From an uncultured delta proteobacterium (GTDB taxonomy: Bacteria; Desulfobacterota; Binatia; UBA9968), in assembly GCA_963760795.1 (NCBI GenBank), contig CAVXEP010000019.1:160001-224000 (forward strand): 64,000 nt of DNA, read 5' to 3'. Shown here one piece after another: positions 1 to 64,000 of this stretch (position 1 is the first letter of the stretch; the number at the start of each line of letters is the position of its first letter). Position numbers and translations under genes: made by a program. The notes beneath the pieces are model-generated. The model did not search any database. It saw nothing but the letters and a program-made list of their open reading frames with translations, and was not told where the DNA came from.

Positions 1-1476
1 GAGCCGTGGATTTTCGCCGCGCAAGGCCATTAGGGTAGAAGAAGAATAGAGGGCTTTGATTTCGACGGCATCGGCCAGTCTGACCAGCCCTTTAAGTTCC
101 TCATCGACCAAAGCTTCCGAAGCCTGGTAAGCACGGGCTTGCAAGCGCTGGATCCAAGGAATCTTGTGCAGCAGATCGAGAAACCACGAGCGGCGCACGC
201 CGACGGCGACGGTCATGCCGATCAAGGTCAGGGCGCCGCCGAAGGCGGTGGCCAATTCCTTTTCGACCAGATTGATGCACCAGGCCACGGCGATCATGAC
301 GGTGGTCAGGACGCCGATCCAAAAAGCGAGATCGCGGCGCCCGAGACGCCAACGAATGACGTCCAGGCTGAGCGATGAAAAGACAAAGGCACCGAGCAAG
401 CCGAACGCGTACATCTCGCCGAGCAGTGCGAGCTTGCCTTGGGTGGCCAAAATCACCGCGATGGGGACTCCAGTGGCAATCGAAATGGCGATGTGTGGGC
501 TATTGAAGTGGGCGCTGCGTATGGCGATGATTCGGGGCAAAAATTCCAAACGGGTCAGTGCTAGAAAAATATGATAGGCACCGATGATCGCCGTGTTGGC
601 GGCAAAGAGCAGCAACGTCGAAGCGCTCATGACCACTGCGAGTTTAAGGCCCAACCCGCCCGAGACCATGGCGACTTCGGAAATGAAACGTTCGCTCTGG
701 GTCGCCTTGAACTCGGCCGACAACAGATGGATCGACAACAGGGTCAACAACGGCGAGGTCAATAGCGTGGTCACGATCACAGCTAACATCGCCCAGCGCG
801 CCGTGCGGCGCAGCGGGAAGCGCATGTTCGGCGTCAATTGACTGATACTTTCCAAGCCGGAGAACGCCAGCCAGGCTGCTGCGAAGCCAACCAGCAATTC
901 GCGATAGGACATTGATTGATCCGGCGTGAAGCTGGCCAGCGCTCGCCACAACTGCGCCGGTGAAAACTGCCAGAGGGATACGGCGCCGACAACCAGGTTC
1001 ACTAAAAATGCCGCCAGCGCCATGATTAGGGCGACGGTGGCGCTCTCGCGAATGCCGATGACGTTTAATATCGCCAAGGCGACAAGTCCGACGCAAGCGA
1101 GCACAATGATGTGGCTGTCAATGAAGGGCACCACGCTAGCGATGTAGTGGAAGCCCGAGACCGCGGAGATCGCCGCGGTCAGAAAATAACTGGTGGTAAT
1201 CAACATGCCGCCCAGGCAGCCCCACATGGGACCGAAGGCTTTGGTGGCGATGGTGACGACGCCGCCACCTTCGGGGTTACGCCAACTGATCTCGATATAC
1301 TTCAGGGCGAGTGGGATGAAGCCCAGAGTCGTTAACAAGACGAAAAATGGAGTGTTATCGCCGACGTTGCCGTAGAGGATGCCCGGAACGTAGTAGATCG
1401 AAGTGCCGATGTCACAAAAAACTACCGCCCAAGCAAGGAGCCAGGTCAGTTGTCGAGTGTCCCTCGTGGGTTCCAT
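1..1476 (-). CDS. APC-superfamily permease (amino acid or KimA-like K+ transporter), runs off the window start
   Basis: Manual minus-strand translation from ATG 1476 is open to base 1: MEPTRDTRQLTWLLAWAVVFCDIGTSIYYVPG...NPEGGGVV...AFSGLESISQL...YAFGLLGAF; many TM helices plus a soluble tail. Confidence 0.85.
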   Translation of the reverse strand, partial: MEPTRDTRQLTWLLAWAVVFCDIGTSIYYVPGILYGNVGDNTPFFVLLTTLGFIPLALKYIEISWRNPEGGGVVTIATKAFGPMWGCLGGMLITTSYFLTAAISAVSGFHYIASVVPFIDSHIIVLACVGLVALAILNVIGIRESATVALIMALAAFLVNLVVGAVSLWQFSPAQLWRALASFTPDQSMSYRELLVGFAAAWLAFSGLESISQLTPNMRFPLRRTARWAMLAVIVTTLLTSPLLTLLSIHLLSAEFKATQSERFISEVAMVSGGLGLKLAVVMSASTLLLFAANTAIIGAYHIFLALTRLEFLPRIIAIRSAHFNSPHIAISIATGVPIAVILATQGKLALLGEMYAFGLLGAFVFSSLSLDVIRWRLGRRDLAFWIGVLTTVMIAVAWCINLVEKELATAFGGALTLIGMTVAVGVRRSWFLDLLHKIPWIQRLQARAYQASEALVDEELKGLVRLADAVEIKALYSSSTLMALRGENPRL

Positions 1477-1582
1477 GATGCCAGTAAAGATGGTTGGAGC
1501 TGTTCTATTTCGAGGGCCAGGTGATAGGCTCTTGCATTGATAACGCCCTTCGACTTATCATGCAACTCAACATCCCGATCCT

Positions 1583-2698
1583 ATGGCCCTGCCGGTTCAA
1601 TACTTTCAGAAGCTCGTTGAGAGTTCTCCTGACATCATCATTTCGGTCGACAAGTCCGGCACGATTACTTTCTACAACGACGGCGCGCGGCAGAATTTGG
1701 GTTTTTCCTACGACGAAGTCTTAGGCAAAAACGTTTTAGAGATTTATCCTAACCTCGAAGAGGCGCGCAAAGTCATGAAGACAATGCGTGCCGACGACGG
1801 TGACGGCAAGGGCCGGGTCAGAAACTTCGAAACGGTTTTCAAAACCAAACGCGGCGAGCAGATGCCCGTGGCCATTTCCGCTTCGATTATTTACGACGAT
1901 CAGGGCCGCGAAATCGGCTCCATCGGCTTTGCCAAGGATATTCGCGAAATCCGCCGGCGCGACCGTTTAGTAACCCTGGCCGAGATCGCCGTCGGGTTGT
2001 CCCATGAGATCAATAATTGTTTGGAAGTCCTGGTCAATCAGACCGAGTTGATGAAGAAATATGTCGAGCGCGTCGCCAGCGACGAGGATTATATCGTCGA
2101 GTCGGACCGCCTCGACTCGGTGGCGTCCCAGGTGCGCAAGATGCAAGACATCACGACGCGCATGGCCAAAATGGCCGAAGAGGGCGAGTACGGCACCACG
2201 GAGTATCTCGACGGCAAGATGATGACCGATCTCCATGTCGATGCCACGGCTGGCGAGAAACCCTGCGTCCGGCCGGCGCCCGACGCGCGCTTTCCTTTGA
2301 GCGGTCTTAACGTTTTGGTGGTCGACGACGACGCGGGCATATGCCAGTCGCTCAAGCAGCTGTTGGAGTCGGAGCGCTGCTGCATCGAGACCGCGGCTTC
2401 CGGTGTCTACGCCATGGAGTGGTTGGGGCGGCGTCGTTTCGATGTCGTGTTGAGCGATGTCGTCATGCCTGACATGGATGGTTACGAGCTCTATCAAACC
2501 GTCAAGAAAAACACGCCCGAGCTTCCTGTAGTCTTGATGACGGCGTTCAATTACGACAAAGACCACATCATCAAGCGCAGTTGCCTCGAGGGTTTGCAGG
2601 GCGTGATCTTCAAAAAACCGGTCAATCCGACCATGCTCAAAAAAGTCTTGCTGCAACAATGCCGGCCCGAGCCGGTACCGCCGCCCGCCGCGCCTTGA
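1583..2698 (+). CDS. PAS - HisKA(DHp)-like - receiver signalling protein with no HATPase domain
   Basis: PAS (SSPDIIISVDKSGTITFYN...IGFAKD), H-box (LSHEINNCL), REC (VLVVDDD...LSDVVMPDMDG...KKP). Confidence 0.85.
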   Translation: MALPVQYFQKLVESSPDIIISVDKSGTITFYNDGARQNLGFSYDEVLGKNVLEIYPNLEEARKVMKTMRADDGDGKGRVRNFETVFKTKRGEQMPVAISASIIYDDQGREIGSIGFAKDIREIRRRDRLVTLAEIAVGLSHEINNCLEVLVNQTELMKKYVERVASDEDYIVESDRLDSVASQVRKMQDITTRMAKMAEEGEYGTTEYLDGKMMTDLHVDATAGEKPCVRPAPDARFPLSGLNVLVVDDDAGICQSLKQLLESERCCIETAASGVYAMEWLGRRRFDVVLSDVVMPDMDGYELYQTVKKNTPELPVVLMTAFNYDKDHIIKRSCLEGLQGVIFKKPVNPTMLKKVLLQQCRPEPVPPPAAP

Positions 2699-2734
2699 TA
2701 AACTTGATAGTCAATCGCTCAACTGACCGCGCCC

Positions 2735-3070
2735 GTGAATAAAGAAGAATTCTACAACCAGGGGATGGAGCATTTCGCTGAAGATCGCCTGGACGATGCG
2801 GTTGCCGCCTATCTCCATGCCCTCGATGAAGATCCCAATTACGCCGAGGCGTTGCATGCGTTGGCGATGACCTACGCGCACCAAGAGAAAGTCGATCAAG
2901 CCATCGACGTAGCTAAACGCTTGATCGCGGCGGCGCCGGAAGATGAACTCGCCTATACCAGCTTGTCGATCTTCTATCAGCAGAAGGGCATGATCGCCGA
3001 AGCCGAAGAGGTTGGCGCCAAGGCCCGTACCCTCGGTTGGAAGCGCCAGCTCGCCGAGAACAAACGCTAG
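2735..3070 (+). CDS. Small TPR-repeat protein
   Basis: TPR patterns (AYLHALDEDPNYAEALHALAMTY; LAYTSLSIFYQQKG). Confidence 0.8.
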   Translation: MNKEEFYNQGMEHFAEDRLDDAVAAYLHALDEDPNYAEALHALAMTYAHQEKVDQAIDVAKRLIAAAPEDELAYTSLSIFYQQKGMIAEAEEVGAKARTLGWKRQLAENKR

Positions 3071-3300
3071 TCCACGTTTCGCAGTTCACTCACACTCACT
3101 CACCATCGATTACCAAGAGGCGGCAAGCCGGTGTCTAACACGCTGCGCTAAAACGTGCGCCGGCGCATCGAACACTTGCGTTCACAGGGGAAAACTTTAA
3201 CCGGTCTTGTGTTTGTGGGACGCCACGGCTGGCGGAAATCCGCCAGCCGAATATCGAAAACGGCGCCGCGGATCGAAACGAACCGCGCAAGGGTAAACCG

Positions 3301-3452
3301 GAATCCGGAGCACAAACTTCGAAACCGAGGCCCAATAAATTCGAAATCAGAAAATCCAAAAACGCCGAATCCGATTCCCCTGTTTGGAACCCTTGCTTGT
3401 GTTTCATTTTCCATAGCTTTGAATTTGTTTCGGATTTCGTGCTGCGAATTTT
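3301..3452. repeat. Imperfect inverted-repeat intergenic element built from AAATYCG-like units
   Basis: Left arm GAATCCGGAGCACAAACTTCGAAAC...AAATTCGAAA vs reverse complement of right arm AAATTCGCAGCACGAAATCCGAAACAAATTCAAA; lies between convergent genes. Confidence 0.45.
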
Positions 3453-3470
3453 TCTAGGTGCATTTCCAAA

Positions 3471-4700
3471 TCAGCTCTCACCGACAGCTTTAGCGTCACG
3501 TAAACTCGTACGGAAGTTGACCACATAGCCGACCAGACCGATGGTGAGTGCGCCGCAAATCGCCACCGTCCAAGGTGCGCCGATCCAGGTGGCGATCAGG
3601 CCGAAGGGGAAGCTGCCCATGGGGCCGAGGCCGCGATTGATCAAACCGAACATCGACATGATGCGGCCGCGGTTATGCTCGTTGGTGTGGAATTGCAGAA
3701 GCGTGGCGACCGCCGACAGGAATGTCGTTTGGAAGCCGCCGGCGATAAACAAAAACACCAGCGACAATGGAAAGCTGCGCGAAGTGGCGAATAGGGCGAT
3801 CGAGACACCGAAGCCGGCGGCGAGGCCAAACAGCAGCCGCGCCGGCCTGGGGAAGCGGCGCACTGAGGCGAGTGTCAGCCCGCCCAAGATCGCGCCGGCG
3901 CCGGGCGCCATGAGCAGCATGCCGAGACCGGGAGCGCCGACATTCAAGATCGTCTGCGCGAACACCGGCATGAACTGGGTGTACGGCTTGGTGCAAAAGC
4001 TGACGACGGCGAGGACCGTGAAGAGTGCGAGAAACATCGGCGTGTTCCATGCGAGCCTCAGACCGTCGATCATATCGCGTGTAAGACTGGTCTTGCCGCT
4101 TGCCGGCTCGGTAGCAGGTATGTGGATGAGAAATATCGTGACCAACACCAGCAGATTACCGATAGTGGCGAGAAAGAAGCAGCCTTTGGTATCGATCACC
4201 GGGATTAGCAGACCTCCGATGGACGGTCCGAACAGCATCGAGCCGTTAAAGACCATTTGATAGAGCGTGACCGCGTTTGGCAAGTCTTCGCGCGGCACGA
4301 GATGATGCAGGATCGACTGGCGCACCGGCTGCTCGAAGGAAACCAGCAAGCCGGTGAACGCCGAGACCAGTAAAAGATGCCAGACCTGGATTAGCCCGAG
4401 ATGATGCATGACGCCGAGAAAAAGCGCCATCGCGACGAAGCAAATTTGGGTTAGCAAAAAAATGGTTTTTCGGTCGGTACGGTCGACCACGGCGCCGCCG
4501 AAGGCGGAAAACAGCACGCGCGGCAACCCGAGGCAGAGTCCTTCCAGACCCAAGTAAAAAGGCGATTCGGTGAGTTGAAATATCAGCCAAGTTTGCGCCG
4601 TGGTTTGCACCAGGGTACCGGTATGGCCAAAAAATAGGCCGAGCCAGTAGATCAAGTAGTCGCGGTGGCGAAAGGCGCGGAACGTGGTGTTCAGAAGCAT
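3471..4700 (-). CDS. MFS transporter (MFS_3 / EntS-like)
   Basis: 409 aa, about 12 TM helices, GAVVDRTDRK motif A, NRGRIMS motif. Confidence 0.85.
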   Translation of the reverse strand: MLLNTTFRAFRHRDYLIYWLGLFFGHTGTLVQTTAQTWLIFQLTESPFYLGLEGLCLGLPRVLFSAFGGAVVDRTDRKTIFLLTQICFVAMALFLGVMHHLGLIQVWHLLLVSAFTGLLVSFEQPVRQSILHHLVPREDLPNAVTLYQMVFNGSMLFGPSIGGLLIPVIDTKGCFFLATIGNLLVLVTIFLIHIPATEPASGKTSLTRDMIDGLRLAWNTPMFLALFTVLAVVSFCTKPYTQFMPVFAQTILNVGAPGLGMLLMAPGAGAILGGLTLASVRRFPRPARLLFGLAAGFGVSIALFATSRSFPLSLVFLFIAGGFQTTFLSAVATLLQFHTNEHNRGRIMSMFGLINRGLGPMGSFPFGLIATWIGAPWTVAICGALTIGLVGYVVNFRTSLRDAKAVGES

Positions 4701-4844
4701 GAAGGTAGTCTTATTGCCGCGCTTCGTGGAGTTTGCATTGGCGCAACCGGCGCTTTAGCCCGAACGGGTATAACGCGCGATCATGACCGCTGCGGGTTGT
4801 TGGCCATCGGCGCGATGCATCGTTCTAGGCAAGGGAAGAAAACT

Positions 4845-4919
4845 TGGTGGTCCCAACGGGAATCGAACCCGTGTTCCCGACGTGAGAGGCCGGTGTCCTA
4901 ACCGCTAGACGATGGGACC
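4845..4919 (-). tRNA. tRNA-Glu(CTC)
   Basis: Reverse complement GGTCCCATCGTCTAGCGGTTAGGACACCGGCCT-CTC-ACGTCGGGAACACGGGTTCGATTCCCGTTGGGACCACCA; cloverleaf with encoded CCA. Confidence 0.95.
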
Positions 4920-4920
4920 T

Positions 4921-4996
4921 TGGCTGAGGAGGCAGGACTTGAACCTACAATCGCCTGATTCAGAGTCAGGTGGCTTACCAATTAGCCGACTCCTCA
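4921..4996 (-). tRNA. tRNA-Gln(CTG)
   Basis: Reverse complement TGAGGAGTCGGCTAATTGGTAAGCCACCTGACT-CTG-AATCAGGCGATTGTAGGTTCAAGTCCTGCCTCCTCAGCCA; U1-A72 pair. Confidence 0.95.
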
Positions 4997-5051
4997 AATT
5001 CGCAGCGAATTCAAAGTAGAAGAATTGATTTACAGAGTCAAGTTGGCGGAC

Positions 5052-6467
5052 TCAAGCTTTGGCTCGCTCAACTGCTTGTTTGAGTCGAGCAATGCTGCGG
5101 TCTTTGCCGAGCACCGCGATGACATCGTGGATGCCTGGGCTTACGGTCGATCCGGTTAGCGCGACCCGCACCGGTTGCGCTAGTTCGCCCATCTTCAGGC
5201 GCTGTTCTTCGAGCGTGCTGGTGAAGGCATGCTCGATGTTGGCTTCGGTGAATTCACTCAGCGCCGCTAGTTTGCCGGCCAGGGAGGACATGCTGTCGGC
5301 TGCGGCTGCGGTCAAAAACTTCGCCGCGGCGTTCTCGTCGTAGACGATTCGGTCGTCGAGATAGTACCGCGCCATCTCCACCAGCTCGACCAAAGTCTTG
5401 GCGCGCTCGCGCAAAGTTGCGATCATCTTTTCGAGCCACTGGCGATCCTGAGGTACTGGATAGCCCTTCGCTTGGATATACGGGACGACTTCTTCAGCCA
5501 GTTGAGACAGTGGTTTGGTCTTCAAATAGTGAAAATTCACCCAGAGAAATTTTTCGGGATTGAAAATGCCTGCAGCCTTGCCGACATGTTCCAAGCTGAA
5601 CATGTCGAGCAATTGCTGGCGCGTAAATATCTCCTGGTCGCCATGGGACCAGGCCAGACGGACGAGATAATTTACCACCGCCTCGGCTAAGTAACCCATG
5701 TCGCGATAGGTGATGACCGAAGTGGCGCCATGGCGCTTGCTCAGCCGCGCCTTGTCGGTACCCAAGATGAGCGGCACATGAGCGAATTGTGGTAGCGGAC
5801 TGCCCAAAGCTTGGTAGAAATGAATCTGCCGCGGCGTGTTGGACAGATGGTCGTCGCCGCGGATGATATGGCTGATCGCCATGTCGATGTCGTCGACGAC
5901 GACGCAGAAATTATACGTCGGCGTGCCGTCGGTGCGGGCGATGATGAGATCGTCAAGCTCGCGGTTTTCAAAGACGACATCGCCCTTGATCAAATCTTTG
6001 ACCACCGTCGTGCCCTCGCGCGGAGTGCGAAAGCGGATGATATAGGGCGTGTCGGTGGGCAGCGCCGCAATCACGCCTTCTGCGGGCCGGCAAGTGCCGT
6101 CATAGGAAGGTTTGCGTTTTTCTTTCATCGCCGCTTGGCGTTTGGCGTCGAGCTCCGCGGCACTGCAAGTGCAGGGATAAGCTTTGCCCATGGCCAAGAG
6201 TTCCTGGACCTTTTGCCGGTAAAGCGGGTAGCGCTCGGTCTGATAAAACGGCCCCTCGTCGTAATCGAGTTCGAGCCACTTCATGGCGTCGAGAATCGCC
6301 TGGATCGCCTCGGGGGTCGACCGTTCGCGGTCGGTGTCTTCGATGCGCAGGATAAACTTGCCGCCATGATGACGCGCGAAGAGGAAATTAAACAGCGCGG
6401 TGCGCGCGCCGCCGATATGGAGGTAGCCGGTCGGGCTGGGAGCGAATCGGGTTCTGACTTGTGCCAT
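5052..6467 (-). CDS. gltX: Glutamate--tRNA ligase
   Basis: RFAPSPTGYLHIGG (HIGH), LSKRH (KMSKS equivalent), 471 aa. Confidence 0.97.
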   Translation of the reverse strand: MAQVRTRFAPSPTGYLHIGGARTALFNFLFARHHGGKFILRIEDTDRERSTPEAIQAILDAMKWLELDYDEGPFYQTERYPLYRQKVQELLAMGKAYPCTCSAAELDAKRQAAMKEKRKPSYDGTCRPAEGVIAALPTDTPYIIRFRTPREGTTVVKDLIKGDVVFENRELDDLIIARTDGTPTYNFCVVVDDIDMAISHIIRGDDHLSNTPRQIHFYQALGSPLPQFAHVPLILGTDKARLSKRHGATSVITYRDMGYLAEAVVNYLVRLAWSHGDQEIFTRQQLLDMFSLEHVGKAAGIFNPEKFLWVNFHYLKTKPLSQLAEEVVPYIQAKGYPVPQDRQWLEKMIATLRERAKTLVELVEMARYYLDDRIVYDENAAAKFLTAAAADSMSSLAGKLAALSEFTEANIEHAFTSTLEEQRLKMGELAQPVRVALTGSTVSPGIHDVIAVLGKDRSIARLKQAVERAKA

Positions 6468-6571
6468 TGCGTGAAGCTAACAGGCGGCTGAAATGGCGTC
6501 AACGGCGCGTTATGAAATCGCCGCGGATATGCTAATATCCGCGGAATTAAAGTAATCCTGGGGTAGCTAAC

Positions 6572-8290
6572 ATGGCAGAGGGAGACAGTAGCAAAGATAG
6601 CTCGGCGAATGAGTCGGTGCCATCTCATTTCATTCGTAACATTGTCGTTGAGGATATTCGGCAGAACAAAAATCACGGCCGAGTCCATACTCGGTTCCCG
6701 CCGGAGCCCAATGGCTACTTGCACATCGGTCACGCCAAATCGATCTGTCTCAATTTCGGCTTGGCTGCCGAGTTCGGCGGCAAGTGCAATCTGCGTTTCG
6801 ACGACACGAATCCAAGCAAGGAAAATGTCGAGTACGTCGATTCGATCAAAGAAGACGTCCGCTGGCTAGGGTTCGCTTGGGACGGAGAATATTACGCCTC
6901 GGATTATTTCGAGCGGCTCTACCAGTTTGCCGCGCAATTAATTCACGCCGGGATGGCGTTTGTTTGCGATCTCAACGCCGAGCAGATGCGCCAGTATCGC
7001 GGCACGCTCACCGAGCCGGGCAAGCCCAGCCCCTATCGCGACCGCTCGGTGGACGATAATCTCGACCTGTTTCAGCGCATGCGCACCGGCGAAGTGCCGG
7101 ACGGCGGCCGCACGTTGCGCGCCAAGATCGATATGGCGTCGCCCAATATCAATCTGCGCGATCCGGTCATGTACCGGGTGCTGCGCGCGACCCATCATCG
7201 CACCGGCGATAACTGGTGCATTTATCCAACCTACGACTTCGCCCACGGCCAATCCGATTCCATCGAAGGCATTACGCACTCGATTTGCACGCTGGAGTTC
7301 GAGGATCACCGGCCGCTGTACGATTGGTTTTTGGATCGACTGGCCGTGCATCATCCGCAGCAGATCGAATTTGCCCGGCTCAATCTAACTCACACCGTGT
7401 TGAGTAAGCGTAAGCTCCTGCAACTGGTCCAGCAAAAGCTTGTGGCCGGCTGGGACGATCCGCGCATGCCGACGTTGGCCGGCATCCGCCGGCGCGGTTA
7501 TACGCCGGAAGCGATTCGTAATTTTTGCGAGCGGATCGGCGTGGCCAAAGGCAACAGCACCGTCGATATCGCCATGCTTGAGCATAGTCTGCGCGAGGAT
7601 CTCAACAAGCGCGCGCCGCGCGTGATGGCGGTGTTGCGGCCGATCAAAGTCGTCTTGGAAAACTATCCTGAGGGTCAGGTCGAAGAGTTGGAAGCGGTCA
7701 ACAACCCTGAAGACCCTAGCGCCGGCACGCGCAAAGTTCCGTTCTCCCGCGAGCTTTACATCGAGCAGGACGATTTCCGTGAAGAGCCGCCCAAAGGATT
7801 TTTCCGTCTCTCACCAGGCACAGAGGTCCGTCTGCGTTACGCCTATATCATCAAGTGCAACGAAGTCGTAAAAGATCCCAGCAGCGGTGAGGTGCGCGAG
7901 TTGCGCTGCACCTACGACTCGGAAACGAAAAGCGGCTCGTCGCGAAGCAAGCGCAAAGTCAAAGCGACAATCCATTGGGTATCCGCATCTCATGCCGTCG
8001 AGGTTGAAGTCCGACTCTACGATCATCTTTTCGCGGTGGAGGACCCCGATGACGTACCGGAAGGCGCCGATTGGCTCGCTAACATCAATCCCAGTTCCCT
8101 GGAGCGTCTCGTCGCGTGCCGTGTCGAGCCCAGTCTCGCTGGCGCAAAAATCGGCGAGCGCTATCAGTTCGAACGGCTGGGGTATTTCTGCGTCGATCGG
8201 GAGTCGACGGATCAACGAAATGTGTTCAATCGCTCAGTAACGCTGCGGGATACATGGGTGAAAGTGGGGAGGGTGAGGAGGAGCACCTAG
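6572..8290 (+). CDS. glnS: Glutamine--tRNA ligase
   Basis: [39 protein letters not shown]. Confidence 0.97.
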
Positions 8291-8382
8291 CGCCAGTTAG
8301 AGGATGTAAGACCTTTTTGGAGAAATTCCAGTCTTTAGTCATTGATTTGGATGATTGACAGGTCGCCGCGTAGTTCACCGGT

Positions 8383-9654
8383 TTAAAATTTATACCCCAC
8401 TGATACGATGACAAAGTTACTAAACGTTTCATACTGATCTTTGCCTGGAGCGCCTGCGAAGGGTATTCCGGTCGCAGGTGTCCCTTCCAGCTCGTTGTTG
8501 GTTATCCGGCGAGTTTTGTAGAATACCGCTTGATAACCCAGGTCGAAAGAAAATTTTTCCCATTTATAGCCGATACCTACATTCAAGGTGAGTTTGTCTG
8601 CATCGGGGATGCTGGGATTTTGTGTGCCGTTTGGTATCGGAGTTTCTTCAACCGCGAGTCCGCCGCGCAGTTCAATATTCTTAGTTAGGCTATAGTGGCT
8701 GCCAAATCTGACCGTACTCGTGTCTTGCCAATTTTGTGGAAGATTAAAACCGGGCAGCGGCCCGCTCTTAAATGTCGCTTTGAATGTCTTAAATTCGCTC
8801 CAGCGGGTAAATTCATAGACTAATTCCGCGCCCCAGGCCGGTGTTATTTGCCAGTGTGCACCGGCGTTAATAACGGGTGGCAGCGGTATCGGCTGAACAT
8901 CTGCTTTCACTTTCTGGCCACCCAGCACTCCACCAAGTTTCGCGTCGGCATCATCGAACCGAATATCTGTCCGTCCACGATAGCTGAATCCAAACTTCCA
9001 GTTATCCAAAGGCTTGATTAATAGACCGACGTTGTATGCGAACGCATTCGTTGTGTCGGTCACGCGCAGGTGCGCTTCTGCCGCTCCAGGCGCGAACGTA
9101 CAAGCCAGAGTGTTAAAGCAAAGAGAGCGAGAGAATAACCCTGACGCATGGACGAAACTAGCACCGGCGCCAATCGACAGTATCGGCGAGGGATGCCAAG
9201 ATAGCGATGGAGTGACATACAATGTTCGAAGCTCCGTACGTTCGGCGGCGAAACGGGTGAAGTCCCGCTCATACGTTGTCGCAAGTCCAAAAGGTGTGTA
9301 GGTTCCGATACCCGCCGAAATGTCAGTGCCGGGGATATGATAGTTGGCGAAGAGGCTCCCGAGGAAGTTGTCGTCGTGTTTGTTTACTGCCTCTCGGCCA
9401 CTATTCTCCACCGAACTTACGGCCCCAATATACATTCCATTGAGGAGAAGGTTGTTCCCAGGCACTTCTGAAAGCGCAGCAGGGTTATAATAGACGGCAG
9501 ACGCATCATCAACGCCGGCAGTCATGGCATTGGAGAGAGACAGTGCTCGAGCGGTCTGGTGTGGTATCATGAACCCGCCCGAAATCGCCAAGTCGTTTCC
9601 GTTAAGCAAAGTGACCAATAATAGACCGTAAAATCCTAATCTCGTGTTGGCCAT
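8383..9654 (-). CDS. FadL/OmpP1/TodX-family outer-membrane channel for hydrophobic compounds
   Basis: Signal peptide then GGF..; DDASAVYYNPAAL hatch motif; PFGL; SIPDAD; C-terminal GYKF. ATG 9654 preferred over the ORF-track start at 9744. Confidence 0.9.
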   Translation of the reverse strand: MANTRLGFYGLLLVTLLNGNDLAISGGFMIPHQTARALSLSNAMTAGVDDASAVYYNPAALSEVPGNNLLLNGMYIGAVSSVENSGREAVNKHDDNFLGSLFANYHIPGTDISAGIGTYTPFGLATTYERDFTRFAAERTELRTLYVTPSLSWHPSPILSIGAGASFVHASGLFSRSLCFNTLACTFAPGAAEAHLRVTDTTNAFAYNVGLLIKPLDNWKFGFSYRGRTDIRFDDADAKLGGVLGGQKVKADVQPIPLPPVINAGAHWQITPAWGAELVYEFTRWSEFKTFKATFKSGPLPGFNLPQNWQDTSTVRFGSHYSLTKNIELRGGLAVEETPIPNGTQNPSIPDADKLTLNVGIGYKWEKFSFDLGYQAVFYKTRRITNNELEGTPATGIPFAGAPGKDQYETFSNFVIVSVGYKF

Positions 9655-9673
9655 CTGATTCCTTAGAAAATCG

Positions 9674-9730
9674 TTGACTCTTAGAGCCGGACTTTGTATA
9701 TCAATGCAAACAATTGCCAATGATTGCCAT
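9674..9730 (+). promoter_or_regulatory. sigma70-like promoter followed by three 10-bp-period direct repeats
   Basis: TTGACT(9674)-N17-TATATC(9697); repeats TCAATGCAAA / CAATTGCCAA / TGATTGCCAT at 9701-9730; RBS GAGGAG before ATG 9744. Confidence 0.6.
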
Positions 9731-9743
9731 AAGTGAGGAGCCA

Positions 9744-9935
9744 ATGCAAGAAAATTTACTAACGGCCGAGCAGGTCGCTCAGTATCTGAAAGTGGATAAA
9801 TTCACGGTCTACCGTTTGGTGACCAAGAAAAAGATTCCAGCTTTCAAAGTCGGTAACCAATGGCGATTCGATAAGAAAATTATCGACGCTTGGCTTTTGA
9901 AGAACTCGAACATGGGAGATCAGACAAATCTTTAA
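9744..9935 (+). CDS. HTH_17 (excisionase/BldC-like) small DNA-binding protein
   Basis: LLTAEQVAQYLKVDKFTVYRLVTKKKIPAFKVGNQWRF; strong RBS. Confidence 0.9.
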   Translation: MQENLLTAEQVAQYLKVDKFTVYRLVTKKKIPAFKVGNQWRFDKKIIDAWLLKNSNMGDQTNL

Positions 9936-10013
9936 TATGAACAACGTTAGGGGAGTTAGGATCGCCCTAGCAAAGTTGCTGAGTACCCCCACTAGAATTC
10001 GCGGATTGGCGTA

Positions 10014-11276
10014 GTGATGCACTCGAATGAGAGAAAAGTAGCCATTACCGGTCTTGGGGTTTTATCCCCAATTGGGATTGGAAAAGAGCTGTTTTGGGAG
10101 GGTATCAAAAGTGGGCGTTCGGGCATCAAACCGATCACAGCGTTCAACTCGGAAACCTTTCCGGTTCGCATAGCAGGTGAAATTTGCGATTTTGATCCTC
10201 ATTCTTTTTTCCCGCAAATCCTCCTTCGACGGCTGGATCGTTTTGCCGTGATGGGACTAGCAGCCACAAAGCTCGCAATGGAAGACGCCGCTCTACCCGA
10301 TAAATTTAGCGAGGACGAAAGCGATAGGGTCTGTGTTCGAATCGGGACCGCAATCGGCGCTTTGGCCCATGCGGAGGAAGTTCATTCGATCTTCATTGAG
10401 AAAGGGGCTAGGCGCATCCCGCCTTTTTTTAGTAGCTTAGTCTTACCAAGTTCACTTGCCACTCAAATCGGTATGTTTTGTGGCGTACATGGCTCAATAT
10501 CCACGATAGTCTCAGCGTGTGCATCCGGAACTTCGGCTATCGGCGAGGCATTTAGGCTGATTCGGCGAGGTGAATATGATGTGGCCATCACTGGTGCATC
10601 GGACGCGCCGATTACACCTTTGGTCATTACAGCGTTCTCCTCAGTTGGCCTTCTGTCATCACGTAACGATGAGCCGACTATGGCCTGTCGTCCATATAGT
10701 ATCGACCGCGATGGGATTGTGCTTGCTGAAGGTGCAGCCATCGTTATTCTCGAAGAAATGAATCATGCTCTCTCTCGTGGTGCTCGAATTTATGGGGAAA
10801 TTCTTGGTTATGGGGAGGCTTTTGATGGCTTTCACACCCACCATCCGCTTCCCTCAGGTGATTTCTGCGTGAGAGCGATGTCTGCCGCACTTAATGATGC
10901 TCACCTTAACTGTGACGACGTCGATTATGTGAATCCGCACGGAAGTGCATCAATTCAAAATGATAAAGCAGAAACGATGGCGATAAGGAAAGTTTTTGGC
11001 AACCATGCAGGGCAACTTTGTGCGAGTTCGACGAAGTCCATTATTGGTCACAGTCTCGGAGCTTGCGGTGCGTTAGAATTTCTCGCCTGTGTTTTAATGT
11101 TAGATCGTCAGTACATTCACCCAACCCTCAACTTAACCAGCCAGGATCCGGAGTGTGATCTTGACTTCGTTCCAAATGTTGGACGAGCGACGTCTGTTCG
11201 AAACATCATGAAATTGTCGAGCGGATTTGGTGGTTACAATGCTGCCTGCGTACTCGGCCAAGGCGATCATAGATAA
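10014..11276 (+). CDS. Stand-alone beta-ketoacyl-ACP synthase II (FabF-like ketosynthase)
   Basis: VAITGLG, SACASG (Cys), NPHGS (His), IGHSLG (His), GFGG. Confidence 0.9.
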   Translation: MMHSNERKVAITGLGVLSPIGIGKELFWEGIKSGRSGIKPITAFNSETFPVRIAGEICDFDPHSFFPQILLRRLDRFAVMGLAATKLAMEDAALPDKFSEDESDRVCVRIGTAIGALAHAEEVHSIFIEKGARRIPPFFSSLVLPSSLATQIGMFCGVHGSISTIVSACASGTSAIGEAFRLIRRGEYDVAITGASDAPITPLVITAFSSVGLLSSRNDEPTMACRPYSIDRDGIVLAEGAAIVILEEMNHALSRGARIYGEILGYGEAFDGFHTHHPLPSGDFCVRAMSAALNDAHLNCDDVDYVNPHGSASIQNDKAETMAIRKVFGNHAGQLCASSTKSIIGHSLGACGALEFLACVLMLDRQYIHPTLNLTSQDPECDLDFVPNVGRATSVRNIMKLSSGFGGYNAACVLGQGDHR

Positions 11277-11277
11277 C

Positions 11278-13449
11278 GTGTCCTGGTACATTATAAATTA
11301 TTTGTTCGGGGCTTTGTCTTCACTTGTTGCTGGACTCTTCATTTTATATCGAGGAGAGACGCGAGTGTCGACGAGGCGAACCTGGTTCGCCCTTTGTGTA
11401 TCTGTCAGCGGCTGGCATCTCGGTCGTTTTCTGATGACTCAAGCCGCAACCGAGGTTGTTGCCCAATACGCAACGCTGATAGTTTATCTTGGAGCGATAC
11501 TGATACCTCCAACGTATTTGCATTTTGTACTTTCTTTATTGACAGAAGAAAAGCGACATTTGAGGCTGTTAGTTGTGGCGTATGGTGTTGCCCTGATCGA
11601 GTTCTTTTTCTACTTTCATGGGTCGCTCTTGAGTGGAGTACGGCAGTATTCATACGGAGGATTCTACGAGATCCCTGGGGAGTTTTACCTGGTATACGTT
11701 GCTAGTTTCGTCGCCTTGCCAATCATAGCGTTCGCTAAATTACTCGACTCTTTTCGCCGCACCGATGCGGTTGTGAAGAGAAACCAACTCAAATACGTAA
11801 TTTATTCAACTGTGATTGGGTTCGTTGCGGGCGGCATGTCGTTCACTCCATTCTTTACGTCGCAAGTGCCACCCTTTGGGGCGCCTCTAGTCTATCTCTA
11901 TACTTTGCCTATTACCTATGCCGTTACGCATTATCGGTTAATGGATATCAGCGTAGTCATTAAGCGAAGTGTCATTTACGCGGCGTTACTTGTAGGACTG
12001 TTAATCCCGTGTTTCCTAGTCGTCATTTGGGGACAGCATCTTGCCTTTGACGCCGTAAATGTCAATTTTTCTGTCGCGATTCTTCTTTTATTCATAACTG
12101 TCGGTTTTTTATTTCCCAAAGTTCGCTTCAGAACCGAAGATGCGCTAGAGCGAGTGCTGTTCAAGAAGGGATTTGACTACCGTGAAACCCTGCTGCGCTC
12201 CAGCCAAGACATGGTCTCAATCGTCGAAATCAAAGCGCTATCTGTAAAACTCGTTGAGACTATCGGCAAGTCGCTGCGGATTGACAAAGTTTCGCTTCTG
12301 CTCAGCAACGAAGGGAAGGGCAGTTACAATTTAGAAGCGAGCGTTGGCCTCGACTTCGAGCATCCGGAGCGAATACTCTTGTCGCGCGATGGACCCTTGA
12401 TCAAGCTCTTGCAGAGCCGCAAAGAGCCGATCATCAAGGAGGAGCTAGAGTGGGTGCCGGTGGGACCGGAGACGCCGCAGACGATTGACACCATGGGCAA
12501 GCTCGGCGCGGAGATCAGTTTGCCGATCATCTCGAAGGAAAAGCTCATCGGTATTTTGAATTTGGGCCACAAAGAAGACAAATCTCTTTACTCGGATGAA
12601 GATTTGGAATTGCTTTCAACCCTAGGGAATCAGGCGGCGATCGCCATCGAAAACGCCCGGCTATATGAAAATCTCAAACAATCCCAAGTGACTCTGCGGC
12701 GAGCCGATCGGCTTTCTTCGTTAGGTTTGTTGACCGCCGGGCTGGCCCATGAGATCCGCAATCCGTTGGTGGCGATCCGCACCTTTACACAACTCTTGCC
12801 AGAACGCTACAATGACGCGGAATTCCGCGATGGGTTTCAGGGTTTGGCGCTCAAAGAGGTTGACCGCATTTGTGGTTTGATCAACGATCTGCTCAGTTTC
12901 GCGCGCCCGTCTAAGCCCAATGTCGCGCCGGAAAATATCAACGATGTGGTCGACAACATCGCGCGTATTTTGGAGGCTCAGGCCAAGGAAAAAGGCGTTG
13001 TCATCGTTCGCGACTTCGCCACCGAGGTTCCCAAGGCCTGGATTGACAGAGAACAGATGAAGCAGGTATTTATGAACCTCATACTCAATGCGATCCAAGC
13101 CATGGACGGAGAGGGTTCCATCACAATCTCGAGCCGGGAGGTTACGCGCCGAGGCACGGCGCCGGTCGGGCAGTTTGTCCAGGTGGAGGTGCGCGATACC
13201 GGTGTCGGTATTCCGGACGATAATCTGGAGCATATTTTCGATCCGTTCTTTACCAGCGGCAAGGAAGAAGGCAGTGGCTTGGGGTTGGCCGTGTCTCATC
13301 AGATTGTCGAGGAACATGGCGGTTTTCTCACCGTGGAGAGTAAGGTAGGACAGGGAACCGGGTTTTTTGTCCATTTGCCTGTTAGCGCTCCGGTTCGGGC
13401 CGGCGCGAGCGGTATGGCTAACACCCACGAGCGGTACGGTTTTCACTGA
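11278..13449 (+). CDS. Sensor histidine kinase: N-terminal multi-TM (HisKA_7TM-like) region, GAF, HisKA, HATPase
   Basis: GTG 11278 lies 1 nt after the ketosynthase stop; TYAVTHYRLMDI at the end of the 7TM region; GAF (NQAAIAIENARLY); AHEIRNPL; NAIQAM; DTGVG; GSGLGL. Confidence 0.92.
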   Translation: MSWYIINYLFGALSSLVAGLFILYRGETRVSTRRTWFALCVSVSGWHLGRFLMTQAATEVVAQYATLIVYLGAILIPPTYLHFVLSLLTEEKRHLRLLVVAYGVALIEFFFYFHGSLLSGVRQYSYGGFYEIPGEFYLVYVASFVALPIIAFAKLLDSFRRTDAVVKRNQLKYVIYSTVIGFVAGGMSFTPFFTSQVPPFGAPLVYLYTLPITYAVTHYRLMDISVVIKRSVIYAALLVGLLIPCFLVVIWGQHLAFDAVNVNFSVAILLLFITVGFLFPKVRFRTEDALERVLFKKGFDYRETLLRSSQDMVSIVEIKALSVKLVETIGKSLRIDKVSLLLSNEGKGSYNLEASVGLDFEHPERILLSRDGPLIKLLQSRKEPIIKEELEWVPVGPETPQTIDTMGKLGAEISLPIISKEKLIGILNLGHKEDKSLYSDEDLELLSTLGNQAAIAIENARLYENLKQSQVTLRRADRLSSLGLLTAGLAHEIRNPLVAIRTFTQLLPERYNDAEFRDGFQGLALKEVDRICGLINDLLSFARPSKPNVAPENINDVVDNIARILEAQAKEKGVVIVRDFATEVPKAWIDREQMKQVFMNLILNAIQAMDGEGSITISSREVTRRGTAPVGQFVQVEVRDTGVGIPDDNLEHIFDPFFTSGKEEGSGLGLAVSHQIVEEHGGFLTVESKVGQGTGFFVHLPVSAPVRAGASGMANTHERYGFH

Positions 13450-13765
13450 TAATGCGGACCTTAGTCATTGATGAGTCTGTGGGCGTTTACAAAACGCCGA
13501 CTTCAACCAGCTGTTGCAAAGCGCGATTGCGCTCGAGGAAAAGACCAAAATCGCCGGCGGCCAGATTCACGCCTTGCACTAAACGGTAACCCCGTTTGAT
13601 TGGAAGAAAAACGGACGCTTCAGACCAATTTGCTCCGACAAAAAACAGCTGGCGTACATCGAACGATCGTTGTTCGATTGTCATTCTTGTCACTTTTTGC
13701 CCACCGTTGACAGTGTCAAGGTTGCTTCCCGCAAGCTAACTGTTTGAAAAATAAACGCTGCGAAT

Positions 13766-13781
13766 TGGCCTGTAGGTTGCT
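13766..13781 (+). promoter_or_regulatory. sigma54 (-24/-12) promoter
   Basis: TGGCCTGTAGGTTGCT with correct GG-N10-GC spacing; IHF-like TAACTGTTTGAAA at 13737-13749; RBS GAGGAG and ATG at 13805 downstream. Confidence 0.7.
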
Positions 13782-13804
13782 GATAGACAGCTCTGAGGAG
13801 TACC

Positions 13805-14053
13805 ATGACATGTTGATCAGCCAGCCCGGACCTTGGCCATGACCTCGGTCAAGGTGGCCCTATGGGGTCGGTCGCCGATTGCTTGAACGCCCACAGCGTT
13901 CGGCCCGAGGATAGCCGCCTGCTGCTTGGTGCGTTGTTAGCCAAACATTGGGTGGAAAAAAACGGCGACCGCTTTATCACGGACCAGCCCAAGGCGGAAA
14001 TAGACATGGTTAGAATGGAGTTCCCGATTGTTGAGTACGGAAAAAAAAACTGA
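13805..14053 (+). pseudogene. Probable gene remnant; C-terminal part resembles a degenerate HATPase end
   Basis: RBS+ATG 13805 reads MTC-TGA, then continues in frame into ORF 13862..14053; LGALLAKHWVEKNGDRF...VRMEFPI aligns loosely with GLGLAVSHQIVEEHGGFL...FVHLPV of the upstream kinase. Confidence 0.4.
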
Positions 14054-14054
14054 C

Positions 14055-15467
14055 ATGAGTCAGCCCTTATTGTTGGTGGTGGACGACGAAGCCGGCGTGC
14101 GCCAATCGCTGCAAATGGTGTTCAACAAGATTTACCGGGTTTTGGAAGCCTCGTCCGCCGATGAAGCGATGCAGAAGGTTACCGAGGAAAGGCCAGACGC
14201 TGTGCTCTTGGACGTCATGATGCCGGGCGCCGACGGCCTCGGTGTGCTCAAGCAAATCAAATCTATCCACCCCGACTGCCAGGTGATCATGCTCACCGGT
14301 ATCAATACCGCCAGAACGGCATTTACGGCCAAGGGAACTGGCGCCTTCGATTATGTGACCAAGCCATTTGACGTGGAAGAACTGCGTTTGCGCGTCGAGC
14401 ATGCGCTGGAAAAAGTCCAGCTGTCGAGAGAATTGGAGCGCTTGAAGGAGGAAGTCGGCCGCAAGTACGGCATCGACTTCATCATCGGCAAGTCCAAGCA
14501 AATCACCGACGTCTTCAAAGCGGTCAGCATGGTGGCGGCGAAAAAAAGCACGGTGCTGATTACCGGTGAAAGCGGCACCGGCAAGGAACTCATCGCCAGG
14601 GCGATTCATTACAATAGTGACCGGCGCTCGAAACCTTTCGTGGTGGTGAACTGCGCCGCCTTGCCGGAAAATTTGATGGAGAGCGAGCTGTTCGGTTATG
14701 AACGAGGCGCTTTTACTAACGCGTCGCAGAAGAAGATCGGCCGCTTCGAACTCGCCCATGGCGGCACGTTTTTCCTTGATGAGATCGGCGAACTCGACAT
14801 CGGTGTCCAAGCGAAGTTTCTGCGCGCTATCGAACAAGAGACTTTCAGCCGTCTTGGTGGTACGGACGAAATCAAAGTGGACGTGCGCATCATCGCGGCG
14901 AGTAACCGCGATCTGGAGCAGATGGCCAAAAACGCTGAGTTCCGGCCGGATCTGTTCTACCGGCTCAATGTGATTTCTTTGTTCTTGCCCCCGCTGCGCG
15001 AACGCCGTGACGATATTGTCTTGTTGCTCGACCATTTCTTGCGCCTCAAATCCCAGGAACATTCGATCGCTGCCAAGACGCTGTCCCCTGAGGTTGTCGA
15101 CTTTTTCACGTCTTATCCTTGGCCAGGTAACATTCGCGAGCTGGAGAATTTGATCGAACGCCTGACGATTTTGACGCCTCAAGAAACCGTGACGCTGCGC
15201 GATTTGCCGCCGAGCTTGCGCTCGACGGATCAAACCGCCACGCTCAAAGAAGACGTCTTGAGCGGTTCGCGGCCGCTGAGCGACGCGGTTGACGAGTTCG
15301 AGCGCGAGCTGATCGTCAAAGCCTTGCAGCGCACCGGCTTCAATCAGACCAAGGCCGCATTGATTCTCAACACCAGCCGGCGCATCCTCAAGTACCGCAT
15401 CGAGAAACTCAAGATCCACAATCCCAACGATGAGGACGACGATGACGAGGTGAAATTATCGTCATAA
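14055..15467 (+). CDS. sigma54-dependent response regulator (NtrC/AtoC family)
   Basis: REC, GESGTGKE, ELFGYERGAFTNA (GAFTGA variant), FLDEIGE, C-terminal Fis-type HTH. Confidence 0.95.
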   Translation: MSQPLLLVVDDEAGVRQSLQMVFNKIYRVLEASSADEAMQKVTEERPDAVLLDVMMPGADGLGVLKQIKSIHPDCQVIMLTGINTARTAFTAKGTGAFDYVTKPFDVEELRLRVEHALEKVQLSRELERLKEEVGRKYGIDFIIGKSKQITDVFKAVSMVAAKKSTVLITGESGTGKELIARAIHYNSDRRSKPFVVVNCAALPENLMESELFGYERGAFTNASQKKIGRFELAHGGTFFLDEIGELDIGVQAKFLRAIEQETFSRLGGTDEIKVDVRIIAASNRDLEQMAKNAEFRPDLFYRLNVISLFLPPLRERRDDIVLLLDHFLRLKSQEHSIAAKTLSPEVVDFFTSYPWPGNIRELENLIERLTILTPQETVTLRDLPPSLRSTDQTATLKEDVLSGSRPLSDAVDEFERELIVKALQRTGFNQTKAALILNTSRRILKYRIEKLKIHNPNDEDDDDEVKLSS

Positions 15468-15557
15468 TTGGACATTTTTGTTGCCTTCAGCTTCCTTAAC
15501 GGTCCCTTCTTGCGGGAAAACTCCCTCTAAATTCAATCCCTTACCTAAAACCCCTGG

Positions 15558-15573
15558 TGGCATGCGCCTTGCT
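15558..15573 (+). promoter_or_regulatory. sigma54 (-24/-12) promoter
   Basis: TGGCATGCGCCTTGCT, near-consensus; IHF-like ATTCAATCCCTTA at 15531-15543. Confidence 0.75.
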
Positions 15574-15587
15574 GAAATAGCTTCGCT

Positions 15588-16697
15588 ATGGATGCCAGCA
15601 AACCCAACATATTAGTCGTCGATGACGAGATGGGACCGCGAGAATCGCTCAAGATGATTCTCAACCCCTATTACAATGTGCTTATCGCCGACCGGGGCGC
15701 CCAGGCGATCGAGATGCTCAAGCGGCATCCGGTGGACCTGGTGACCTTAGATCTCAAGATGCCGGGGCTGACCGGCATCAACGTGCTGGAGAAGGTCAAA
15801 GCCCATGATCCCGACATCGAGGCCATCATCATCACCGGCTATGGCTCGCTCGACACGGCCATCGAAGGTTTACGCCTGGGCGCGTTCGATTATATCTCTA
15901 AGCCCTTCGACGTGAACCACATCCTGTCGCTGGTCCGGCGTGGCTTGGAACGGCGCACCGCGAAGGCCAAACTGCGCCAGGTCAAGTCCGATTTTCTCTC
16001 CAACGTTTCCCATGAACTGCGCACGCCGCTCAGCGTGGTTGTCGGCTTCGTCTATCTGCTGCTCAACCAGGTCATCGGCAAGCTCAGCGAGGAACAGCAG
16101 AAGGTTCTCGAAACCGTCTACCGCAATTCGGAAGAGCTTTTGGAGTTGATCGATAACGTGCTGTGGATGACTTCGCTCAACGCCGGCGACGCCAGCGCCA
16201 GTGTCGAGAAGTTCGATGCCCGCGATCTCGTCAAGGAATCGGTTGACCGGCACGAGAAGATGATCCGCGATAAGGGCTTGCAACTCAATGTGCAGTTCGC
16301 CGACGGCGATTTGTCGATGGTCAACGACCGCGCCAAAGTCGAACGGGTTTTTCAGAATATTTTTAATAACTCAGTCAAGTTCACCGCGGCAGGCGAAATC
16401 ACGATCAATGTCGGCGCGTCGGCGGACCGCGCCGCTATGGATTTTGAAATCATCGACACCGGGGTCGGTATCGAGCAGGACAAAATCGCCACGATTTTCG
16501 AACCGTTTCATCAAGCCGACAATTCGTCGCGGCGCGCCTTCTCCGGTTTGGGCATCGGGCTCACGGTGGCGCGCCGCATGGCTGATCTCATCGGTGGTAA
16601 ACTAAGCATCACCAGTAATCCCAACGTCGGGACCCGAGTCCTCATGAGCTTCCCGGCCCAGGCGGCGCTGGCCGCGCAACAGAGAAAATATGCTTAA
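15588..16697 (+). CDS. Hybrid receiver - histidine kinase (REC-HisKA-HATPase)
   Basis: ILVVDDE...LDLKMP...KPF; VSHELRTPL; NNSVKFT; DTGVG; GLGIGL. Confidence 0.93.
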   Translation: MDASKPNILVVDDEMGPRESLKMILNPYYNVLIADRGAQAIEMLKRHPVDLVTLDLKMPGLTGINVLEKVKAHDPDIEAIIITGYGSLDTAIEGLRLGAFDYISKPFDVNHILSLVRRGLERRTAKAKLRQVKSDFLSNVSHELRTPLSVVVGFVYLLLNQVIGKLSEEQQKVLETVYRNSEELLELIDNVLWMTSLNAGDASASVEKFDARDLVKESVDRHEKMIRDKGLQLNVQFADGDLSMVNDRAKVERVFQNIFNNSVKFTAAGEITINVGASADRAAMDFEIIDTGVGIEQDKIATIFEPFHQADNSSRRAFSGLGIGLTVARRMADLIGGKLSITSNPNVGTRVLMSFPAQAALAAQQRKYA

Positions 16698-17391
16698 CCC
16701 GAAATTTATCCGCTGCCGCAACTGTGATGCCGTGCATCATGTGACAGCGTTTGATAAAGCGCCCAGCTATTCCGTTTCAGCCGGCAAAGCCAACGAAACG
16801 GCGGCCAACGATTGGCATGATTTTATGAGCAGTCATGCCGGCCATCGGCTCGAACCGCTTGAGGCCACCGGGCAGAGCTATTTCTCCGACGGCCCGAGCT
16901 CCGATCCCATGGCCACTGGCTTTATCGAGGCTACCGACGGCAAGGAGACCGTCTTACTGCGGCGGGTTCGGTCGACTATTCAGGAGCCACTGCGGTTTGA
17001 ATGGGTTCCAGGCCGACTGGTCCCGGGAGAGTCGACTCTCGACGTACAGGAAAACTCGCTGCGCAAGGAAATGAAACTGCATTTTCCCTGGGCGCCGGCA
17101 GAGCCTTTGTCCGACCAGAAAATCGATTTGTTCGTGCACCTTTATCGCCAGGTCGTCAGCGGCCTCGACGCCCGCTCTGTTTACAGCCGCGAGTTCACCC
17201 TGGTCGATGACAATATCGTTTACGGACAGCTGGACGCTGCCGCCTGGAGCACGCTCCTGGACAATTGCCGAAGCTGCTTTACCACGGACGAGGTGGCGGC
17301 GTTACGCCGATTCATCGAATGCCACCGCGACGCGGACGATGTTTTGGCAGTGGTGATCCGGCGTGGCATGGTCGTCGAGCAACGGCTGTAA
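16690..17391 (+). CDS. Hypothetical protein with CxxC...HxxH putative zinc site
   Basis: Overlaps the kinase stop by 8 nt; CRNCDAVHH...HAGH. Confidence 0.7.
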   Translation: MLNPKFIRCRNCDAVHHVTAFDKAPSYSVSAGKANETAANDWHDFMSSHAGHRLEPLEATGQSYFSDGPSSDPMATGFIEATDGKETVLLRRVRSTIQEPLRFEWVPGRLVPGESTLDVQENSLRKEMKLHFPWAPAEPLSDQKIDLFVHLYRQVVSGLDARSVYSREFTLVDDNIVYGQLDAAAWSTLLDNCRSCFTTDEVAALRRFIECHRDADDVLAVVIRRGMVVEQRL

Positions 17392-17752
17392 CCTTGCCGC
17401 TATTGCCGACCTCACTCCTATAACTTCACGGACCAAAGCACGCAACCCGGCTGCCATTTCTGAAACATCTTCGATAAGGCATCGGTTGACGTGCCCCTCG
17501 CCATTGGGTGAACTCACTCCTTTCTACATCATTCACGGCGAAATGTTCGGACTAGTTTGTCGCGTTCTTGGCTAGCTCGCTGTCGCCCACGCGATTTTTT
17601 TCTGACACTGAATCGTTTGCTTGCATGCTACTGCCCAGTGGTGGCATATCCGTCTTGTACAGTCGGCGTCCTCGATTCGCGCGAGGTATAAGCGCTTTCA
17701 CCGTGCCGACTGTGAGTGAAGCAAACTGGAGAATCAACGGAGGCAATGCAGC

Positions 17753-18902
17753 ATGGCGCAAGATTTTGTCGGTACTAAACGCTGGGTAAGGCAGGCCACT
17801 TCCTACGAGCTTTACATGGACGAGCAAAATCTGCCGATCCATCGCGGCACGGTGGGGTTTTACGACATTCGCGATCTGACTTTGGCGCCTTGGAAGCGCA
17901 TGGGCGCGCAAGGCGCGTTCATCGACCTTAACGGCTGTGGCGGTCTTCAGGGGATGTACGTTATCGAGGTGCCCAGTGCCGGCGTGATTACTCCGGAAAA
18001 GCACATGTACGAGGAGATCTTCTACGTGCTTGAGGGGCGCGGCACGACGGAGATCTGGAACGACGGCGATGGCAACAAGACGCAGACCTTCGAGTGGCAG
18101 CAGGGTAGCCTCTTTTCTCCACCGCTGAATACCTGGCACCGCATCGTCAACGCCACCTCCAGCCCGGCGTTGCTCCTCAGCGTGACCAATGCGCCGCCGA
18201 TCTTTCACCTGTATAGGAGTCAGGACGCGCTGTTTAACAATCCGTACCAATTCAAAGATCGCTACGATGGCAGTGCGGATTACTTCAAAGCGCAGTCAGA
18301 ACTCGGCAAGGATCCGCGCCACGGCCGGGCGCGCAACTACGGTAACATTATCCCGGACGCCGACCGCGTCGAGCTGCCGCTTGACGGTCAGCGCGGCGTC
18401 GGCCACCGGACTTTCTTTTGGAACCTGTCCGGCAATAGTTTTCAGGGCTTCATCGCCCAGTATGCGCCCGGCCGCTACTCCCGCTGTCACAACCATGAAG
18501 CCGGCCCGGTGCTGTTGTGCTTAGGCGGCAAGGGCTACACGATCACCTGGCCCGGCGAGGCGGGGACCACGCCGTGGAAAGACGGCAAGGGCGAGTTGGT
18601 GCTACGCCAAGACTACAAGCCCGGCGGCATCGTCAGTGCCGCCCCCGGCGACGCCGGCTGGTTCCACGGCCACTATGGCGCATCGAAAGAACCTTTGCGT
18701 GTGCTCGCCTTCCTGGGCGGCTTTCCCAGGCGAGTCATGGGTGTGCCCGGCGTCGATTGGCGCGGATTGAATCTCGACATAAAAGAGGGCGGCAGCACCA
18801 TCGAGTACCGCGACGAGGATCCGTATATTCGCAAGATGTTTCAAAGAGCAGTTGGCCAAGGAAGGCGCAGCGTTCAATATGCCTGAAGAAGCGTATCTGT
18901 AA
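17753..18902 (+). CDS. Bicupin (gentisate-dioxygenase-like fold) protein; apparent +1 frameshift near 18839
   Basis: KHMYEEIFYV...PPLNTWHRI and HNHEAGP...WFHGH; removing one T gives ...MFKEQLAKEGAAFNMPEEAYL*. Confidence 0.8.
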
Positions 18903-18983
18903 GGGATTAGAACGGGCAAATTGGAGAGATGGTTATGTCAGCTTCACCCGAGTCCCCGAAGCCGACCCTCCGACCCATTACGG

Positions 18984-19375
18984 CTACTTCGTCCAGAACG
19001 GCATCAGCGAATAGAATAGCAGTGGAATTGCAAGGACCGGGACGATCCAGACGAGCGCCAGCGGGATTTTCCGGGTGACGTGTTCCGGCAGGAACGTAGC
19101 GAGCACGCCGAGCACGGTGGCGCCGAGCATCGACGTAGCTGTCCAGCCGTACCAGTACATTACCGGGCCTTCGCCCTGGCGCGGCCGCGCATAAAACAGC
19201 TCCACCCGGTCGGTTGCGGGATGATAGGAGAACAGCGGCCAGCCCATCATGTCACAAACCACGTAGAGCGCCGCCGCGGAAAAGCCGAACACGATGGCGA
19301 AGGTCTTAACGCTGTGGACGACGCCAGAGATTTAGACGCGCTCCCGGCCGGCGTGGTGTTGGTTGGCGTGCTCAT
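18984..19375 (-). CDS. Small membrane protein (about 3 TM), apparent frameshift near 19330
   Basis: ATG 19375 overlaps the upstream stop (ATGA); body PLFSYHPA...GPVMYWYGW. Confidence 0.6.
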
Positions 19376-19874
19376 GAGCCAAATCCCCTGACGTTGTTGA
19401 CGACGTGACCGACCAGGAAATTAAACCAGCACCCCCGGCGAGATACATGGTCACCCATTTACGCGTGCTGTCGTAGTCCGCGTGCTGGGAATTCTTCCAG
19501 AGGTACCAATAGATCGGCAGCAGTCCGAGGCCGATAGTGGCGAGGTGTTCCTTCATTTCGAAGAAGCCCTGTGTCTTCCAGAAGCCCTCCTGCTCGATCG
19601 GAACGCGGACGTAGATGCGGTACTTGGTGTAGATCCATGCGCCGAAGATGAAAGTCACGATCCATAGCACGCAGACCGCGGTGGCGTAGCCGGCACCCTG
19701 CACCGCGCGGAAGCGGGTAACGAAACCGGCGCCTGCCGCCTGGCGCACCGGTATGAGCACCGACATCGCCTGATGCGTGAGCGCTCCCAGCAGAGCGACC
19801 GCCAACAGTCCATGGATGATCAGCAAGATCGTCCAGTACGTGTTGACGGATATGTAATCGAATAGGTCGTCCAT
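19372..19874 (-). CDS. Membrane protein (about 4 TM) with helix histidines, apparent frameshift in G run near 19435
   Basis: RBS GGAGG; IHGLLAVALLGALTHQ, FEMKEH; shifted frame ends CWFNFLVGHVVNNVRGFGS*. Confidence 0.7.
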
Positions 19875-20424
19875 CGTTGCCTCCCTTCATCCTTGCATGC
19901 CTTGCTGGGGCGCGTCCTCCTTCACGATCACTATTGGCGGACCCGTCTGTTCGTCCTTGTCCGTTCCACACCGGGCCTGTGGATCGGGCAGATTTGGAAC
20001 TTGATCGTCCTCGGGCGCGTGCCCTTGCCGGTTTCCAGATGGACAGCTACCGACCCCTCGTTTTTTGGCGGAGAGTATCCGCTAAACAAGCGCTGTGTCA
20101 ACTTAGGCTTGGTTTGATAATCGTGATCGGGATCAAGATTGGGTCCTGGGCGTCGCTTTGGAATCTAAACAGTCAGAGCGATCATCTCAAGGAAAGCGGC
20201 AATGCCAGGCTTCGCTTCTTTGATAATTGCTATCTGCACCAATATGAGAAAACAAAACTCAGGCCCGACCCTGAATCCGGACTGAATCCCCGCGACCCTG
20301 AATACTAAATCTTGCCTCGAAGGAATGATGGAACCCATCCGCTAGGAAACTCTGGTCAATTCAAGACTCGCTTTCAAACCTATTTGCCGGGAATCCTCCA
20401 GTAAGCCGTGTTGCGTCCCTGGAT

Positions 20425-20856
20425 TTAAGTAACTAGCGGGTTTTGCCAGCGAAGATTTTTGACACGCGCGAAATCGCCGTCGGTGGAGCAGAGAATCAGT
20501 CCATGCTCGATCGCCAGAGCGGCGAGATGGGCATCCGGGACGAGGTTCGCTTACGTGCCGGACGCTTTCAGGAGCTCGCCGAGCACATCGCGATGCCGCT
20601 TCGTCGCCTCTGGTATCCAGGCTACCTCGCAGGCAAGTCATGCTTCGACTTGTTTCCATGCGTCCACCATCGTCGCAGCCATTTGGAAGACGCGTGAATT
20701 GGTGACGATGCGGAGAAACGCGAGCAAACTATGCCACGGCAAACCGACCCGCGAGGCGCCGTTGAATTGTGAATCGAGCCAGGCGCGCGCGCTGTTGTGT
20801 TGTTGGAACGAACGAACATGGGCGTAGACGAGCAGGTTAGCGTCGACAAAAATCAT
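20425..20856 (-). pseudogene. vapC: VapC (PIN-domain) toxin pseudogene with two in-frame stops
   Basis: MIFVDANLLVYA...EA*(20638)...GT*(20551)ANLVPDAHLAALAIEHGLILCSTDGDFAR...WQNPL. Confidence 0.85.
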
Positions 20857-21101
20857 CTAAAGGACTCGCCTTCGGCCACCGCGAGAACTTCAGCGATGTT
20901 ATCCACGTGGCTACTCCGGGTTGGGCCAAGGTCCACTGAACGAATCCAAAAGACCTTGCGCTTCTTGGTCGGCGTCGTCAGGTTTTTCACGCCCTCGCGA
21001 AGTGCTAAGTTGCCGAGGTCTTTGAATTTTAGGCACCGCCCTTTGCATAGCCGTTTGAGTGATGCAACGACCTCGTCTTCCAGGGTGATGGTGGTACGCA
21101 C
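20853..21101 (-). CDS. vapB: VapB-like ribbon-helix-helix antitoxin
   Basis: MRTTITLEDEV...LALREG...NIAEVLAVAEGE; 4-nt overlap with vapC. Confidence 0.75.
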   Translation of the reverse strand: MRTTITLEDEVVASLKRLCKGRCLKFKDLGNLALREGVKNLTTPTKKRKVFWIRSVDLGPTRSSHVDNIAEVLAVAEGESFR

Positions 21102-21208
21102 GCATCAAAACAAAATCGAGTTGATACTTTGATGCAAGGCCGATAGTTGCACCGACTAGCGCCGGCCCGAAGCTCGATTTGGCCTAGAAGAAATGGGGAG
21201 TGGTTCCC

Positions 21209-22003
21209 CTAATCTCCCGCCAATCGTGCAAAGCGTTTTTTCATTAGGTCAATTTGCGTGAGATAGCGCTGCAGGCTGTGTGTGCCGCAACTGTCGCCGG
21301 GTTTTACGCGAAAACCGCCGGCGGCGAAAGTTTGTCCCCTTTGCAATCCGCAGAGATGAATCACGGCAGCCAGTTTTTGTTTTTGTCCAGGGCTGGCTTT
21401 AAGTGCGCGGCGAGCCGTCAAAGTATCGACCACGCTCTGGTGCAGATAGGCGGCGGTCAATTCGACTGCATGGCTCGGCAAGGTTCGAGTATAGAGGCCA
21501 TTAAACCAACAGGAATCCGAATTGTTTCCCGAATCCTTGGTCGCGACTTTGTGATCGCGGATGCAATACCTGCGCGCCTCGGCGAAAGTTCCGTCGGTCA
21601 GTTGAAACATGCCGAGGGCGCTCGAGGCCGGCCGATAGATCTCCAAAGGATTCCACGACCATTGCCAACGCCAGTAGGTGCGCGCAACGGGATTGCCGTC
21701 GCTCTCGACTTGCGCCAGCGCGGCGAGCAATTCCGGCGAGATAATGCTGGTGGAGTACTCCTCAAAAAGCGCGCCGTAACTCTGCCATGTCGAAGCCGGA
21801 GTTTTAGCCATGGAGCCACTGACCGGAGCGAAGAGCTCACCGGGTTTGCGGATCACCTGATAGACCAAGTTAAGCGTGAAGAACCCGGCAAGGCCAAGAA
21901 TGCACCACCAAACGATGCTTCGATTCCGGAGGAGTTTGGTAACGCGCCTCGACTTTCGCCTGGGGTACCGGACACCGCTATGGACGGTAGTTGTCACGGG
22001 CAA
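21209..22003 (-). CDS. Lytic-transglycosylase (SLT)-like membrane-anchored protein
   Basis: N-terminal TM; LAQVESDGNP catalytic Glu motif; SALGMFQL. Confidence 0.7.
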   Translation of the reverse strand: MPVTTTVHSGVRYPRRKSRRVTKLLRNRSIVWWCILGLAGFFTLNLVYQVIRKPGELFAPVSGSMAKTPASTWQSYGALFEEYSTSIISPELLAALAQVESDGNPVARTYWRWQWSWNPLEIYRPASSALGMFQLTDGTFAEARRYCIRDHKVATKDSGNNSDSCWFNGLYTRTLPSHAVELTAAYLHQSVVDTLTARRALKASPGQKQKLAAVIHLCGLQRGQTFAAGGFRVKPGDSCGTHSLQRYLTQIDLMKKRFARLAGD

Positions 22004-22368
22004 AGATTAACCTCTCGGTGACGATGCAACAAGTCTACATTGTGCTTTTAGGAATCTGGATTAGCAGCAACAATCGCTGAAGAGCGAACGCTACTGACGG
22101 TGCGGGGGGCGGTAAGGAAAATAAGCGATTCTTAGCGATTACAAGCACTGTTTTGACAAGCCCCTGACGTTGGTTCCACAGCGACAATGGCACATCGAAA
22201 CAACCCCTAGGTGTGCTGGCTTTCCCGGTGACTTTCCTAGGCGGTCGCGGGTGTACCCGAGGTGAATTGCGGGCGAAGTGTCATGAGTATGGCCTCAGCA
22301 CTAAATTCGACTGAACGGGATAAAGAATCTTTCCCTCCGGCAACTGAATTCAAGTGGGATAGGTCATC

Positions 22369-23076
22369 TCAAGAATTGGGCTCTATCGACCGCCTGGCGA
22401 GCGCCGCGGAGTTGGTTTTCGTTTCCGTTAGGAGACCGCCCAACTTGCTGAGTCTGTAATGCGATGATCCGTATACCAAACCGTCATCTAGCCGGCAGCC
22501 CAGGCTAACCGTCAACAGGAGTTGGCTGCGATATTCCATATCCATCTTGTGCTCGATCTCGATTTGATACCCGTCGATGAGGCCGGCCGGCGTGCTGAAC
22601 TGCGACGGTGAAATCCGTTTTACTAAATGGGTCACACGGCCGGACCGTTTGAGCTTGCCGGTCTCAACACTATACATTTTGTAGCCCGTCTGGCGCAGAA
22701 CGGCGCCGGTGGAATCGAATTCGGCGGGTAGCACGCGCAGTGCCGGTTCATAGATGACATAGCTCTTGCTGTTGAACAGGTCGAGCCGATCCATAATCAG
22801 GGCGCCCGAGCTGCTGCGCAAAGAGATGCGTCCGTAGTCGCCGAAGCTGAGCTTCCATCTTTTTTCATCCATAGGATCAGACTGGAATGTCACCGGCACC
22901 AGTCGTCCCTGGTCCTTGCCGTCGATGATCTTGAAATCCTTCCGCGAGCTGGTGAGAGGTATCAGTTCAGTGGCAGTGACGTGCTGCGGTAGGGATAGCG
23001 GCGGTGTGATGCCGGCGAACGTCGCCGTGGCAGCTAACAGCGCAAATACGAGAACGATGAGTGGTGGACAATGCAT
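22369..23076 (-). CDS. Hypothetical exported beta-rich protein
   Basis: Signal peptide, RBS AGGAG, TPAG beta-turn motif. Confidence 0.6.
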   Translation of the reverse strand: MHCPPLIVLVFALLAATATFAGITPPLSLPQHVTATELIPLTSSRKDFKIIDGKDQGRLVPVTFQSDPMDEKRWKLSFGDYGRISLRSSSGALIMDRLDLFNSKSYVIYEPALRVLPAEFDSTGAVLRQTGYKMYSVETGKLKRSGRVTHLVKRISPSQFSTPAGLIDGYQIEIEHKMDMEYRSQLLLTVSLGCRLDDGLVYGSSHYRLSKLGGLLTETKTNSAALARRSIEPNS

Positions 23077-23530
23077 CGGGTGCGGATGCTCCTATAATCA
23101 AAATTACAAAGGCACTGAAGCAAGAACAACCGCTTCCGAGTCACCATTGTGTCCTATAGTTTATCTGGATAATTACGAAAAGTAAGTAGGGGGGTGCTCG
23201 CGACTGCGTTTGGCGGAGCTCAAGGGTGGCTTTCATCCGGATTGATTCTTAGTCTCTTAGAACGGCAGACAGAGTTGACTGTCCTAATAGCGGGACACGA
23301 AGCGGCGACCAAAAATAGTGCATAAATTCCTGGCGAGGGAGTTTGTCACACTTTTTTTGGTGCTCGATCTACCGGTCGCCTGGCGGTGGACGTCGCGCAA
23401 TCAGTGGGTGGGTGGACTTCGAAGTATTGGTCGTTTTCTAGCAGGCCGTGCGCAGTTACCCTGCGGCATTTTTATTATTCCTGGGCGTCATCTTCCCGTA
23501 ATCCCCTTCCGTTGGAGAGTGTGTCGCAAC

Positions 23531-23619
23531 TGTCATTCGGAGGCGAAGCCGGAGAATCTCGTCATGGTAAATGGTAAATGGCAGACAAGACGCGTTCTCT
23601 CGGTGCGCTCGGGATGACA
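23531..23619. repeat. REP-like palindromic element (TGTCAT...ATGACA); related half copies at 35741-35768 and 33786-33806
   Basis: TGTCATTCGGAGGCGAAGCCGGAGAATCTC ... TCTCTCGGTGCGCTCGGGATGACA; TTCTTCGCTTTGCTCGGAATGACA; CCGGCTTTCGCCGGCATGACG. Confidence 0.55.
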
Positions 23620-23753
23620 GGAATGGGGATTTTCGCGTTCCGAAAATGTCTATTGCCGGAGAGGGCCAAGGGGGAGGGGTAGTTAAAACTTGATTACAAC
23701 CGTCATTATAGAATCGCCGGGCTGTGGCTCGGTCGCCAGCGGCCAGCGTAAAA

Positions 23754-25002
23754 TCAAAGCAACTCTCTGATGGGAAAAGAGAATAGCTCAAAGAACTTTT
23801 CCTTAAATCCACGCGAGTCCCACTCTTGGTAGGATATTTTTTTGGCATGTTTGAGGTCTTCCTCAAAGATCTCTTCGAGACGGTGCGCGAAGGCGCTGTC
23901 GTAAACTGTAAGATTCAGTTCTTCGTTCAGAGCGAATGATCGGTTGTCGAAGTTGGTGCTGCCGATGGTTGCCCAAATGCCGTCCACGACCATGGTTTTT
24001 GCATGCATAAGAGCGGGCAGATATTCGAAGATCTGAACGCCGCCGAGCAGCAGCTTGCCGAAGTTACTCCGGCTGGCTCGATAAACAATTTTGTGATCTA
24101 TCTTATCCGGTACCAGCACGGTTACTCGGACACCCCGGGCAACGGCCTCGAGCAGAGCGTTGACCATCCGATCGTCGGGGATGAAATATGGATTGGTAAT
24201 CGAGATTGATTTTCTCGCGGAGGCGATGGAGATCAAAAAAAGCATGTAGTTTTGAAAGCTGCCGCCGATCGGCGAGCTCTTGACGATTTGCGCCGAAATT
24301 TTTCCGCGCGGCTCGAGGCGTGGGAAATAATCATCGCCGCCGAGCAGCGTTCCGGTCGTCTCCAGCCAACTCTCGGCGAACGCAGCTTGGAGGTTTTTTA
24401 CCAGTGGTCCCTCGATCCGCGCATTGGTTTCGCGCCAATGATTTGCCGTGCGGCCGTCTCCGGTCCAGGCATCACTTATTCCATACCCGCCGGTGAACCC
24501 GACCCGACCATCGATTACGAGAATACGTCGATGGTTGCGATAGTTGTATCTCAGCAATTTCCAAATGAATAATACCTGCGGTGCTTCGACCCTGCGGAAC
24601 AACTCCACCTGACAACCGGCATCGCGCATTATCTCGGGTATCTCAGCGGGCGTATTGGTTCCATGGCTGTCTAAAAGTATGTTGACGACGACCCCTGCCC
24701 GGCAACGTTCGGCAAATGCTTTCGCCAATTCGTAAGCGATCGAACCGTCTTCGTAGAGGTACTGGGCGAAGGTGATCGAGCGTTTAGCGAGTTTTATGTC
24801 GCGTAACATTGGCGGGAAGGTTTCATCGCCATTGAGCAAAATATCGACGCGGTTTTCGCCGACGATCGGCGCATCTGTGTGGGCTTCAATGGTAGGGAAA
24901 AATGATGGTTCGCCGAGAGTCAATTCCGGGATTTTGTAGACCGGGAGTACTTTGGCGCAACTCGATACCAGACATATCACAAGCAACCAGACGAGTTTTC
25001 AT
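23754..25002 (-). CDS. Cardiolipin synthase / phospholipase D family; apparent +1 frameshift just after ATG 25002
   Basis: NHRRILVIDG and MHAKTMVVDG...GSTNFDNRSF; removing one A gives MKLVWLLVICLVSSC (lipoprotein-like signal). Confidence 0.88.
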
Positions 25003-25139
25003 AATCGAGGACTCCACAAAGTTAGTTGACCGACATATTAAAACAAGTTGAATATCTCAATTCAGCACTCCGGGATCATCTCAATACCCGCTGGTCAACA
25101 CCCAGGGCTGAGACCCTTCAGCACGCATTGTTCGGTTTT

Positions 25140-25319
25140 GGGGGGTCGGGGCTGAGTATGGAATATTCTGAAATGACGGGCCAGCTTCTGCTCTGTTTGC
25201 TTCTCCCGATGCAGACGGCGCCCCAACTCCGTGGTTGTGAGCTCACTCAATTCCCGCGCCAGATACGCGAAGTGCGCTCTGTCCGCGACCCACTGCTGCT
25301 ACCCTCCTGATTGAATCAA
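25140..25319 (-). pseudogene. Possible C-terminal remnant of a REP-associated (Y1) transposase
   Basis: LIQSGG*QQWVADRAHFAYLARELSELTTTELGRRLHRE followed by ACTCAGCCCCGACCCC; family resemblance is from memory only. Confidence 0.35.
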
Positions 25320-25406
25320 CGCTCTACGGGTCGATTCGCGCAAGGCACAGATCGCTTCAACCAGCCGGGCGAAACTAACCGTCTGGGCTTTTTATCGCCA
25401 TTGCCT

Positions 25407-25799
25407 TCAGGAAATAACCGCGATCGCATTGATCTCCATCAGCAGCTCTGGGCGCGCCAATGCCACCACCTGCACCATCGTGCTGGTTGGGAAGTTTGAT
25501 CCCAGGACCTCACGCCGCGTTTCGTTTATGTCGCGGTGATTACGCACATCCGTGGTGAAGACGTTGAGCGCGACGACATCGTTCATCGTGCCGCCGGCGG
25601 CTTCGACGGCGCGTTGAATCTTGCCCAATATGAAACGCGTCTGTGCCCGCGCATCGCCGGCGCCGACGACCTTGCCCTCATGATCTGAAGCCGTCTGCCC
25701 GGCGATGAATACCATCCGCCCCGGCTGGGCAATGTTGACCAGCGAATAACTCCCGCGCGGCACTGGCAAGCCATCGGGATTGAGTGCGGTCTTTGCCAT
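25407..25799 (-). CDS. RidA/YjgF family protein
   Basis: VFIAGQTA, PTSTMVQVVALARPELLMEINAIA. Confidence 0.9.
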   Translation of the reverse strand: MAKTALNPDGLPVPRGSYSLVNIAQPGRMVFIAGQTASDHEGKVVGAGDARAQTRFILGKIQRAVEAAGGTMNDVVALNVFTTDVRNHRDINETRREVLGSNFPTSTMVQVVALARPELLMEINAIAVIS

Positions 25800-26200
25800 C
25801 GGAATATCCTCCTTTTAACGTAGTGAGCTTTAGATCTTTAACAGGTTATGAGCAAGAGTTTCGGACCACTCTATTACCTTGCCGGACCAACTCGCCCAGA
25901 GCCAGTTTCCCCACGATGCTTACGCCAGCTGTTCCACTGTCGCTGCTGACGGATCGCCTTTTCACCAATTCGCCATGACGATCGGATGATGATGACAAAT
26001 ACCGTTCCGTCCAGAAAATAGAAAGTGCTAAGGATGTCCCCAGCGTTCGGCGATTAAGCCGCAGATAGTGGTGAGACCGAGCTTAGCGAGGACTGCGAGC
26101 TCGAGAGGATTCTTACGGTGCTAACCGGCGTCACTGCGCTTTCGGTTCTTGGAATCGTCTGTCTTAGTGAGTATTCTACGCGGCAGAGGTGAATTGTTAG

Positions 26201-27421
26201 ATGCTTCCTCAAGAACACAACGAGCTATTGACCAGGACCGCGGCGGGGACGCCGATGGGAAATCTTATGCGGCGTTATTGGATTCCGGCGCTGTTATCCG
26301 AGGAGATCCCGGAGCCTGATTGTCCGCCGGTGCGGGTGCCCATCCTAAGCGAGAAGCTGGTGGCGTATCGCGACAGCCAGGGACGGGTGGGGTTGTTGGG
26401 AGAGCACTGTTTGCATCGCGGCACTTCGCTGTTTTTCGGGCGCAACGAGGAATGCGGCCTGCGCTGCATTTACCATGGCTGGAAATACGACACGGACGGT
26501 AACGTGCTCGACACGCCGGCGGAACCGGCCGGCAGCGACTTCAAGACCAAGCTCAAACATATCGCCTATCCGACGGTGGAAGCGGCGGGGATCGTCTTTG
26601 CCTATCTGGGACCGCGCGACAAGATGCCGCTGTTGCCGAACTACGAATGGGCGCAACTGCCCAAGGAGCAGACCTACGTCACTAAAGCGCTGATGGATTG
26701 CAACTACTTGCAGGGGCTTGAAGGCGAATGCGATTCGTCGCACCTGTCGTTCTTGCACCGGGAGTTCGGCGCCACAGGTCGCCGCCAATTGTTCGCATTG
26801 GATTCGGCGCCGGCCTATGAAACCGACGAGACCGACTTCGGCGTGCGCTTGATCGCGACGCGCAATGCCGGACCCGACAGCCAGTACGTGCGGGTGTCGA
26901 GCTTTGTCATGCCGATCGCCTGCTGGGTGCCGGCGCGCAACCGCGAGACGCATATTTATGTGCCGGTCGACGACGAACACGCGTGGCGCTACGATCTGGG
27001 TTTTCTGCAGGACCGCAAGCCGACGCTAGAAGACTGGAATCGCAAAACTCAAATCGGCCCCGACTACCGCAAGATCCGCAACCTGCAGAATAACTATCTG
27101 CAAGACCGCCAAGTCCAGGCGACGGTGAATTACACCGGCATCGAAAACTTTCTCAATCACGACGGCTGCGCCACCGAGACCATGGGACCGATCTATGATC
27201 GCTCGCGCGAGCATTTGGGGGTGAGCGACAAGGCGGTGATCGCCGTGCGTAAATACCTCATCAATGCGGTCAATGAATTTCAGACCGGTAAAGAACCGCC
27301 ACACATCGTGCGCGACGCGGCGCGCAATCGCTTCCCGCACATCGATACGTTTGCGCAAACCATCCCGGCGAATATCAACTGGCGCGATCGTTTCGCGCAT
27401 CTGACGTTCACCGCGGCGTAA
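26201..27421 (+). CDS. Rieske non-heme iron oxygenase alpha subunit (phthalate 4,5-dioxygenase / LigXa-like)
   Basis: HCLHRG...RCIYHGW Rieske motif; EGECDSSHLSFLH iron motif; EHLGVSD. Confidence 0.92.
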   Translation: MLPQEHNELLTRTAAGTPMGNLMRRYWIPALLSEEIPEPDCPPVRVPILSEKLVAYRDSQGRVGLLGEHCLHRGTSLFFGRNEECGLRCIYHGWKYDTDGNVLDTPAEPAGSDFKTKLKHIAYPTVEAAGIVFAYLGPRDKMPLLPNYEWAQLPKEQTYVTKALMDCNYLQGLEGECDSSHLSFLHREFGATGRRQLFALDSAPAYETDETDFGVRLIATRNAGPDSQYVRVSSFVMPIACWVPARNRETHIYVPVDDEHAWRYDLGFLQDRKPTLEDWNRKTQIGPDYRKIRNLQNNYLQDRQVQATVNYTGIENFLNHDGCATETMGPIYDRSREHLGVSDKAVIAVRKYLINAVNEFQTGKEPPHIVRDAARNRFPHIDTFAQTIPANINWRDRFAHLTFTAA

Positions 27422-27484
27422 AGCAGCGGGGCAGACCGAACTTGGCCTTTCCGGATGCGCGCCGGCCTTGACCGTCAGTTCCGC

Positions 27485-28618
27485 CTAGGGGATCAACTGG
27501 CGCGCAATCTCCATGGCTGGCCGGCGGTACTTATTGATGGCGTCTTCCAAGTGATTTTGTAGCTTGTAATAGCTCTCGAGGGTGAGCGAGTCCTTGGCGG
27601 CATGGACGCCAAAGGCCCTGAGCGACTTGGTGTCGACGTCGAGCCGGCGCGTCGCCTGGCCGATCGCTGTACCGAAAGTCTCCTGGCCTTCTTTGCTGAG
27701 CAGCCAATTGATAAACACTTTGGTCGCATTCGGATGAGGCGGGTTCTTGACGATGGTCACTGTACCGCTGCCGTTGCTCGTGTAAGTGCCTTCCTTGGGT
27801 ACTGGCAGCGCTTTGACCGGCAACCCCGCTTTAAGGAACGGCTCGAGAGTGTAGTAGGATATGCCGATGGTCAGTGAGATTTTTCCCTTGGCCAGCGCCT
27901 CGCCCAACAGTCTCTGATTGGTGCTGACCAGGAGATCCTGCTGGACGAGTCTCTTGAGAAATTCCTCGCCCTTGATCATCCATAAAAACGTCCAGGTGGA
28001 GTGGCCGGCGCCGGGGTTGCGCGGATCGAGAATGGCGATTTTGCCTTTCCACTTGGGATGCAACAGGTCGTCATAGGAGCGGATCTCTTCCGCTTTCACC
28101 AGTTCCGTGTTGTGCCAGAGATTGTCGCTGGTGAAGGCTTCGAAGGAATAGATAAACCGTTTGCCGCCCTGGTTGTCGCCCCAGATGTGGCCGCCCCACC
28201 ATTGTTTGGGATCTTTGACTTCCGGCGAAATCATATAGGGTTCGAACGGTTCGGCGATGGCCGGCTCGACGAAACCGTAGAGCATGGTGTCGGTGCCGCC
28301 GATGCTGAGATCGAAGTTGCGAATCCCGGCTTTGTACTCTTCGGCGATTTTCCTGACGTTCTGCGGCCCGCGGCTCGGCGACAATTCAATCTCGATGCCC
28401 GGGAATTTGGCTTTGAACGCCGCTTCGAGCTGTTTCCTTAGATCGGCGCTGGCCGGAATCCCGGCGACGAGCTTGCCTTCTTTCTTCGCCGCCGCCACGG
28501 TGCGCTCCCATTCCGCCGTGGCGCCCGTCTGGGAATGCGCTCGGTTCGAGATCAATAGCAGGACGCCCTGGGCGCCGACCAAACTCCAAATCAGTAAGGC
28601 GGTCAAAGTTGTTTTCAT
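27485..28618 (-). CDS. ABC extracellular solute-binding protein (AfuA/Fe3+-like family)
   Basis: AAAKKEGKL, DLLHPKWKGKI, PHPNATKVFINWLLSKEGQ. Confidence 0.85.
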   Translation of the reverse strand: MKTTLTALLIWSLVGAQGVLLLISNRAHSQTGATAEWERTVAAAKKEGKLVAGIPASADLRKQLEAAFKAKFPGIEIELSPSRGPQNVRKIAEEYKAGIRNFDLSIGGTDTMLYGFVEPAIAEPFEPYMISPEVKDPKQWWGGHIWGDNQGGKRFIYSFEAFTSDNLWHNTELVKAEEIRSYDDLLHPKWKGKIAILDPRNPGAGHSTWTFLWMIKGEEFLKRLVQQDLLVSTNQRLLGEALAKGKISLTIGISYYTLEPFLKAGLPVKALPVPKEGTYTSNGSGTVTIVKNPPHPNATKVFINWLLSKEGQETFGTAIGQATRRLDVDTKSLRAFGVHAAKDSLTLESYYKLQNHLEDAINKYRRPAMEIARQLIP

Positions 28619-28689
28619 AGCGGTTCCTTTCCGCTTAGTGGATACTGTTTCCATTGCGGTGACTTGTGCTGCAAGCGCATCCGGCACAC

Positions 28690-29667
28690 TTATGCCCTCA
28701 GCGTTTGATGAAAAAACAGCTCTTCCAGCGCCGGCTCGCGATTAAGCAGCCCTTGTTGGATCTGGCAGCGGATCAATGCCGCGAGGGATTTACGAGTGGA
28801 GTCGTCGAATGTATAGCCGTACGGGTCGTAACCGATAACCTCCCTCAGCCAGCGCGCTTCGTCTCTTTCTTCATCGCTCATGTACTTTTCATCCAGAGCA
28901 CGCGCTTTGCGGAAGGCGGCAAGCAGGCTGTCGATGACCCAAGGGTGCTTCTCCACCAGCTTTTCCTGCAGGACCAGCGTATGGATCACCGGGATCACTT
29001 GGGTGCGCCGAAAGTAGTCGGCTTCCTCGCGGCGGTGGTCCGAGAGCAAACGGCGTAGTCTAGGATTTTTTGCCAGCGATCCGTAGGGCTCCAAGGCGGC
29101 GTCGATGACGCCGTTCTCCACCAGTTCGATGGCGTGCTCGCGGGTTCTCGGCGCAGCGATGAAGTTCACGGTAACCGACTTCGGCGGCGCCACGTTGGCC
29201 TCCTCGCCGACATCGGGCTCCGCCACGTACCACGCCATTTGCTCTGGTGCGACGCCGTATTCGTCCTGGAGCAGCGCGCGCAACCAAACGGCGGTAGTGG
29301 CGTTGTAGCGATGGGCGGTGACGCGCTTGCCCTTGAGCTCGGATGGATGGCTGAGGGTGGAGGCCGTCGAACAATAAAAGCAGCGATGACGAAACTGGCG
29401 CGCCGGAAAAACCGGCAGGCCGCGAAGCGGCATGCCTCTCATGCGCGCTAGAATCAGCGAGGAGGTCGAACATTCGCCGCCGTCGATGGCGGCGCCGAGG
29501 ATCGCCCGATGGCGCGCGCCGGTATTATCCAGGCCGTCGCCGAATTGGCTCTCGCAGCGCAATTGTATCCCGTCGGGCTGAACACTGCCGTCGAACAACG
29601 CGCGGGTCCGCGGCGTTACCGCCATACCCAAGGTAAGGTCGATTGAATCCGCCATGTCATGCCTCAC
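28690..29667 (-). CDS. 4,5-dihydroxyphthalate decarboxylase-like protein (periplasmic-binding-protein fold)
   Basis: RTRALFDGSV, LPVFPARQFRH, YFRRTQVIPVIH. Confidence 0.75.
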   Translation of the reverse strand: MRHDMADSIDLTLGMAVTPRTRALFDGSVQPDGIQLRCESQFGDGLDNTGARHRAILGAAIDGGECSTSSLILARMRGMPLRGLPVFPARQFRHRCFYCSTASTLSHPSELKGKRVTAHRYNATTAVWLRALLQDEYGVAPEQMAWYVAEPDVGEEANVAPPKSVTVNFIAAPRTREHAIELVENGVIDAALEPYGSLAKNPRLRRLLSDHRREEADYFRRTQVIPVIHTLVLQEKLVEKHPWVIDSLLAAFRKARALDEKYMSDEERDEARWLREVIGYDPYGYTFDDSTRKSLAALIRCQIQQGLLNREPALEELFFHQTLRA

Positions 29668-29992
29668 GAAGCCTCACATCCAAGCCAGCCGCGATTTTTC
29701 TTTCATCCGCAGCGCATGCGCATTGCAGCCCCAGGCGCTTATTCGTTCGGAAAAGTGGCGCATTTTTTACCATTGATAGCGAAAAGAAATTCTGACCCGC
29801 GCGCGAACATCGCACAGGATCGGCGCCGTTGCAATTCTCCCGGGAGTACCGAGCGATCTCACTCACTTCAGTCATGCATATCGGCCGCCGCAGGTGGGGG
29901 ATGTCTGGGGCCAGGTCTGCATCGCTAAATTAACCGAGGACCGTCCAACCTCTCCAAGTTTCAAAGCCGAATTTTACCTCGCGAATGTTCAC

Positions 29993-31048
29993 CTAGCGGT
30001 CTGGCAAGCGTTCTCCGCCGGCGATCCGGTTGAGCAGGATGACTACCTCGGGGTCGCGGGGAACTTCTTGGATGACTTTTTGCAGCTCCTCGGGCATCAG
30101 CGGCGTGGGTTCTTCGCCGACGAGCTTGCGAAACGATACGGCGAAACCCGGATCGTTAAGCGCTTTGCGCATCGCTGCCTGTAAAACTTCCGCTCGATCG
30201 CGCGGCGTGTTCGGCGGTAAAACGATCGCCAAGCCGCTCAGGCGAATGGCGCGCTGCAGCGCCAACACTTTTCTCTCTTTATCCGACTTAGCGAAGGTTT
30301 CAATTTCCGGCAGATGCGCAAACCTGGGGTGACGGTTGCCCTTGGGGGTTTCGAGGACGGCGTGAAAGTCGACGAGCGCTTTATCCACCCATTCCGGGGT
30401 GCGCTGCATGATGGAAGAGACCAAATTTGACCGTGCATCGACTTCGCCGCGCTGTATCGCTAAATCGATCTCCGGGCCGGAATAACCGACCACGAACTTG
30501 GGATCTTTGAGGCCCAAGAGGAACGCGAACAGCCGGCCGGTGATGTAGATCGTGTGGCCGATGGATTGAGCGCCGATTCTAATGCCGGCGGCGCTGCGGA
30601 GTTTTTCGAGACTGCTGCCGCCGACTTCCCTGCGCGTGAAAAAAATATGCTGCGTCATGGTATCGGTGGAGCCGAGATAGATGAACTTGTTGAGATCGTA
30701 GAGCACTCCGGTCTCGCCCTGGATCGCTGCCGCCACCAGGGTGTTTCCCATGCTGCCAATGATCAAACCGTCCGGTTTTGCCATGCGGAAAACATGGTTG
30801 GCGGCCTTCCGTCCACCCCCGCCGGGCATGTATTCGGTTACGATTGTCGGATTTCCTGGAATATACTTTTGCAGAAAGGGCAGGAGCGATTTTATCCGCA
30901 CGTCGCTGGTGCCGCCGGCGTCGCTGCTGACGATGACAGCGATTGTCTTACCTTGATAAAAGGGTGCCTGAGCGTAAATGGCATCATTGAACACCGCTGT
31001 AAACGGCAACAGGAGCGCCAAGCGGCGCAAGAATGTTGGCCGCTTCAT
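29993..31048 (-). CDS. Tripartite tricarboxylate transporter substrate-binding protein (TctC/Bug)
   Basis: FYQGKTI...AGGTSD...IPGNPTIV..MPGGGG...AKPDGL. Confidence 0.88.
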   Translation of the reverse strand: MKRPTFLRRLALLLPFTAVFNDAIYAQAPFYQGKTIAVIVSSDAGGTSDVRIKSLLPFLQKYIPGNPTIVTEYMPGGGGRKAANHVFRMAKPDGLIIGSMGNTLVAAAIQGETGVLYDLNKFIYLGSTDTMTQHIFFTRREVGGSSLEKLRSAAGIRIGAQSIGHTIYITGRLFAFLLGLKDPKFVVGYSGPEIDLAIQRGEVDARSNLVSSIMQRTPEWVDKALVDFHAVLETPKGNRHPRFAHLPEIETFAKSDKERKVLALQRAIRLSGLAIVLPPNTPRDRAEVLQAAMRKALNDPGFAVSFRKLVGEEPTPLMPEELQKVIQEVPRDPEVVILLNRIAGGERLPDR

Positions 31049-31135
31049 CCTCGACCCTCCCGGTGAATGACGCAGACCAGCATCGCGGACTCTACCCGCT
31101 TATCGTGGGCGAAAGCGCGTGTAGCAAGGCCATTG

Positions 31136-32361
31136 TCAGCCCCATAGTTCTTGGCTCGCCAACTTGGCTCCTTCGGACAACGCATAGAGTTTAGCGAAAG
31201 CGAGACTGGCATCGGGGAGATGGCGCAAGCCACAATCGGTGCAGGCGATGACATTTTCTTTGCCGACAAGTTTGGCGAAACGCACGATGCGCTCGGCGAC
31301 CAGTTCGGGATGTTCGATGAAATAAGCTGATGTCGTCGATCACGCCAGGGAAGAGAATTTTGCCTTCCGGCAATTTAGTTTCTTGCCAAATCTTCCACTC
31401 ATGGCCATGGCGCGGGTTGGCCGATTCGATGGTGATACCGGTGACGTTGGCTTTAAGCACGATATCGATGACGTCGCGGAGCGCGATGTCGCGATGGTGC
31501 GGTCCTTCGTAGTTGCCCCAGCAAACATGGATGCGCACTTGTTCGCGCGGAATCGTTCTTAAGCGCATAGTTGAGGCACTCGACATGGCGTTCGATGACT
31601 TTACGAAATTGCTTGACGCTCAGGCTGGCGTAGTCCGTGTTGGCGCCGGAAGCCAAGTCCGGGCAGTCGAGTTGCAAGATGAAACCGGCGTCGACGATGG
31701 CCTGGTACTCTAGGCGCATGGTATCGGCGACCGCTTGCATGTAGCTTTCTTCGTTGGGGTAGAATTCATTGCGGAAAAAGCGCACGAAACAGCCGGGCGA
31801 AAGGGCCGACATAAAGACGTCGTGGGGTTGGGGCGTCGTTATCGCCGCGGCCAGCCGGGCGATGTCGGTTTCCACCGCGGCAAAATCACTCCAGCCGATG
31901 GGACCGGTACAGACATAAGCCAGGCCGCCGTTGTCATGGCCGTCGCTCTGGGCGCGCGCCAGGTCATGAAACTCGGCGATGTCGGTGCGGTAGTGGCGCG
32001 GCGCGCCTTCAATGTCGCGCCTGACTAGCCCAGTATTGCGCGGCCGGACGATACCTTGGGCAACGCTCCAAGGTTCAGCGCTCTGGGCGCGCGAGCGCGG
32101 TTTTCTTTCCAGGCCGCTGACCCGGTGCACGACATAATCATTCCAAGCGGTCTTGCTGAGCTCGCCGTCGTCGACGATGTCGATGCCGACTTCGATTTGG
32201 CGCCGGACCACGTCGCCGATGGCGGTTGTCAGTGTGGCGTCGATGACGGCCTGATCGTAGGTTTCGCCGCGGCGCTTGGCGGCGAGGGCTTGACGCACCG
32301 GCGCCGGCAGCGGCAGGCTGCCGGTATGGGTGGTGAGAATACGGTCGCTACTGCGCTTCAT
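31136..32361 (-). CDS. Cobalamin-independent methionine synthase II-like (single-barrel MetE) enzyme; two apparent frameshifts (~31557, ~31324)
   Basis: ILTTHTGSLP, DDGE, LQLDCP, IHVCWGN (HxC), EHPELVAERI, TDCG spread across three frames. Confidence 0.85.
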
Positions 32362-33605
32362 TATGCTGGCTCTTGCACGAACGCCGCCGGCTCTTTGCCT
32401 TCTTCACGGATCGCCATGACGAGTAGATTGGCGACAAACACCGTGCCGGCGAGAAAATAAAAGGCACTCAAGATGCCCCAGCGGTCGGCGATGATTCCGC
32501 ACAGCCACGGCGAGACCGAGCTCAGCAAAGACTGCGCGCCGGAGAAGAAGCTCACCGTGCTGCCGCCGACTTCTTTGGGACTGAGGTCGAGAACCCAGGC
32601 CCAGATCACCGGCCGCACGGCGTAGAGGAAGAAGCCGAGCATCGCCAGGCCACTGATAAACAACCAATTCAAGCGAAAGTAGGCGAGCACCACGAGCGCG
32701 ATGCTGGTGGAAAATAGGCCGGCGGAGAGCACGCGCTTTCGGCCGCTGCGATCGGAGATGCTGCCGGCGATGGGCGTGCCGACCAGGCCGGCGGTCTGAA
32801 TGACCGATAGATAGAGGCCGGCTACTGCGCTCGAAAATCCCAGATCGTTGGTCAGGTAGATTGGGATGAACGTGTGCAGTCCTTGCTGGGTCATCGAGCG
32901 CATGCCGGCGACCAGTACGAGCATGAGAATGCTCGGATTCTGCGCGAGCTTTTTCATTCCTGAGAAATATTCTTTGGCCGACAAGCCTTTTTTCGCCTGG
33001 GTGCGGCTTTCGAGCTTGCCAAAGAGAAACTTCCACAGCACGAAGGCGATGACTATGCCGGGAATCAAATTGATGAACAGCACGTTGCGCCAGGATAGGT
33101 AGAGCAGCAAGATGCCGACGAACAGCGGCGCCAGGCTTTCGCCGACGTTGGGCCCCATGGCGTGGATCGCGATGGCGAAGCCGCGCTTGTCGGGATAGCG
33201 CTCCGACAGCGTCGAGATCGCCGCCGGATGCCACAGGTAGTTGCCAACCCCGACAAACGCCATGAACAGGGCGATCCAAAAATAGTTCTGGCTGACGCCG
33301 ACGAGAAAGTACGGCACGCCGGTGGCGACCAGCGCCAACGCCATCAGCAGCGCCTTCTTGCCGATCAAGTCGACGAGCATGCCAGCCGGTATATTGATCA
33401 ACAGATTGGCCGCGGCACGGATCGTGACCAGAAAGCCGGCTTGGCTGTAGGTGAGCCCCATTTCCTTAACCAAAAACGGCAGCAGCAGATAGAAAGTGGC
33501 CGGGCACCAGTGGGTAAAGGTGTGGCCCAAGGCGATCATCCAGAGAATCGAGTCGGTTTGGCGCAGCTCGCGAACCTGAGCCGAAAGTTTTTGTTTCAGG
33601 GACAT
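32361..33605 (-). CDS. MFS transporter (Fsr-like)
   Basis: About 12 TM; WHPAAIS; SDRSGRKR. Confidence 0.85.
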   Translation of the reverse strand: MSLKQKLSAQVRELRQTDSILWMIALGHTFTHWCPATFYLLLPFLVKEMGLTYSQAGFLVTIRAAANLLINIPAGMLVDLIGKKALLMALALVATGVPYFLVGVSQNYFWIALFMAFVGVGNYLWHPAAISTLSERYPDKRGFAIAIHAMGPNVGESLAPLFVGILLLYLSWRNVLFINLIPGIVIAFVLWKFLFGKLESRTQAKKGLSAKEYFSGMKKLAQNPSILMLVLVAGMRSMTQQGLHTFIPIYLTNDLGFSSAVAGLYLSVIQTAGLVGTPIAGSISDRSGRKRVLSAGLFSTSIALVVLAYFRLNWLFISGLAMLGFFLYAVRPVIWAWVLDLSPKEVGGSTVSFFSGAQSLLSSVSPWLCGIIADRWGILSAFYFLAGTVFVANLLVMAIREEGKEPAAFVQEPA

Positions 33606-33892
33606 GGAGGTTTCCTGGTGTTCAAGACTATCGATTTTGTACTTATTCCGGCAGCGGGATTTTTACAAGCAAAGGGAGTCTTGGCGTTTCCGTCGGGTTA
33701 AGGTGCAGCTACTTATCTTTCGCGTGCGCTCAGGGCATGCTCACGGCGCAACTAAATTTCGCGACATGGGTGAAAACCCTGGCATCCGGCTTTCGCCGGC
33801 ATGACGAGAATCGGCGTCGACATCGAATCGACAAACTGGCCGATGGCATTGTCCCGCTGGGAAAGTTATAAAGCTGTCAAGGCAATCGAACA

Positions 33893-34541
33893 TTGACTGG
33901 TCTCGCAAAAACAAGACCGCGTTGCTCGCAATGTGATTCCTCGTTGACCCTGTGCATGTGCGCGGTGTTGCCGCGGTTGGAGTTGCGCACGAAGGTTACG
34001 CTGGTGATCCATCGGCATGAACGGCTGCGCAGTAGTAATACCGGCATGCTGGCGCGCCGAGCGCTGGTCAATAGCGCATTGCGCATACGCGGCGAAAGGC
34101 GCGAGATGCTCGATCTTAGCGATCTATTATCGCCGCGGTATCGATCTTTGCTGTTTTATCCGAGCTCGGATGCCGTCGAACTCACCGCGGAACTGGTTGC
34201 GCGAAGATCCCCGGCCGATTCAGTTGATTGTCCCGGACGGCACCTGGCGTCAGGCACGCAAGATTCACTCGCGCCATCACGAACTCAAAGCCATTCCGCG
34301 GGTAAAGATCAGCACGCCCAACGATTCGACCTATCAGTTGCGCGCCCAGAGCCGGCGGGAGGGGATGGCGACTTTGTTGGCGATCGCCTTTGCTCTTGGA
34401 ATCATTGAAGGTGAAGTTGTAGCGGCGCAGTTGATGCAGCTCTATCAGGCGCGGGTGGCACGGACGCTGAAGGCGCGCGGACTGCTGCCGAAGCATTCAG
34501 AGTGGGAGTTGCCCGCACTAGTGAATTCGAAAACCCTGTAG
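33893..34541 (+). CDS. DTW-domain tRNA-uridine aminocarboxypropyltransferase (TapT/YfiP-like); apparent frameshift ~34202
   Basis: CSQC...CMC, HRHE..RSSNTG, LLFYPS; second frame VPDGTWRQARK, YQLR. Confidence 0.8.
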
Positions 34542-34557
34542 AAATCTCTCAACGAGT

Positions 34558-35641
34558 TTAGTCGCGGATATCCTGCAAAAACCAATCGGTGGGGATCTCT
34601 TGGCCGAGGCCGCGTTTTTTCGCTTCGCGGACGACCCAGCCGGCGGTGGAAGCGAACTGCAATCCTTGGGTGCCGCTGTTGGCGAAGAACGTCACTTGAT
34701 TCTTGTCGGTGCGGCCTTTGAGCTTGCCGGACATGATATCGGTGAGCAGCGGATAGTCTCTGGAAAAGATGTCGACCTTCGGATTGACGATGCGCTTGAT
34801 CTCTTCGGCGTTGCCGGCGACCACCGCGGCTTCGCCGCCGATGCGCAGTTGGCCGACATCGAGATTCAATGTCGGGCGGCCCATGCGAATCACTACGTCG
34901 GACTGCTTGACGATCTCGGGGCTCCACTCGTTGGCTTTGACGCAGGTGAGATGCATGCCGGATTCAATCAGATCGGGATCGCTGACCAAGACTTGGATCG
35001 AATCGGTGCAGGTGGCGACGATGTCCGAGCCGCGCAGGACTTCTTCCGGCTTGTCTACGGGATTGATTTCTACGCCTAATTTTGTGCCCATCTCTTCGGC
35101 GAAGGTTTCGCGATTCTTCTTGGTCGGGCTGTAGACTTTTACTTTGGCGATCTTGCGCACCTCGTTGAAGGCCATGAGATAGGTGCGTGCCATGCCGCCG
35201 GAACCGAAAATGCCCACGGTTTTGGAATCTTCGCGGGAGAGATACTTTACGCCGAGACCGGCGCAGGCGCCGACGCGCATATGTTGGATGATGCCGTCGT
35301 TGATGATCGCCAGCGGCTCGCCGTTCTTGGTCGAGAAAACCATGACGAAACCGCAGATACGTGCCGGGCTGGACGCAGTACTTTTCCACGGTCTTGCCGT
35401 CCGGCCACTCGAGCATGTCGGACTTCATTCTGATGGCAAAGGTCTCGAAGGAACGCGACGCGCCTTCCATGGTGCCCCATCGATACATCAGCTTGGGATC
35501 GTCATTGGGCACGAAGAAGTCGTAGCGGCCGCGGTAGTTGGCCCGTTCGTTGACCAGGTCGCGGTAGCCGGTATCGAGGGCTTCGATGCAGCCCTTCATG
35601 TCGAGAATTTGTTCGACGACTTGGTTATTGATCAGCAGCAT
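34558..35641 (-). CDS. Ornithine cyclodeaminase / mu-crystallin family; apparent frameshift ~35357
   Basis: GEPLAII, MRVGA, VGIFGSGGMA, KGRTDKNQVTFF. Confidence 0.85.
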
Positions 35642-35871
35642 GGAGCCTCCCGTTTCAGCGCACGGACGATTCTATTTCGTAGAAGCGCGGTGAATGCAAG
35701 GGAGGATATTGCCATACTTGCTTACGCCGCGAAGGGGGACGAATTTCTTCGCTTTGCTCGGAATGACAACTGGGCTAGATGACTTCTGAAGAAGGACGGC
35801 TTTGCTGGATGGTATGTAACATAAAGCGCCGGTGGCGGCGCTTTGCATGAACAATTCTGTGGGAACCAAGA

Positions 35872-36318
35872 TTAACTGTCGAGCTCGGGCTTGGGCAGCG
35901 GCATGCAGGGCACGCCTTCTTCGGCGAGCTCTTTGACTTCGCTGATGGTGGCGGTGCCGTGAATCGGTCGCTCGGCCGCTTCGCCTTTGTGAATCTGCTT
36001 GGCTTCCTCGGCGAAGCGCGGGCCGACGTCTTCGAAGTTTTCTTTGACGTAGTGATGGACGCGCAGGAGCATTTCCTTAAATTCAGCGGCGGTCGGCGGC
36101 GCAGCCGGTGCCGGTACGGTCTTTTTTGCCGGCGGCGCGGGCGGCTGCTCTTTTTTTACATGAACCGCGCAGGCGTGGGGCACTTTTTCGACTTTGGTGG
36201 TGCCGCAGGTGGGACAAGAAATCAGCTTCTTGTCAGCCTGCTTTTGGAAGTCTTCGAAGCTCGGAAACCAGCCTTCGAAGTTATGTTTCTTCTTACAGAG
36301 GAGATTGTAAATTACCAT
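35872..36318 (-). CDS. DUF1178-family protein
   Basis: MVIYNLLC..HNFEGWF...CPTCG...EDVGPRFAEEA...RPIHG; start ATG 36318. Confidence 0.8.
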   Translation of the reverse strand: MVIYNLLCKKKHNFEGWFPSFEDFQKQADKKLISCPTCGTTKVEKVPHACAVHVKKEQPPAPPAKKTVPAPAAPPTAAEFKEMLLRVHHYVKENFEDVGPRFAEEAKQIHKGEAAERPIHGTATISEVKELAEEGVPCMPLPKPELDS

Positions 36319-36475
36319 AGGAAATCTACCGCTGAGACAATCAATAAGGTCGCCAGGACGGCTTGTCAAGGGTGGGTGCCGGACGGAAGGGGAATCAACG
36401 CGCCAAAAGCGGCTTCGATTCCAATCTTTGGCGTAAAAGTATAAAAGAGCCAAAGTATCAGCTAGGATTAGAACC

Positions 36476-37636
36476 ATGGCCGAGCAAATTAGCCTGCGAG
36501 TGGTGCAGAGAATTGCCGATGTGCCGCGCGAGCGTTGGGATGCGCTGGTCGGCGCGGCAACGCCGTTTCTCAAGTGGGATTGGTTGGAAAGCCTCGAACA
36601 GTCGGGCTGTGTCAACGATAGGAGCGGCTGGTTGCCGCATCATATTGTCGTGGAAAAGGGCGGTGCGTTGATTGCGGCCTGCGCGATGTATTTGAAGCTG
36701 CACAGCATGGGTGAGTTCGTTTTCGACTACGAATGGGCCGAGGCGGCGCAGCATGCGGGCATTCGATATTATCCCAAGATGCTGGTCGGCGTGCCGTTCA
36801 CGCCGGTGACCGGCCACCGTTTCATCACCGCGCCCGGCGAAGACCGCGCGCATCTGATTCAGTTCATGGGCCAGGCGCTGGCCAAGATCGCCGCCGACAA
36901 CAAGATCTCGTCGGTGCATGTTAATTTTTGCCTGGCCGACGAACGCGAGGCGCTCGAAGCGGTGGGTTTCTTGCCACGCCACGGCATTCAGTATCATTGG
37001 CAGAATCGCAGCTTCAATTCCTTCGATGACTATCTTGGCAGCTTTCGCAGCGACCGGCGTAACAAAGTTAAGCGCGAGCGGCGCGAGGTGGCCGAACGCG
37101 GCATCACGATCCGCGCCTATGAGGGCGCCGAGCTCACGCAAAAACAGCTGCGCACGATGTTTCGCCTATACAAGGGCCATGTCGACCGGCTGTATTACGG
37201 CCGGCAGTATTTGACCCAGGAATTTTTTGACGAACTGCACAAACGCTTTGCCGCCCATCTCTGCTTGATGCTCGCCGAGCGCGACGGCAAGATCATCGCC
37301 GGCACCTTCAACGTGCGCGATGACCAGGCGATGTATGGCCGCTACTGGGGCTGCGCCGAGGAACATCCGTTTCTCCACTTCAATGTCTGTTACTACTCGG
37401 CCATCGAACATTCGATTCGCACCGGTCTCGAACGCTTCGAGGCCGGCGCCGGCGGCAGTTTTAAGCAATTGCGCGGTCTCGAGCCGGAACACACCACGAG
37501 CGTTCACTACATCGTCGACGGACAGTTTCGCCGCGCCGTCGAACGTTTCCTCGCCCAGGAGCGCGAGATGATCCGGCGCAAGCGCGAGATGCAGCTCGAG
37601 CATAGCCAGTTGAAGCACGAGCAGGAAGAACCTTAG
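36476..37636 (+). CDS. FemAB-like GNAT protein (DUF482)
   Basis: YLKLHSMGEFVFD, YYPK, PFTPVTG, YGRYWG, LHFNVCYY. Confidence 0.88.
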   Translation: MAEQISLRVVQRIADVPRERWDALVGAATPFLKWDWLESLEQSGCVNDRSGWLPHHIVVEKGGALIAACAMYLKLHSMGEFVFDYEWAEAAQHAGIRYYPKMLVGVPFTPVTGHRFITAPGEDRAHLIQFMGQALAKIAADNKISSVHVNFCLADEREALEAVGFLPRHGIQYHWQNRSFNSFDDYLGSFRSDRRNKVKRERREVAERGITIRAYEGAELTQKQLRTMFRLYKGHVDRLYYGRQYLTQEFFDELHKRFAAHLCLMLAERDGKIIAGTFNVRDDQAMYGRYWGCAEEHPFLHFNVCYYSAIEHSIRTGLERFEAGAGGSFKQLRGLEPEHTTSVHYIVDGQFRRAVERFLAQEREMIRRKREMQLEHSQLKHEQEEP

Positions 37637-37667
37637 GTCAGTGATCGCGTTACCGCGGTCGCGGTGC

Positions 37668-37698
37668 GTTCAAGGTTCAAAAGTTCAAAGGTTCAAGG
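37668..37698. repeat. Short tandem repeat, 4 x GTTCAA(N1-2)
   Basis: GTTCAAG GTTCAAAA GTTCAAAG GTTCAAGG between convergent genes. Confidence 0.7.
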
Positions 37699-37736
37699 CC
37701 GGAGTCGGAATGGACTGCCAAGAGTTTGCTTGCGTC

Positions 37737-39050
37737 CTAAAGCAGGGTGCCGCGCAGGACCACGGCCGCGACGGTAAAATAGATCACCAGACCGGTGACA
37801 TCCACCAGGGTGGCGACAAACGGCGCGGATGCGCTTGCCGGGTCGAAGCCCAGAGAACGCAGGATGAAGGGCAGGATCGAGCCCATCAACGAGCCCCACA
37901 TCACCACGCCGACCAAACTTAAGCCGACGGTCAGGGCGATGAGAAAGTAGTGCTCGCCGTAGGCGTCAAAGAAGACCTGCCAGAGCAGAATGCGAACCAG
38001 GCCGATGGCCGCGAGAATGCCGCCGAGCGCCAGCCCCGTGGCAAACTCACGGCGGATGACGCGCCACCAGTCACGCAGGCGCACTTCACCCAACGCCATA
38101 GCGCGGATTACCAGCGTGGTCGCTTGGGAGCCGGAGTTGCCGCCGCTGCTGATGATCAACGGCACGAACAGCGCGAGGATCACCGCTCTGGCGATCTCCG
38201 CTTCGAAATATCCCATGGCCGTCGCGGTCAACATCTCGCCCAAAAACAGCGCGGCAAGCCAACCGGCCCGCTTGCGGATCATTTTGGCTAACGAGACCTG
38301 TAAGTATGGCCCGTCCAACGACTCGGCGCCGCCGATCTTTTGAATGTCTTCCGTGGCTTCTTCTTGGACAACGTCGACGATATCATTGACGCTGACGATG
38401 CCTTTGATGCGCCCGGCGCCATCGACCACGGGAATCATCAACAAATGGTGCCGCATGAACAGCTTGCTCAACGCCTCTTGATCCATGTCCTCGCGCGCGG
38501 AAATGATCTCGGTGCGCATTACCTCGTGAATCAATTTATCGGCCGGAGCGACGATCAAATCGCGAAAGGTGATGACGCCGAGCAAGCGCTCTTCAGGGTC
38601 GACGACATAGGCGTAATAGGTCGTTCGCGCGCGTGTTTGGGCATCGCGGCGCAGATAGCTGATCGCCTCGCCGACTGTCATATCCGAACGGAGCCGGGAG
38701 TAGCGCGTGTTCATCAGGCCGCCGGCGTCGTCCTCGGCGTAATCGAGCAGCCCTTTGACTTCTCGTTGCGTCCCATCATCCAGCAACGCGAGCAATTCGG
38801 CTCGCGCTTCGGCGGCGGCTTCTTGTATGAGATCGGCGGCGTCGTCCGGGGCGAGCAGGCGCATCCAAAGCCGGCGTTCGCCCGCTGGCAGACCGAGCAC
38901 CAAGTTGGCGCGCTCGCGCACGTTCAATTGCAGAAAAAAAGATTCGGCGTCGTCCCGTTGCAGGCACTCGAAGCCTTCGACTCGCTCGGTGCCGGAGAGT
39001 GATGGCCAGGCGTCCCATAACTCGGTGAGTGTAAAATGATTCTGTGCCAT
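37737..39050 (-). CDS. mgtE: Magnesium transporter MgtE (paralog 1)
   Basis: AGGLM, CBS pair, EEATEDI, GGNSGSQ, DPASASAPFVATLVD. Confidence 0.93.
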   Translation of the reverse strand: MAQNHFTLTELWDAWPSLSGTERVEGFECLQRDDAESFFLQLNVRERANLVLGLPAGERRLWMRLLAPDDAADLIQEAAAEARAELLALLDDGTQREVKGLLDYAEDDAGGLMNTRYSRLRSDMTVGEAISYLRRDAQTRARTTYYAYVVDPEERLLGVITFRDLIVAPADKLIHEVMRTEIISAREDMDQEALSKLFMRHHLLMIPVVDGAGRIKGIVSVNDIVDVVQEEATEDIQKIGGAESLDGPYLQVSLAKMIRKRAGWLAALFLGEMLTATAMGYFEAEIARAVILALFVPLIISSGGNSGSQATTLVIRAMALGEVRLRDWWRVIRREFATGLALGGILAAIGLVRILLWQVFFDAYGEHYFLIALTVGLSLVGVVMWGSLMGSILPFILRSLGFDPASASAPFVATLVDVTGLVIYFTVAAVVLRGTLL

Positions 39051-39227
39051 CGCGTGCCATCCTCCGCAACCACGGTACTCATTTCTAGCATATCGCCCTG
39101 CTCGTGCAATTTGGCGCGACCCTGGGGATTGCCGTTGAGTTTGTCCTTGTGTCTGAATGATCATTACCTCAGGCTAAATTCTTGACTCCACTGAAGCTTT
39201 CCATTAACGTCGGCGCGGAGTGCAGCT

Positions 39228-40004
39228 GTGAAATCTTCCTGGAAAAATGTCGCCGAGCCGGTGGTCTTCTTCATCGTCTTACTGTTATTGTGGGAACTCC
39301 TCGTCGAAGTCATCAAGGTTCCCTCGTTCATTTTGCCGCCGCCGCGGGATCTGTGGACGGCATTTTTCAAAAAACTGCCGATCTTAGGCCACCATTCACT
39401 GGTCACTTTCATTGAAGCCTTCGGCGGTTTCGCATTGTCACTCGTTCTCGGCGTTGGTTTCGCCATCTCCGTGGTCTACTCACGCCACTTGCAAAACACC
39501 ATCTATCCATTGATCGTGATTCTCTACGCCATGCCGAAAAGCGCGTTTGCGCCGTTGATGGTGATCTGGGTCGGTTATGGCATTTTTTCGAAGATTTCCA
39601 TCGCTTTTTTGGTGGCGTTTTTTCCCATCGTCGTCAACACGGTGGTCGGATTGAAAGAGGTCGAACCCGAGCTGTTGGAGTTAGCGCGCATCAACCGCGG
39701 CTCGGCTTGGGATGTCTTTAAAAAAATCCGCCTGCCCAACTCGCTGCCCTATATGTTCGCCGGTATCAAGGTCGCCATCGTGCTGTCGGTCACCGGCGCA
39801 ATCGTCGCCGAGTTTGTCGCCGCCAACGAAGGCTTGGGATATTTGGTCCTGCAAGCCAACTATAGTTTGGATACGGCGTTCGCACTGGTGATCTTGCTGA
39901 TTCTCGCGGTCTTGTCTCTCGGCTTATTTTGGCTGGCGGAGTTCTGCCAGAGAAAACTGGCGCCCTGGAGCGCGGCGGTGCGCGAAGTCGAAGGTTCGTT
40001 TTGA
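39228..40004 (+). CDS. ABC transporter permease (NitT/TauT family)
   Basis: ILPPP, FFPIVVNT, AIVAEF..NEGLG. Confidence 0.9.
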   Translation: MKSSWKNVAEPVVFFIVLLLLWELLVEVIKVPSFILPPPRDLWTAFFKKLPILGHHSLVTFIEAFGGFALSLVLGVGFAISVVYSRHLQNTIYPLIVILYAMPKSAFAPLMVIWVGYGIFSKISIAFLVAFFPIVVNTVVGLKEVEPELLELARINRGSAWDVFKKIRLPNSLPYMFAGIKVAIVLSVTGAIVAEFVAANEGLGYLVLQANYSLDTAFALVILLILAVLSLGLFWLAEFCQRKLAPWSAAVREVEGSF

Positions 40005-40023
40005 TTTTCTAATTGCGGAGGGA

Positions 40024-41022
40024 ATGGTGAAGTTTCTAATCTCTACATTGATAGCGTTGGCCCTAGCGATTCTCGATTCTGGCACTTCGCTGGAAGCAGC
40101 GGAACTGACGCCGGCGAACGTGCGCATGGACTTCATCATCGGCGGCAAGCATGCGCCCTGGTATGTCGCTTTGGAAAAGGGTTTCTACGCCAAGCGCGGT
40201 TTGGCGGCGACGATCCAGGCGAGCACGGGCTCAGCGGATACCTTGCGCACCATCGGTTCCGGCGGCGCCGACTTCGGTTTCGCCGATGCCGCGACCATGA
40301 TCGTCGCCAAATCCCGCGGCACACCGGTGCAAGCGGCGGCGCAGTTCGGTTATGTCGGCGCGACGATTTTGTGGCGCGACGAGGGTGTGATCAAAAGCAT
40401 CAAGGATTTACCCGGTAAATCGTTGGCGATCAGCCCAGGGCAGGCGCAGTGGTTCCTGATGCCGGCTTACGCGCGCATCAACAAGATCGATTTCAAGGCG
40501 ATCAAGATTCAGGAAACCGCGGCGCCGATCCAGCCCGCGGCTTTGGCGACCAAGAAGGCCGACTTTATTATTATGTTCCGGGCTTCCAACGATGAAGTCG
40601 CCGAGATGGCGGCGGCGAAGGTCGGCGTCAAGCTCAGCCGGGTGTTTATGAAAGACACCGGTTTGGATATTTACGGAACCAGTCTGATCGTCAAGGATGA
40701 GGATGTCAAAAAACGACCGGAGTTCGTGCGCGCCTATGTCGAAGGAACTTTGGAAGGGTTGCGTTATGCGCGCGACAATCAGGAAGAGGCGCTAAAGATT
40801 CTGCTCAAGCATAAACCCGAACTCGATTCGGTCCTGACCACGCAGCAGCTCAAGAACGCACTGACCGAAGTGTTCCTGCCGTTGGAGTCGGTCAACGTCG
40901 GCATGGGTTACATGAAGCCCGAGATCATGGAAAAAACTGTCAGGGTGGTCAACGAGTACTTCGATGTCGGCCGCAAGGTGAGCGCCAAAGAAGTCTACAC
41001 CAACCAGTTTATCAAGCGTTAA
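40024..41022 (+). CDS. ABC substrate-binding protein (NMT1/THI5-like)
   Basis: HAPWYVALEKGFY, ADFGFAD. Confidence 0.88.
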   Translation: MVKFLISTLIALALAILDSGTSLEAAELTPANVRMDFIIGGKHAPWYVALEKGFYAKRGLAATIQASTGSADTLRTIGSGGADFGFADAATMIVAKSRGTPVQAAAQFGYVGATILWRDEGVIKSIKDLPGKSLAISPGQAQWFLMPAYARINKIDFKAIKIQETAAPIQPAALATKKADFIIMFRASNDEVAEMAAAKVGVKLSRVFMKDTGLDIYGTSLIVKDEDVKKRPEFVRAYVEGTLEGLRYARDNQEEALKILLKHKPELDSVLTTQQLKNALTEVFLPLESVNVGMGYMKPEIMEKTVRVVNEYFDVGRKVSAKEVYTNQFIKR

Positions 41023-41029
41023 CCTGCCC

Positions 41030-41842
41030 TTGGTCGAAAGTGATGACGTGCCGCCGCTGATCGTTGTCGAACAAGTCTCGCGGGTCTTTTCGACCACTAC
41101 CCGGACCGTTACGGCGCTGGATAATATCTCGTTCGATATTCAACCGGGCAACTTCGTTGCCATCGTCGGTCCGAGCGGCTGCGGCAAGAGCACGCTGCTG
41201 AAAATCATTTCGGGCTTGATGCCGGCATCCTTCGGCACGGTCGCGGTGGCCGGCCATCAGGTCGATTGTCCGCTGGAAAATGTCGGCATGGTTTTTCAGG
41301 CGCCGGTGCTGCTCAAATGGCGCTCGGTGTTGGGCAATGTGCTCCTGCCGGTGGAGTTCGCTAAACTCAATGTCGCCAATTATGCTGACAAGGCGCGCGC
41401 CTTGATCAAGCTCGTCGGGTTAGACGGCTTCGAAGAAATGTATCCCCATGAGCTCTCCGGCGGCATGCAGCAGCGCGCCTCGCTGTGCCGCGCGCTGGTG
41501 ACCGACCCGCAGCTGTTGTTGATGGACGAGCCCTTCGGCGCACTCGACGCCATGACCCGCGACGAGTTGGACATGGAACTGCTGCGCATTTGGGAAGAGC
41601 GCAAGAAGACTGTGCTGTTTGTCACTCACAGCATTCAAGAAGCGGTGTTTCTCTCCGACCTGGTGTTCGTCATGTCGGCACGGCCGGGCCGCCTGCTCGA
41701 GACCATCGCCATCGATTTGCCGCGGCCACGCACTATGGAAATGATGAGTACGGTCAAGTTCGGTGAATACACCCTCAAGATTCGCGCTCTGCTCGCCTCG
41801 GCTAGCGGTGCCAATGCCACTGGAACTGGCTCGACCATGTGA
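41030..41842 (+). CDS. ABC ATP-binding protein (NitT/TauT family)
   Basis: GPSGCGKST, LSGGMQQR, LLMDEPFGALD. Confidence 0.93.
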   Translation: MVESDDVPPLIVVEQVSRVFSTTTRTVTALDNISFDIQPGNFVAIVGPSGCGKSTLLKIISGLMPASFGTVAVAGHQVDCPLENVGMVFQAPVLLKWRSVLGNVLLPVEFAKLNVANYADKARALIKLVGLDGFEEMYPHELSGGMQQRASLCRALVTDPQLLLMDEPFGALDAMTRDELDMELLRIWEERKKTVLFVTHSIQEAVFLSDLVFVMSARPGRLLETIAIDLPRPRTMEMMSTVKFGEYTLKIRALLASASGANATGTGSTM

Positions 41843-41935
41843 AATTCCGTTTTCAGTGCGCTATTATCCCGGGGATGGCGTGGATGATCCGCCCCCACAC
41901 CGGTAAACGAATTCAAGCAACGAATTTAGGTTCTA

Positions 41936-42979
41936 ATGACAACTCCAAAAGGTCTTACTTACGCCCAGGCCGGCGTTAACATCGAAGCCGGCGCTGAACT
42001 GGTGCGGCGCATCGGCCCCATCGCCAAGCAAACCAAGGTACCCGGCGTGCTCGCCGGCGTCGGCGGCTTCAGCGCGCTATTCGATCTCAAATCGCGCGGC
42101 TATCGCGATCCGGTCTTGGTCTCGTCCACCGACGGTGTCGGCACCAAGCTGAAGATCGCTTTCATGACCGGCATTCACGACACCATCGGCATCGATCTGG
42201 TCGCCATGGGCGTCAACGATATCCTGACCCAGGGTGCGACGCCGCTGTTTTTTCTGGACTACTTCGTCTGCGGCAAGCTCGACGTGAAAATCACCGAAGC
42301 GGTGGTGCGCGGCATCGCCGCCGGCTGCCGCCAAGCCGGTTGCGCGCTGATCGGTGGCGAGACCGCCGAGCATCCCGGTGATTTTCCTAACGGAGAGTAC
42401 GACCTCGCCGGCTTTGTCGTCGGCGCTTTGGAGAAAAAGAAAATTATCGATGCGGCAGCGGTCACGCCCGGCGATGTCTTGATCGGCATCCCCGCCAGCG
42501 GACTGCACAGCAATGGTTATTCGCTAGCGCGTAAGGTTCTGCTCGAACGGGGCGGACTGAAATTAAACCGGCGCATTCCCGAGCTCGGTCGCAACCTCGG
42601 CGAAGAGTTGCTCGAACCGACGCGCATTTATGCTAAAATTGCCAAGAAACTGTTCGGCGCCTTTCGCATCAAAGGCGCAGCGCATATCACCGGCGGCGGT
42701 ATTAGCGGCAATCTGCCGCGGGTATTGCCGCAAGGGCGGCATGCGGTGGTTGAGCGGTCAAGTTGGCCGGTGCCGCCGGTCTTCGGCTTGATTCAGAAAA
42801 TCGGCGCGGTCACCCAGCCGGAGATGGAGGCGACGTTTAATATGGGCCTGGGCATGATTCTCGTTGCGGACAAGAAGGACGCCGACCCGGTGGTCCGAAT
42901 GCTGAAACGCATTGGCGAGCGCAGTTTCGTCGTCGGTGAAATTCGCCAAGGCGCGAAGGGTGCAACGATTCGTTCTTGA
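41936..42979 (+). CDS. purM: Phosphoribosylformylglycinamidine cyclo-ligase
   Basis: TYAQAGV, STDGVGTK, GGETAE, HSNGYSL, TFNMG. Confidence 0.97.
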   Translation: MTTPKGLTYAQAGVNIEAGAELVRRIGPIAKQTKVPGVLAGVGGFSALFDLKSRGYRDPVLVSSTDGVGTKLKIAFMTGIHDTIGIDLVAMGVNDILTQGATPLFFLDYFVCGKLDVKITEAVVRGIAAGCRQAGCALIGGETAEHPGDFPNGEYDLAGFVVGALEKKKIIDAAAVTPGDVLIGIPASGLHSNGYSLARKVLLERGGLKLNRRIPELGRNLGEELLEPTRIYAKIAKKLFGAFRIKGAAHITGGGISGNLPRVLPQGRHAVVERSSWPVPPVFGLIQKIGAVTQPEMEATFNMGLGMILVADKKDADPVVRMLKRIGERSFVVGEIRQGAKGATIRS

Positions 42980-42985
42980 AATAAT

Positions 42986-43649
42986 ATGGCAAGACAAGTT
43001 CCTATCGCGGTGTTGCTCTCCGGCGGCGGTACCAATCTTCAGGCGATTATCGACGCCATTGAGGCGAAAAAACTCGATGCTAAGATTGAATTGGTTTTGA
43101 GCAACAAAGCCGACGCTTTCGGTCTGGTGCGAGCGCAAAATCACGGCATCCCGACCGAAGTCTTGGACCACCAGACATATCCGAGCCGTGAAGCCTACGA
43201 TCAAGCGGTCGTCGATCGGTTGCGCGGGCGCGGCGTTGAGCTGGTGGCGCTCGCCGGCTTCATGCGTTTGCTCTCGCCGGTTTTCATCAAGGCCTACTCC
43301 AATCGGATCATGAACATTCACCCGGCCTTGCTGCCGTCATTCCCGGGTCTTCATGTGCAGCGCAAGGCCGTCGAGCATGGCGTGCGCTTTTCCGGCTGCA
43401 CGGTGCATTTCGTCAACGAAGAGTGCGACGAGGGGCCGATCATCATCCAAGCGGTCGTGCCGGTTTTTCCCGACGATACGGAAGAATCACTGGCGGCGCG
43501 GATTCTCAAGCAAGAACATCGAATTTTTCCCCGTGCCATCCAGCTCTTACGCCGAGGGGCGCCTGCATGTCAGTGGGCGCCGAGTGCTCGTGGATGGACT
43601 GAGTAAGGATGATGGCCAGGTGCTGATCCAACCGCCGCTGGAACGATGA
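42986..43649 (+). CDS. purN: Phosphoribosylglycinamide formyltransferase; apparent frameshift ~43547
   Basis: SGGGTNLQA, LAGFMR, NIHPALLP, GCTVHFV; the natural C-terminus YAEGRLHVSGRRV is in the shifted frame. Confidence 0.93.
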
Positions 43650-44621
43650 AAAAGGCCAAACCTATTATTGATTTTGTTAGTGAAGCTGCTCGTTAGCGGC
43701 GGTCTGTTAGCCTATTTTCTGTCGCGAGTTCATCCCGAGCGCTTTCTGCAAACCTTTGCGACGGCGAATTATTGGTGGATCGCGCTGGCGCTGGTCATCT
43801 ATCTGTGTACCCAAGCGATTAGTGCCGCGCGCTGGGCCACCCTCGGGCGGCCGTTGGGGATCGAGACGCGGTTCATAGATCTGCTCAAATATTACTTGAT
43901 CGGCATGTTCTTCAATCTGTTCGCGCCGGGCACGGTGGGCGGCGATGTCAGCCGGGTTCTTTACCTCGCGCGCGGTCAAGAATCTCACGCCAAGGGGCGC
44001 GCTGTGACGACCACGCACGCCGCCATGTCGGTGCTGATGGATCGCGCCATCGGTATGACCGTGTTGGTCTGGATAGGCGCCGCGGGGTTGCTGTTGTTTC
44101 CCGAATACGCGGTTCCGCCGACGGTTCGTTCGGTCACGCTTATGATCGCGGCGGGTTTTGTCGGCGCGGTTTTGCTGCTGCCGTTGCTTAGAGGTGTGTT
44201 GCCAGAGGACGGCCATCCGATGGTGGTCAAGATCCGCTTAGCCCTGCACAGTTATCGAACCCAGTGGCGCGCGTTGGCGGCCGCGGCTGGGCTCTCCCTG
44301 GTCGCTCATTTAATCCAAGCCTGGATGCATCTTGTGATGGGCCGCGCGCTCGGTTTAGAGGTGCCGCTTTCGTTTTGTATCATCGTCTATCCGTTGGTGG
44401 GGACCTTTGCGGCGATCCCGGTGAGTTTGAATGGATTGGGGCTGCGCGAAGGCGGTTACATCTATATGCTTGCCGTGATTGGCATCAGCAGTGAAAATGG
44501 CATCGCCTTCGGTCTGTTGTTGTTCTTGATCGTCGTCATCGACAGTTTAATTGGCGGCGTCCTGTTCTTGCTGCAAAAGTCGCCCAAAGCGGCCAACGTG
44601 ATTGCCGAGAAGACGATCTAG
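43646..44621 (+). CDS. Lysylphosphatidylglycerol-synthase-TM / UPF0104 flippase-like membrane protein; apparent frameshift just after ATG 43646
   Basis: RW, FFNLFAPGTVGGD, DR, PVSLNGLGLREG; ATGA overlap with the corrected purN stop. Confidence 0.85.
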
Positions 44622-45970
44622 ATCAAATAACTGCGAAAGATCGTCGCCAGACCGAGAAACGAGAGAAAGCCAAAGGCATCGGTAAGGCCGGTAACGATGA
44701 TGCCGGAACCGAGCGCGGGGTCGAGTTTCATGCCTTTGAGCAATAAGGGGATGACCGCACCGGCAAAGCCCGCCATCAGTCCGAGATTCAGTAACATCGC
44801 GGCGGCCAGTACCAGTCCCAAGTAAGGATTGCCTTTCCACAAAATTGCCGCCACGGCGATCATGGCGCCGGCGGCGATGGCGATGCAGATATTGACCGAC
44901 ACCTGTTTGACCACCGCCTTCCAGGCCGAGGAAAACTCGAGCTCGCCGAGGGCAATGGCGCGAATGATCACTGTCGCGGTTTGCGTAGCGCCGTTGCCGC
45001 CGACACCGGCGACCACCGGCATGAAGGTGACCAACGTGACAATTTCATGGAGCGTACCCTCGAACAGGCCGACGATAGAGGCGGCGAGCGTAGCGGTTAA
45101 CAAATTGAGGAAGGTCCAAGGCAGGCGCATTTTTACCGAGCGCGACACCGGCGTAAACACACGGTCTTCCTCGGCCAGGCCGACCATCTTGTACATGTCC
45201 TCGGTGCTTTCTTCCTTGATGATGTCGATGACATCGTCGACGGTGATGATGCCTTCCAAGCGGCCCCCTTCATCGACGATCGGCAGCGCCAATAGCTCGT
45301 ACTTGGCGACGATTCGCGCGGCGTCTTCTTGATCCATGAAGACATCGGCTTTGATCGGATCGGCGATCATCATCTCGCTCAATTTGCGTGCCGGCGGGGC
45401 GATCACCAAATTGCGAATCGGCACGACGCCCACCAGTTTGCCGTCGCTGTCGACGACATAGAGATAGAAAAAACTCTCGAGTTCACCGCGCTCGCGAATC
45501 TTGTCGATGGCGCCTTGGGCGGTGGCGTCAGGAGGCAGTGCCATGAATTCGGTGGTCATCAAGCGGCCGACGGTGCCCTCGGGATAATTGATGATTTCAC
45601 GCACCGCGGCTCGGCGCTCCGGGTCGAGCAAGCCCATGACCTGCTCGCGGCGCTCGTCGGGGAGGCAGTCGATGAAGGTGACCGCGTCGTCCGGGTCCGC
45701 GCGCACGATCAGCCGGCCGATCTTCTCGTCGTCGATCAAGGCGAGAATGTCGGGCAATAGTTCGAGAGGCAGCTCTTTAAGGGTCTTGGCGGCGCGGCGC
45801 GACGAGAACAGCACGTCGAACAGCTGGCGCACTTCCGCCGAATCGAGGCCTTTGAACAGCAACGCGATGTCGGCGGGGTGGCTTTTGCCGATGAAACGCA
45901 GCACGCGGTCCGGCGTCGCGGTGCGCAACATCTCGCGCACGGTGTCGTAATCGATGGGAGCGGGTTTCAT
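44618..45970 (-). CDS. mgtE: Magnesium transporter MgtE (paralog 2)
   Basis: HPADIA, TVGRLMT, CBS pair, RLPW, GGNGATQ, DPALGS. Confidence 0.93.
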   Translation of the reverse strand: MKPAPIDYDTVREMLRTATPDRVLRFIGKSHPADIALLFKGLDSAEVRQLFDVLFSSRRAAKTLKELPLELLPDILALIDDEKIGRLIVRADPDDAVTFIDCLPDERREQVMGLLDPERRAAVREIINYPEGTVGRLMTTEFMALPPDATAQGAIDKIRERGELESFFYLYVVDSDGKLVGVVPIRNLVIAPPARKLSEMMIADPIKADVFMDQEDAARIVAKYELLALPIVDEGGRLEGIITVDDVIDIIKEESTEDMYKMVGLAEEDRVFTPVSRSVKMRLPWTFLNLLTATLAASIVGLFEGTLHEIVTLVTFMPVVAGVGGNGATQTATVIIRAIALGELEFSSAWKAVVKQVSVNICIAIAAGAMIAVAAILWKGNPYLGLVLAAAMLLNLGLMAGFAGAVIPLLLKGMKLDPALGSGIIVTGLTDAFGFLSFLGLATIFRSYLI

Positions 45971-46116
45971 GGTTGCTTTCGACGATAAGGCTGGTTACTT
46001 CATAGACACTGAGATGGTTATTTGCAAATGTTTTGGCGTTTCGTTCGCCGTTTCGCCGCGCCCGGAAAATTTGCTATTGTGCTGGCAGAGTCGAATCTAT
46101 CGAGGATCTATCGCTG

Positions 46117-47554
46117 ATGTTTACACGTGATCGATCGTTAAGGCCCCGGTATTTGATCGCCAGTCTATTGTATTGCCTGAGCGGGCTTGGATTGCTGCCG
46201 CTCGGCGAAGCCCACGCCGCGAACCTCGGCTGCCTTGGACGGCAACCGTCCTCCCAGCTTCGCCAGCATCGCCAAAAAAACCATGCCGGTGGTGGTCAAC
46301 ATTTCGACTTTGACGCAACGCTCGCCGCGTTCGAGCTCCAACGATCCCATCGAAGAGTTCTTCAATCGATTTTTCGGCGAGTCGGCGCCGCGAGAGAACA
46401 ACTCGCGCAGTTTGGGCTCGGGGATTTTAATCAGCCGCGATGGAGAGATTCTCACCAGTTATCATGTCGTGCGCAGCGCCGACACGATCAAGGTGAAACT
46501 GGCGGATCACAGCGAGCATGAAGCGCGCTTGATCGGTAAGGACGATCGCACCGACTTGGCCTTGATCAAGATCCGTCGCTCCGGCGGCAATCTGCCCTTC
46601 GCCAAGCTCGGCAACTCGAGCCAGCTGGACGTCGGCGATTGGGTGATGGCGATCGGCAACCCCTTCGGTCTCGAACATACCGTCACCGCGGGAATCATCA
46701 GCGCCAAGGGGCGGGTGATCGGCGCCGGTCCCTACGACAATTTCATTCAAACCGATGCCTCGATCAACCCTGGCAATAGCGGTGGACCGCTGATCAGCGC
46801 CGACGGCGAAGTGATCGGCGTCAATACCGCGATCTTCAGTCAATCCGGCGGCAACGTCGGTATCGGTTTCGCGATTCCCATCGATCTGGCGAAAAAGGTC
46901 TTGGACCAGTTGCGCAAAAACGGCAAAGTGGTGCGCGGTTGGCTGGGGGTGCGCGCCCAGGATCTTAGCGCCACCCAGGCCGCTTCACTAGGAGTCACGC
47001 GATCCGCCGCCGATCTAGCGATCGTCACCGAGGTGGCAGACAAGAGCCCCGCGGCCGAAGCAGGCATCAAAACCGGCGATGTAATCGTCGAGTTCAATGG
47101 CAAAGCGGTGCCCAAGAGCAATGAGTTCCCCGGCGTGATCGCCGATATCGCGCCGGGGCAAAAAGTTTCGCTCAAAATATTGCGCGAGAAAAAGGAGCAA
47201 ACCGTCGCGGTGCGCATCGGCGAACTCGGCGACGAAGCCGATATCAATCAGCAGGCCGAGGCGCGCGATGCCGAGATCGGTCTGCGGGTGCAGCGCATTA
47301 CCCCGGAAGCGGCGCGGCGCTTGGGTTTGAGTTCAGCCAAAGGGGTCTTGGTGGTCGAGGTGCAGCCGGGCAGCCCGGCCGACCTGGTCGGCATCGAACC
47401 GGCGGACGTGATTCGCGAGGTTAACCAGCGCGCCGTGGCCAATGTCAAAGATTTTGAACGGGCGACGCGGCAAGGCCGGCGCGGCGACCGCATCTTGCTG
47501 CTTGTACAGCGGGGTGATAACGCGGTATTCTTCGCCGTGAAGCGCAAAGCTTAG
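46117..47554 (+). CDS. DegP/DegQ (HtrA, Do family) serine protease with two PDZ domains; apparent frameshift ~46222 separates the signal peptide
   Basis: SLGSG, YHVV, DLAL, IQTDASINPGNSGGPL; signal peptide ending AHAA is in another frame from ATG 46117. Confidence 0.92.
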
Positions 47555-47562
47555 GAGGATTC

Positions 47563-47754
47563 ATGTTTGGACTTGGTGTGCCGGAACTGATGGTGATTCT
47601 CGTGATCGCTCTGGTGATCTTCGGTCCCAGTAAGCTGCCGCAGATCGGCAGCGGACTAGGCAAAGCGATCCGGGATTTCAAAAAAGGCGTTACCGAAAAA
47701 GATGACGAAGCGGAGAAAGAAGTGAAGAAGGATCCCAAAGACCTGCCGCGATAA
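47563..47754 (+). CDS. tatA: Twin-arginine translocase subunit TatA/E
   Basis: MFGLGVPEL...IFGPSKLPQIG. Confidence 0.95.
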   Translation: MFGLGVPELMVILVIALVIFGPSKLPQIGSGLGKAIRDFKKGVTEKDDEAEKEVKKDPKDLPR

Positions 47755-47935
47755 TTGCCCAACGATCCCACCTCGTGAATGACTGCCAGTCCACGTCCGA
47801 TAACGATTGCATCACCGGTCACCGGAGACAATTGCTAACCGCGTTCTTTCGGTTCTAGGCAAACTTGTCAGCCGATTTTGCTGGCGCAGGCCGACCCGTC
47901 AAACCATCGATTTGCGGCGTCCATGCACGCTGAGG

Positions 47936-48592
47936 CTAGAGTTCACGCGCGACATAGCGACCGTTGGAGTTGGAGTCTTTTCTGGCCAATACCACGGTGT
48001 AGAGGGAAGTCTTGTTAATTTTATAAACCCTTTCAATGATGAGGCCAGTGGTTGCGATGAACGGTTTAAGCTGGAGATCGGTGCGCCAACCGAGCCAGCG
48101 GGTGAGCGGGTCCATGGATCGAGTGAGCGTGCCGAGCACCGGAACGTCGCTGGTGAAGTGATTGACGATAACAATCTTGCCGCTCGGCTTGCAGACCCGT
48201 TTGACCTCAGCAATCATGCGCACCGGATCGGGAACCACGGTGACGACATGAAACGCCATGACGTAGTCGAAGCTGTTGTCGGGAAACTTGAGATCGAGGG
48301 CGTTCATCTCGATCACTTTGAGATGGCGCCAGCCGTTGTCGACGATTTTTTGCCGCGCGCGCGCGAGCATGTCCGGCGCCAAGTCTATGCCAGTAACATT
48401 GCAATGAGTGGGATAGGCCGGAAAAGAAGTGCCCGTGCCGGCGCCAACTTCGAGAACCTGCGCGCCCGGAGGAATGCCGACATCGTCAATCACCCGCTCG
48501 AGCCGACTGTAGAAAATCTTGCCGAAGATTTTGTCGTAGAGCGGGGCGAACTCTCCATACAGTTTGCTCTCATGCGCTTCGTTTTCAGCCAT
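47936..48592 (-). CDS. SAM-dependent methyltransferase, phosphatidylethanolamine N-methyltransferase (Rhodobacter PmtA)-like
   Basis: APLYD..FG, VLEVGAGTG, VVTVVPDP, IVNHF. Confidence 0.78.
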   Translation of the reverse strand: MAENEAHESKLYGEFAPLYDKIFGKIFYSRLERVIDDVGIPPGAQVLEVGAGTGTSFPAYPTHCNVTGIDLAPDMLARARQKIVDNGWRHLKVIEMNALDLKFPDNSFDYVMAFHVVTVVPDPVRMIAEVKRVCKPSGKIVIVNHFTSDVPVLGTLTRSMDPLTRWLGWRTDLQLKPFIATTGLIIERVYKINKTSLYTVVLARKDSNSNGRYVAREL

Positions 48593-48621
48593 GCGCCCCA
48601 ACCCCAATCATCCACATCCGG

Positions 48622-48816
48622 CTACGCGTCGCGGATATCCTTCGGTTGTTTCTTGTAGAAAATTGAAATGTCGCGCTTGCGAAATCGCCATTGCTTGCCC
48701 TTTTTGAAGGCCGGCAGGATGTTTTTCCGGGCAAATTCATTGACAGTGTCCGGACTCATGTCGAGAATCACGGCGACTTGTTTGCTGTTGAGCAGTTCTT
48801 CTTCTCGATCCACCAT
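48622..48816 (-). CDS. HTH_17 (excisionase/BldC-like) small DNA-binding protein, second paralog
   Basis: LLNSKQVAVILDMSPDTVNEFARKNILPAFKKGKQWRF; RBS GAGGAG. Confidence 0.85.
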   Translation of the reverse strand: MVDREEELLNSKQVAVILDMSPDTVNEFARKNILPAFKKGKQWRFRKRDISIFYKKQPKDIRDA

Positions 48817-49133
48817 AGACTCTCTCCTCGGTAAACACCAGTAGGCGAAAAAGTTCGTTTTATCTAACAAGTTCATCCAGGGCTGTCAAGGCAAGAACCG
48901 CGCAGCGGCGGTGAACGATTGCAAAACTATGCAAACCGATAAAGCCGCGAACCGATGCGCTATATTTTCCTCTTTGCGGGAACTCATCAATAGTAACTCT
49001 GGGGGACTGCGTTGGCGCCGATTTACGCTTGCGACTCCGGTGAACTTGCTTTAGCATTGCCATGGTTTAGCGTTCCGCATTCCCACCGAGGAGAGCAACC
49101 GCCCGAAGCATTGAAGCGCGACTCTGTTTACTC

Positions 49134-52100
49134 ATGAAAAAACTCCTCCAGATCGGCGTGTTCGTCGGCATTACCGCGGCGCTTTTTTTCTTTGTTTGCG
49201 CCCTGGCATTTTACCATCTGGTTCGAGTCGGCGAATTCCGCAGTTTTGTCATCGACGAAATCGAAAAAAACACCGCTCTCAAGGTGGGTCTTGGCGCCGC
49301 GGATATTGAAATCGGTTGGGTCACGGGAATAGCATTTCGCGATGTCGCCATCTCGATGCCGGGCAGCGCTAGGCCGGAGATCGCCGCCGAGCGGGTCACG
49401 GCGCGGGTTGCGCTGCTGCCGTTGCTGCAGCGTCAAGTGATATTTTATGAGATTCGCTTGCAGCAGCCCACCGTCGCCCTGGCCGGCGATGCCGAGGGGC
49501 GCATCCCATTGCTCGAAAAGCTGATTAATTTGCCGATATTCAAACGCCACGGTGAGCAGTTCAGTCTCGATCTCCAAACCATCAAGATCCACAACGGCGC
49601 CATCGATTATTTGGATGGGCGTAAGCGTGTCGGCCTGGGCGAATGGCGCTTACGCCAAGCCGATGTCACGGTCGAGCGCGTGCGCGGCCAGCGGCTGCGC
49701 GAGTTCATGAAGGATATGCTGGCGCGCCCATCGACGGAATCGACCGGTGCGGCGCTGCATTTCGAAATTACCAGCCAGGTAGAAAAAGACTATGCGCCGA
49801 TGCAGCTCAAGGCCTCTGGACGGTTGGCGTTTCCGCAGGCAGTTCTGGATTTTCACCAAGCGCACTGGAACGCCGATGTCGATCTCATCGATTTTCCGGC
49901 GGCGCTGATCAAAGTCCAGCTCGGCGCCGATTTGCCGATCAAGTCGGCGAGCGGTCATCTCGCTCATCGGCTCCATCTAGAAGGCTATCCCGAGAAACAG
50001 CTGCGGCTCAAAGGCGTTATCGAATTCAGAAAGATCTCTATCGACGCGCCCGAACTGTTGCTAGCGCCGCTGACCGGCGCGGACGGCCTGGCCAGCTTCG
50101 AGGCGGAGTGGAGCCGGGGAAAATTGGCGATCAAGCGCGCCGATCTGCGCGTCGACGATCTCAAGTTCGCCCTGGCCGGCAGTATCGGCGCGCTCAACAG
50201 CGCGGAACCCCATATATCGCTGCAGCTCTCTCAGCTGTCGGCGCCGCTAACGACGCTGCGCCGCTACTTGCCTTTGAAAATCATCGAATCGCCGCAATGG
50301 GAAAAGAGCCTGAGCTCGATCCAGAGCGGGCAAGTGGAGCTTAAGAGTGCCGGTGTTAACGCCACACTCGGCGAACTGCGCCGGCTGGCGCAGACGGGTA
50401 TCGGCAAACAGCTCTGGTTCGACGCTGAATTGCGCGACGTCTCGGGCAGTCTCGCCGCCCGCGGCACATTGCCGCTGCGTGGCGTTCATGGGCGGGTGAG
50501 TTTGCAAGACGGCCGGTTAACGGTGCGCGATCTCAAGGGCGCCTATGGCGATTCCCAATTGCAAGATGTCGATGCCAGCTATGATTTGACGCCGAGCGGA
50601 CACGGCGGGCTCGAGCTCGCGGCCCGAGGCGATTTCAACTTGGCGGAGCTGCGCAATCAGCTGAAAGCCGAGTTTGTTTCCGAGCACACCGCCAAGATCG
50701 CCGCGTCGATAAGTGAACTCGATGGCCGCAGCCGCGTCGATTTGACTGTGAAACGTGGCGCCAATGAGCCGCTTCAATTCGCCGGGAAAGTCGCTCTGGA
50801 CAACGCCCGGCTGCGCTACGACGACTATGCCTTGAGCGAGATCAAGGGCGAAGTCGCCTTTTCGTCCAAGGAGATCAAGGGTGAAAAGATCCGCGCGCAA
50901 ATGAGTGGGGCACCGGTGCAGCTCCAATTGGCGCTCACAGACTATGACACCGACGACGGCACTTTTGACCTGGGTGTCGAGTCCACCGGCGTGCGCGCCG
51001 GCGTGATCGCGCACTTGCTGCTCGACCAGGGATCGCTCAACGATCCCGGCATTGTCAGCGGCGCGGTGCGCTACCGCGGCGCTTTCGCGAACAAAAACAC
51101 GCGCAAGTTCACCGGAGATTTGGACTTGGCCAACGTCCAGCTGCTGGTGAAACCGCTCTTGCAGCCGCTGCGCGAGCTCAGCGGCAAGGTCAAGATCGAC
51201 GAGTCGGGCATCGATTTTCACAATCTCAAGGCATTGCTCGTCGGGGTTCCGGCAAGCCTCAGCGGGCGCTGGCGCTACGCCGAAAAGCCGCCGTTGCTCT
51301 TCGACTTCGCTGCGCCCAATTTGGATGTGACCTATTTGATTTCGCAAATTGACGCCGAGGCCAGCGAGTTTTACGCAAATCTTCAGGCCGAGGGGAAAAT
51401 TGCCTTGGCCAAAGGGCGGATCAGGAACTTCGAGTTCAGCGACATGAAGACCGATGCGACGATCGACCGGCGGGTCTGGCGATTGACCAATCTGAACGCG
51501 CGCTCCGCCGGCGGCACCATCGTCGGCGTGACGACGATTTTCGACCGGCCGGACACTCTCGCGGTGGTGGCCGAGCCGAAAGTTCAGGGTGTCCCGATAC
51601 AGTCCTTTTTGAATTGGTTCAACGTCACCAATACCGAAATGACCGGCCGGGTGAATCTCACCGGCAAGCTCGAAACGGTCGGTAAGAATGACCTCGAACG
51701 CAAGCAGAATCTCAACGGAGCGTTCAACCTGCGCATCGAGGACGGCACGATCAACCGGATGCGCATCCTGGTGCAAATTCTCAATCTGCTCGACTTGTCG
51801 CGTTGGTTTACCTTGCAGTTGCCCGATCTCACCAAACAAGGGATTCGCTTCCGCGCCATCACCGCCGACTTCAAAGTGACCAAAGGGATTTACGTAACGG
51901 AAAATTTGCTCGTCGACAGCAATGACTTGCGCATGAGCGGCGCCGGCAAAATCGATGTGCCGAACGATGAGATCGACCTGGTGGTTGCCGTGCGGCCCTT
52001 CGCCGGCATCGAATCGGCGTTCAATCAAGTGCCGATTTTAGGCCGAGGCGTCGCCGCCATCATGAATTCCTTCCTGGTCGGTAGTTTTAGCATCAAGGGC

Positions 52101-52253
52101 CGTATCGAAGAGCCGACCATCACGGCGATGCCGTTAGGAACTTTATCCGAAATGTTTTGGAGCGTTCTCGGCATCCCCAAAAGCATCCTCACGCTGGGTG
52201 ACACCGAGAAAAAACAAGAACCTAAAGAACCTGCCAAGACACCGGCCAAATGA
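49134..52253 (+). CDS. AsmA-like / YhdP-family large envelope protein
   Basis: Single N-terminal TM, long beta-rich body, C-terminal VPILG...IKGRIEEP. Confidence 0.8.
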   Translation: MKKLLQIGVFVGITAALFFFVCALAFYHLVRVGEFRSFVIDEIEKNTALKVGLGAADIEIGWVTGIAFRDVAISMPGSARPEIAAERVTARVALLPLLQRQVIFYEIRLQQPTVALAGDAEGRIPLLEKLINLPIFKRHGEQFSLDLQTIKIHNGAIDYLDGRKRVGLGEWRLRQADVTVERVRGQRLREFMKDMLARPSTESTGAALHFEITSQVEKDYAPMQLKASGRLAFPQAVLDFHQAHWNADVDLIDFPAALIKVQLGADLPIKSASGHLAHRLHLEGYPEKQLRLKGVIEFRKISIDAPELLLAPLTGADGLASFEAEWSRGKLAIKRADLRVDDLKFALAGSIGALNSAEPHISLQLSQLSAPLTTLRRYLPLKIIESPQWEKSLSSIQSGQVELKSAGVNATLGELRRLAQTGIGKQLWFDAELRDVSGSLAARGTLPLRGVHGRVSLQDGRLTVRDLKGAYGDSQLQDVDASYDLTPSGHGGLELAARGDFNLAELRNQLKAEFVSEHTAKIAASISELDGRSRVDLTVKRGANEPLQFAGKVALDNARLRYDDYALSEIKGEVAFSSKEIKGEKIRAQMSGAPVQLQLALTDYDTDDGTFDLGVESTGVRAGVIAHLLLDQGSLNDPGIVSGAVRYRGAFANKNTRKFTGDLDLANVQLLVKPLLQPLRELSGKVKIDESGIDFHNLKALLVGVPASLSGRWRYAEKPPLLFDFAAPNLDVTYLISQIDAEASEFYANLQAEGKIALAKGRIRNFEFSDMKTDATIDRRVWRLTNLNARSAGGTIVGVTTIFDRPDTLAVVAEPKVQGVPIQSFLNWFNVTNTEMTGRVNLTGKLETVGKNDLERKQNLNGAFNLRIEDGTINRMRILVQILNLLDLSRWFTLQLPDLTKQGIRFRAITADFKVTKGIYVTENLLVDSNDLRMSGAGKIDVPNDEIDLVVAVRPFAGIESAFNQVPILGRGVAAIMNSFLVGSFSIKGRIEEPTITAMPLGTLSEMFWSVLGIPKSILTLGDTEKKQEPKEPAKTPAK

Positions 52254-52543
52254 CGGCCAAGTTGACGCTATATTCGCGCAAGGATTGTTGCCTGTGCGAC
52301 GCCATGAAGGCGGTGATTAATAAAGTCGCGGCCAATCTGCCGCTCGAAATTGACGAGATCGACGTCGACGGCTCGTTGGAGTTGCGCGAAAAATTCGCCG
52401 ACCAAGTGCCGGTGCTGTTCATCGACGGACGCAAGGCGTTCAAGTACCGGGTTAGCGCCAAACAGCTGGCAAAGAAGCTCAGCCGAAAACCGCCAAAACT
52501 TTTTACCATCATCACAGGTTTCTTGGGAAAGGGGGAATCATGA
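52250..52543 (+). CDS. Glutaredoxin-like protein (DUF836)
   Basis: LYSRKDCCLCD, VPVLFIDG. Confidence 0.85.
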   Translation: MTAKLTLYSRKDCCLCDAMKAVINKVAANLPLEIDEIDVDGSLELREKFADQVPVLFIDGRKAFKYRVSAKQLAKKLSRKPPKLFTIITGFLGKGES

Positions 52544-53541
52544 AGGTAATCTTGCTGCAGTTGTTCCTGGTGGTGTTAACGTTGGCTGAGGGCCGTCTGC
52601 TGTCAGCGGCGGAGCGCTTGATCGGCGTGCAGTCGGCGCGGGTCATGTCGCAGTCGATGCCGTGGATCGCCGAGGAGACCGGCATTTTTCGCAAGTATAA
52701 TTTGGAGTTTCCGCTGGTCTACATTGGCACCTCGCCGTTGGCAACGGCGGCAATGTTGGGCGGCGACGCGCAGTTGATGATTGACGGCGGCGTCGGTCTG
52801 GTGCGCACGGTGGTGGGCGGCAACAACGATCTGGTATTCATCGCCGGCATCAAGAACCATTTGACTCAAAGCATTCTCGCCAAGCCGGAGATCAAACGGC
52901 TGGAAGACTTGCGCGGCAAGAAGATTGGCGTCACGCGCATCGGCGCGACCACCCACTATTTCGCGCTCCAAGCGTTCAAGCGGCGCGGCATGGAAGCGGG
53001 ACGGGACTATGCGATGGTGCAGACCGGCGGCGCGCCGGAGATGTTGGCGGCGCTGCTCTCCGGCGCCATCGACGCCGGCACCATGTCTGCGCCTTGGGAT
53101 GCCCGCGCTGTCTCCCAGGGTTACCAGTATGTTGTCTACGGCCCAGATCTGCGCATCGCGCATGTTGCCGTGTCGTTTATCACGCGCCGCTCGTTTATCG
53201 CCCAGAACTCACCGCTGCTTGGCCGCTTCATGCGCGCCATGGCCGAGGCCGCGAAGATTTTGCACAGCGACAAAGAAATAGTCTTCAAAGTCCTGAGCAA
53301 ATACCTGCGCATCGACGACCGCAAAGTGCTCGACCAGGCTTACAATGCCGAGATCAAATCTCTCGAACCGCGCATGGAGCTGCGCCTCGAAGCCGTGCAG
53401 GCGATCCTCGACGACATCGCACCCACTGACTCACGGGCGAAGAAATACAAACCGCAGGATTTGTACGACCGGCGCTACTTGGACGAAATGGACAAGAGTG
53501 GGTTTATGGACAAGCTGTGGGCTAAAGCGGCGGCGAAGTGA
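52540..53541 (+). CDS. ABC substrate-binding protein (SsuA/NMT1-like)
   Basis: PWIAEETGIFRKY, DLRGKKIGV. Confidence 0.85.
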   Translation: MKVILLQLFLVVLTLAEGRLLSAAERLIGVQSARVMSQSMPWIAEETGIFRKYNLEFPLVYIGTSPLATAAMLGGDAQLMIDGGVGLVRTVVGGNNDLVFIAGIKNHLTQSILAKPEIKRLEDLRGKKIGVTRIGATTHYFALQAFKRRGMEAGRDYAMVQTGGAPEMLAALLSGAIDAGTMSAPWDARAVSQGYQYVVYGPDLRIAHVAVSFITRRSFIAQNSPLLGRFMRAMAEAAKILHSDKEIVFKVLSKYLRIDDRKVLDQAYNAEIKSLEPRMELRLEAVQAILDDIAPTDSRAKKYKPQDLYDRRYLDEMDKSGFMDKLWAKAAAK

Positions 53542-53939
53542 AATTTGATGGACTCGCTTACGCGCTAGCGCCGTTGCGTTAACGCAATTAATCCGTTCAT
53601 CGGGGTCTTGGCTGTCGCTACTGGTTCGGTTGCGGGGCAATTGTTTTCCACCGCATCACGGTATGTCAGGACCCTGGGTCGGCGGCAGTTTGTCGAAGAA
53701 AGCTTGGACAGAATCAGGACCCCGGGATTCGATTTATGAGAAATCAAAGTACCTGCCTACGCTGAAAGAGTTAAAAAGGCCTACGTGAGAAATTCCACGC
53801 CAATGGCCATCAGGCCGACTTGAAAGAATTCAAAGCCGGCATCCGTCCGGCAAGTGCCGGCACCGTCAGCGGGGATTCACGTCATGTTCGTGCGCACGGA
53901 ACACTACGAAAGGAAGCTGCCGAGGGAGAGGAAATAAGG

Positions 53940-55775
53940 TTAATCTTCCTCTTCGTGGCGCCGGCGCGGCCGGTCGGCTTGTTTGAGAATCTTTTTGCGC
54001 AGTCTAATTGACTGCGGCGTGACTTCGACCAACTCATCGTCAGAGATCCATTCCAAGCCCGCTTCCAGCCCCATTTCGCGGTGCGGTGAGATGATGATGT
54101 TTTCGTCTTTGCCGGCGGCGCGCATGTTGCTGAGCTTTTTCTCTTTGCAGACGTTGACGTTCAAGTCATTCTCGCGCGAGTATTCGCCGACCACCATGCC
54201 TTCGTAGACTTTGGTGCCCGGCGCGATGAACATGACGCCGCGTTCTTGCAGGTGATAGATCGCGTAGGGCGGGGCGGAGCCTTCGCGGTCGGCGACCATG
54301 GCAGCGTTGGTGCGCGATTGAATCAGGCCATGCCAGGGCTCCCAGCCGTTGAACAGCGCGTTCATGATGCCGGTGCCGCGGGTGTCGGTGAGAAAGCGCG
54401 AGCGAAAGCCGATCAAGCCGCGCGACGGCACGGCGAATTCCAAACGCACGCGGCTCGTTCCGCCGTGTGTCATCTTGGTCATCTTGCCCTTGCGCATCGC
54501 CAACAGCTGCGACACCACGCCGATGAAATCCTCGGGAACATCAATCACCAAGAGTTCCATCGGTTCATTGATAGCGCCATTGATCTCGCGGGTGATGACG
54601 GTGGGTTTCGAGACCATCATCTCGTAGCCTTCGCGGCGCATGGTCTCGATGACGATGGCCAGGGCGAATTCGCCTCGGCCGGTGACTTGAAAGGCATCCG
54701 GCTGGGCGGTTTCCTCGACCCGCAGACTGACGTTGCGCCGGGCTTCGAAGAACAATCGTTCGCGCAGCTTGCGCGAGGTGACATGTTCACCTTCACGGCC
54801 GGACCAGGGCGAATTGTTGGCGCAGAACAACATGGCGATGGTCGGTTCGTCGATGCGCAGCGGGGGTAGCGCTTGAGGCTTTTCCCGGTCGGTGATGGTA
54901 TCGCCGATGCCGATGTCCTCGATGCCGGCGATGGCGGCGATGTCGCCGGCTTGCACCGATGCGACTTCGACTCGTTTGAGCCCCTGCCAGCCATAGACTT
55001 GGGTGATTTTGACCACCTCTTGCTTGCCGCCGACGCGGCAAAGCATATATTGCCCCGGCGCGAGCGTGCCGTTCTTCACCCGGCCCACGGCGAGCCTGCC
55101 GACGTAGTCGTTGTAATCGAGATTGTTAGCCTGGAATTGTGTCGGCATCGCCGGGTCGTAGCTTGGGCCCGGCAGCGTGTTGACGATCAGCTCGAACATC
55201 GGCTTCAAATTTTCCCCGGGCTGTTTCAAGTCGAGTGTCGCGGTGCCGGCGCGGGCATTGGTATAGACCACCGGAAAATCGAGCTGGTCTTCGCTGGCGT
55301 CAAGATCGATGAACAGGTCATAGATTTCATCGAGCACCACGGCGATACGCGCGTCGGCCCGGTCGATCTTATTGATGCAGACGATCGGCGTGAGTTTGGC
55401 TTCAAGGGCTTTCTTCAAAACGAAGCGGGTCTGCGGCAGCGGCCCTTCCGAGGCGTCGACCAGCAGCATGACGCCGTCGACCATCGCCAAGGTGCGTTCC
55501 ACTTCGCCGCCGAAATCGGCATGGCCCGGCGTATCGACGATGTTGATCTTGGCGTTGCCGTAATGGATCGACGTGTTTTTCGCCATGATCGTAATGCCGC
55601 GCTCGCGCTCGAGATCCATCGAATCCATGATGCGTTCGGCGACATGCTCGTTGGCGCGGAAAATACCGCTCTGGTGCAGCAATGCGTCGACCAGAGTGGT
55701 CTTGCCGTGATCGACGTGGGCGATGATCGCGATGTTGCGCAAATCGTCGCGGCGGGTGAGTTGAGCTTGAGTCAT
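53940..55775 (-). CDS. typA: Translational GTPase TypA/BipA
   Basis: [36 protein letters not shown]. Confidence 0.97.
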
Positions 55776-55899
55776 AACCGATGAGTATCAAAGTTGGCTC
55801 CTCCGAAGTCAAGCGAACGGCGAAAATGTCCACAATTCTCGAGCGTTGGCGTTCGTTACCTTGCGATTACCGGGGCTGTAGAGTATTTTTAGGGTTTAC

Positions 55900-57639
55900 A
55901 TGGGGCGATTGTGGCAATATTTGCGGCGCTATTGGCGGCGTTACCTGATTGGCGGGCTATGTCTGCTCGGCACCGCCACGCTGGTCATGGCGATCCCCTG
56001 GTGGACCCGTGAAGTGGTGCGCATCATCGAGCAGGGCGGCTCGCTCAGCGACGTGCGCTTTTACGCCTTGCTGATCATCGCGGCGGCGGTCCTCCAGGGT
56101 ATCGTGCGCACCTATTCGCGGGCATTGATCTTCAACGCCGGCCGCGATGTCGAATACGATCTGCGCAACGATCTGTTCGCGCACTTGGAAAAGCTGCCGC
56201 TGGCGTTTTATCAAGCCAACCGCACCGGCGATCTGATGTCGCGGGTGATCAACGATATTTCCGCCGTCCGCGTCATGCTCGGTCCCGGCGTGCTCAACTT
56301 CGTCAACGCGCCGGTGTATTACGTCTACGCGGTGATTCTCATGCTGTCGATGGATGTGCGTATGACCTTGGCCGCTCTGGCGCCGTTTCCGTTGTTGATG
56401 ATTGTCGCCCGCGTTTTTCGCGGCAAAATCATGAAAAGCTCCCTGGAAGTGCAGCAGCAGATGTCGGTACTGAGCAGCCATGTGCAGGAAAATTTGAGCG
56501 GCATGCATGTGGTCAAAGCCTATTCCCAGGAAGACTTTCAAACCCAGCAGTTCATCGGACTCAACAAAGACTATGAAGTCAAAAGCATGCAGATGGCCAA
56601 GATGCGCGGCATCGTCAACCCGCTGATGCAGGGGATTAACGGGCTGACCGTGTTGATTGTCATCTGGTACGGCGGCGTGCGCGTGTTGCGCGGCGATTTA
56701 CTGGTCGCTGACATCGTTGCCTTTATAGCTTACTTGAACGTGCTCGCGTGGCCGACGGCGGCCTTCGGCTGGATGCTTTCGCTCGTCGAGCGCGGCCGGG
56801 CGGCGATGCGCCGGCTCGAAGAAATTCTCGCGACCGAACCGGCGATTGCCAGCCAAGCGGCGCCGTTGCCGGTTCAGGGCCTCAAGCAGGGCATGGAATT
56901 TCGCAACGTCGCGTTTGCCTACAATGGCCAACGCAACGGTCACGCGGCCATCGAAGGTATCAGCTTCAAACTCCCCGTCGGCAAGTCGGTCGGATTGGTC
57001 GGCCGCATCGGTTCGGGCAAGAGCACCGTCGCGCAATTGGTACCGCGGCTGTTCGATGCCAGCAGCGGCGAGATTCTCTTAGATGGGCAGCCGCTCACCG
57101 AGCTGCCGCTCTCGGAACTGCGCCGGATGATGGGCTATGTGCCGCAGGATCCGTTTCTGTTTTCGACCACGCTGCGGCGCAATATCGCGCTGGGCCGCGA
57201 GGAGTACAGCGAAGCGGAGCTTAATCGGGCGATCGCGATCGCCAAGCTCGACCGCGATTTGGCAATCTTTCCCAAAGGTTTGGATACCCTGGTGGGCGAG
57301 CGCGGCGTGACCCTTTCCGGCGGGCAAAAGCAGCGCGCGACCTTGGCGCGGGCGTTGATCATGGACTCGCCGGTGCTGGTTCTCGATGACTGTCTTTCCA
57401 GTGTCGACGCTCAGACCGAAGCGGAGATCCTCGCCGGGCTGCGGACGTTTCTCAAGGAAAAAACCTGCCTGATCATTTCGCACCGTATTTCCGCGGTGAA
57501 AGAGGCCGATGAGATTCTCGTGCTTGACGACGGCAGGATCATCGAGCGCGGCGATCACGAAGCCTTGGTGCGCCGGGGCGGCGTCTACGCCGATCTGTAC
57601 CAGCAGCAACGCTTGAGCGAGGAGCTCGAACAAATCTAA
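55900..57639 (+). CDS. ABC exporter, fused TMD-NBD (MdlA/YheI-like)
   Basis: GRIGSGKST, LSGGQKQR, degenerate Walker B LDDCLS. Confidence 0.92.
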   Translation: MGRLWQYLRRYWRRYLIGGLCLLGTATLVMAIPWWTREVVRIIEQGGSLSDVRFYALLIIAAAVLQGIVRTYSRALIFNAGRDVEYDLRNDLFAHLEKLPLAFYQANRTGDLMSRVINDISAVRVMLGPGVLNFVNAPVYYVYAVILMLSMDVRMTLAALAPFPLLMIVARVFRGKIMKSSLEVQQQMSVLSSHVQENLSGMHVVKAYSQEDFQTQQFIGLNKDYEVKSMQMAKMRGIVNPLMQGINGLTVLIVIWYGGVRVLRGDLLVADIVAFIAYLNVLAWPTAAFGWMLSLVERGRAAMRRLEEILATEPAIASQAAPLPVQGLKQGMEFRNVAFAYNGQRNGHAAIEGISFKLPVGKSVGLVGRIGSGKSTVAQLVPRLFDASSGEILLDGQPLTELPLSELRRMMGYVPQDPFLFSTTLRRNIALGREEYSEAELNRAIAIAKLDRDLAIFPKGLDTLVGERGVTLSGGQKQRATLARALIMDSPVLVLDDCLSSVDAQTEAEILAGLRTFLKEKTCLIISHRISAVKEADEILVLDDGRIIERGDHEALVRRGGVYADLYQQQRLSEELEQI

Positions 57640-59453
57640 TGGCCCAAGCCGCACAGCAAGAAGACGTCCTCGGTAAAGCCTATGATCTGCGCCTGATCCG
57701 GCGCTTGTGGAAGTTCATCATTCCCTACAAGCGGCTGTTTTATCTCACCATGCTGCTCTTGCCGCTGCAGCAGGCTTTCGGCGTCGCCCAGCCGTATTTA
57801 ATGAAAATCGGCATCGACCAGTATATCGCCGGCAAGGATCTCTGGGGTTTGCAGAACGTCATGCTGCTTTTCCTCGCCGCGCTGATCGGCGAGACGGTGG
57901 CGGCGTTTGCGCACCATTACTTTTCAATGTTAGTGGCGCAGCGTTGTTTGGCGGACATGCGCGCGGCGGTGTTCGCCCATGTGCAGAAATTGCCGATGAG
58001 TTATTTCGACCGCAATCCGGTGGGCCGTTTGGTGACGCGCATGACCACCGACGTCGACGTGCTGCAGGAGATGTTTTCCTCCGGTGTCCTGACGCTGGTG
58101 TCCGACCTCATCATGGTGGTGTGGATCGTCAGCATCATGTTCTATCTCAACGTTGGCTTGGCGTTGGTGTCCTTGGCGTTGATCCCGCCGATGATGTTCG
58201 CGATTAATTTTTTCCGCGTCAAGGCACGCCAGAACTACCGCCAGATCCGCGAGCGCATCGCCAGGGTGAATGCCTATCTAGGAGAGGCGATTTCCGGCAT
58301 GATGGTCATCCAGCTGTTCTCCCGCGAGACCAAAACCTATCGCGAGTTCGAAGCGCTTAACGCCGATCATCGCGATGCTTACCATCTGTCGAACAGTTAC
58401 GAGGCCGCACTCTATTCCATGGTCGAAGCCGCTGGCTCGGTGAGCCTGGGGCTGTTGCTCTGGTACGGCGGCGGCGAGGTCTTGCATGGCATCATCGGCA
58501 TCGGCACGGTGGTGGCCTTCAAAGAATACGTGCACCGGTTCTTTGTGCCGATGCGCGATTTTAGCCAGAAGTACGCGGTCATGCAGTCGGCGATGGCATC
58601 GGCGGAGCGGATTTTCCAACTGCTCGACACCGAGGTCGATATTCAAAACCCGAAAAACGCCGTGGTGCCCAAGCCGTTTCGCGGCGAAGTGGTCTTCGAT
58701 AACGTTTGGTTTCACTACAAGGCCGGCGATCCGGTGTTGAAAGGCGTCTCGTTTCGCATCGCGCCTGGGGAAAAAGTCGCCGTCGTCGGCGCTACCGGAT
58801 CGGGCAAGACGACCACCATCAAGCTGCTCAACCGCTCCTACGATATCCAACAGGGCTCGATCAAAGTCAGCGGCGTCGATGTGCGCGAGTGGGATTTACA
58901 CGCCTTGCGCCGCCATATCGGCGTGGTGTTGCAAGATGTGTTTTTGTTTTCCGGCGACGTGCGCGGCAACCTGATCTTGGGCGATCCGTCGGTCTCCCAG
59001 GAACGCGTCGAACAAGCGGCCAAGCACGCCAACGCCGATCAGTTCATTCGCCGGTTGCCCGACGGCTATCTTGCCCAGGTGCGCGAACGGGGCAGCAATT
59101 TTTCCGTTGGCCAACGCCAGCTCTTATCGCTGGCGCGGGTGCTGGTTTTCGGCCCGGAAATTTTGGTGATGGACGAGGCGACCTCCAGCGTCGACACTGA
59201 AACCGAAGCGTTGATCCAAGACGCTCTGGATAAAGTCATGCGCGACCGCACCTGTCTGTTGATCGCGCACCGGCTGTCGACCATCCGCAACGCCGACCGC
59301 ATTATCGTCCTACACCATGGCGAAGTGCGCGAGATGGGTTCTCACGCCCAGCTGATGGACAAGCGCGGCATCTATCATCGCCTGTACCAATTGCAGTACG
59401 AGCGCGAAGAGTTGAAGCTCACCATCCATGCCGACTCCAAGGTAGTTGCCTAA
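57639..59453 (+). CDS. ABC exporter, fused TMD-NBD (MdlB/YheH-like), heterodimer partner
   Basis: GATGSGKTT, FSVGQRQ, MDEATS; TAATG coupling. Confidence 0.92.
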   Translation: MAQAAQQEDVLGKAYDLRLIRRLWKFIIPYKRLFYLTMLLLPLQQAFGVAQPYLMKIGIDQYIAGKDLWGLQNVMLLFLAALIGETVAAFAHHYFSMLVAQRCLADMRAAVFAHVQKLPMSYFDRNPVGRLVTRMTTDVDVLQEMFSSGVLTLVSDLIMVVWIVSIMFYLNVGLALVSLALIPPMMFAINFFRVKARQNYRQIRERIARVNAYLGEAISGMMVIQLFSRETKTYREFEALNADHRDAYHLSNSYEAALYSMVEAAGSVSLGLLLWYGGGEVLHGIIGIGTVVAFKEYVHRFFVPMRDFSQKYAVMQSAMASAERIFQLLDTEVDIQNPKNAVVPKPFRGEVVFDNVWFHYKAGDPVLKGVSFRIAPGEKVAVVGATGSGKTTTIKLLNRSYDIQQGSIKVSGVDVREWDLHALRRHIGVVLQDVFLFSGDVRGNLILGDPSVSQERVEQAAKHANADQFIRRLPDGYLAQVRERGSNFSVGQRQLLSLARVLVFGPEILVMDEATSSVDTETEALIQDALDKVMRDRTCLLIAHRLSTIRNADRIIVLHHGEVREMGSHAQLMDKRGIYHRLYQLQYEREELKLTIHADSKVVA

Positions 59454-59824
59454 GAAGTTAGACTTTTACTTCCGGTCTGGAACAGTGCTGCATCTTCGGT
59501 ATCACAGAATTTGGCGCCAGGCTGCTAAACAAATTCAGTAAACCCGCCGATTGCCGTGGTGAGATGGCGTGTTTGATCGCCCACTAAATTCAACGCCGCA
59601 TAGAGACTTGGCCGACGCGGATGCTCCTCAATCGAGCGGCGACCTCAATCTGCAATAGTCCACGAAAACGTTTGAAGTTGTTAGGCAAGCATCGGCCCGA
59701 CTGAATCCGCCCCCTTCTCCCATGTACACCGATTGCTAGCCTCACGCACAGCAAAATCGATTACATAGAATCGCCTGGGTCCTTTTTTCTGGGTGCGTGT
59801 CTCTCGATATACGCTGTGACGTTT

Positions 59825-61129
59825 TTATTGTTTGATATCTCGCGGCGCGCTTTTCCTTAGTAACGAGGCGAGAAGCTCAAGGCGCTCCTTCGAAAGATTC
59901 TTGAGCGCGGATGACGAACGATCGCTCTCGCGGGCGTACGCGTCTTGCTTTACCGCAGGCACAGCAGCCAGATTTTCCAGATATTCCTCAACCGGCGCGA
60001 TCGAAAGCTTCGAAACATAGTTCTCTGCGGCCTCCCGGGAGGCTGTAGATAGCTCGTCGTAATGCTGCCGATCAGAGAGAAGTCGCTTCAACGCGTCGAG
60101 CCAAGGCCGAATGTCTTGCTCGGGGACGAACGGGACTGGAAGCATCTGGTCATCTCTGTGCGTTTGGTATCGCGCGATGGGTTCAACCGGCAAGAGATAG
60201 TCCACACCTAGTTTTGCTTCGGGTAGGCCGCCCAGATTGCTAGCCAAGACCGGAATTCCTCTGAGCATCGACTCGACGACGATCTTGCCAAAGGCTTCCC
60301 CCCAGAGCGATGGCACCAGCATAATGCGGGTCCGGGCAAAAATCTGATCTATATCCTCGGTCGGCTGAAGCATCTCTACATTAGGAAATTGTTTTAGGGC
60401 AACCCGGTCGGCAGCGGTGGTAGCCCAAGTCGGCACAGCAGCAAACTTTTCCGCAGGTAATGCGCGCGCCAGCTCTAAAAAGATGGCAATTCCTTTGATC
60501 GCCGACGGGTTGACCATCGTAATGAAGGGGTTATCCAATGATCCGAAGTAGGGCCACGGGGGGTTCCCGAAAACCGGCAAGGAAATGGCGACCGAGTTCA
60601 GGCCGCCCCACTTAAAAATATAACTCTTCAGGTAATTGCTGACCGCTATGATTCCGGCCGTTCGTTGGAGCATTTCTGCTTTCAATGGATCTGGCGAAAA
60701 ACACTCTGGACCGAAAGGCAGAGTTGCCTGGCTGTGCGATAGAAAAACAACACGCCCCGGCACGCTCTCCAGGGCAGCCGCAAGGGCGAGATAACTAGGA
60801 TCCTCGGATATCAAAATCCAATCCGGCCTAAACTCTTCAGCTTGCTTCAGAAGCTCGCCGCAAAATTGACTGGGGTCGGCGAGTTGGTGAACCTGAACGC
60901 CATGGAGATCAAATTTCTCGGCCAAAGGCGAGAATCCCGCATGGGTCGGATCCAATGACTCGTTGCGCGATCCGCGGCGCGGCGCGAAATGTGTTGCGGT
61001 GTGCGACAACGCGAGGACTCTGCACAGGTGGCCTCTTCGGCTAAGATATTGCAGCAGCTCGCGGTTCGATTTTGCTGCCCCGGTCCATGTCGGTGAATAG
61101 GATAATTTCTGCGCCAGAAATATTTTCAC
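59825..61129 (-). CDS. Family 4 glycosyltransferase with NRPS-docking-like C-terminal tail
   Basis: IAVSNY, LVPSLWGEAFGKIVVESMLRGIPVLASNLGGLPE (EX7E). Confidence 0.88.
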   Translation of the reverse strand: MKIFLAQKLSYSPTWTGAAKSNRELLQYLSRRGHLCRVLALSHTATHFAPRRGSRNESLDPTHAGFSPLAEKFDLHGVQVHQLADPSQFCGELLKQAEEFRPDWILISEDPSYLALAAALESVPGRVVFLSHSQATLPFGPECFSPDPLKAEMLQRTAGIIAVSNYLKSYIFKWGGLNSVAISLPVFGNPPWPYFGSLDNPFITMVNPSAIKGIAIFLELARALPAEKFAAVPTWATTAADRVALKQFPNVEMLQPTEDIDQIFARTRIMLVPSLWGEAFGKIVVESMLRGIPVLASNLGGLPEAKLGVDYLLPVEPIARYQTHRDDQMLPVPFVPEQDIRPWLDALKRLLSDRQHYDELSTASREAAENYVSKLSIAPVEEYLENLAAVPAVKQDAYARESDRSSSALKNLSKERLELLASLLRKSAPRDIKQ

Positions 61130-61142
61130 GAATACGCCACAC

Positions 61143-63341
61143 TCAGTCCTGGCTGTGATCTTCCCTGGTTAGCAGCGATTTAACCTGATCATCGGATAGT
61201 CCTTCGATTTTCTTCAAAACGACATCAAGTTCATCGACGCTGGCGGCATCTGCTTGTGCCATTAGAATCTCTCGGCAGAGTCCGCCGATAGTAAGTTTAG
61301 TCGTAAAGAATAGTCTCACTGGGAGCTCAACGCCCAAATCTTTTCGGATGCGGGAGAGAACCTGCATACCGAGAAGTGAGTGACCTCCCAAATCGAAAAA
61401 GTTGTCATCGACGCCAATACGCTCCAATCCCAGCAGTTCCGACCACATGTGAGCCAGACGGTTCTCGAGCGGAGAACGCGGCGGCACGAACGGCACGACC
61501 TCCCGCGGCAGAGGACGGCGCGTTTGTAAAACCACGCGGTGGATTCTTTCGGCGTCGTTAAGTTCAATGGCAATAGAACTCAACAGCGACGCCTTTTCTC
61601 GGGCACCTCGCGTATCGGCGGCAATGACCGAAGACTCCTCGTCCTCGGCGGTCGCCGCGGTGATTGTCGCCGCCTCCTGTGGCCGGTATTCGATGGCCGC
61701 CGCATACACGGCGGGAAATTTGAAAAGATAACCTCCGTCAATTGTTTCCTTCAAATCCGCGCCGACACTCTCCAAAAACTCCAATGCGGGGCGATTTTTC
61801 TTGGTTTGGAGATAGCGCACTTCGACTCGATCGAAATCTCGCTGCATAGCAATTTCGCCTAGTCTCGACAGCAGGCGATGCTCTACGCCTTTGCCGAGAG
61901 CGCGGCAACTCAGCAGGAAGGTGTCCACGAGAATGCAAGCAACGGCTCTAAAAATAATTGCGCCAACGAGACCATAGTCGCCAAACCGATCTCTCAGGTT
62001 TACGGTGAGACACTCTGCGTCTTCTTTTTGACAGAGACTCTGAATTTCGCTCTCGGAACGTCGCTGGGTCGTACAGTTAAACTGGTTGGTTCTCTGGGTT
62101 AATTCCGCCACGCGGGGAATTTGACGCGTCACCAACGGCGCAATCTCGATTGTCAGATCGAGACCCGCTAGGAAATCGCTAAAACTAAGCGATGCCTTAT
62201 GAAAACTCGCCCGCTCGGAACTCTGTTTATACGCTAGATTGCGTTGTTGTCCTTCGGCGGTGACTTTGAGATGATCAAAGATCCACAGATGCGATAAAAA
62301 CTGCCCCGCCTGCTCGGGGTCCCGCGGAACTTGGAAGGTCAACACTTCAGGGCAGTGCGATTGCACTTCCGCGCACTCGACGGGATCGTCATCGAGAAAG
62401 ATGAAACTGTCGGCGCCGAGGTTCAACTCCTGTGCTAAAGCTCTGATGTTTTCCGATTTTTGCCGCCAATTGATTCGCCGGGCGACAAAATGATCGAGTT
62501 TCAAAGGCATATCGGAGCGATTTGTAAATACCTCGACGACATCAGCCTCATTGTTTTTGCTGCACAAACAAAGGAGCATTCCGGCATGATATTGTTCGAG
62601 CAGGAACTCTTGGATTTTCTTCCATGGCGGAGTTATCGCTATGCCAGCCGCGCCATCTTCGCCGCATACCCCGCCCCAGAGCGTCTGATCGCAATCCAGC
62701 ACGATTACCTTATAGGGGTCGCTCGTAAGGGTGTAAATTTTACGCGCGAGCATTGTCGCCAAGGCGCTGAAGAATAATGGCGTGAACGGGATATGCGCTA
62801 ACCTGTCACTGTCAGGATCATAATATTCCGCTACCGGATAGCAGGCGAATAGTTCAGCCGGCGTAATGACGTGGACTCCGGGTATTGCTTGCAGCTCGGT
62901 CTGCAGCGACGCGACTATATCTTCGACAAATCGTTTTCTCTCCGGGTCCATCACAACCGCCGGTGACGCCGGACATAAACAGACGAGCTGCGGCGTCGCC
63001 GAACGCTCGGCGGCGGTTGTAACGGCGCGCGCAAAGTCGCGCGCGTCACGTTCGAGCGCCGGAAACGACAGTTCGGCAGCTTGACGCCCTGCGGCACTCT
63101 TTTGCCAGTCTTCAAAGCCTACCAGAATAATATTGACACCCGTGCGGTTGGTGGCGAGCAAGCTAGACGGATCGACGAGTTGTTGAAATACCTGGTTGTA
63201 CGGCGCAAAAGTGATCCGCGCCGGTATCTGGAGTTCCTCCAGCCAGAAGGTCAGCGGTCGCTCGAGCGGCTCTGCTGTAAAGGTAGCTGTGATCGCGATC
63301 GTTTGCTCTGCGTTCCGAGTATCCAACTCATCATTCAACAT
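61143..63341 (-). CDS. FkbH-like (HAD-IIIC) glyceryl transferase/phosphatase fused to a carrier (PCP) domain
   Basis: VLDCDQTLWGG, SKNN, FLDD, RTNQFN, DRFGDYG, LLSCR; PCP motif DNFFDLGGHSLL. Confidence 0.92.
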   Translation of the reverse strand: MLNDELDTRNAEQTIAITATFTAEPLERPLTFWLEELQIPARITFAPYNQVFQQLVDPSSLLATNRTGVNIILVGFEDWQKSAAGRQAAELSFPALERDARDFARAVTTAAERSATPQLVCLCPASPAVVMDPERKRFVEDIVASLQTELQAIPGVHVITPAELFACYPVAEYYDPDSDRLAHIPFTPLFFSALATMLARKIYTLTSDPYKVIVLDCDQTLWGGVCGEDGAAGIAITPPWKKIQEFLLEQYHAGMLLCLCSKNNEADVVEVFTNRSDMPLKLDHFVARRINWRQKSENIRALAQELNLGADSFIFLDDDPVECAEVQSHCPEVLTFQVPRDPEQAGQFLSHLWIFDHLKVTAEGQQRNLAYKQSSERASFHKASLSFSDFLAGLDLTIEIAPLVTRQIPRVAELTQRTNQFNCTTQRRSESEIQSLCQKEDAECLTVNLRDRFGDYGLVGAIIFRAVACILVDTFLLSCRALGKGVEHRLLSRLGEIAMQRDFDRVEVRYLQTKKNRPALEFLESVGADLKETIDGGYLFKFPAVYAAAIEYRPQEAATITAATAEDEESSVIAADTRGAREKASLLSSIAIELNDAERIHRVVLQTRRPLPREVVPFVPPRSPLENRLAHMWSELLGLERIGVDDNFFDLGGHSLLGMQVLSRIRKDLGVELPVRLFFTTKLTIGGLCREILMAQADAASVDELDVVLKKIEGLSDDQVKSLLTREDHSQD

Positions 63342-63361
63342 TGGCTCTTTGCTCCATCGAT

Positions 63362-63991
63362 CTAGGCGATGTGACCTGACCATAAATATGCAGCGGCCTT
63401 ACTGCCTTCGAGCTGGTGCACCGTCACCAGGCGTCCGACAACGGCTTCGGCGAGGGCGACGCGTGGATACCGGCCCTGTGGCCCGGAGCCGGAAGCACGG
63501 ACGTTTTTAGCGCCGGCGAGATTGACCCAAAAGGGATCATCTTCGGTCCTCGGCTTATCCGGGCCGACCATACGGCGCAGCGCGGCAGCGCTGCGCCAGC
63601 TTGCGGCTCCAACGGCAACCCAGCATTGGTAGCGGTCGGTATTAGTCGTTAAAGTCAAAAACGCGTGAGGTCGCACGGCTTCGACTGCCTGAGAATCGAG
63701 TTGATCGACCATTACTAACAACGGTTCGCCCGGCCGGTCATTGGTCAGAGGCCGGATCATAACATTCAAGTTCCGATTATCTGCAGCTTGCAAATGCGCT
63801 GGCAATCTCTCGAATAGTTGGTCGGGATCTAAAGCGGCTTCGGAAGCAAGCAACTCGCCGGAATCAGTCGTCAGCAACAAGTCAAATCGATCCTTGTCGA
63901 CGGATAAAAACAGCGCAATGATGAGCTGCGCCTGCTCCAAGCAGGAGCGGGAATCGGTCGGTGCAGTTGCGCTGATGTTGAGACCGGTCAT
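63362..63991 (-). CDS. Hypothetical protein resembling a degenerate RepB DNA-primase domain
   Basis: NVMIRP...VMVDQL...AFLTLTTNTDRYQCWVAV...LAGAKN...YPRV; TGATG overlap at the start. Confidence 0.5.
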   Translation of the reverse strand: MTGLNISATAPTDSRSCLEQAQLIIALFLSVDKDRFDLLLTTDSGELLASEAALDPDQLFERLPAHLQAADNRNLNVMIRPLTNDRPGEPLLVMVDQLDSQAVEAVRPHAFLTLTTNTDRYQCWVAVGAASWRSAAALRRMVGPDKPRTEDDPFWVNLAGAKNVRASGSGPQGRYPRVALAEAVVGRLVTVHQLEGSKAAAYLWSGHIA

Positions 63992-64000
63992 CAGGCGACG

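Follow-up and report, generated by a model that had tools for sequence, protein, structure and literature searches.

The window, by which we mean the whole 64 kb stretch of DNA that was analysed, carries a group of genes for which the initial annotation had proposed a FadL-family channel, an HTH_17 protein, a ketosynthase (KS), a 7TM-GAF histidine kinase (HK) and a sigma-54 activator. This domain architecture was confirmed by Pfam and NCBIfam, and the system was found to extend, further than had been noticed initially, past the activator gene as far as position 17391. The features are:

8383..9654, minus strand: gene of the FadL-family channel (Pfam Toluene_X)
9674..9702, plus strand: candidate sigma-70-like promoter, TTGACT, 17 nt, TATATC (found by eye)
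9744..9935, plus strand: HTH_17 gene, first in the proposed operon (Pfam HTH_17)
10017..11276, plus strand: gene of the FabF-like KS (Pfam ketoacyl-synt N and C domains)
11278..13449, plus strand: gene of the 7TM-GAF-HisKA-HATPase histidine kinase (Pfam)
13766..13780, plus strand: sigma-54-type -24/-12 motif TGGCCTGTAGGTTGC, preceding the activator gene (motif scan)
13844..14032, plus strand: remnant (3' end, ~63 codons) of a gene for a (degenerate REC)-AAA+-HisKA protein (tblastn)
14055..15467, plus strand: gene of the NtrC-type response regulator with REC, Sigma54_activat and HTH_8 (Pfam)
15558..15572, plus strand: sigma-54-type motif TGGCATGCGCCTTGC, preceding the REC-kinase gene by 30 nt (motif scan)
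15588..16697, plus strand: gene of a REC-HisKA-HATPase protein (Pfam)
16690..17391, plus strand: gene of a 233-aa CCHH protein from a family without a name (conserved residues)

The genes for HTH_17, KS and kinase are proposed to form one operon, from which the FadL gene diverges on the minus strand, as had been described. The KS gene indeed ends 1 nt before the kinase gene (stop codon TAA at 11274-11276, GTG start at 11278), and this GTG start is confirmed by the agreement of homologue N-termini. The region between the FadL and HTH_17 genes measures 89 nt. The consensus scanner passed over the sigma-70-like sequence in this region on account of the C at the end of the second hexamer; we treat this sequence as a candidate promoter only.

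The minus-strand ORF 8383-9744 matches the Pfam family Toluene_X with 205.6 bits (cut-off 29.7) and falls far short of the FadL equivalog NF007988 from NCBIfam (87.2 vs a cut-off of 585). The true start is likely ATG 9654 and not TTG 9744, because homologues are 424-435 aa long and the N-terminus resembles a signal peptide. The HTH_17 protein (63 aa) is excisionase/MerR-like, with 62.3 bits in Pfam and 54.6 against a cut-off of 28.8 for TIGR01764. Neither protein proved to be a general part of the system when 80 related loci from other lineages were compared. FadL occurs in none of them and travels with KS or HK only within a Binatia-like clade, as judged from exact coincidences of contig size between its close homologues and those of KS or HK (72676, 26308, 53021, 9125, 5585 and 4108). 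HTH_17 was found in one of the 80 loci, L004, where a copy with 75% identity adjoins GlnS and both KS and FadL are missing, so that HTH_17 belongs to the conserved backbone and not to the cassette.

The catalytic set of the KS is complete (Cys169, His309, Lys341, His346 and the gating Phe405), and the Cys-His-His triad noted previously (Cys169, His309, His346) is thus intact. That the KS is an orphan was also borne out, since neither acp, fabG, fabD nor a second KS is present among the 47 ORFs scanned over 64 kb. The sole PP-binding domain in the window lies 50 kb off (61143-63383), and the Pfam scan of the window revealed neither a dedicated ACP nor an enzyme, such as a thioesterase, that would release a product from the cassette, which counts against a signal made by the KS. 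Judged by its catalytic set, the KS is close to FabF and could simply elongate fatty acids.

How the KS relates to housekeeping FabF has a mixed answer. It may be a housekeeping or spare elongating ketosynthase whose kinase neighbourhood has no signalling meaning, and in line with this it exceeds the cut-off of the PRK07314 subfamily (448 vs 387), its best PDB relatives are all FabF (5sxo_A at 1.1e-111), its catalytic residues are retained and it is the only KS in 64 kb. For the fabF equivalog TIGR03150 (NCBIfam), which has a cut-off of 493.75, its score of 467.5 is too low, although by only 26 bits. Scores below the cut-off are shared by all seven HK-linked KS scored from the window clade and its sister clade, the window KS and six sampled members. 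Clade and sister-clade members reach 470-491 (5/5), and L003 and L043, also below it, reach 436 and 424. The KS of L005, L017 and L031, with no listed match at E <= 1e-120, are below it as well. All three true FabF proteins (from E. coli and two Firmicutes) score at least 650 (651-676), and a sister group around P0223 is also above the cut-off (530.7). In a KS tree that included six bona fide FabF and left out housekeeping FabF of Binatia, the window clade (support 100), together with L043 and a clade of six HK-linked KS of other phyla (SH-aLRT 98), branches outside these six (one from E. coli, five from Firmicutes; support 89). Changes in the active site argue that HK-linked KS are not ordinary FabF: the window clade departs from E. 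coli FabF at T270 and R206 of the latter, the second His is replaced by Gln in L003 and L017, and both His are missing in L027, L030 and L031. The GC3 of the KS gene (0.44) makes it compositionally foreign to the surrounding genes. As the acpP, fabG and fabD neighbours are missing, and as the association with kinases recurs in about five lineages with unrelated acyl enzymes replacing the KS beside orthologous kinases in six loci (see below), we regard the ordinary FabF explanation as improbable.

The kinase matches HisKA_7TM (33.4), three GAF models, HisKA (48.6) and HATPase_c (93.2) in Pfam, and more than 100 clusters of the same length share 57-80% identity with it. About 7-8 hydrophobic segments are seen in residues 1-280. 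The only matches of an AF2 model of residues 1-300 (pLDDT 79.3) are GPCR bundles of a generic kind (TM about 0.45), so that the structure offers no support for lipid binding. With a multi-TM and GAF kinase and an NtrC-family regulator, the locus has the same architecture as the PrsK/PrsR pair of the exosortase/PEP-CTERM exopolysaccharide system, and these models are among the matches. However, PrsK (TIGR02916) scores 133.2 against a cut-off of 300 and PrsR 404.4 against 502.6, and the 47 window ORFs scanned include no member of an exosortase or PEP-CTERM-type family; a pair of this type is very improbable here.

The activator is 80% identical to its counterpart in L001 and 69% to that in L004. 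None of four NCBIfam models reaches its cut-off for this protein: besides PrsR, these are AtoC (474.3 vs 714), NtrC (443.4 vs 558.6) and LuxO (345.7 vs 800). In the 600-nt gap between the kinase and activator genes, a lost gene has left a remnant, overlooked in the initial annotation, which matches residues 548-610 of a 610-aa protein (L001:1869-3701) with 33% identity (tblastn, E 4.7e-5); an intact (degenerate REC)-AAA+-HisKA gene sits between kinase and activator in L001, L003 and L004. The two sigma-54 motifs (TGGC-N7-TTGC) at 13766 and 15558, as initially annotated, are both intergenic and correctly oriented, but the window-wide count of such motifs is not above chance (6 vs 3.62 +/- 1.75 expected). 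With 2 mismatches to the extended consensus, the site at 15558 ranks among the top two of the window. The same motif type occurs in L004 at the same 30-nt distance (12397, with the gene start at 12427), and in L003 the counterpart lies at 15320, 50 nt upstream of a REC-HD gene. The 13766 site is weaker, as it has no counterpart in L001, L003 or L004.

The REC-HisKA-HATPase gene likely heads the outputs of the activator. L004 has a gene with 59% identity in the corresponding place, which is filled by a REC-HD_5 (HD-GYP-type) protein in L003 and L006. The REC-HisKA-HATPase gene is overlapped by 8 nt by the gene of the CCHH protein, in which Cys9, Cys12, His49 and His52 are invariant. The latter protein has no match in Pfam or NCBIfam, and its AF2 model (pLDDT 93.9) has none in PDB (best E 0.05, TM 0.17). 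Its family comprises 205 representatives with E <= 1e-3, including a homologue with 30% identity at the same relative position in L003.

FadL-family proteins are uptake channels. The system might sense an exogenous substrate: FadL would import a fatty acid or a compound derived from hydrocarbons from the environment, with the KS binding or processing it and an AtoS/AtoC-like pair switching on catabolic or adaptive genes. The best-scoring named models are indeed AtoS for the kinase (248.4 bits) and AtoC for the regulator, the Ato system answers a 3-oxo acid, and in L004 the shared backbone is combined with an input of the uptake type (solute-binding protein, MFS). We nevertheless consider such a sensor as improbable as an ordinary FabF. 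Both Ato scores are far below the cut-offs (646 for AtoS), condensation, the KS reaction, is not catabolic, and the activator is followed by the REC-kinase and the CCHH protein, not by catabolic genes. Moreover, FadL is missing from all 80 loci of other lineages while an acyl enzyme is kept in 10 of 10 evaluable ones.

Comparison with L004 and base composition show the FadL-KS-7TM input cassette to be a modular and swappable unit. L004 retains GltX, GlnS, HTH_17, the kinase core (61%), NtrC (69%) and the REC-kinase (59%), whereas its input consists of VTC, MFS, a solute-binding protein and Cache/HAMP instead of FadL, KS and 7TM. The 61% identity is confined to the kinase core (residues 466-718), and the sensor parts of the two kinases are unrelated. 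GC3 is 0.44-0.53 for FadL (0.52), HTH_17, KS and the 7TM part (0.49), as opposed to 0.66-0.75 for the rest of the kinase (0.66 in the GAF and core parts) and the flanks.

The content of the KS slot beside related 7TM kinases was tabulated, as had been proposed initially, and the outcome favours the initial reading. A local HMM of the 7TM region matched ORFs in 21 of the 80 related loci, 12 of them with more than 80 bits; the contig end truncates two of the 12 (L001, L008), which leaves 10 evaluable loci. In all 10, an acyl-ACP-type enzyme adjoins the kinase, and other acyl enzymes than KS are among them, as the initial annotation had envisaged. The slot holds a FabF-like KS in four loci, a LuxD-like acyltransferase-methyltransferase (LuxD-MT) in four (L006, L010, L011, L018) and an acyl-ACP-reductase-like enzyme in two (L012, L069). 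The KS lies immediately upstream of the kinase in L003 and, as a C-terminal fragment, in L002, and within a divergent cluster in L005 and L017; both clusters include MMPL, and that of L005 also ACP and acyl-CoA dehydrogenase. More distant 7TM kinases in L027, L030 and L031 are likewise preceded by a KS. Enzyme type even changes inside one kinase clade, where the sister of L006, which has LuxD-MT, is L012 with its reductase-like enzyme (support 97).

The link between KS and HK is not chance. A KS occurs in the flanks of 7 of the 21 loci with a 7TM kinase and of 1 of the 59 without (Fisher p = 2.4e-4, for loci that are not independent and represent about five lineages), and the KS-HK order recurs in at least five lineages. 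Among the best 120 KS and the best 120 HK homologues, 8 are on contigs of the same exact size, while 0.75 are expected. Since an acyl-ACP-type enzyme stands beside a clearly homologous 7TM kinase in 10 of 10 evaluable loci, enzyme and sensor are functionally coupled. The proposed tie between an orphan KS and a membrane sensor is thus supported by the slot census, the KS-HK recurrence and the FabF scores, though without FadL and HTH_17 as general parts.

Coupling could also mean that the enzyme is an output. The 7TM kinase would then sense the state of membrane or envelope, or another cue, and the acyl enzyme would be a co-expressed or phospho-controlled effector that alters lipids (chain length, methyl esters, aldehydes or alcohols), comparable to the control of a desaturase by DesK/DesR. 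In E. coli, FabF takes part in adjusting the fatty acids to temperature, and the window KS retains the full FabF chemistry. In 11 Nitrospira loci, a LuxD-MT homologue adjoins a kinase which aligns to the window kinase only over its C-terminal part; the four kinases scanned (~430 aa) all lack the 7TM domain, and the enzymes scanned carry PAS and PilZ (5/5) and REC (3/5). The slot enzyme of L006 likewise carries REC and PilZ. Such receiver-bearing enzymes would suit a role on the receiving side of the signal, although the Nitrospira arrangement agrees equally with the enzyme being a source of the signal or an output under regulation. MMPL lipid transporters adjoin the KS in L005 and L017, and strict TGGCAT-N5-TTGC motifs precede the enzyme-kinase operons of L010, L011 and L018 by 89-228 nt, where they would allow feedback on the enzyme. 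On the other hand, the window KS lacks a receiver domain, and its gene comes before that of the kinase and is preceded by no sigma-54 motif. Methyl esters and aldehydes of fatty acids are unusual as membrane lipids, the KS variants without catalytic His (L027, L030, L031) are unable to elongate fatty acids, and three unrelated chemistries in one slot better fit interchangeable makers of a ligand than equivalent membrane remodellers. Lipid remodelling is, in our view, the strongest of the alternatives, while still rather unlikely.

We tentatively favour, at somewhat less than an even chance, the explanation that the window represents a member of an undescribed two-component family, in which a 7TM(-GAF) kinase is functionally coupled to an adjacent fatty-acyl thioester enzyme and reads its product. 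HTH_17, KS and kinase would be transcribed together, with KS and kinase translationally coupled. The FabF-derived KS would yield a beta-ketoacyl product which, itself or as a derivative (3-oxo or 3-hydroxy acid, methyl ketone), may enter the membrane and be read by the 7TM domain. The kinase would phosphorylate the NtrC-type activator, which would fire the sigma-54 promoters before the REC-kinase/CCHH-protein pair and possibly before its own gene, and the divergent channel would pass a hydrophobic compound across the outer membrane. The autoinduction first suggested found no support at the KS operon, as the window-wide scan detected no sigma-54 motif before this operon. We infer the enzyme product to be the ligand of the kinase, and any assignment of its identity, or of its use between cells (quorum sensing) or as a gauge of the cell's own lipid state, is made at the same level.

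A known analogue is the methyltransferase PhcB with the PhcS kinase. FadL is reported to be linked to long-chain AHL signals (PMC9938287), and methyl ketones are reported to act as bacterial infochemicals (10.1101/2025.10.01.679752). No published description of a kinase-acyl enzyme system such as the present one was found in print. The reading of the locus as a synthase and its receptor, similar to an autoinducer circuit, is plausible but unproven, and the evidence as a whole points to what may be an undescribed lipid-sensing signalling system.

The system lies in the 8.4-17.4 kb region of the window and is preceded by two tRNA synthetase genes. The features are as follows, with the databases that support the assignment in brackets:

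5052-6467, minus strand: glutamyl-tRNA synthetase (GltX)
6572-8290, plus strand: glutaminyl-tRNA synthetase (GlnS)
8383-9654, minus strand: FadL/TodX-family outer-membrane channel (Pfam, NCBIfam)
9744-9935, plus strand: HTH_17 protein, 63 aa (Pfam, NCBIfam)
10017-11276, plus strand: FabF-like ketosynthase, KS (Pfam, NCBIfam)
11278-13449, plus strand: histidine kinase, 7TM-GAF-HisKA-HATPase (Pfam, NCBIfam)
13450-14054: gap of 600 nt
14055-15467, plus strand: NtrC-type sigma-54 activator (Pfam, NCBIfam)
15588-16697, plus strand: REC-HisKA-HATPase protein (Pfam, NCBIfam)
16690-17391, plus strand: 233-aa protein without family (unk233)

The KS stop codon (TAA, 11274-11276) and the GTG start of the kinase are separated by 1 nt, as the initial annotation had stated, and this start is confirmed by homologues that begin at the same residue. 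For the channel gene we use the ATG at 9654 rather than position 9744 given by the ORF finder, because homologues have 424-435 aa and the N-terminus then resembles a signal peptide. Among close homologues of kinase and channel, those with a named source belong to Candidatus Binatia MAGs, so that the window most probably originates from this phylum. The initial annotation had also remarked on the missing fab neighbours, and a scan of 47 ORFs in the 64 kb indeed revealed no ACP, FabG, FabD or second ketosynthase. A 746-aa protein encoded at 61143-63383 (minus strand) has a C-terminal phosphopantetheine-binding (carrier) domain as its sole recognised domain; its first ~640 residues have no Pfam match at E <= 1e-5, and its gene adjoins a glycosyltransferase gene (59825-61129). 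The divergent GltX/GlnS pair at 5052-8290 also flanks the system in L004, a related locus from another genome.

The sensor part of the kinase matches Pfam family PF16927 (HisKA_7TM) at residues 30-241 of a 740-aa ORF (33.4 bits, gathering threshold 28.6). Hydrophobic segments are present in this region, and a helical bundle is predicted by AF2 from an alignment of 10 sequences (pLDDT 79.3). A Foldseek search of the PDB with this model yielded nothing beyond GPCR-type bundles of a generic kind (best E 9.2e-4, TM about 0.45-0.49), which we do not take as evidence of homology or of lipid binding.

Large sets of close metagenomic relatives exist for both KS (56-80% identity) and kinase (57-80%). 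Between the best 120 matches of each, 8 pairs are found on contigs of exactly equal size, compared to about 0.75 expected, a value derived from near-misses. Three of these 8 contigs are longer than 20 kb. Related loci were collected in a kinase-alignment scan with one genome per species, and the best 80 of 599 matching stretches are referred to as L001-L080. An HMM built locally for the 7TM region detected a homologous sensor domain in 21 of these 80 loci. Twelve of them score above 80 bits, two of which end at a contig edge, and in all 10 that could be evaluated (among the best 80 of 599 stretches) an enzyme acting on fatty-acyl thioesters is encoded beside the kinase.

The enzyme in this slot is not always the same. 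It is a FabF-like KS directly upstream of the kinase in L003 and L002 (in the latter a C-terminal fragment at the contig edge), and a KS in a divergent neighbouring cluster in L005 (with ACP, acyl-CoA dehydrogenase and MMPL) and L017 (with MMPL). In L006, L010, L011 and L018 it is a LuxD-like acyltransferase fused to a methyltransferase, a fusion that, among these loci, is confined to relatives from Nitrospirota. In L012 and L069 it resembles acyl-ACP reductases, with TIGR04058 scores of 76-78 bits that are far under the cut-off and an additional match to the N-terminus of PigE. The remaining nine 7TM matches are weaker. Three of these kinases are found behind a KS (L027, L030, L031), one locus is cut (L025), and five have no acyl enzyme (L040, L057, L074, L078, L080). 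As a control, a KS was found in the flanks of 7 of the 21 loci with a 7TM kinase and in 1 of the 59 loci without one (p = 2.4e-4, for non-independent loci from about five lineages). The census thus supports the tie between kinase and enzyme on which the circuit proposed in the initial annotation was built, and we consider it highly probable that the two are functionally coupled.

An adjacent KS might still be an ordinary FabF, and there is much that the two have in common: the fold, both ketoacyl-synthase domains at full length (PF00109 155.7 bits, PF02801 108.9 bits), and the active site. The Cys-His-His triad was correctly recognised as intact from the beginning (Cys169, His309 and His346 correspond to the motifs of E. 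coli FabF), and the active-site Lys341 and the gating Phe405 correspond as well. The best solved relatives are all FabF, among them PDB entry 5sxo_A (E 1.1e-111, aligned over residues 6-414); identity to the named Firmicutes FabF proteins P0235 and P0242 is 46-48%, and the score for the looser subfamily model PRK07314 exceeds the threshold (448 vs 387). However, the window KS lacks a fab cluster within 64 kb, groups in a separate clade with kinase-linked KS, and reaches only 467.5 bits with the FabF equivalog model, NCBIfam TIGR03150, which has a curated cut-off of 493.75 bits. All five KS tested from its clade and sister clade are also below this value (470-491 bits), as are the KS of L003 (436 bits) and L043 (424 bits), and those of L005, L017 and L031 are absent from the matches at E <= 1e-120. 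E. coli FabF, P0235 and P0242 score 651-676 bits, and P0223, from a sister group, is over the cut-off with 530.7 bits. The margin by which the clade of the window KS stays below the cut-off is small.

A KS tree was computed with a quick LG+G4 search from 80 sequences: the window KS, 70 of 111 full-length matches, 7 KS from the related loci, and E. coli FabF and FabB. Every second close-clade match (41 in total) and 8 matches outside 400-455 aa were left out. One clade (SH-aLRT 98) comprises the six kinase-linked KS from other phyla; together with the clade of the window KS (100) and the KS of L043, it is set apart from E. coli FabF and five Firmicutes FabF (89). True FabF are sparsely sampled in this tree, and those of Binatia are not represented. 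At two positions, which correspond to T270 and R206 in E. coli, the clade of the window KS departs from FabF. Replacements of catalytic residues occur in other loci: the second His is replaced by Gln in L003 (8621-9865) and L017 (6033-7400), and both His are replaced, with Cys being kept, in the Chthoniobacterales enzymes of L027 (6914-8191), L030 (7016-8371) and L031 (6785-8143). Judged from their active-site residues, these five enzymes cannot be standard decarboxylating condensing enzymes. All in all, it is improbable that the window KS is just an ordinary FabF.

The base composition of the region is not uniform. The genes for FadL, HTH_17 and KS have GC3 values of 0.52, 0.53 and 0.44, respectively, and the 7TM part of the kinase gene has a value of 0.49. 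Higher values are seen in the GAF and kinase-core parts (0.66), the NtrC gene (0.72) and the flanking genes (0.69-0.75). The drop (8383-12177) ends inside the kinase gene, at the border between 7TM and GAF-core, which suggests a recombination joint at the border between sensor and transmitter. In L004 (4324-13972) the same gene order is found, with 72% identity for GltX, 79% for GlnS, 75% for HTH_17, 69% for NtrC and 59% for the REC-kinase; its kinase core shares 61% identity with the window kinase over residues 466-718 of the latter. This backbone also holds a gene for an AAA+-HisKA protein and a REC gene. Between HTH_17 and the core, L004 codes for a VTC-domain protein, an MFS transporter, a phosphonate-type solute-binding protein and an sCache-HAMP sensor, and neither FadL nor KS is present. 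From this comparison, FadL, KS and the 7TM sensor act as one input cassette that was grafted onto a conserved output of kinase core and sigma-54 activator. HTH_17 is assigned to the backbone, because it is retained in L004 without FadL and KS. As judged from gene content, L004 shows that input cassettes are exchanged in nature. For HTH_17, the score for the MAD1 defence protein model is below the cut-off (71.3 vs 80).

The initial annotation had included the channel in the circuit. Linkage of the channel is seen among close relatives, where contigs of exactly equal size are shared between KS and FadL matches (5 vs 1.3 expected) and between kinase and FadL matches (2 vs 0.64 expected), including contigs of 72,676, 53,021 and 26,308 bases. 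It does not extend more widely, as a FadL homologue is found in none of the 80 other loci (best 80 of 599 stretches). With 205.6 bits for Toluene_X (threshold 29.7) and 87.2 bits for the FadL equivalog NF007988 (threshold 585), the channel is, by its domain scores, a member of the FadL/OmpP1/TodX family that falls below the E. coli FadL equivalog model. That the whole system is a sensor of exogenous hydrophobic substrates has, in our view, little likelihood.

On the output side, a sigma-54-type motif (TGGCATGCGCCTTGC) is located at 15558, 30 nt ahead of the REC-kinase gene. Its counterpart in L004 (TGGCATACCGCTTGC) has the same 30-nt distance, and that in L003 (TGGCAAACTTTTTGC) is 50 nt ahead of a REC-HD_5 gene. 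For the motif at 13766, which precedes the activator gene, a counterpart was not found in L001, L003 or L004. The whole window contains 6 such motifs compared to 3.62 +/- 1.75 expected, which is chance level, so that weight is given only to where the 15558 site lies and to its conservation. In L010, L011 and L018, a strict TGGCAT-N5-TTGC precedes the operon of enzyme and kinase by 89-228 nt; as no null was computed for the loci, only the repeated position is meaningful here. No sigma-54 motif of this kind is found ahead of the HTH_17-KS-kinase operon of the window. A sigma-70-like TTGACT-17-TATATC at 9674-9702 was read by eye and was not listed by the consensus scanner. A third exact TGGC-N7-TTGC (17442-17456, minus strand) is intergenic, past the unk233 gene, and points back antisense; it may be a chance occurrence.

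The gap between the kinase and activator genes contains a 63-codon gene remnant at 13844-14032 (plus strand, E 4.7e-5). The intact gene is found between kinase and activator in L001 (1869-3701), L003 (12052-13599) and L004 (9021-10835), and codes for a degenerate sigma-54-type AAA+ domain with AAA lid, fused to HisKA. It seems from this remnant that the middle component has been lost in the lineage of the window. A 68-aa ORF on the minus strand of the gap (13487-13693) belongs to no family. The protein unk233 at the distal end matches neither Pfam nor NCBIfam, but has 205 representative relatives with invariant Cys9, Cys12, His49 and His52, and a homologue occurs at the same place in L003 (16542-17300). 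Its AlphaFold model is of very high confidence (pLDDT 93.9), and no structure in the PDB matches it (best TM 0.17). Leads from the ESM Atlas to NUDIX proteins were sub-threshold (0.88, 78-82 shared features) and were rejected. The protein may have a zinc-binding fold of a new kind, and it may be one of the outputs of the system.

The direction of the coupling between kinase and enzyme is where readings diverge. In 11 further Nitrospira loci, a homologue of the LuxD-methyltransferase enzyme is encoded ahead of the kinase match, and the kinases there align to the window kinase only over its C-terminal part. Five of these are PAS-PilZ-LuxD-like acyltransferase/hydrolase-methyltransferase proteins of 1250-1420 aa (L009, 5381-9553; L016, 5329-9516; L007, 6042-9797; L056, 5579-9793; L020, 3546-7805), and six were detected as tblastn matches (L013, L015, L019, L023, L026, L028). 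PAS and PilZ domains are present in all five scanned enzymes and REC in three. In four of the five (L009, L016, L020, L056) a kinase of ~430 aa follows directly, and then a gene with an NtrC-type match; a 7TM domain is absent from all four of these kinases that were scanned. By their domain composition, the Nitrospira enzymes look like fatty-acyl enzymes under control of phosphorylation and c-di-GMP. The slot enzyme of L006 also carries REC and PilZ. Because of these domains, and because the neighbouring kinases lack the 7TM domain, the slot enzyme may be an output that is controlled by phosphorylation and c-di-GMP. The enzyme would then serve lipid remodelling, a possibility to be taken seriously although we consider it unlikely.

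The most economical mechanism, however, is that the enzyme would make a hydrophobic acyl-derived ligand which would be read by the 7TM domain. Three unrelated enzyme classes occupy the slot, and L006 and L012, whose kinases are sisters in one clade (support 97), differ in enzyme class. Both observations fit interchangeable ligand makers. Against this, the cassette of the window comprises neither a release enzyme nor a carrier protein, and the KS could simply elongate fatty acids. For these reasons, and in view of the Nitrospira and L006 data, we favour the synthase-receptor reading only tentatively, at slightly below an even chance. Cell-to-cell signalling proper would be a further step, which is unproven.

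The proposed mechanism resembles several known pairs. In the alpha-hydroxyketone systems CqsA/CqsS-LuxO of Vibrio and LqsA/LqsS of Legionella, the synthase is a PLP-dependent acyl-CoA transferase, and CqsS-type kinases are 6-TM hybrids without GAF that act via LuxU. The window system shares with them the adjacency of genes for a lipid-signal synthase (here putative) and a multi-TM kinase, and a sigma-54-dependent NtrC-type regulator (LuxO in Vibrio), but its enzyme is a FabF-type KS and its kinase has a GAF domain. The regulator is not a LuxO orthologue, as it scores 345.7 against a cut-off of 800. A search of Rfam (E <= 1) gave no match in the 8-18 kb region, which indicates that no known sRNA or riboswitch is present, Qrr-like RNAs included. 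The DSF system RpfF/RpfC/RpfG combines a fatty-acid-derived signal, made by a crotonase, with a multi-TM kinase and a REC-HD-GYP output, without a sigma-54 activator; a REC-HD_5 gene follows the activator in L003 and L006, whereas the window itself has the REC-kinase. PpyS (photopyrone) and DarB (dialkylresorcinol) are stand-alone ketosynthases too, but of KAS III type, with signals that are sensed by cytoplasmic LuxR solos rather than by a membrane kinase.

PrsK/PrsR of the XrtA/PEP-CTERM system have the same kinase architecture (7TM, GAF, HisKA, HATPase) and an NtrC-family partner. Both models stay under their cut-offs, however (TIGR02916 for the kinase, 133.2 vs 300; TIGR02915 for the regulator, 404.4 vs 502.6), no exosortase context was seen, and we know of no pairing of PrsK with an acyl enzyme; that the window system is a PrsK/PrsR pair is hardly credible. 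AtoS/AtoC were rejected as well (248.4 and 474.3 bits vs cut-offs of 646 and 714).

In Ralstonia, PhcB/PhcS represent quorum sensing by a fatty-acid methyl ester (e.g. PMC8578825, PMC11960443), with an enzyme acting on an acyl precursor and a membrane histidine kinase. Methyl-ester formation would fit the acyltransferase-methyltransferase that replaces the KS in Nitrospirota relatives. The window has a KS and no methyltransferase, its output is a sigma-54 activator instead of the LysR regulator PhcA, and the likeness is one of description.

By analogy of architecture, the system would work like PhcB/PhcS, CqsA/CqsS-LuxO and RpfF/RpfC/RpfG. It belongs to none of the known families, as the PrsK, PrsR, AtoS, AtoC and LuxO models are under cut-off and the enzyme is outside the known classes of lipid-signal synthases (CqsA-type aminotransferase, PhcB-type methyltransferase, RpfF-type crotonase). 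In the literature outside subscription-only papers, we found no description of a FabF-type KS, LuxD-methyltransferase or acyl-ACP-reductase-like enzyme together with a HisKA_7TM kinase, and full-text searches for HisKA_7TM returned only domain censuses. To our knowledge, each known signal system of fatty-acid origin (DSF, CAI-1/LAI-1, 3-OH-PAME) uses one enzyme class, and cell-cell and lipid signalling are almost unknown in the large uncultivated soil phyla.

A bolder possibility is a widespread receptor family, defined by the window system, in which synthases are plug-in components. The orthologous 7TM-GAF kinases would be a new class of lipid-autoinducer receptors in uncultivated phyla of soils and sediments (Binatia, Nitrospirota, Syntrophia-like Thermodesulfobacteriota, Margulisiibacteriota, Verrucomicrobiota). 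The synthase would be a FabF-type ketosynthase, a LuxD-like acyltransferase with methyltransferase, or an acyl-ACP reductase, and the signal would differ between lineages (methyl ketone or 3-oxo acid, methyl ester, aldehyde). FadL, KS and the 7TM domain would move as a mobile unit, grafted onto an existing kinase core with sigma-54 output. We regard this combination as rather unlikely in its entirety.

Even if the slot enzyme serves lipid remodelling, the loci tie two-component signalling to fatty-acyl metabolism in a conserved and hitherto undescribed way. If the kinase family reads the product of the adjoining acyl enzyme, it would define a new receptor family, offer a genomic criterion by which new signal synthases could be found, and be an example of sensor-plus-synthase cassettes that are swapped onto a conserved kinase/sigma-54 output.
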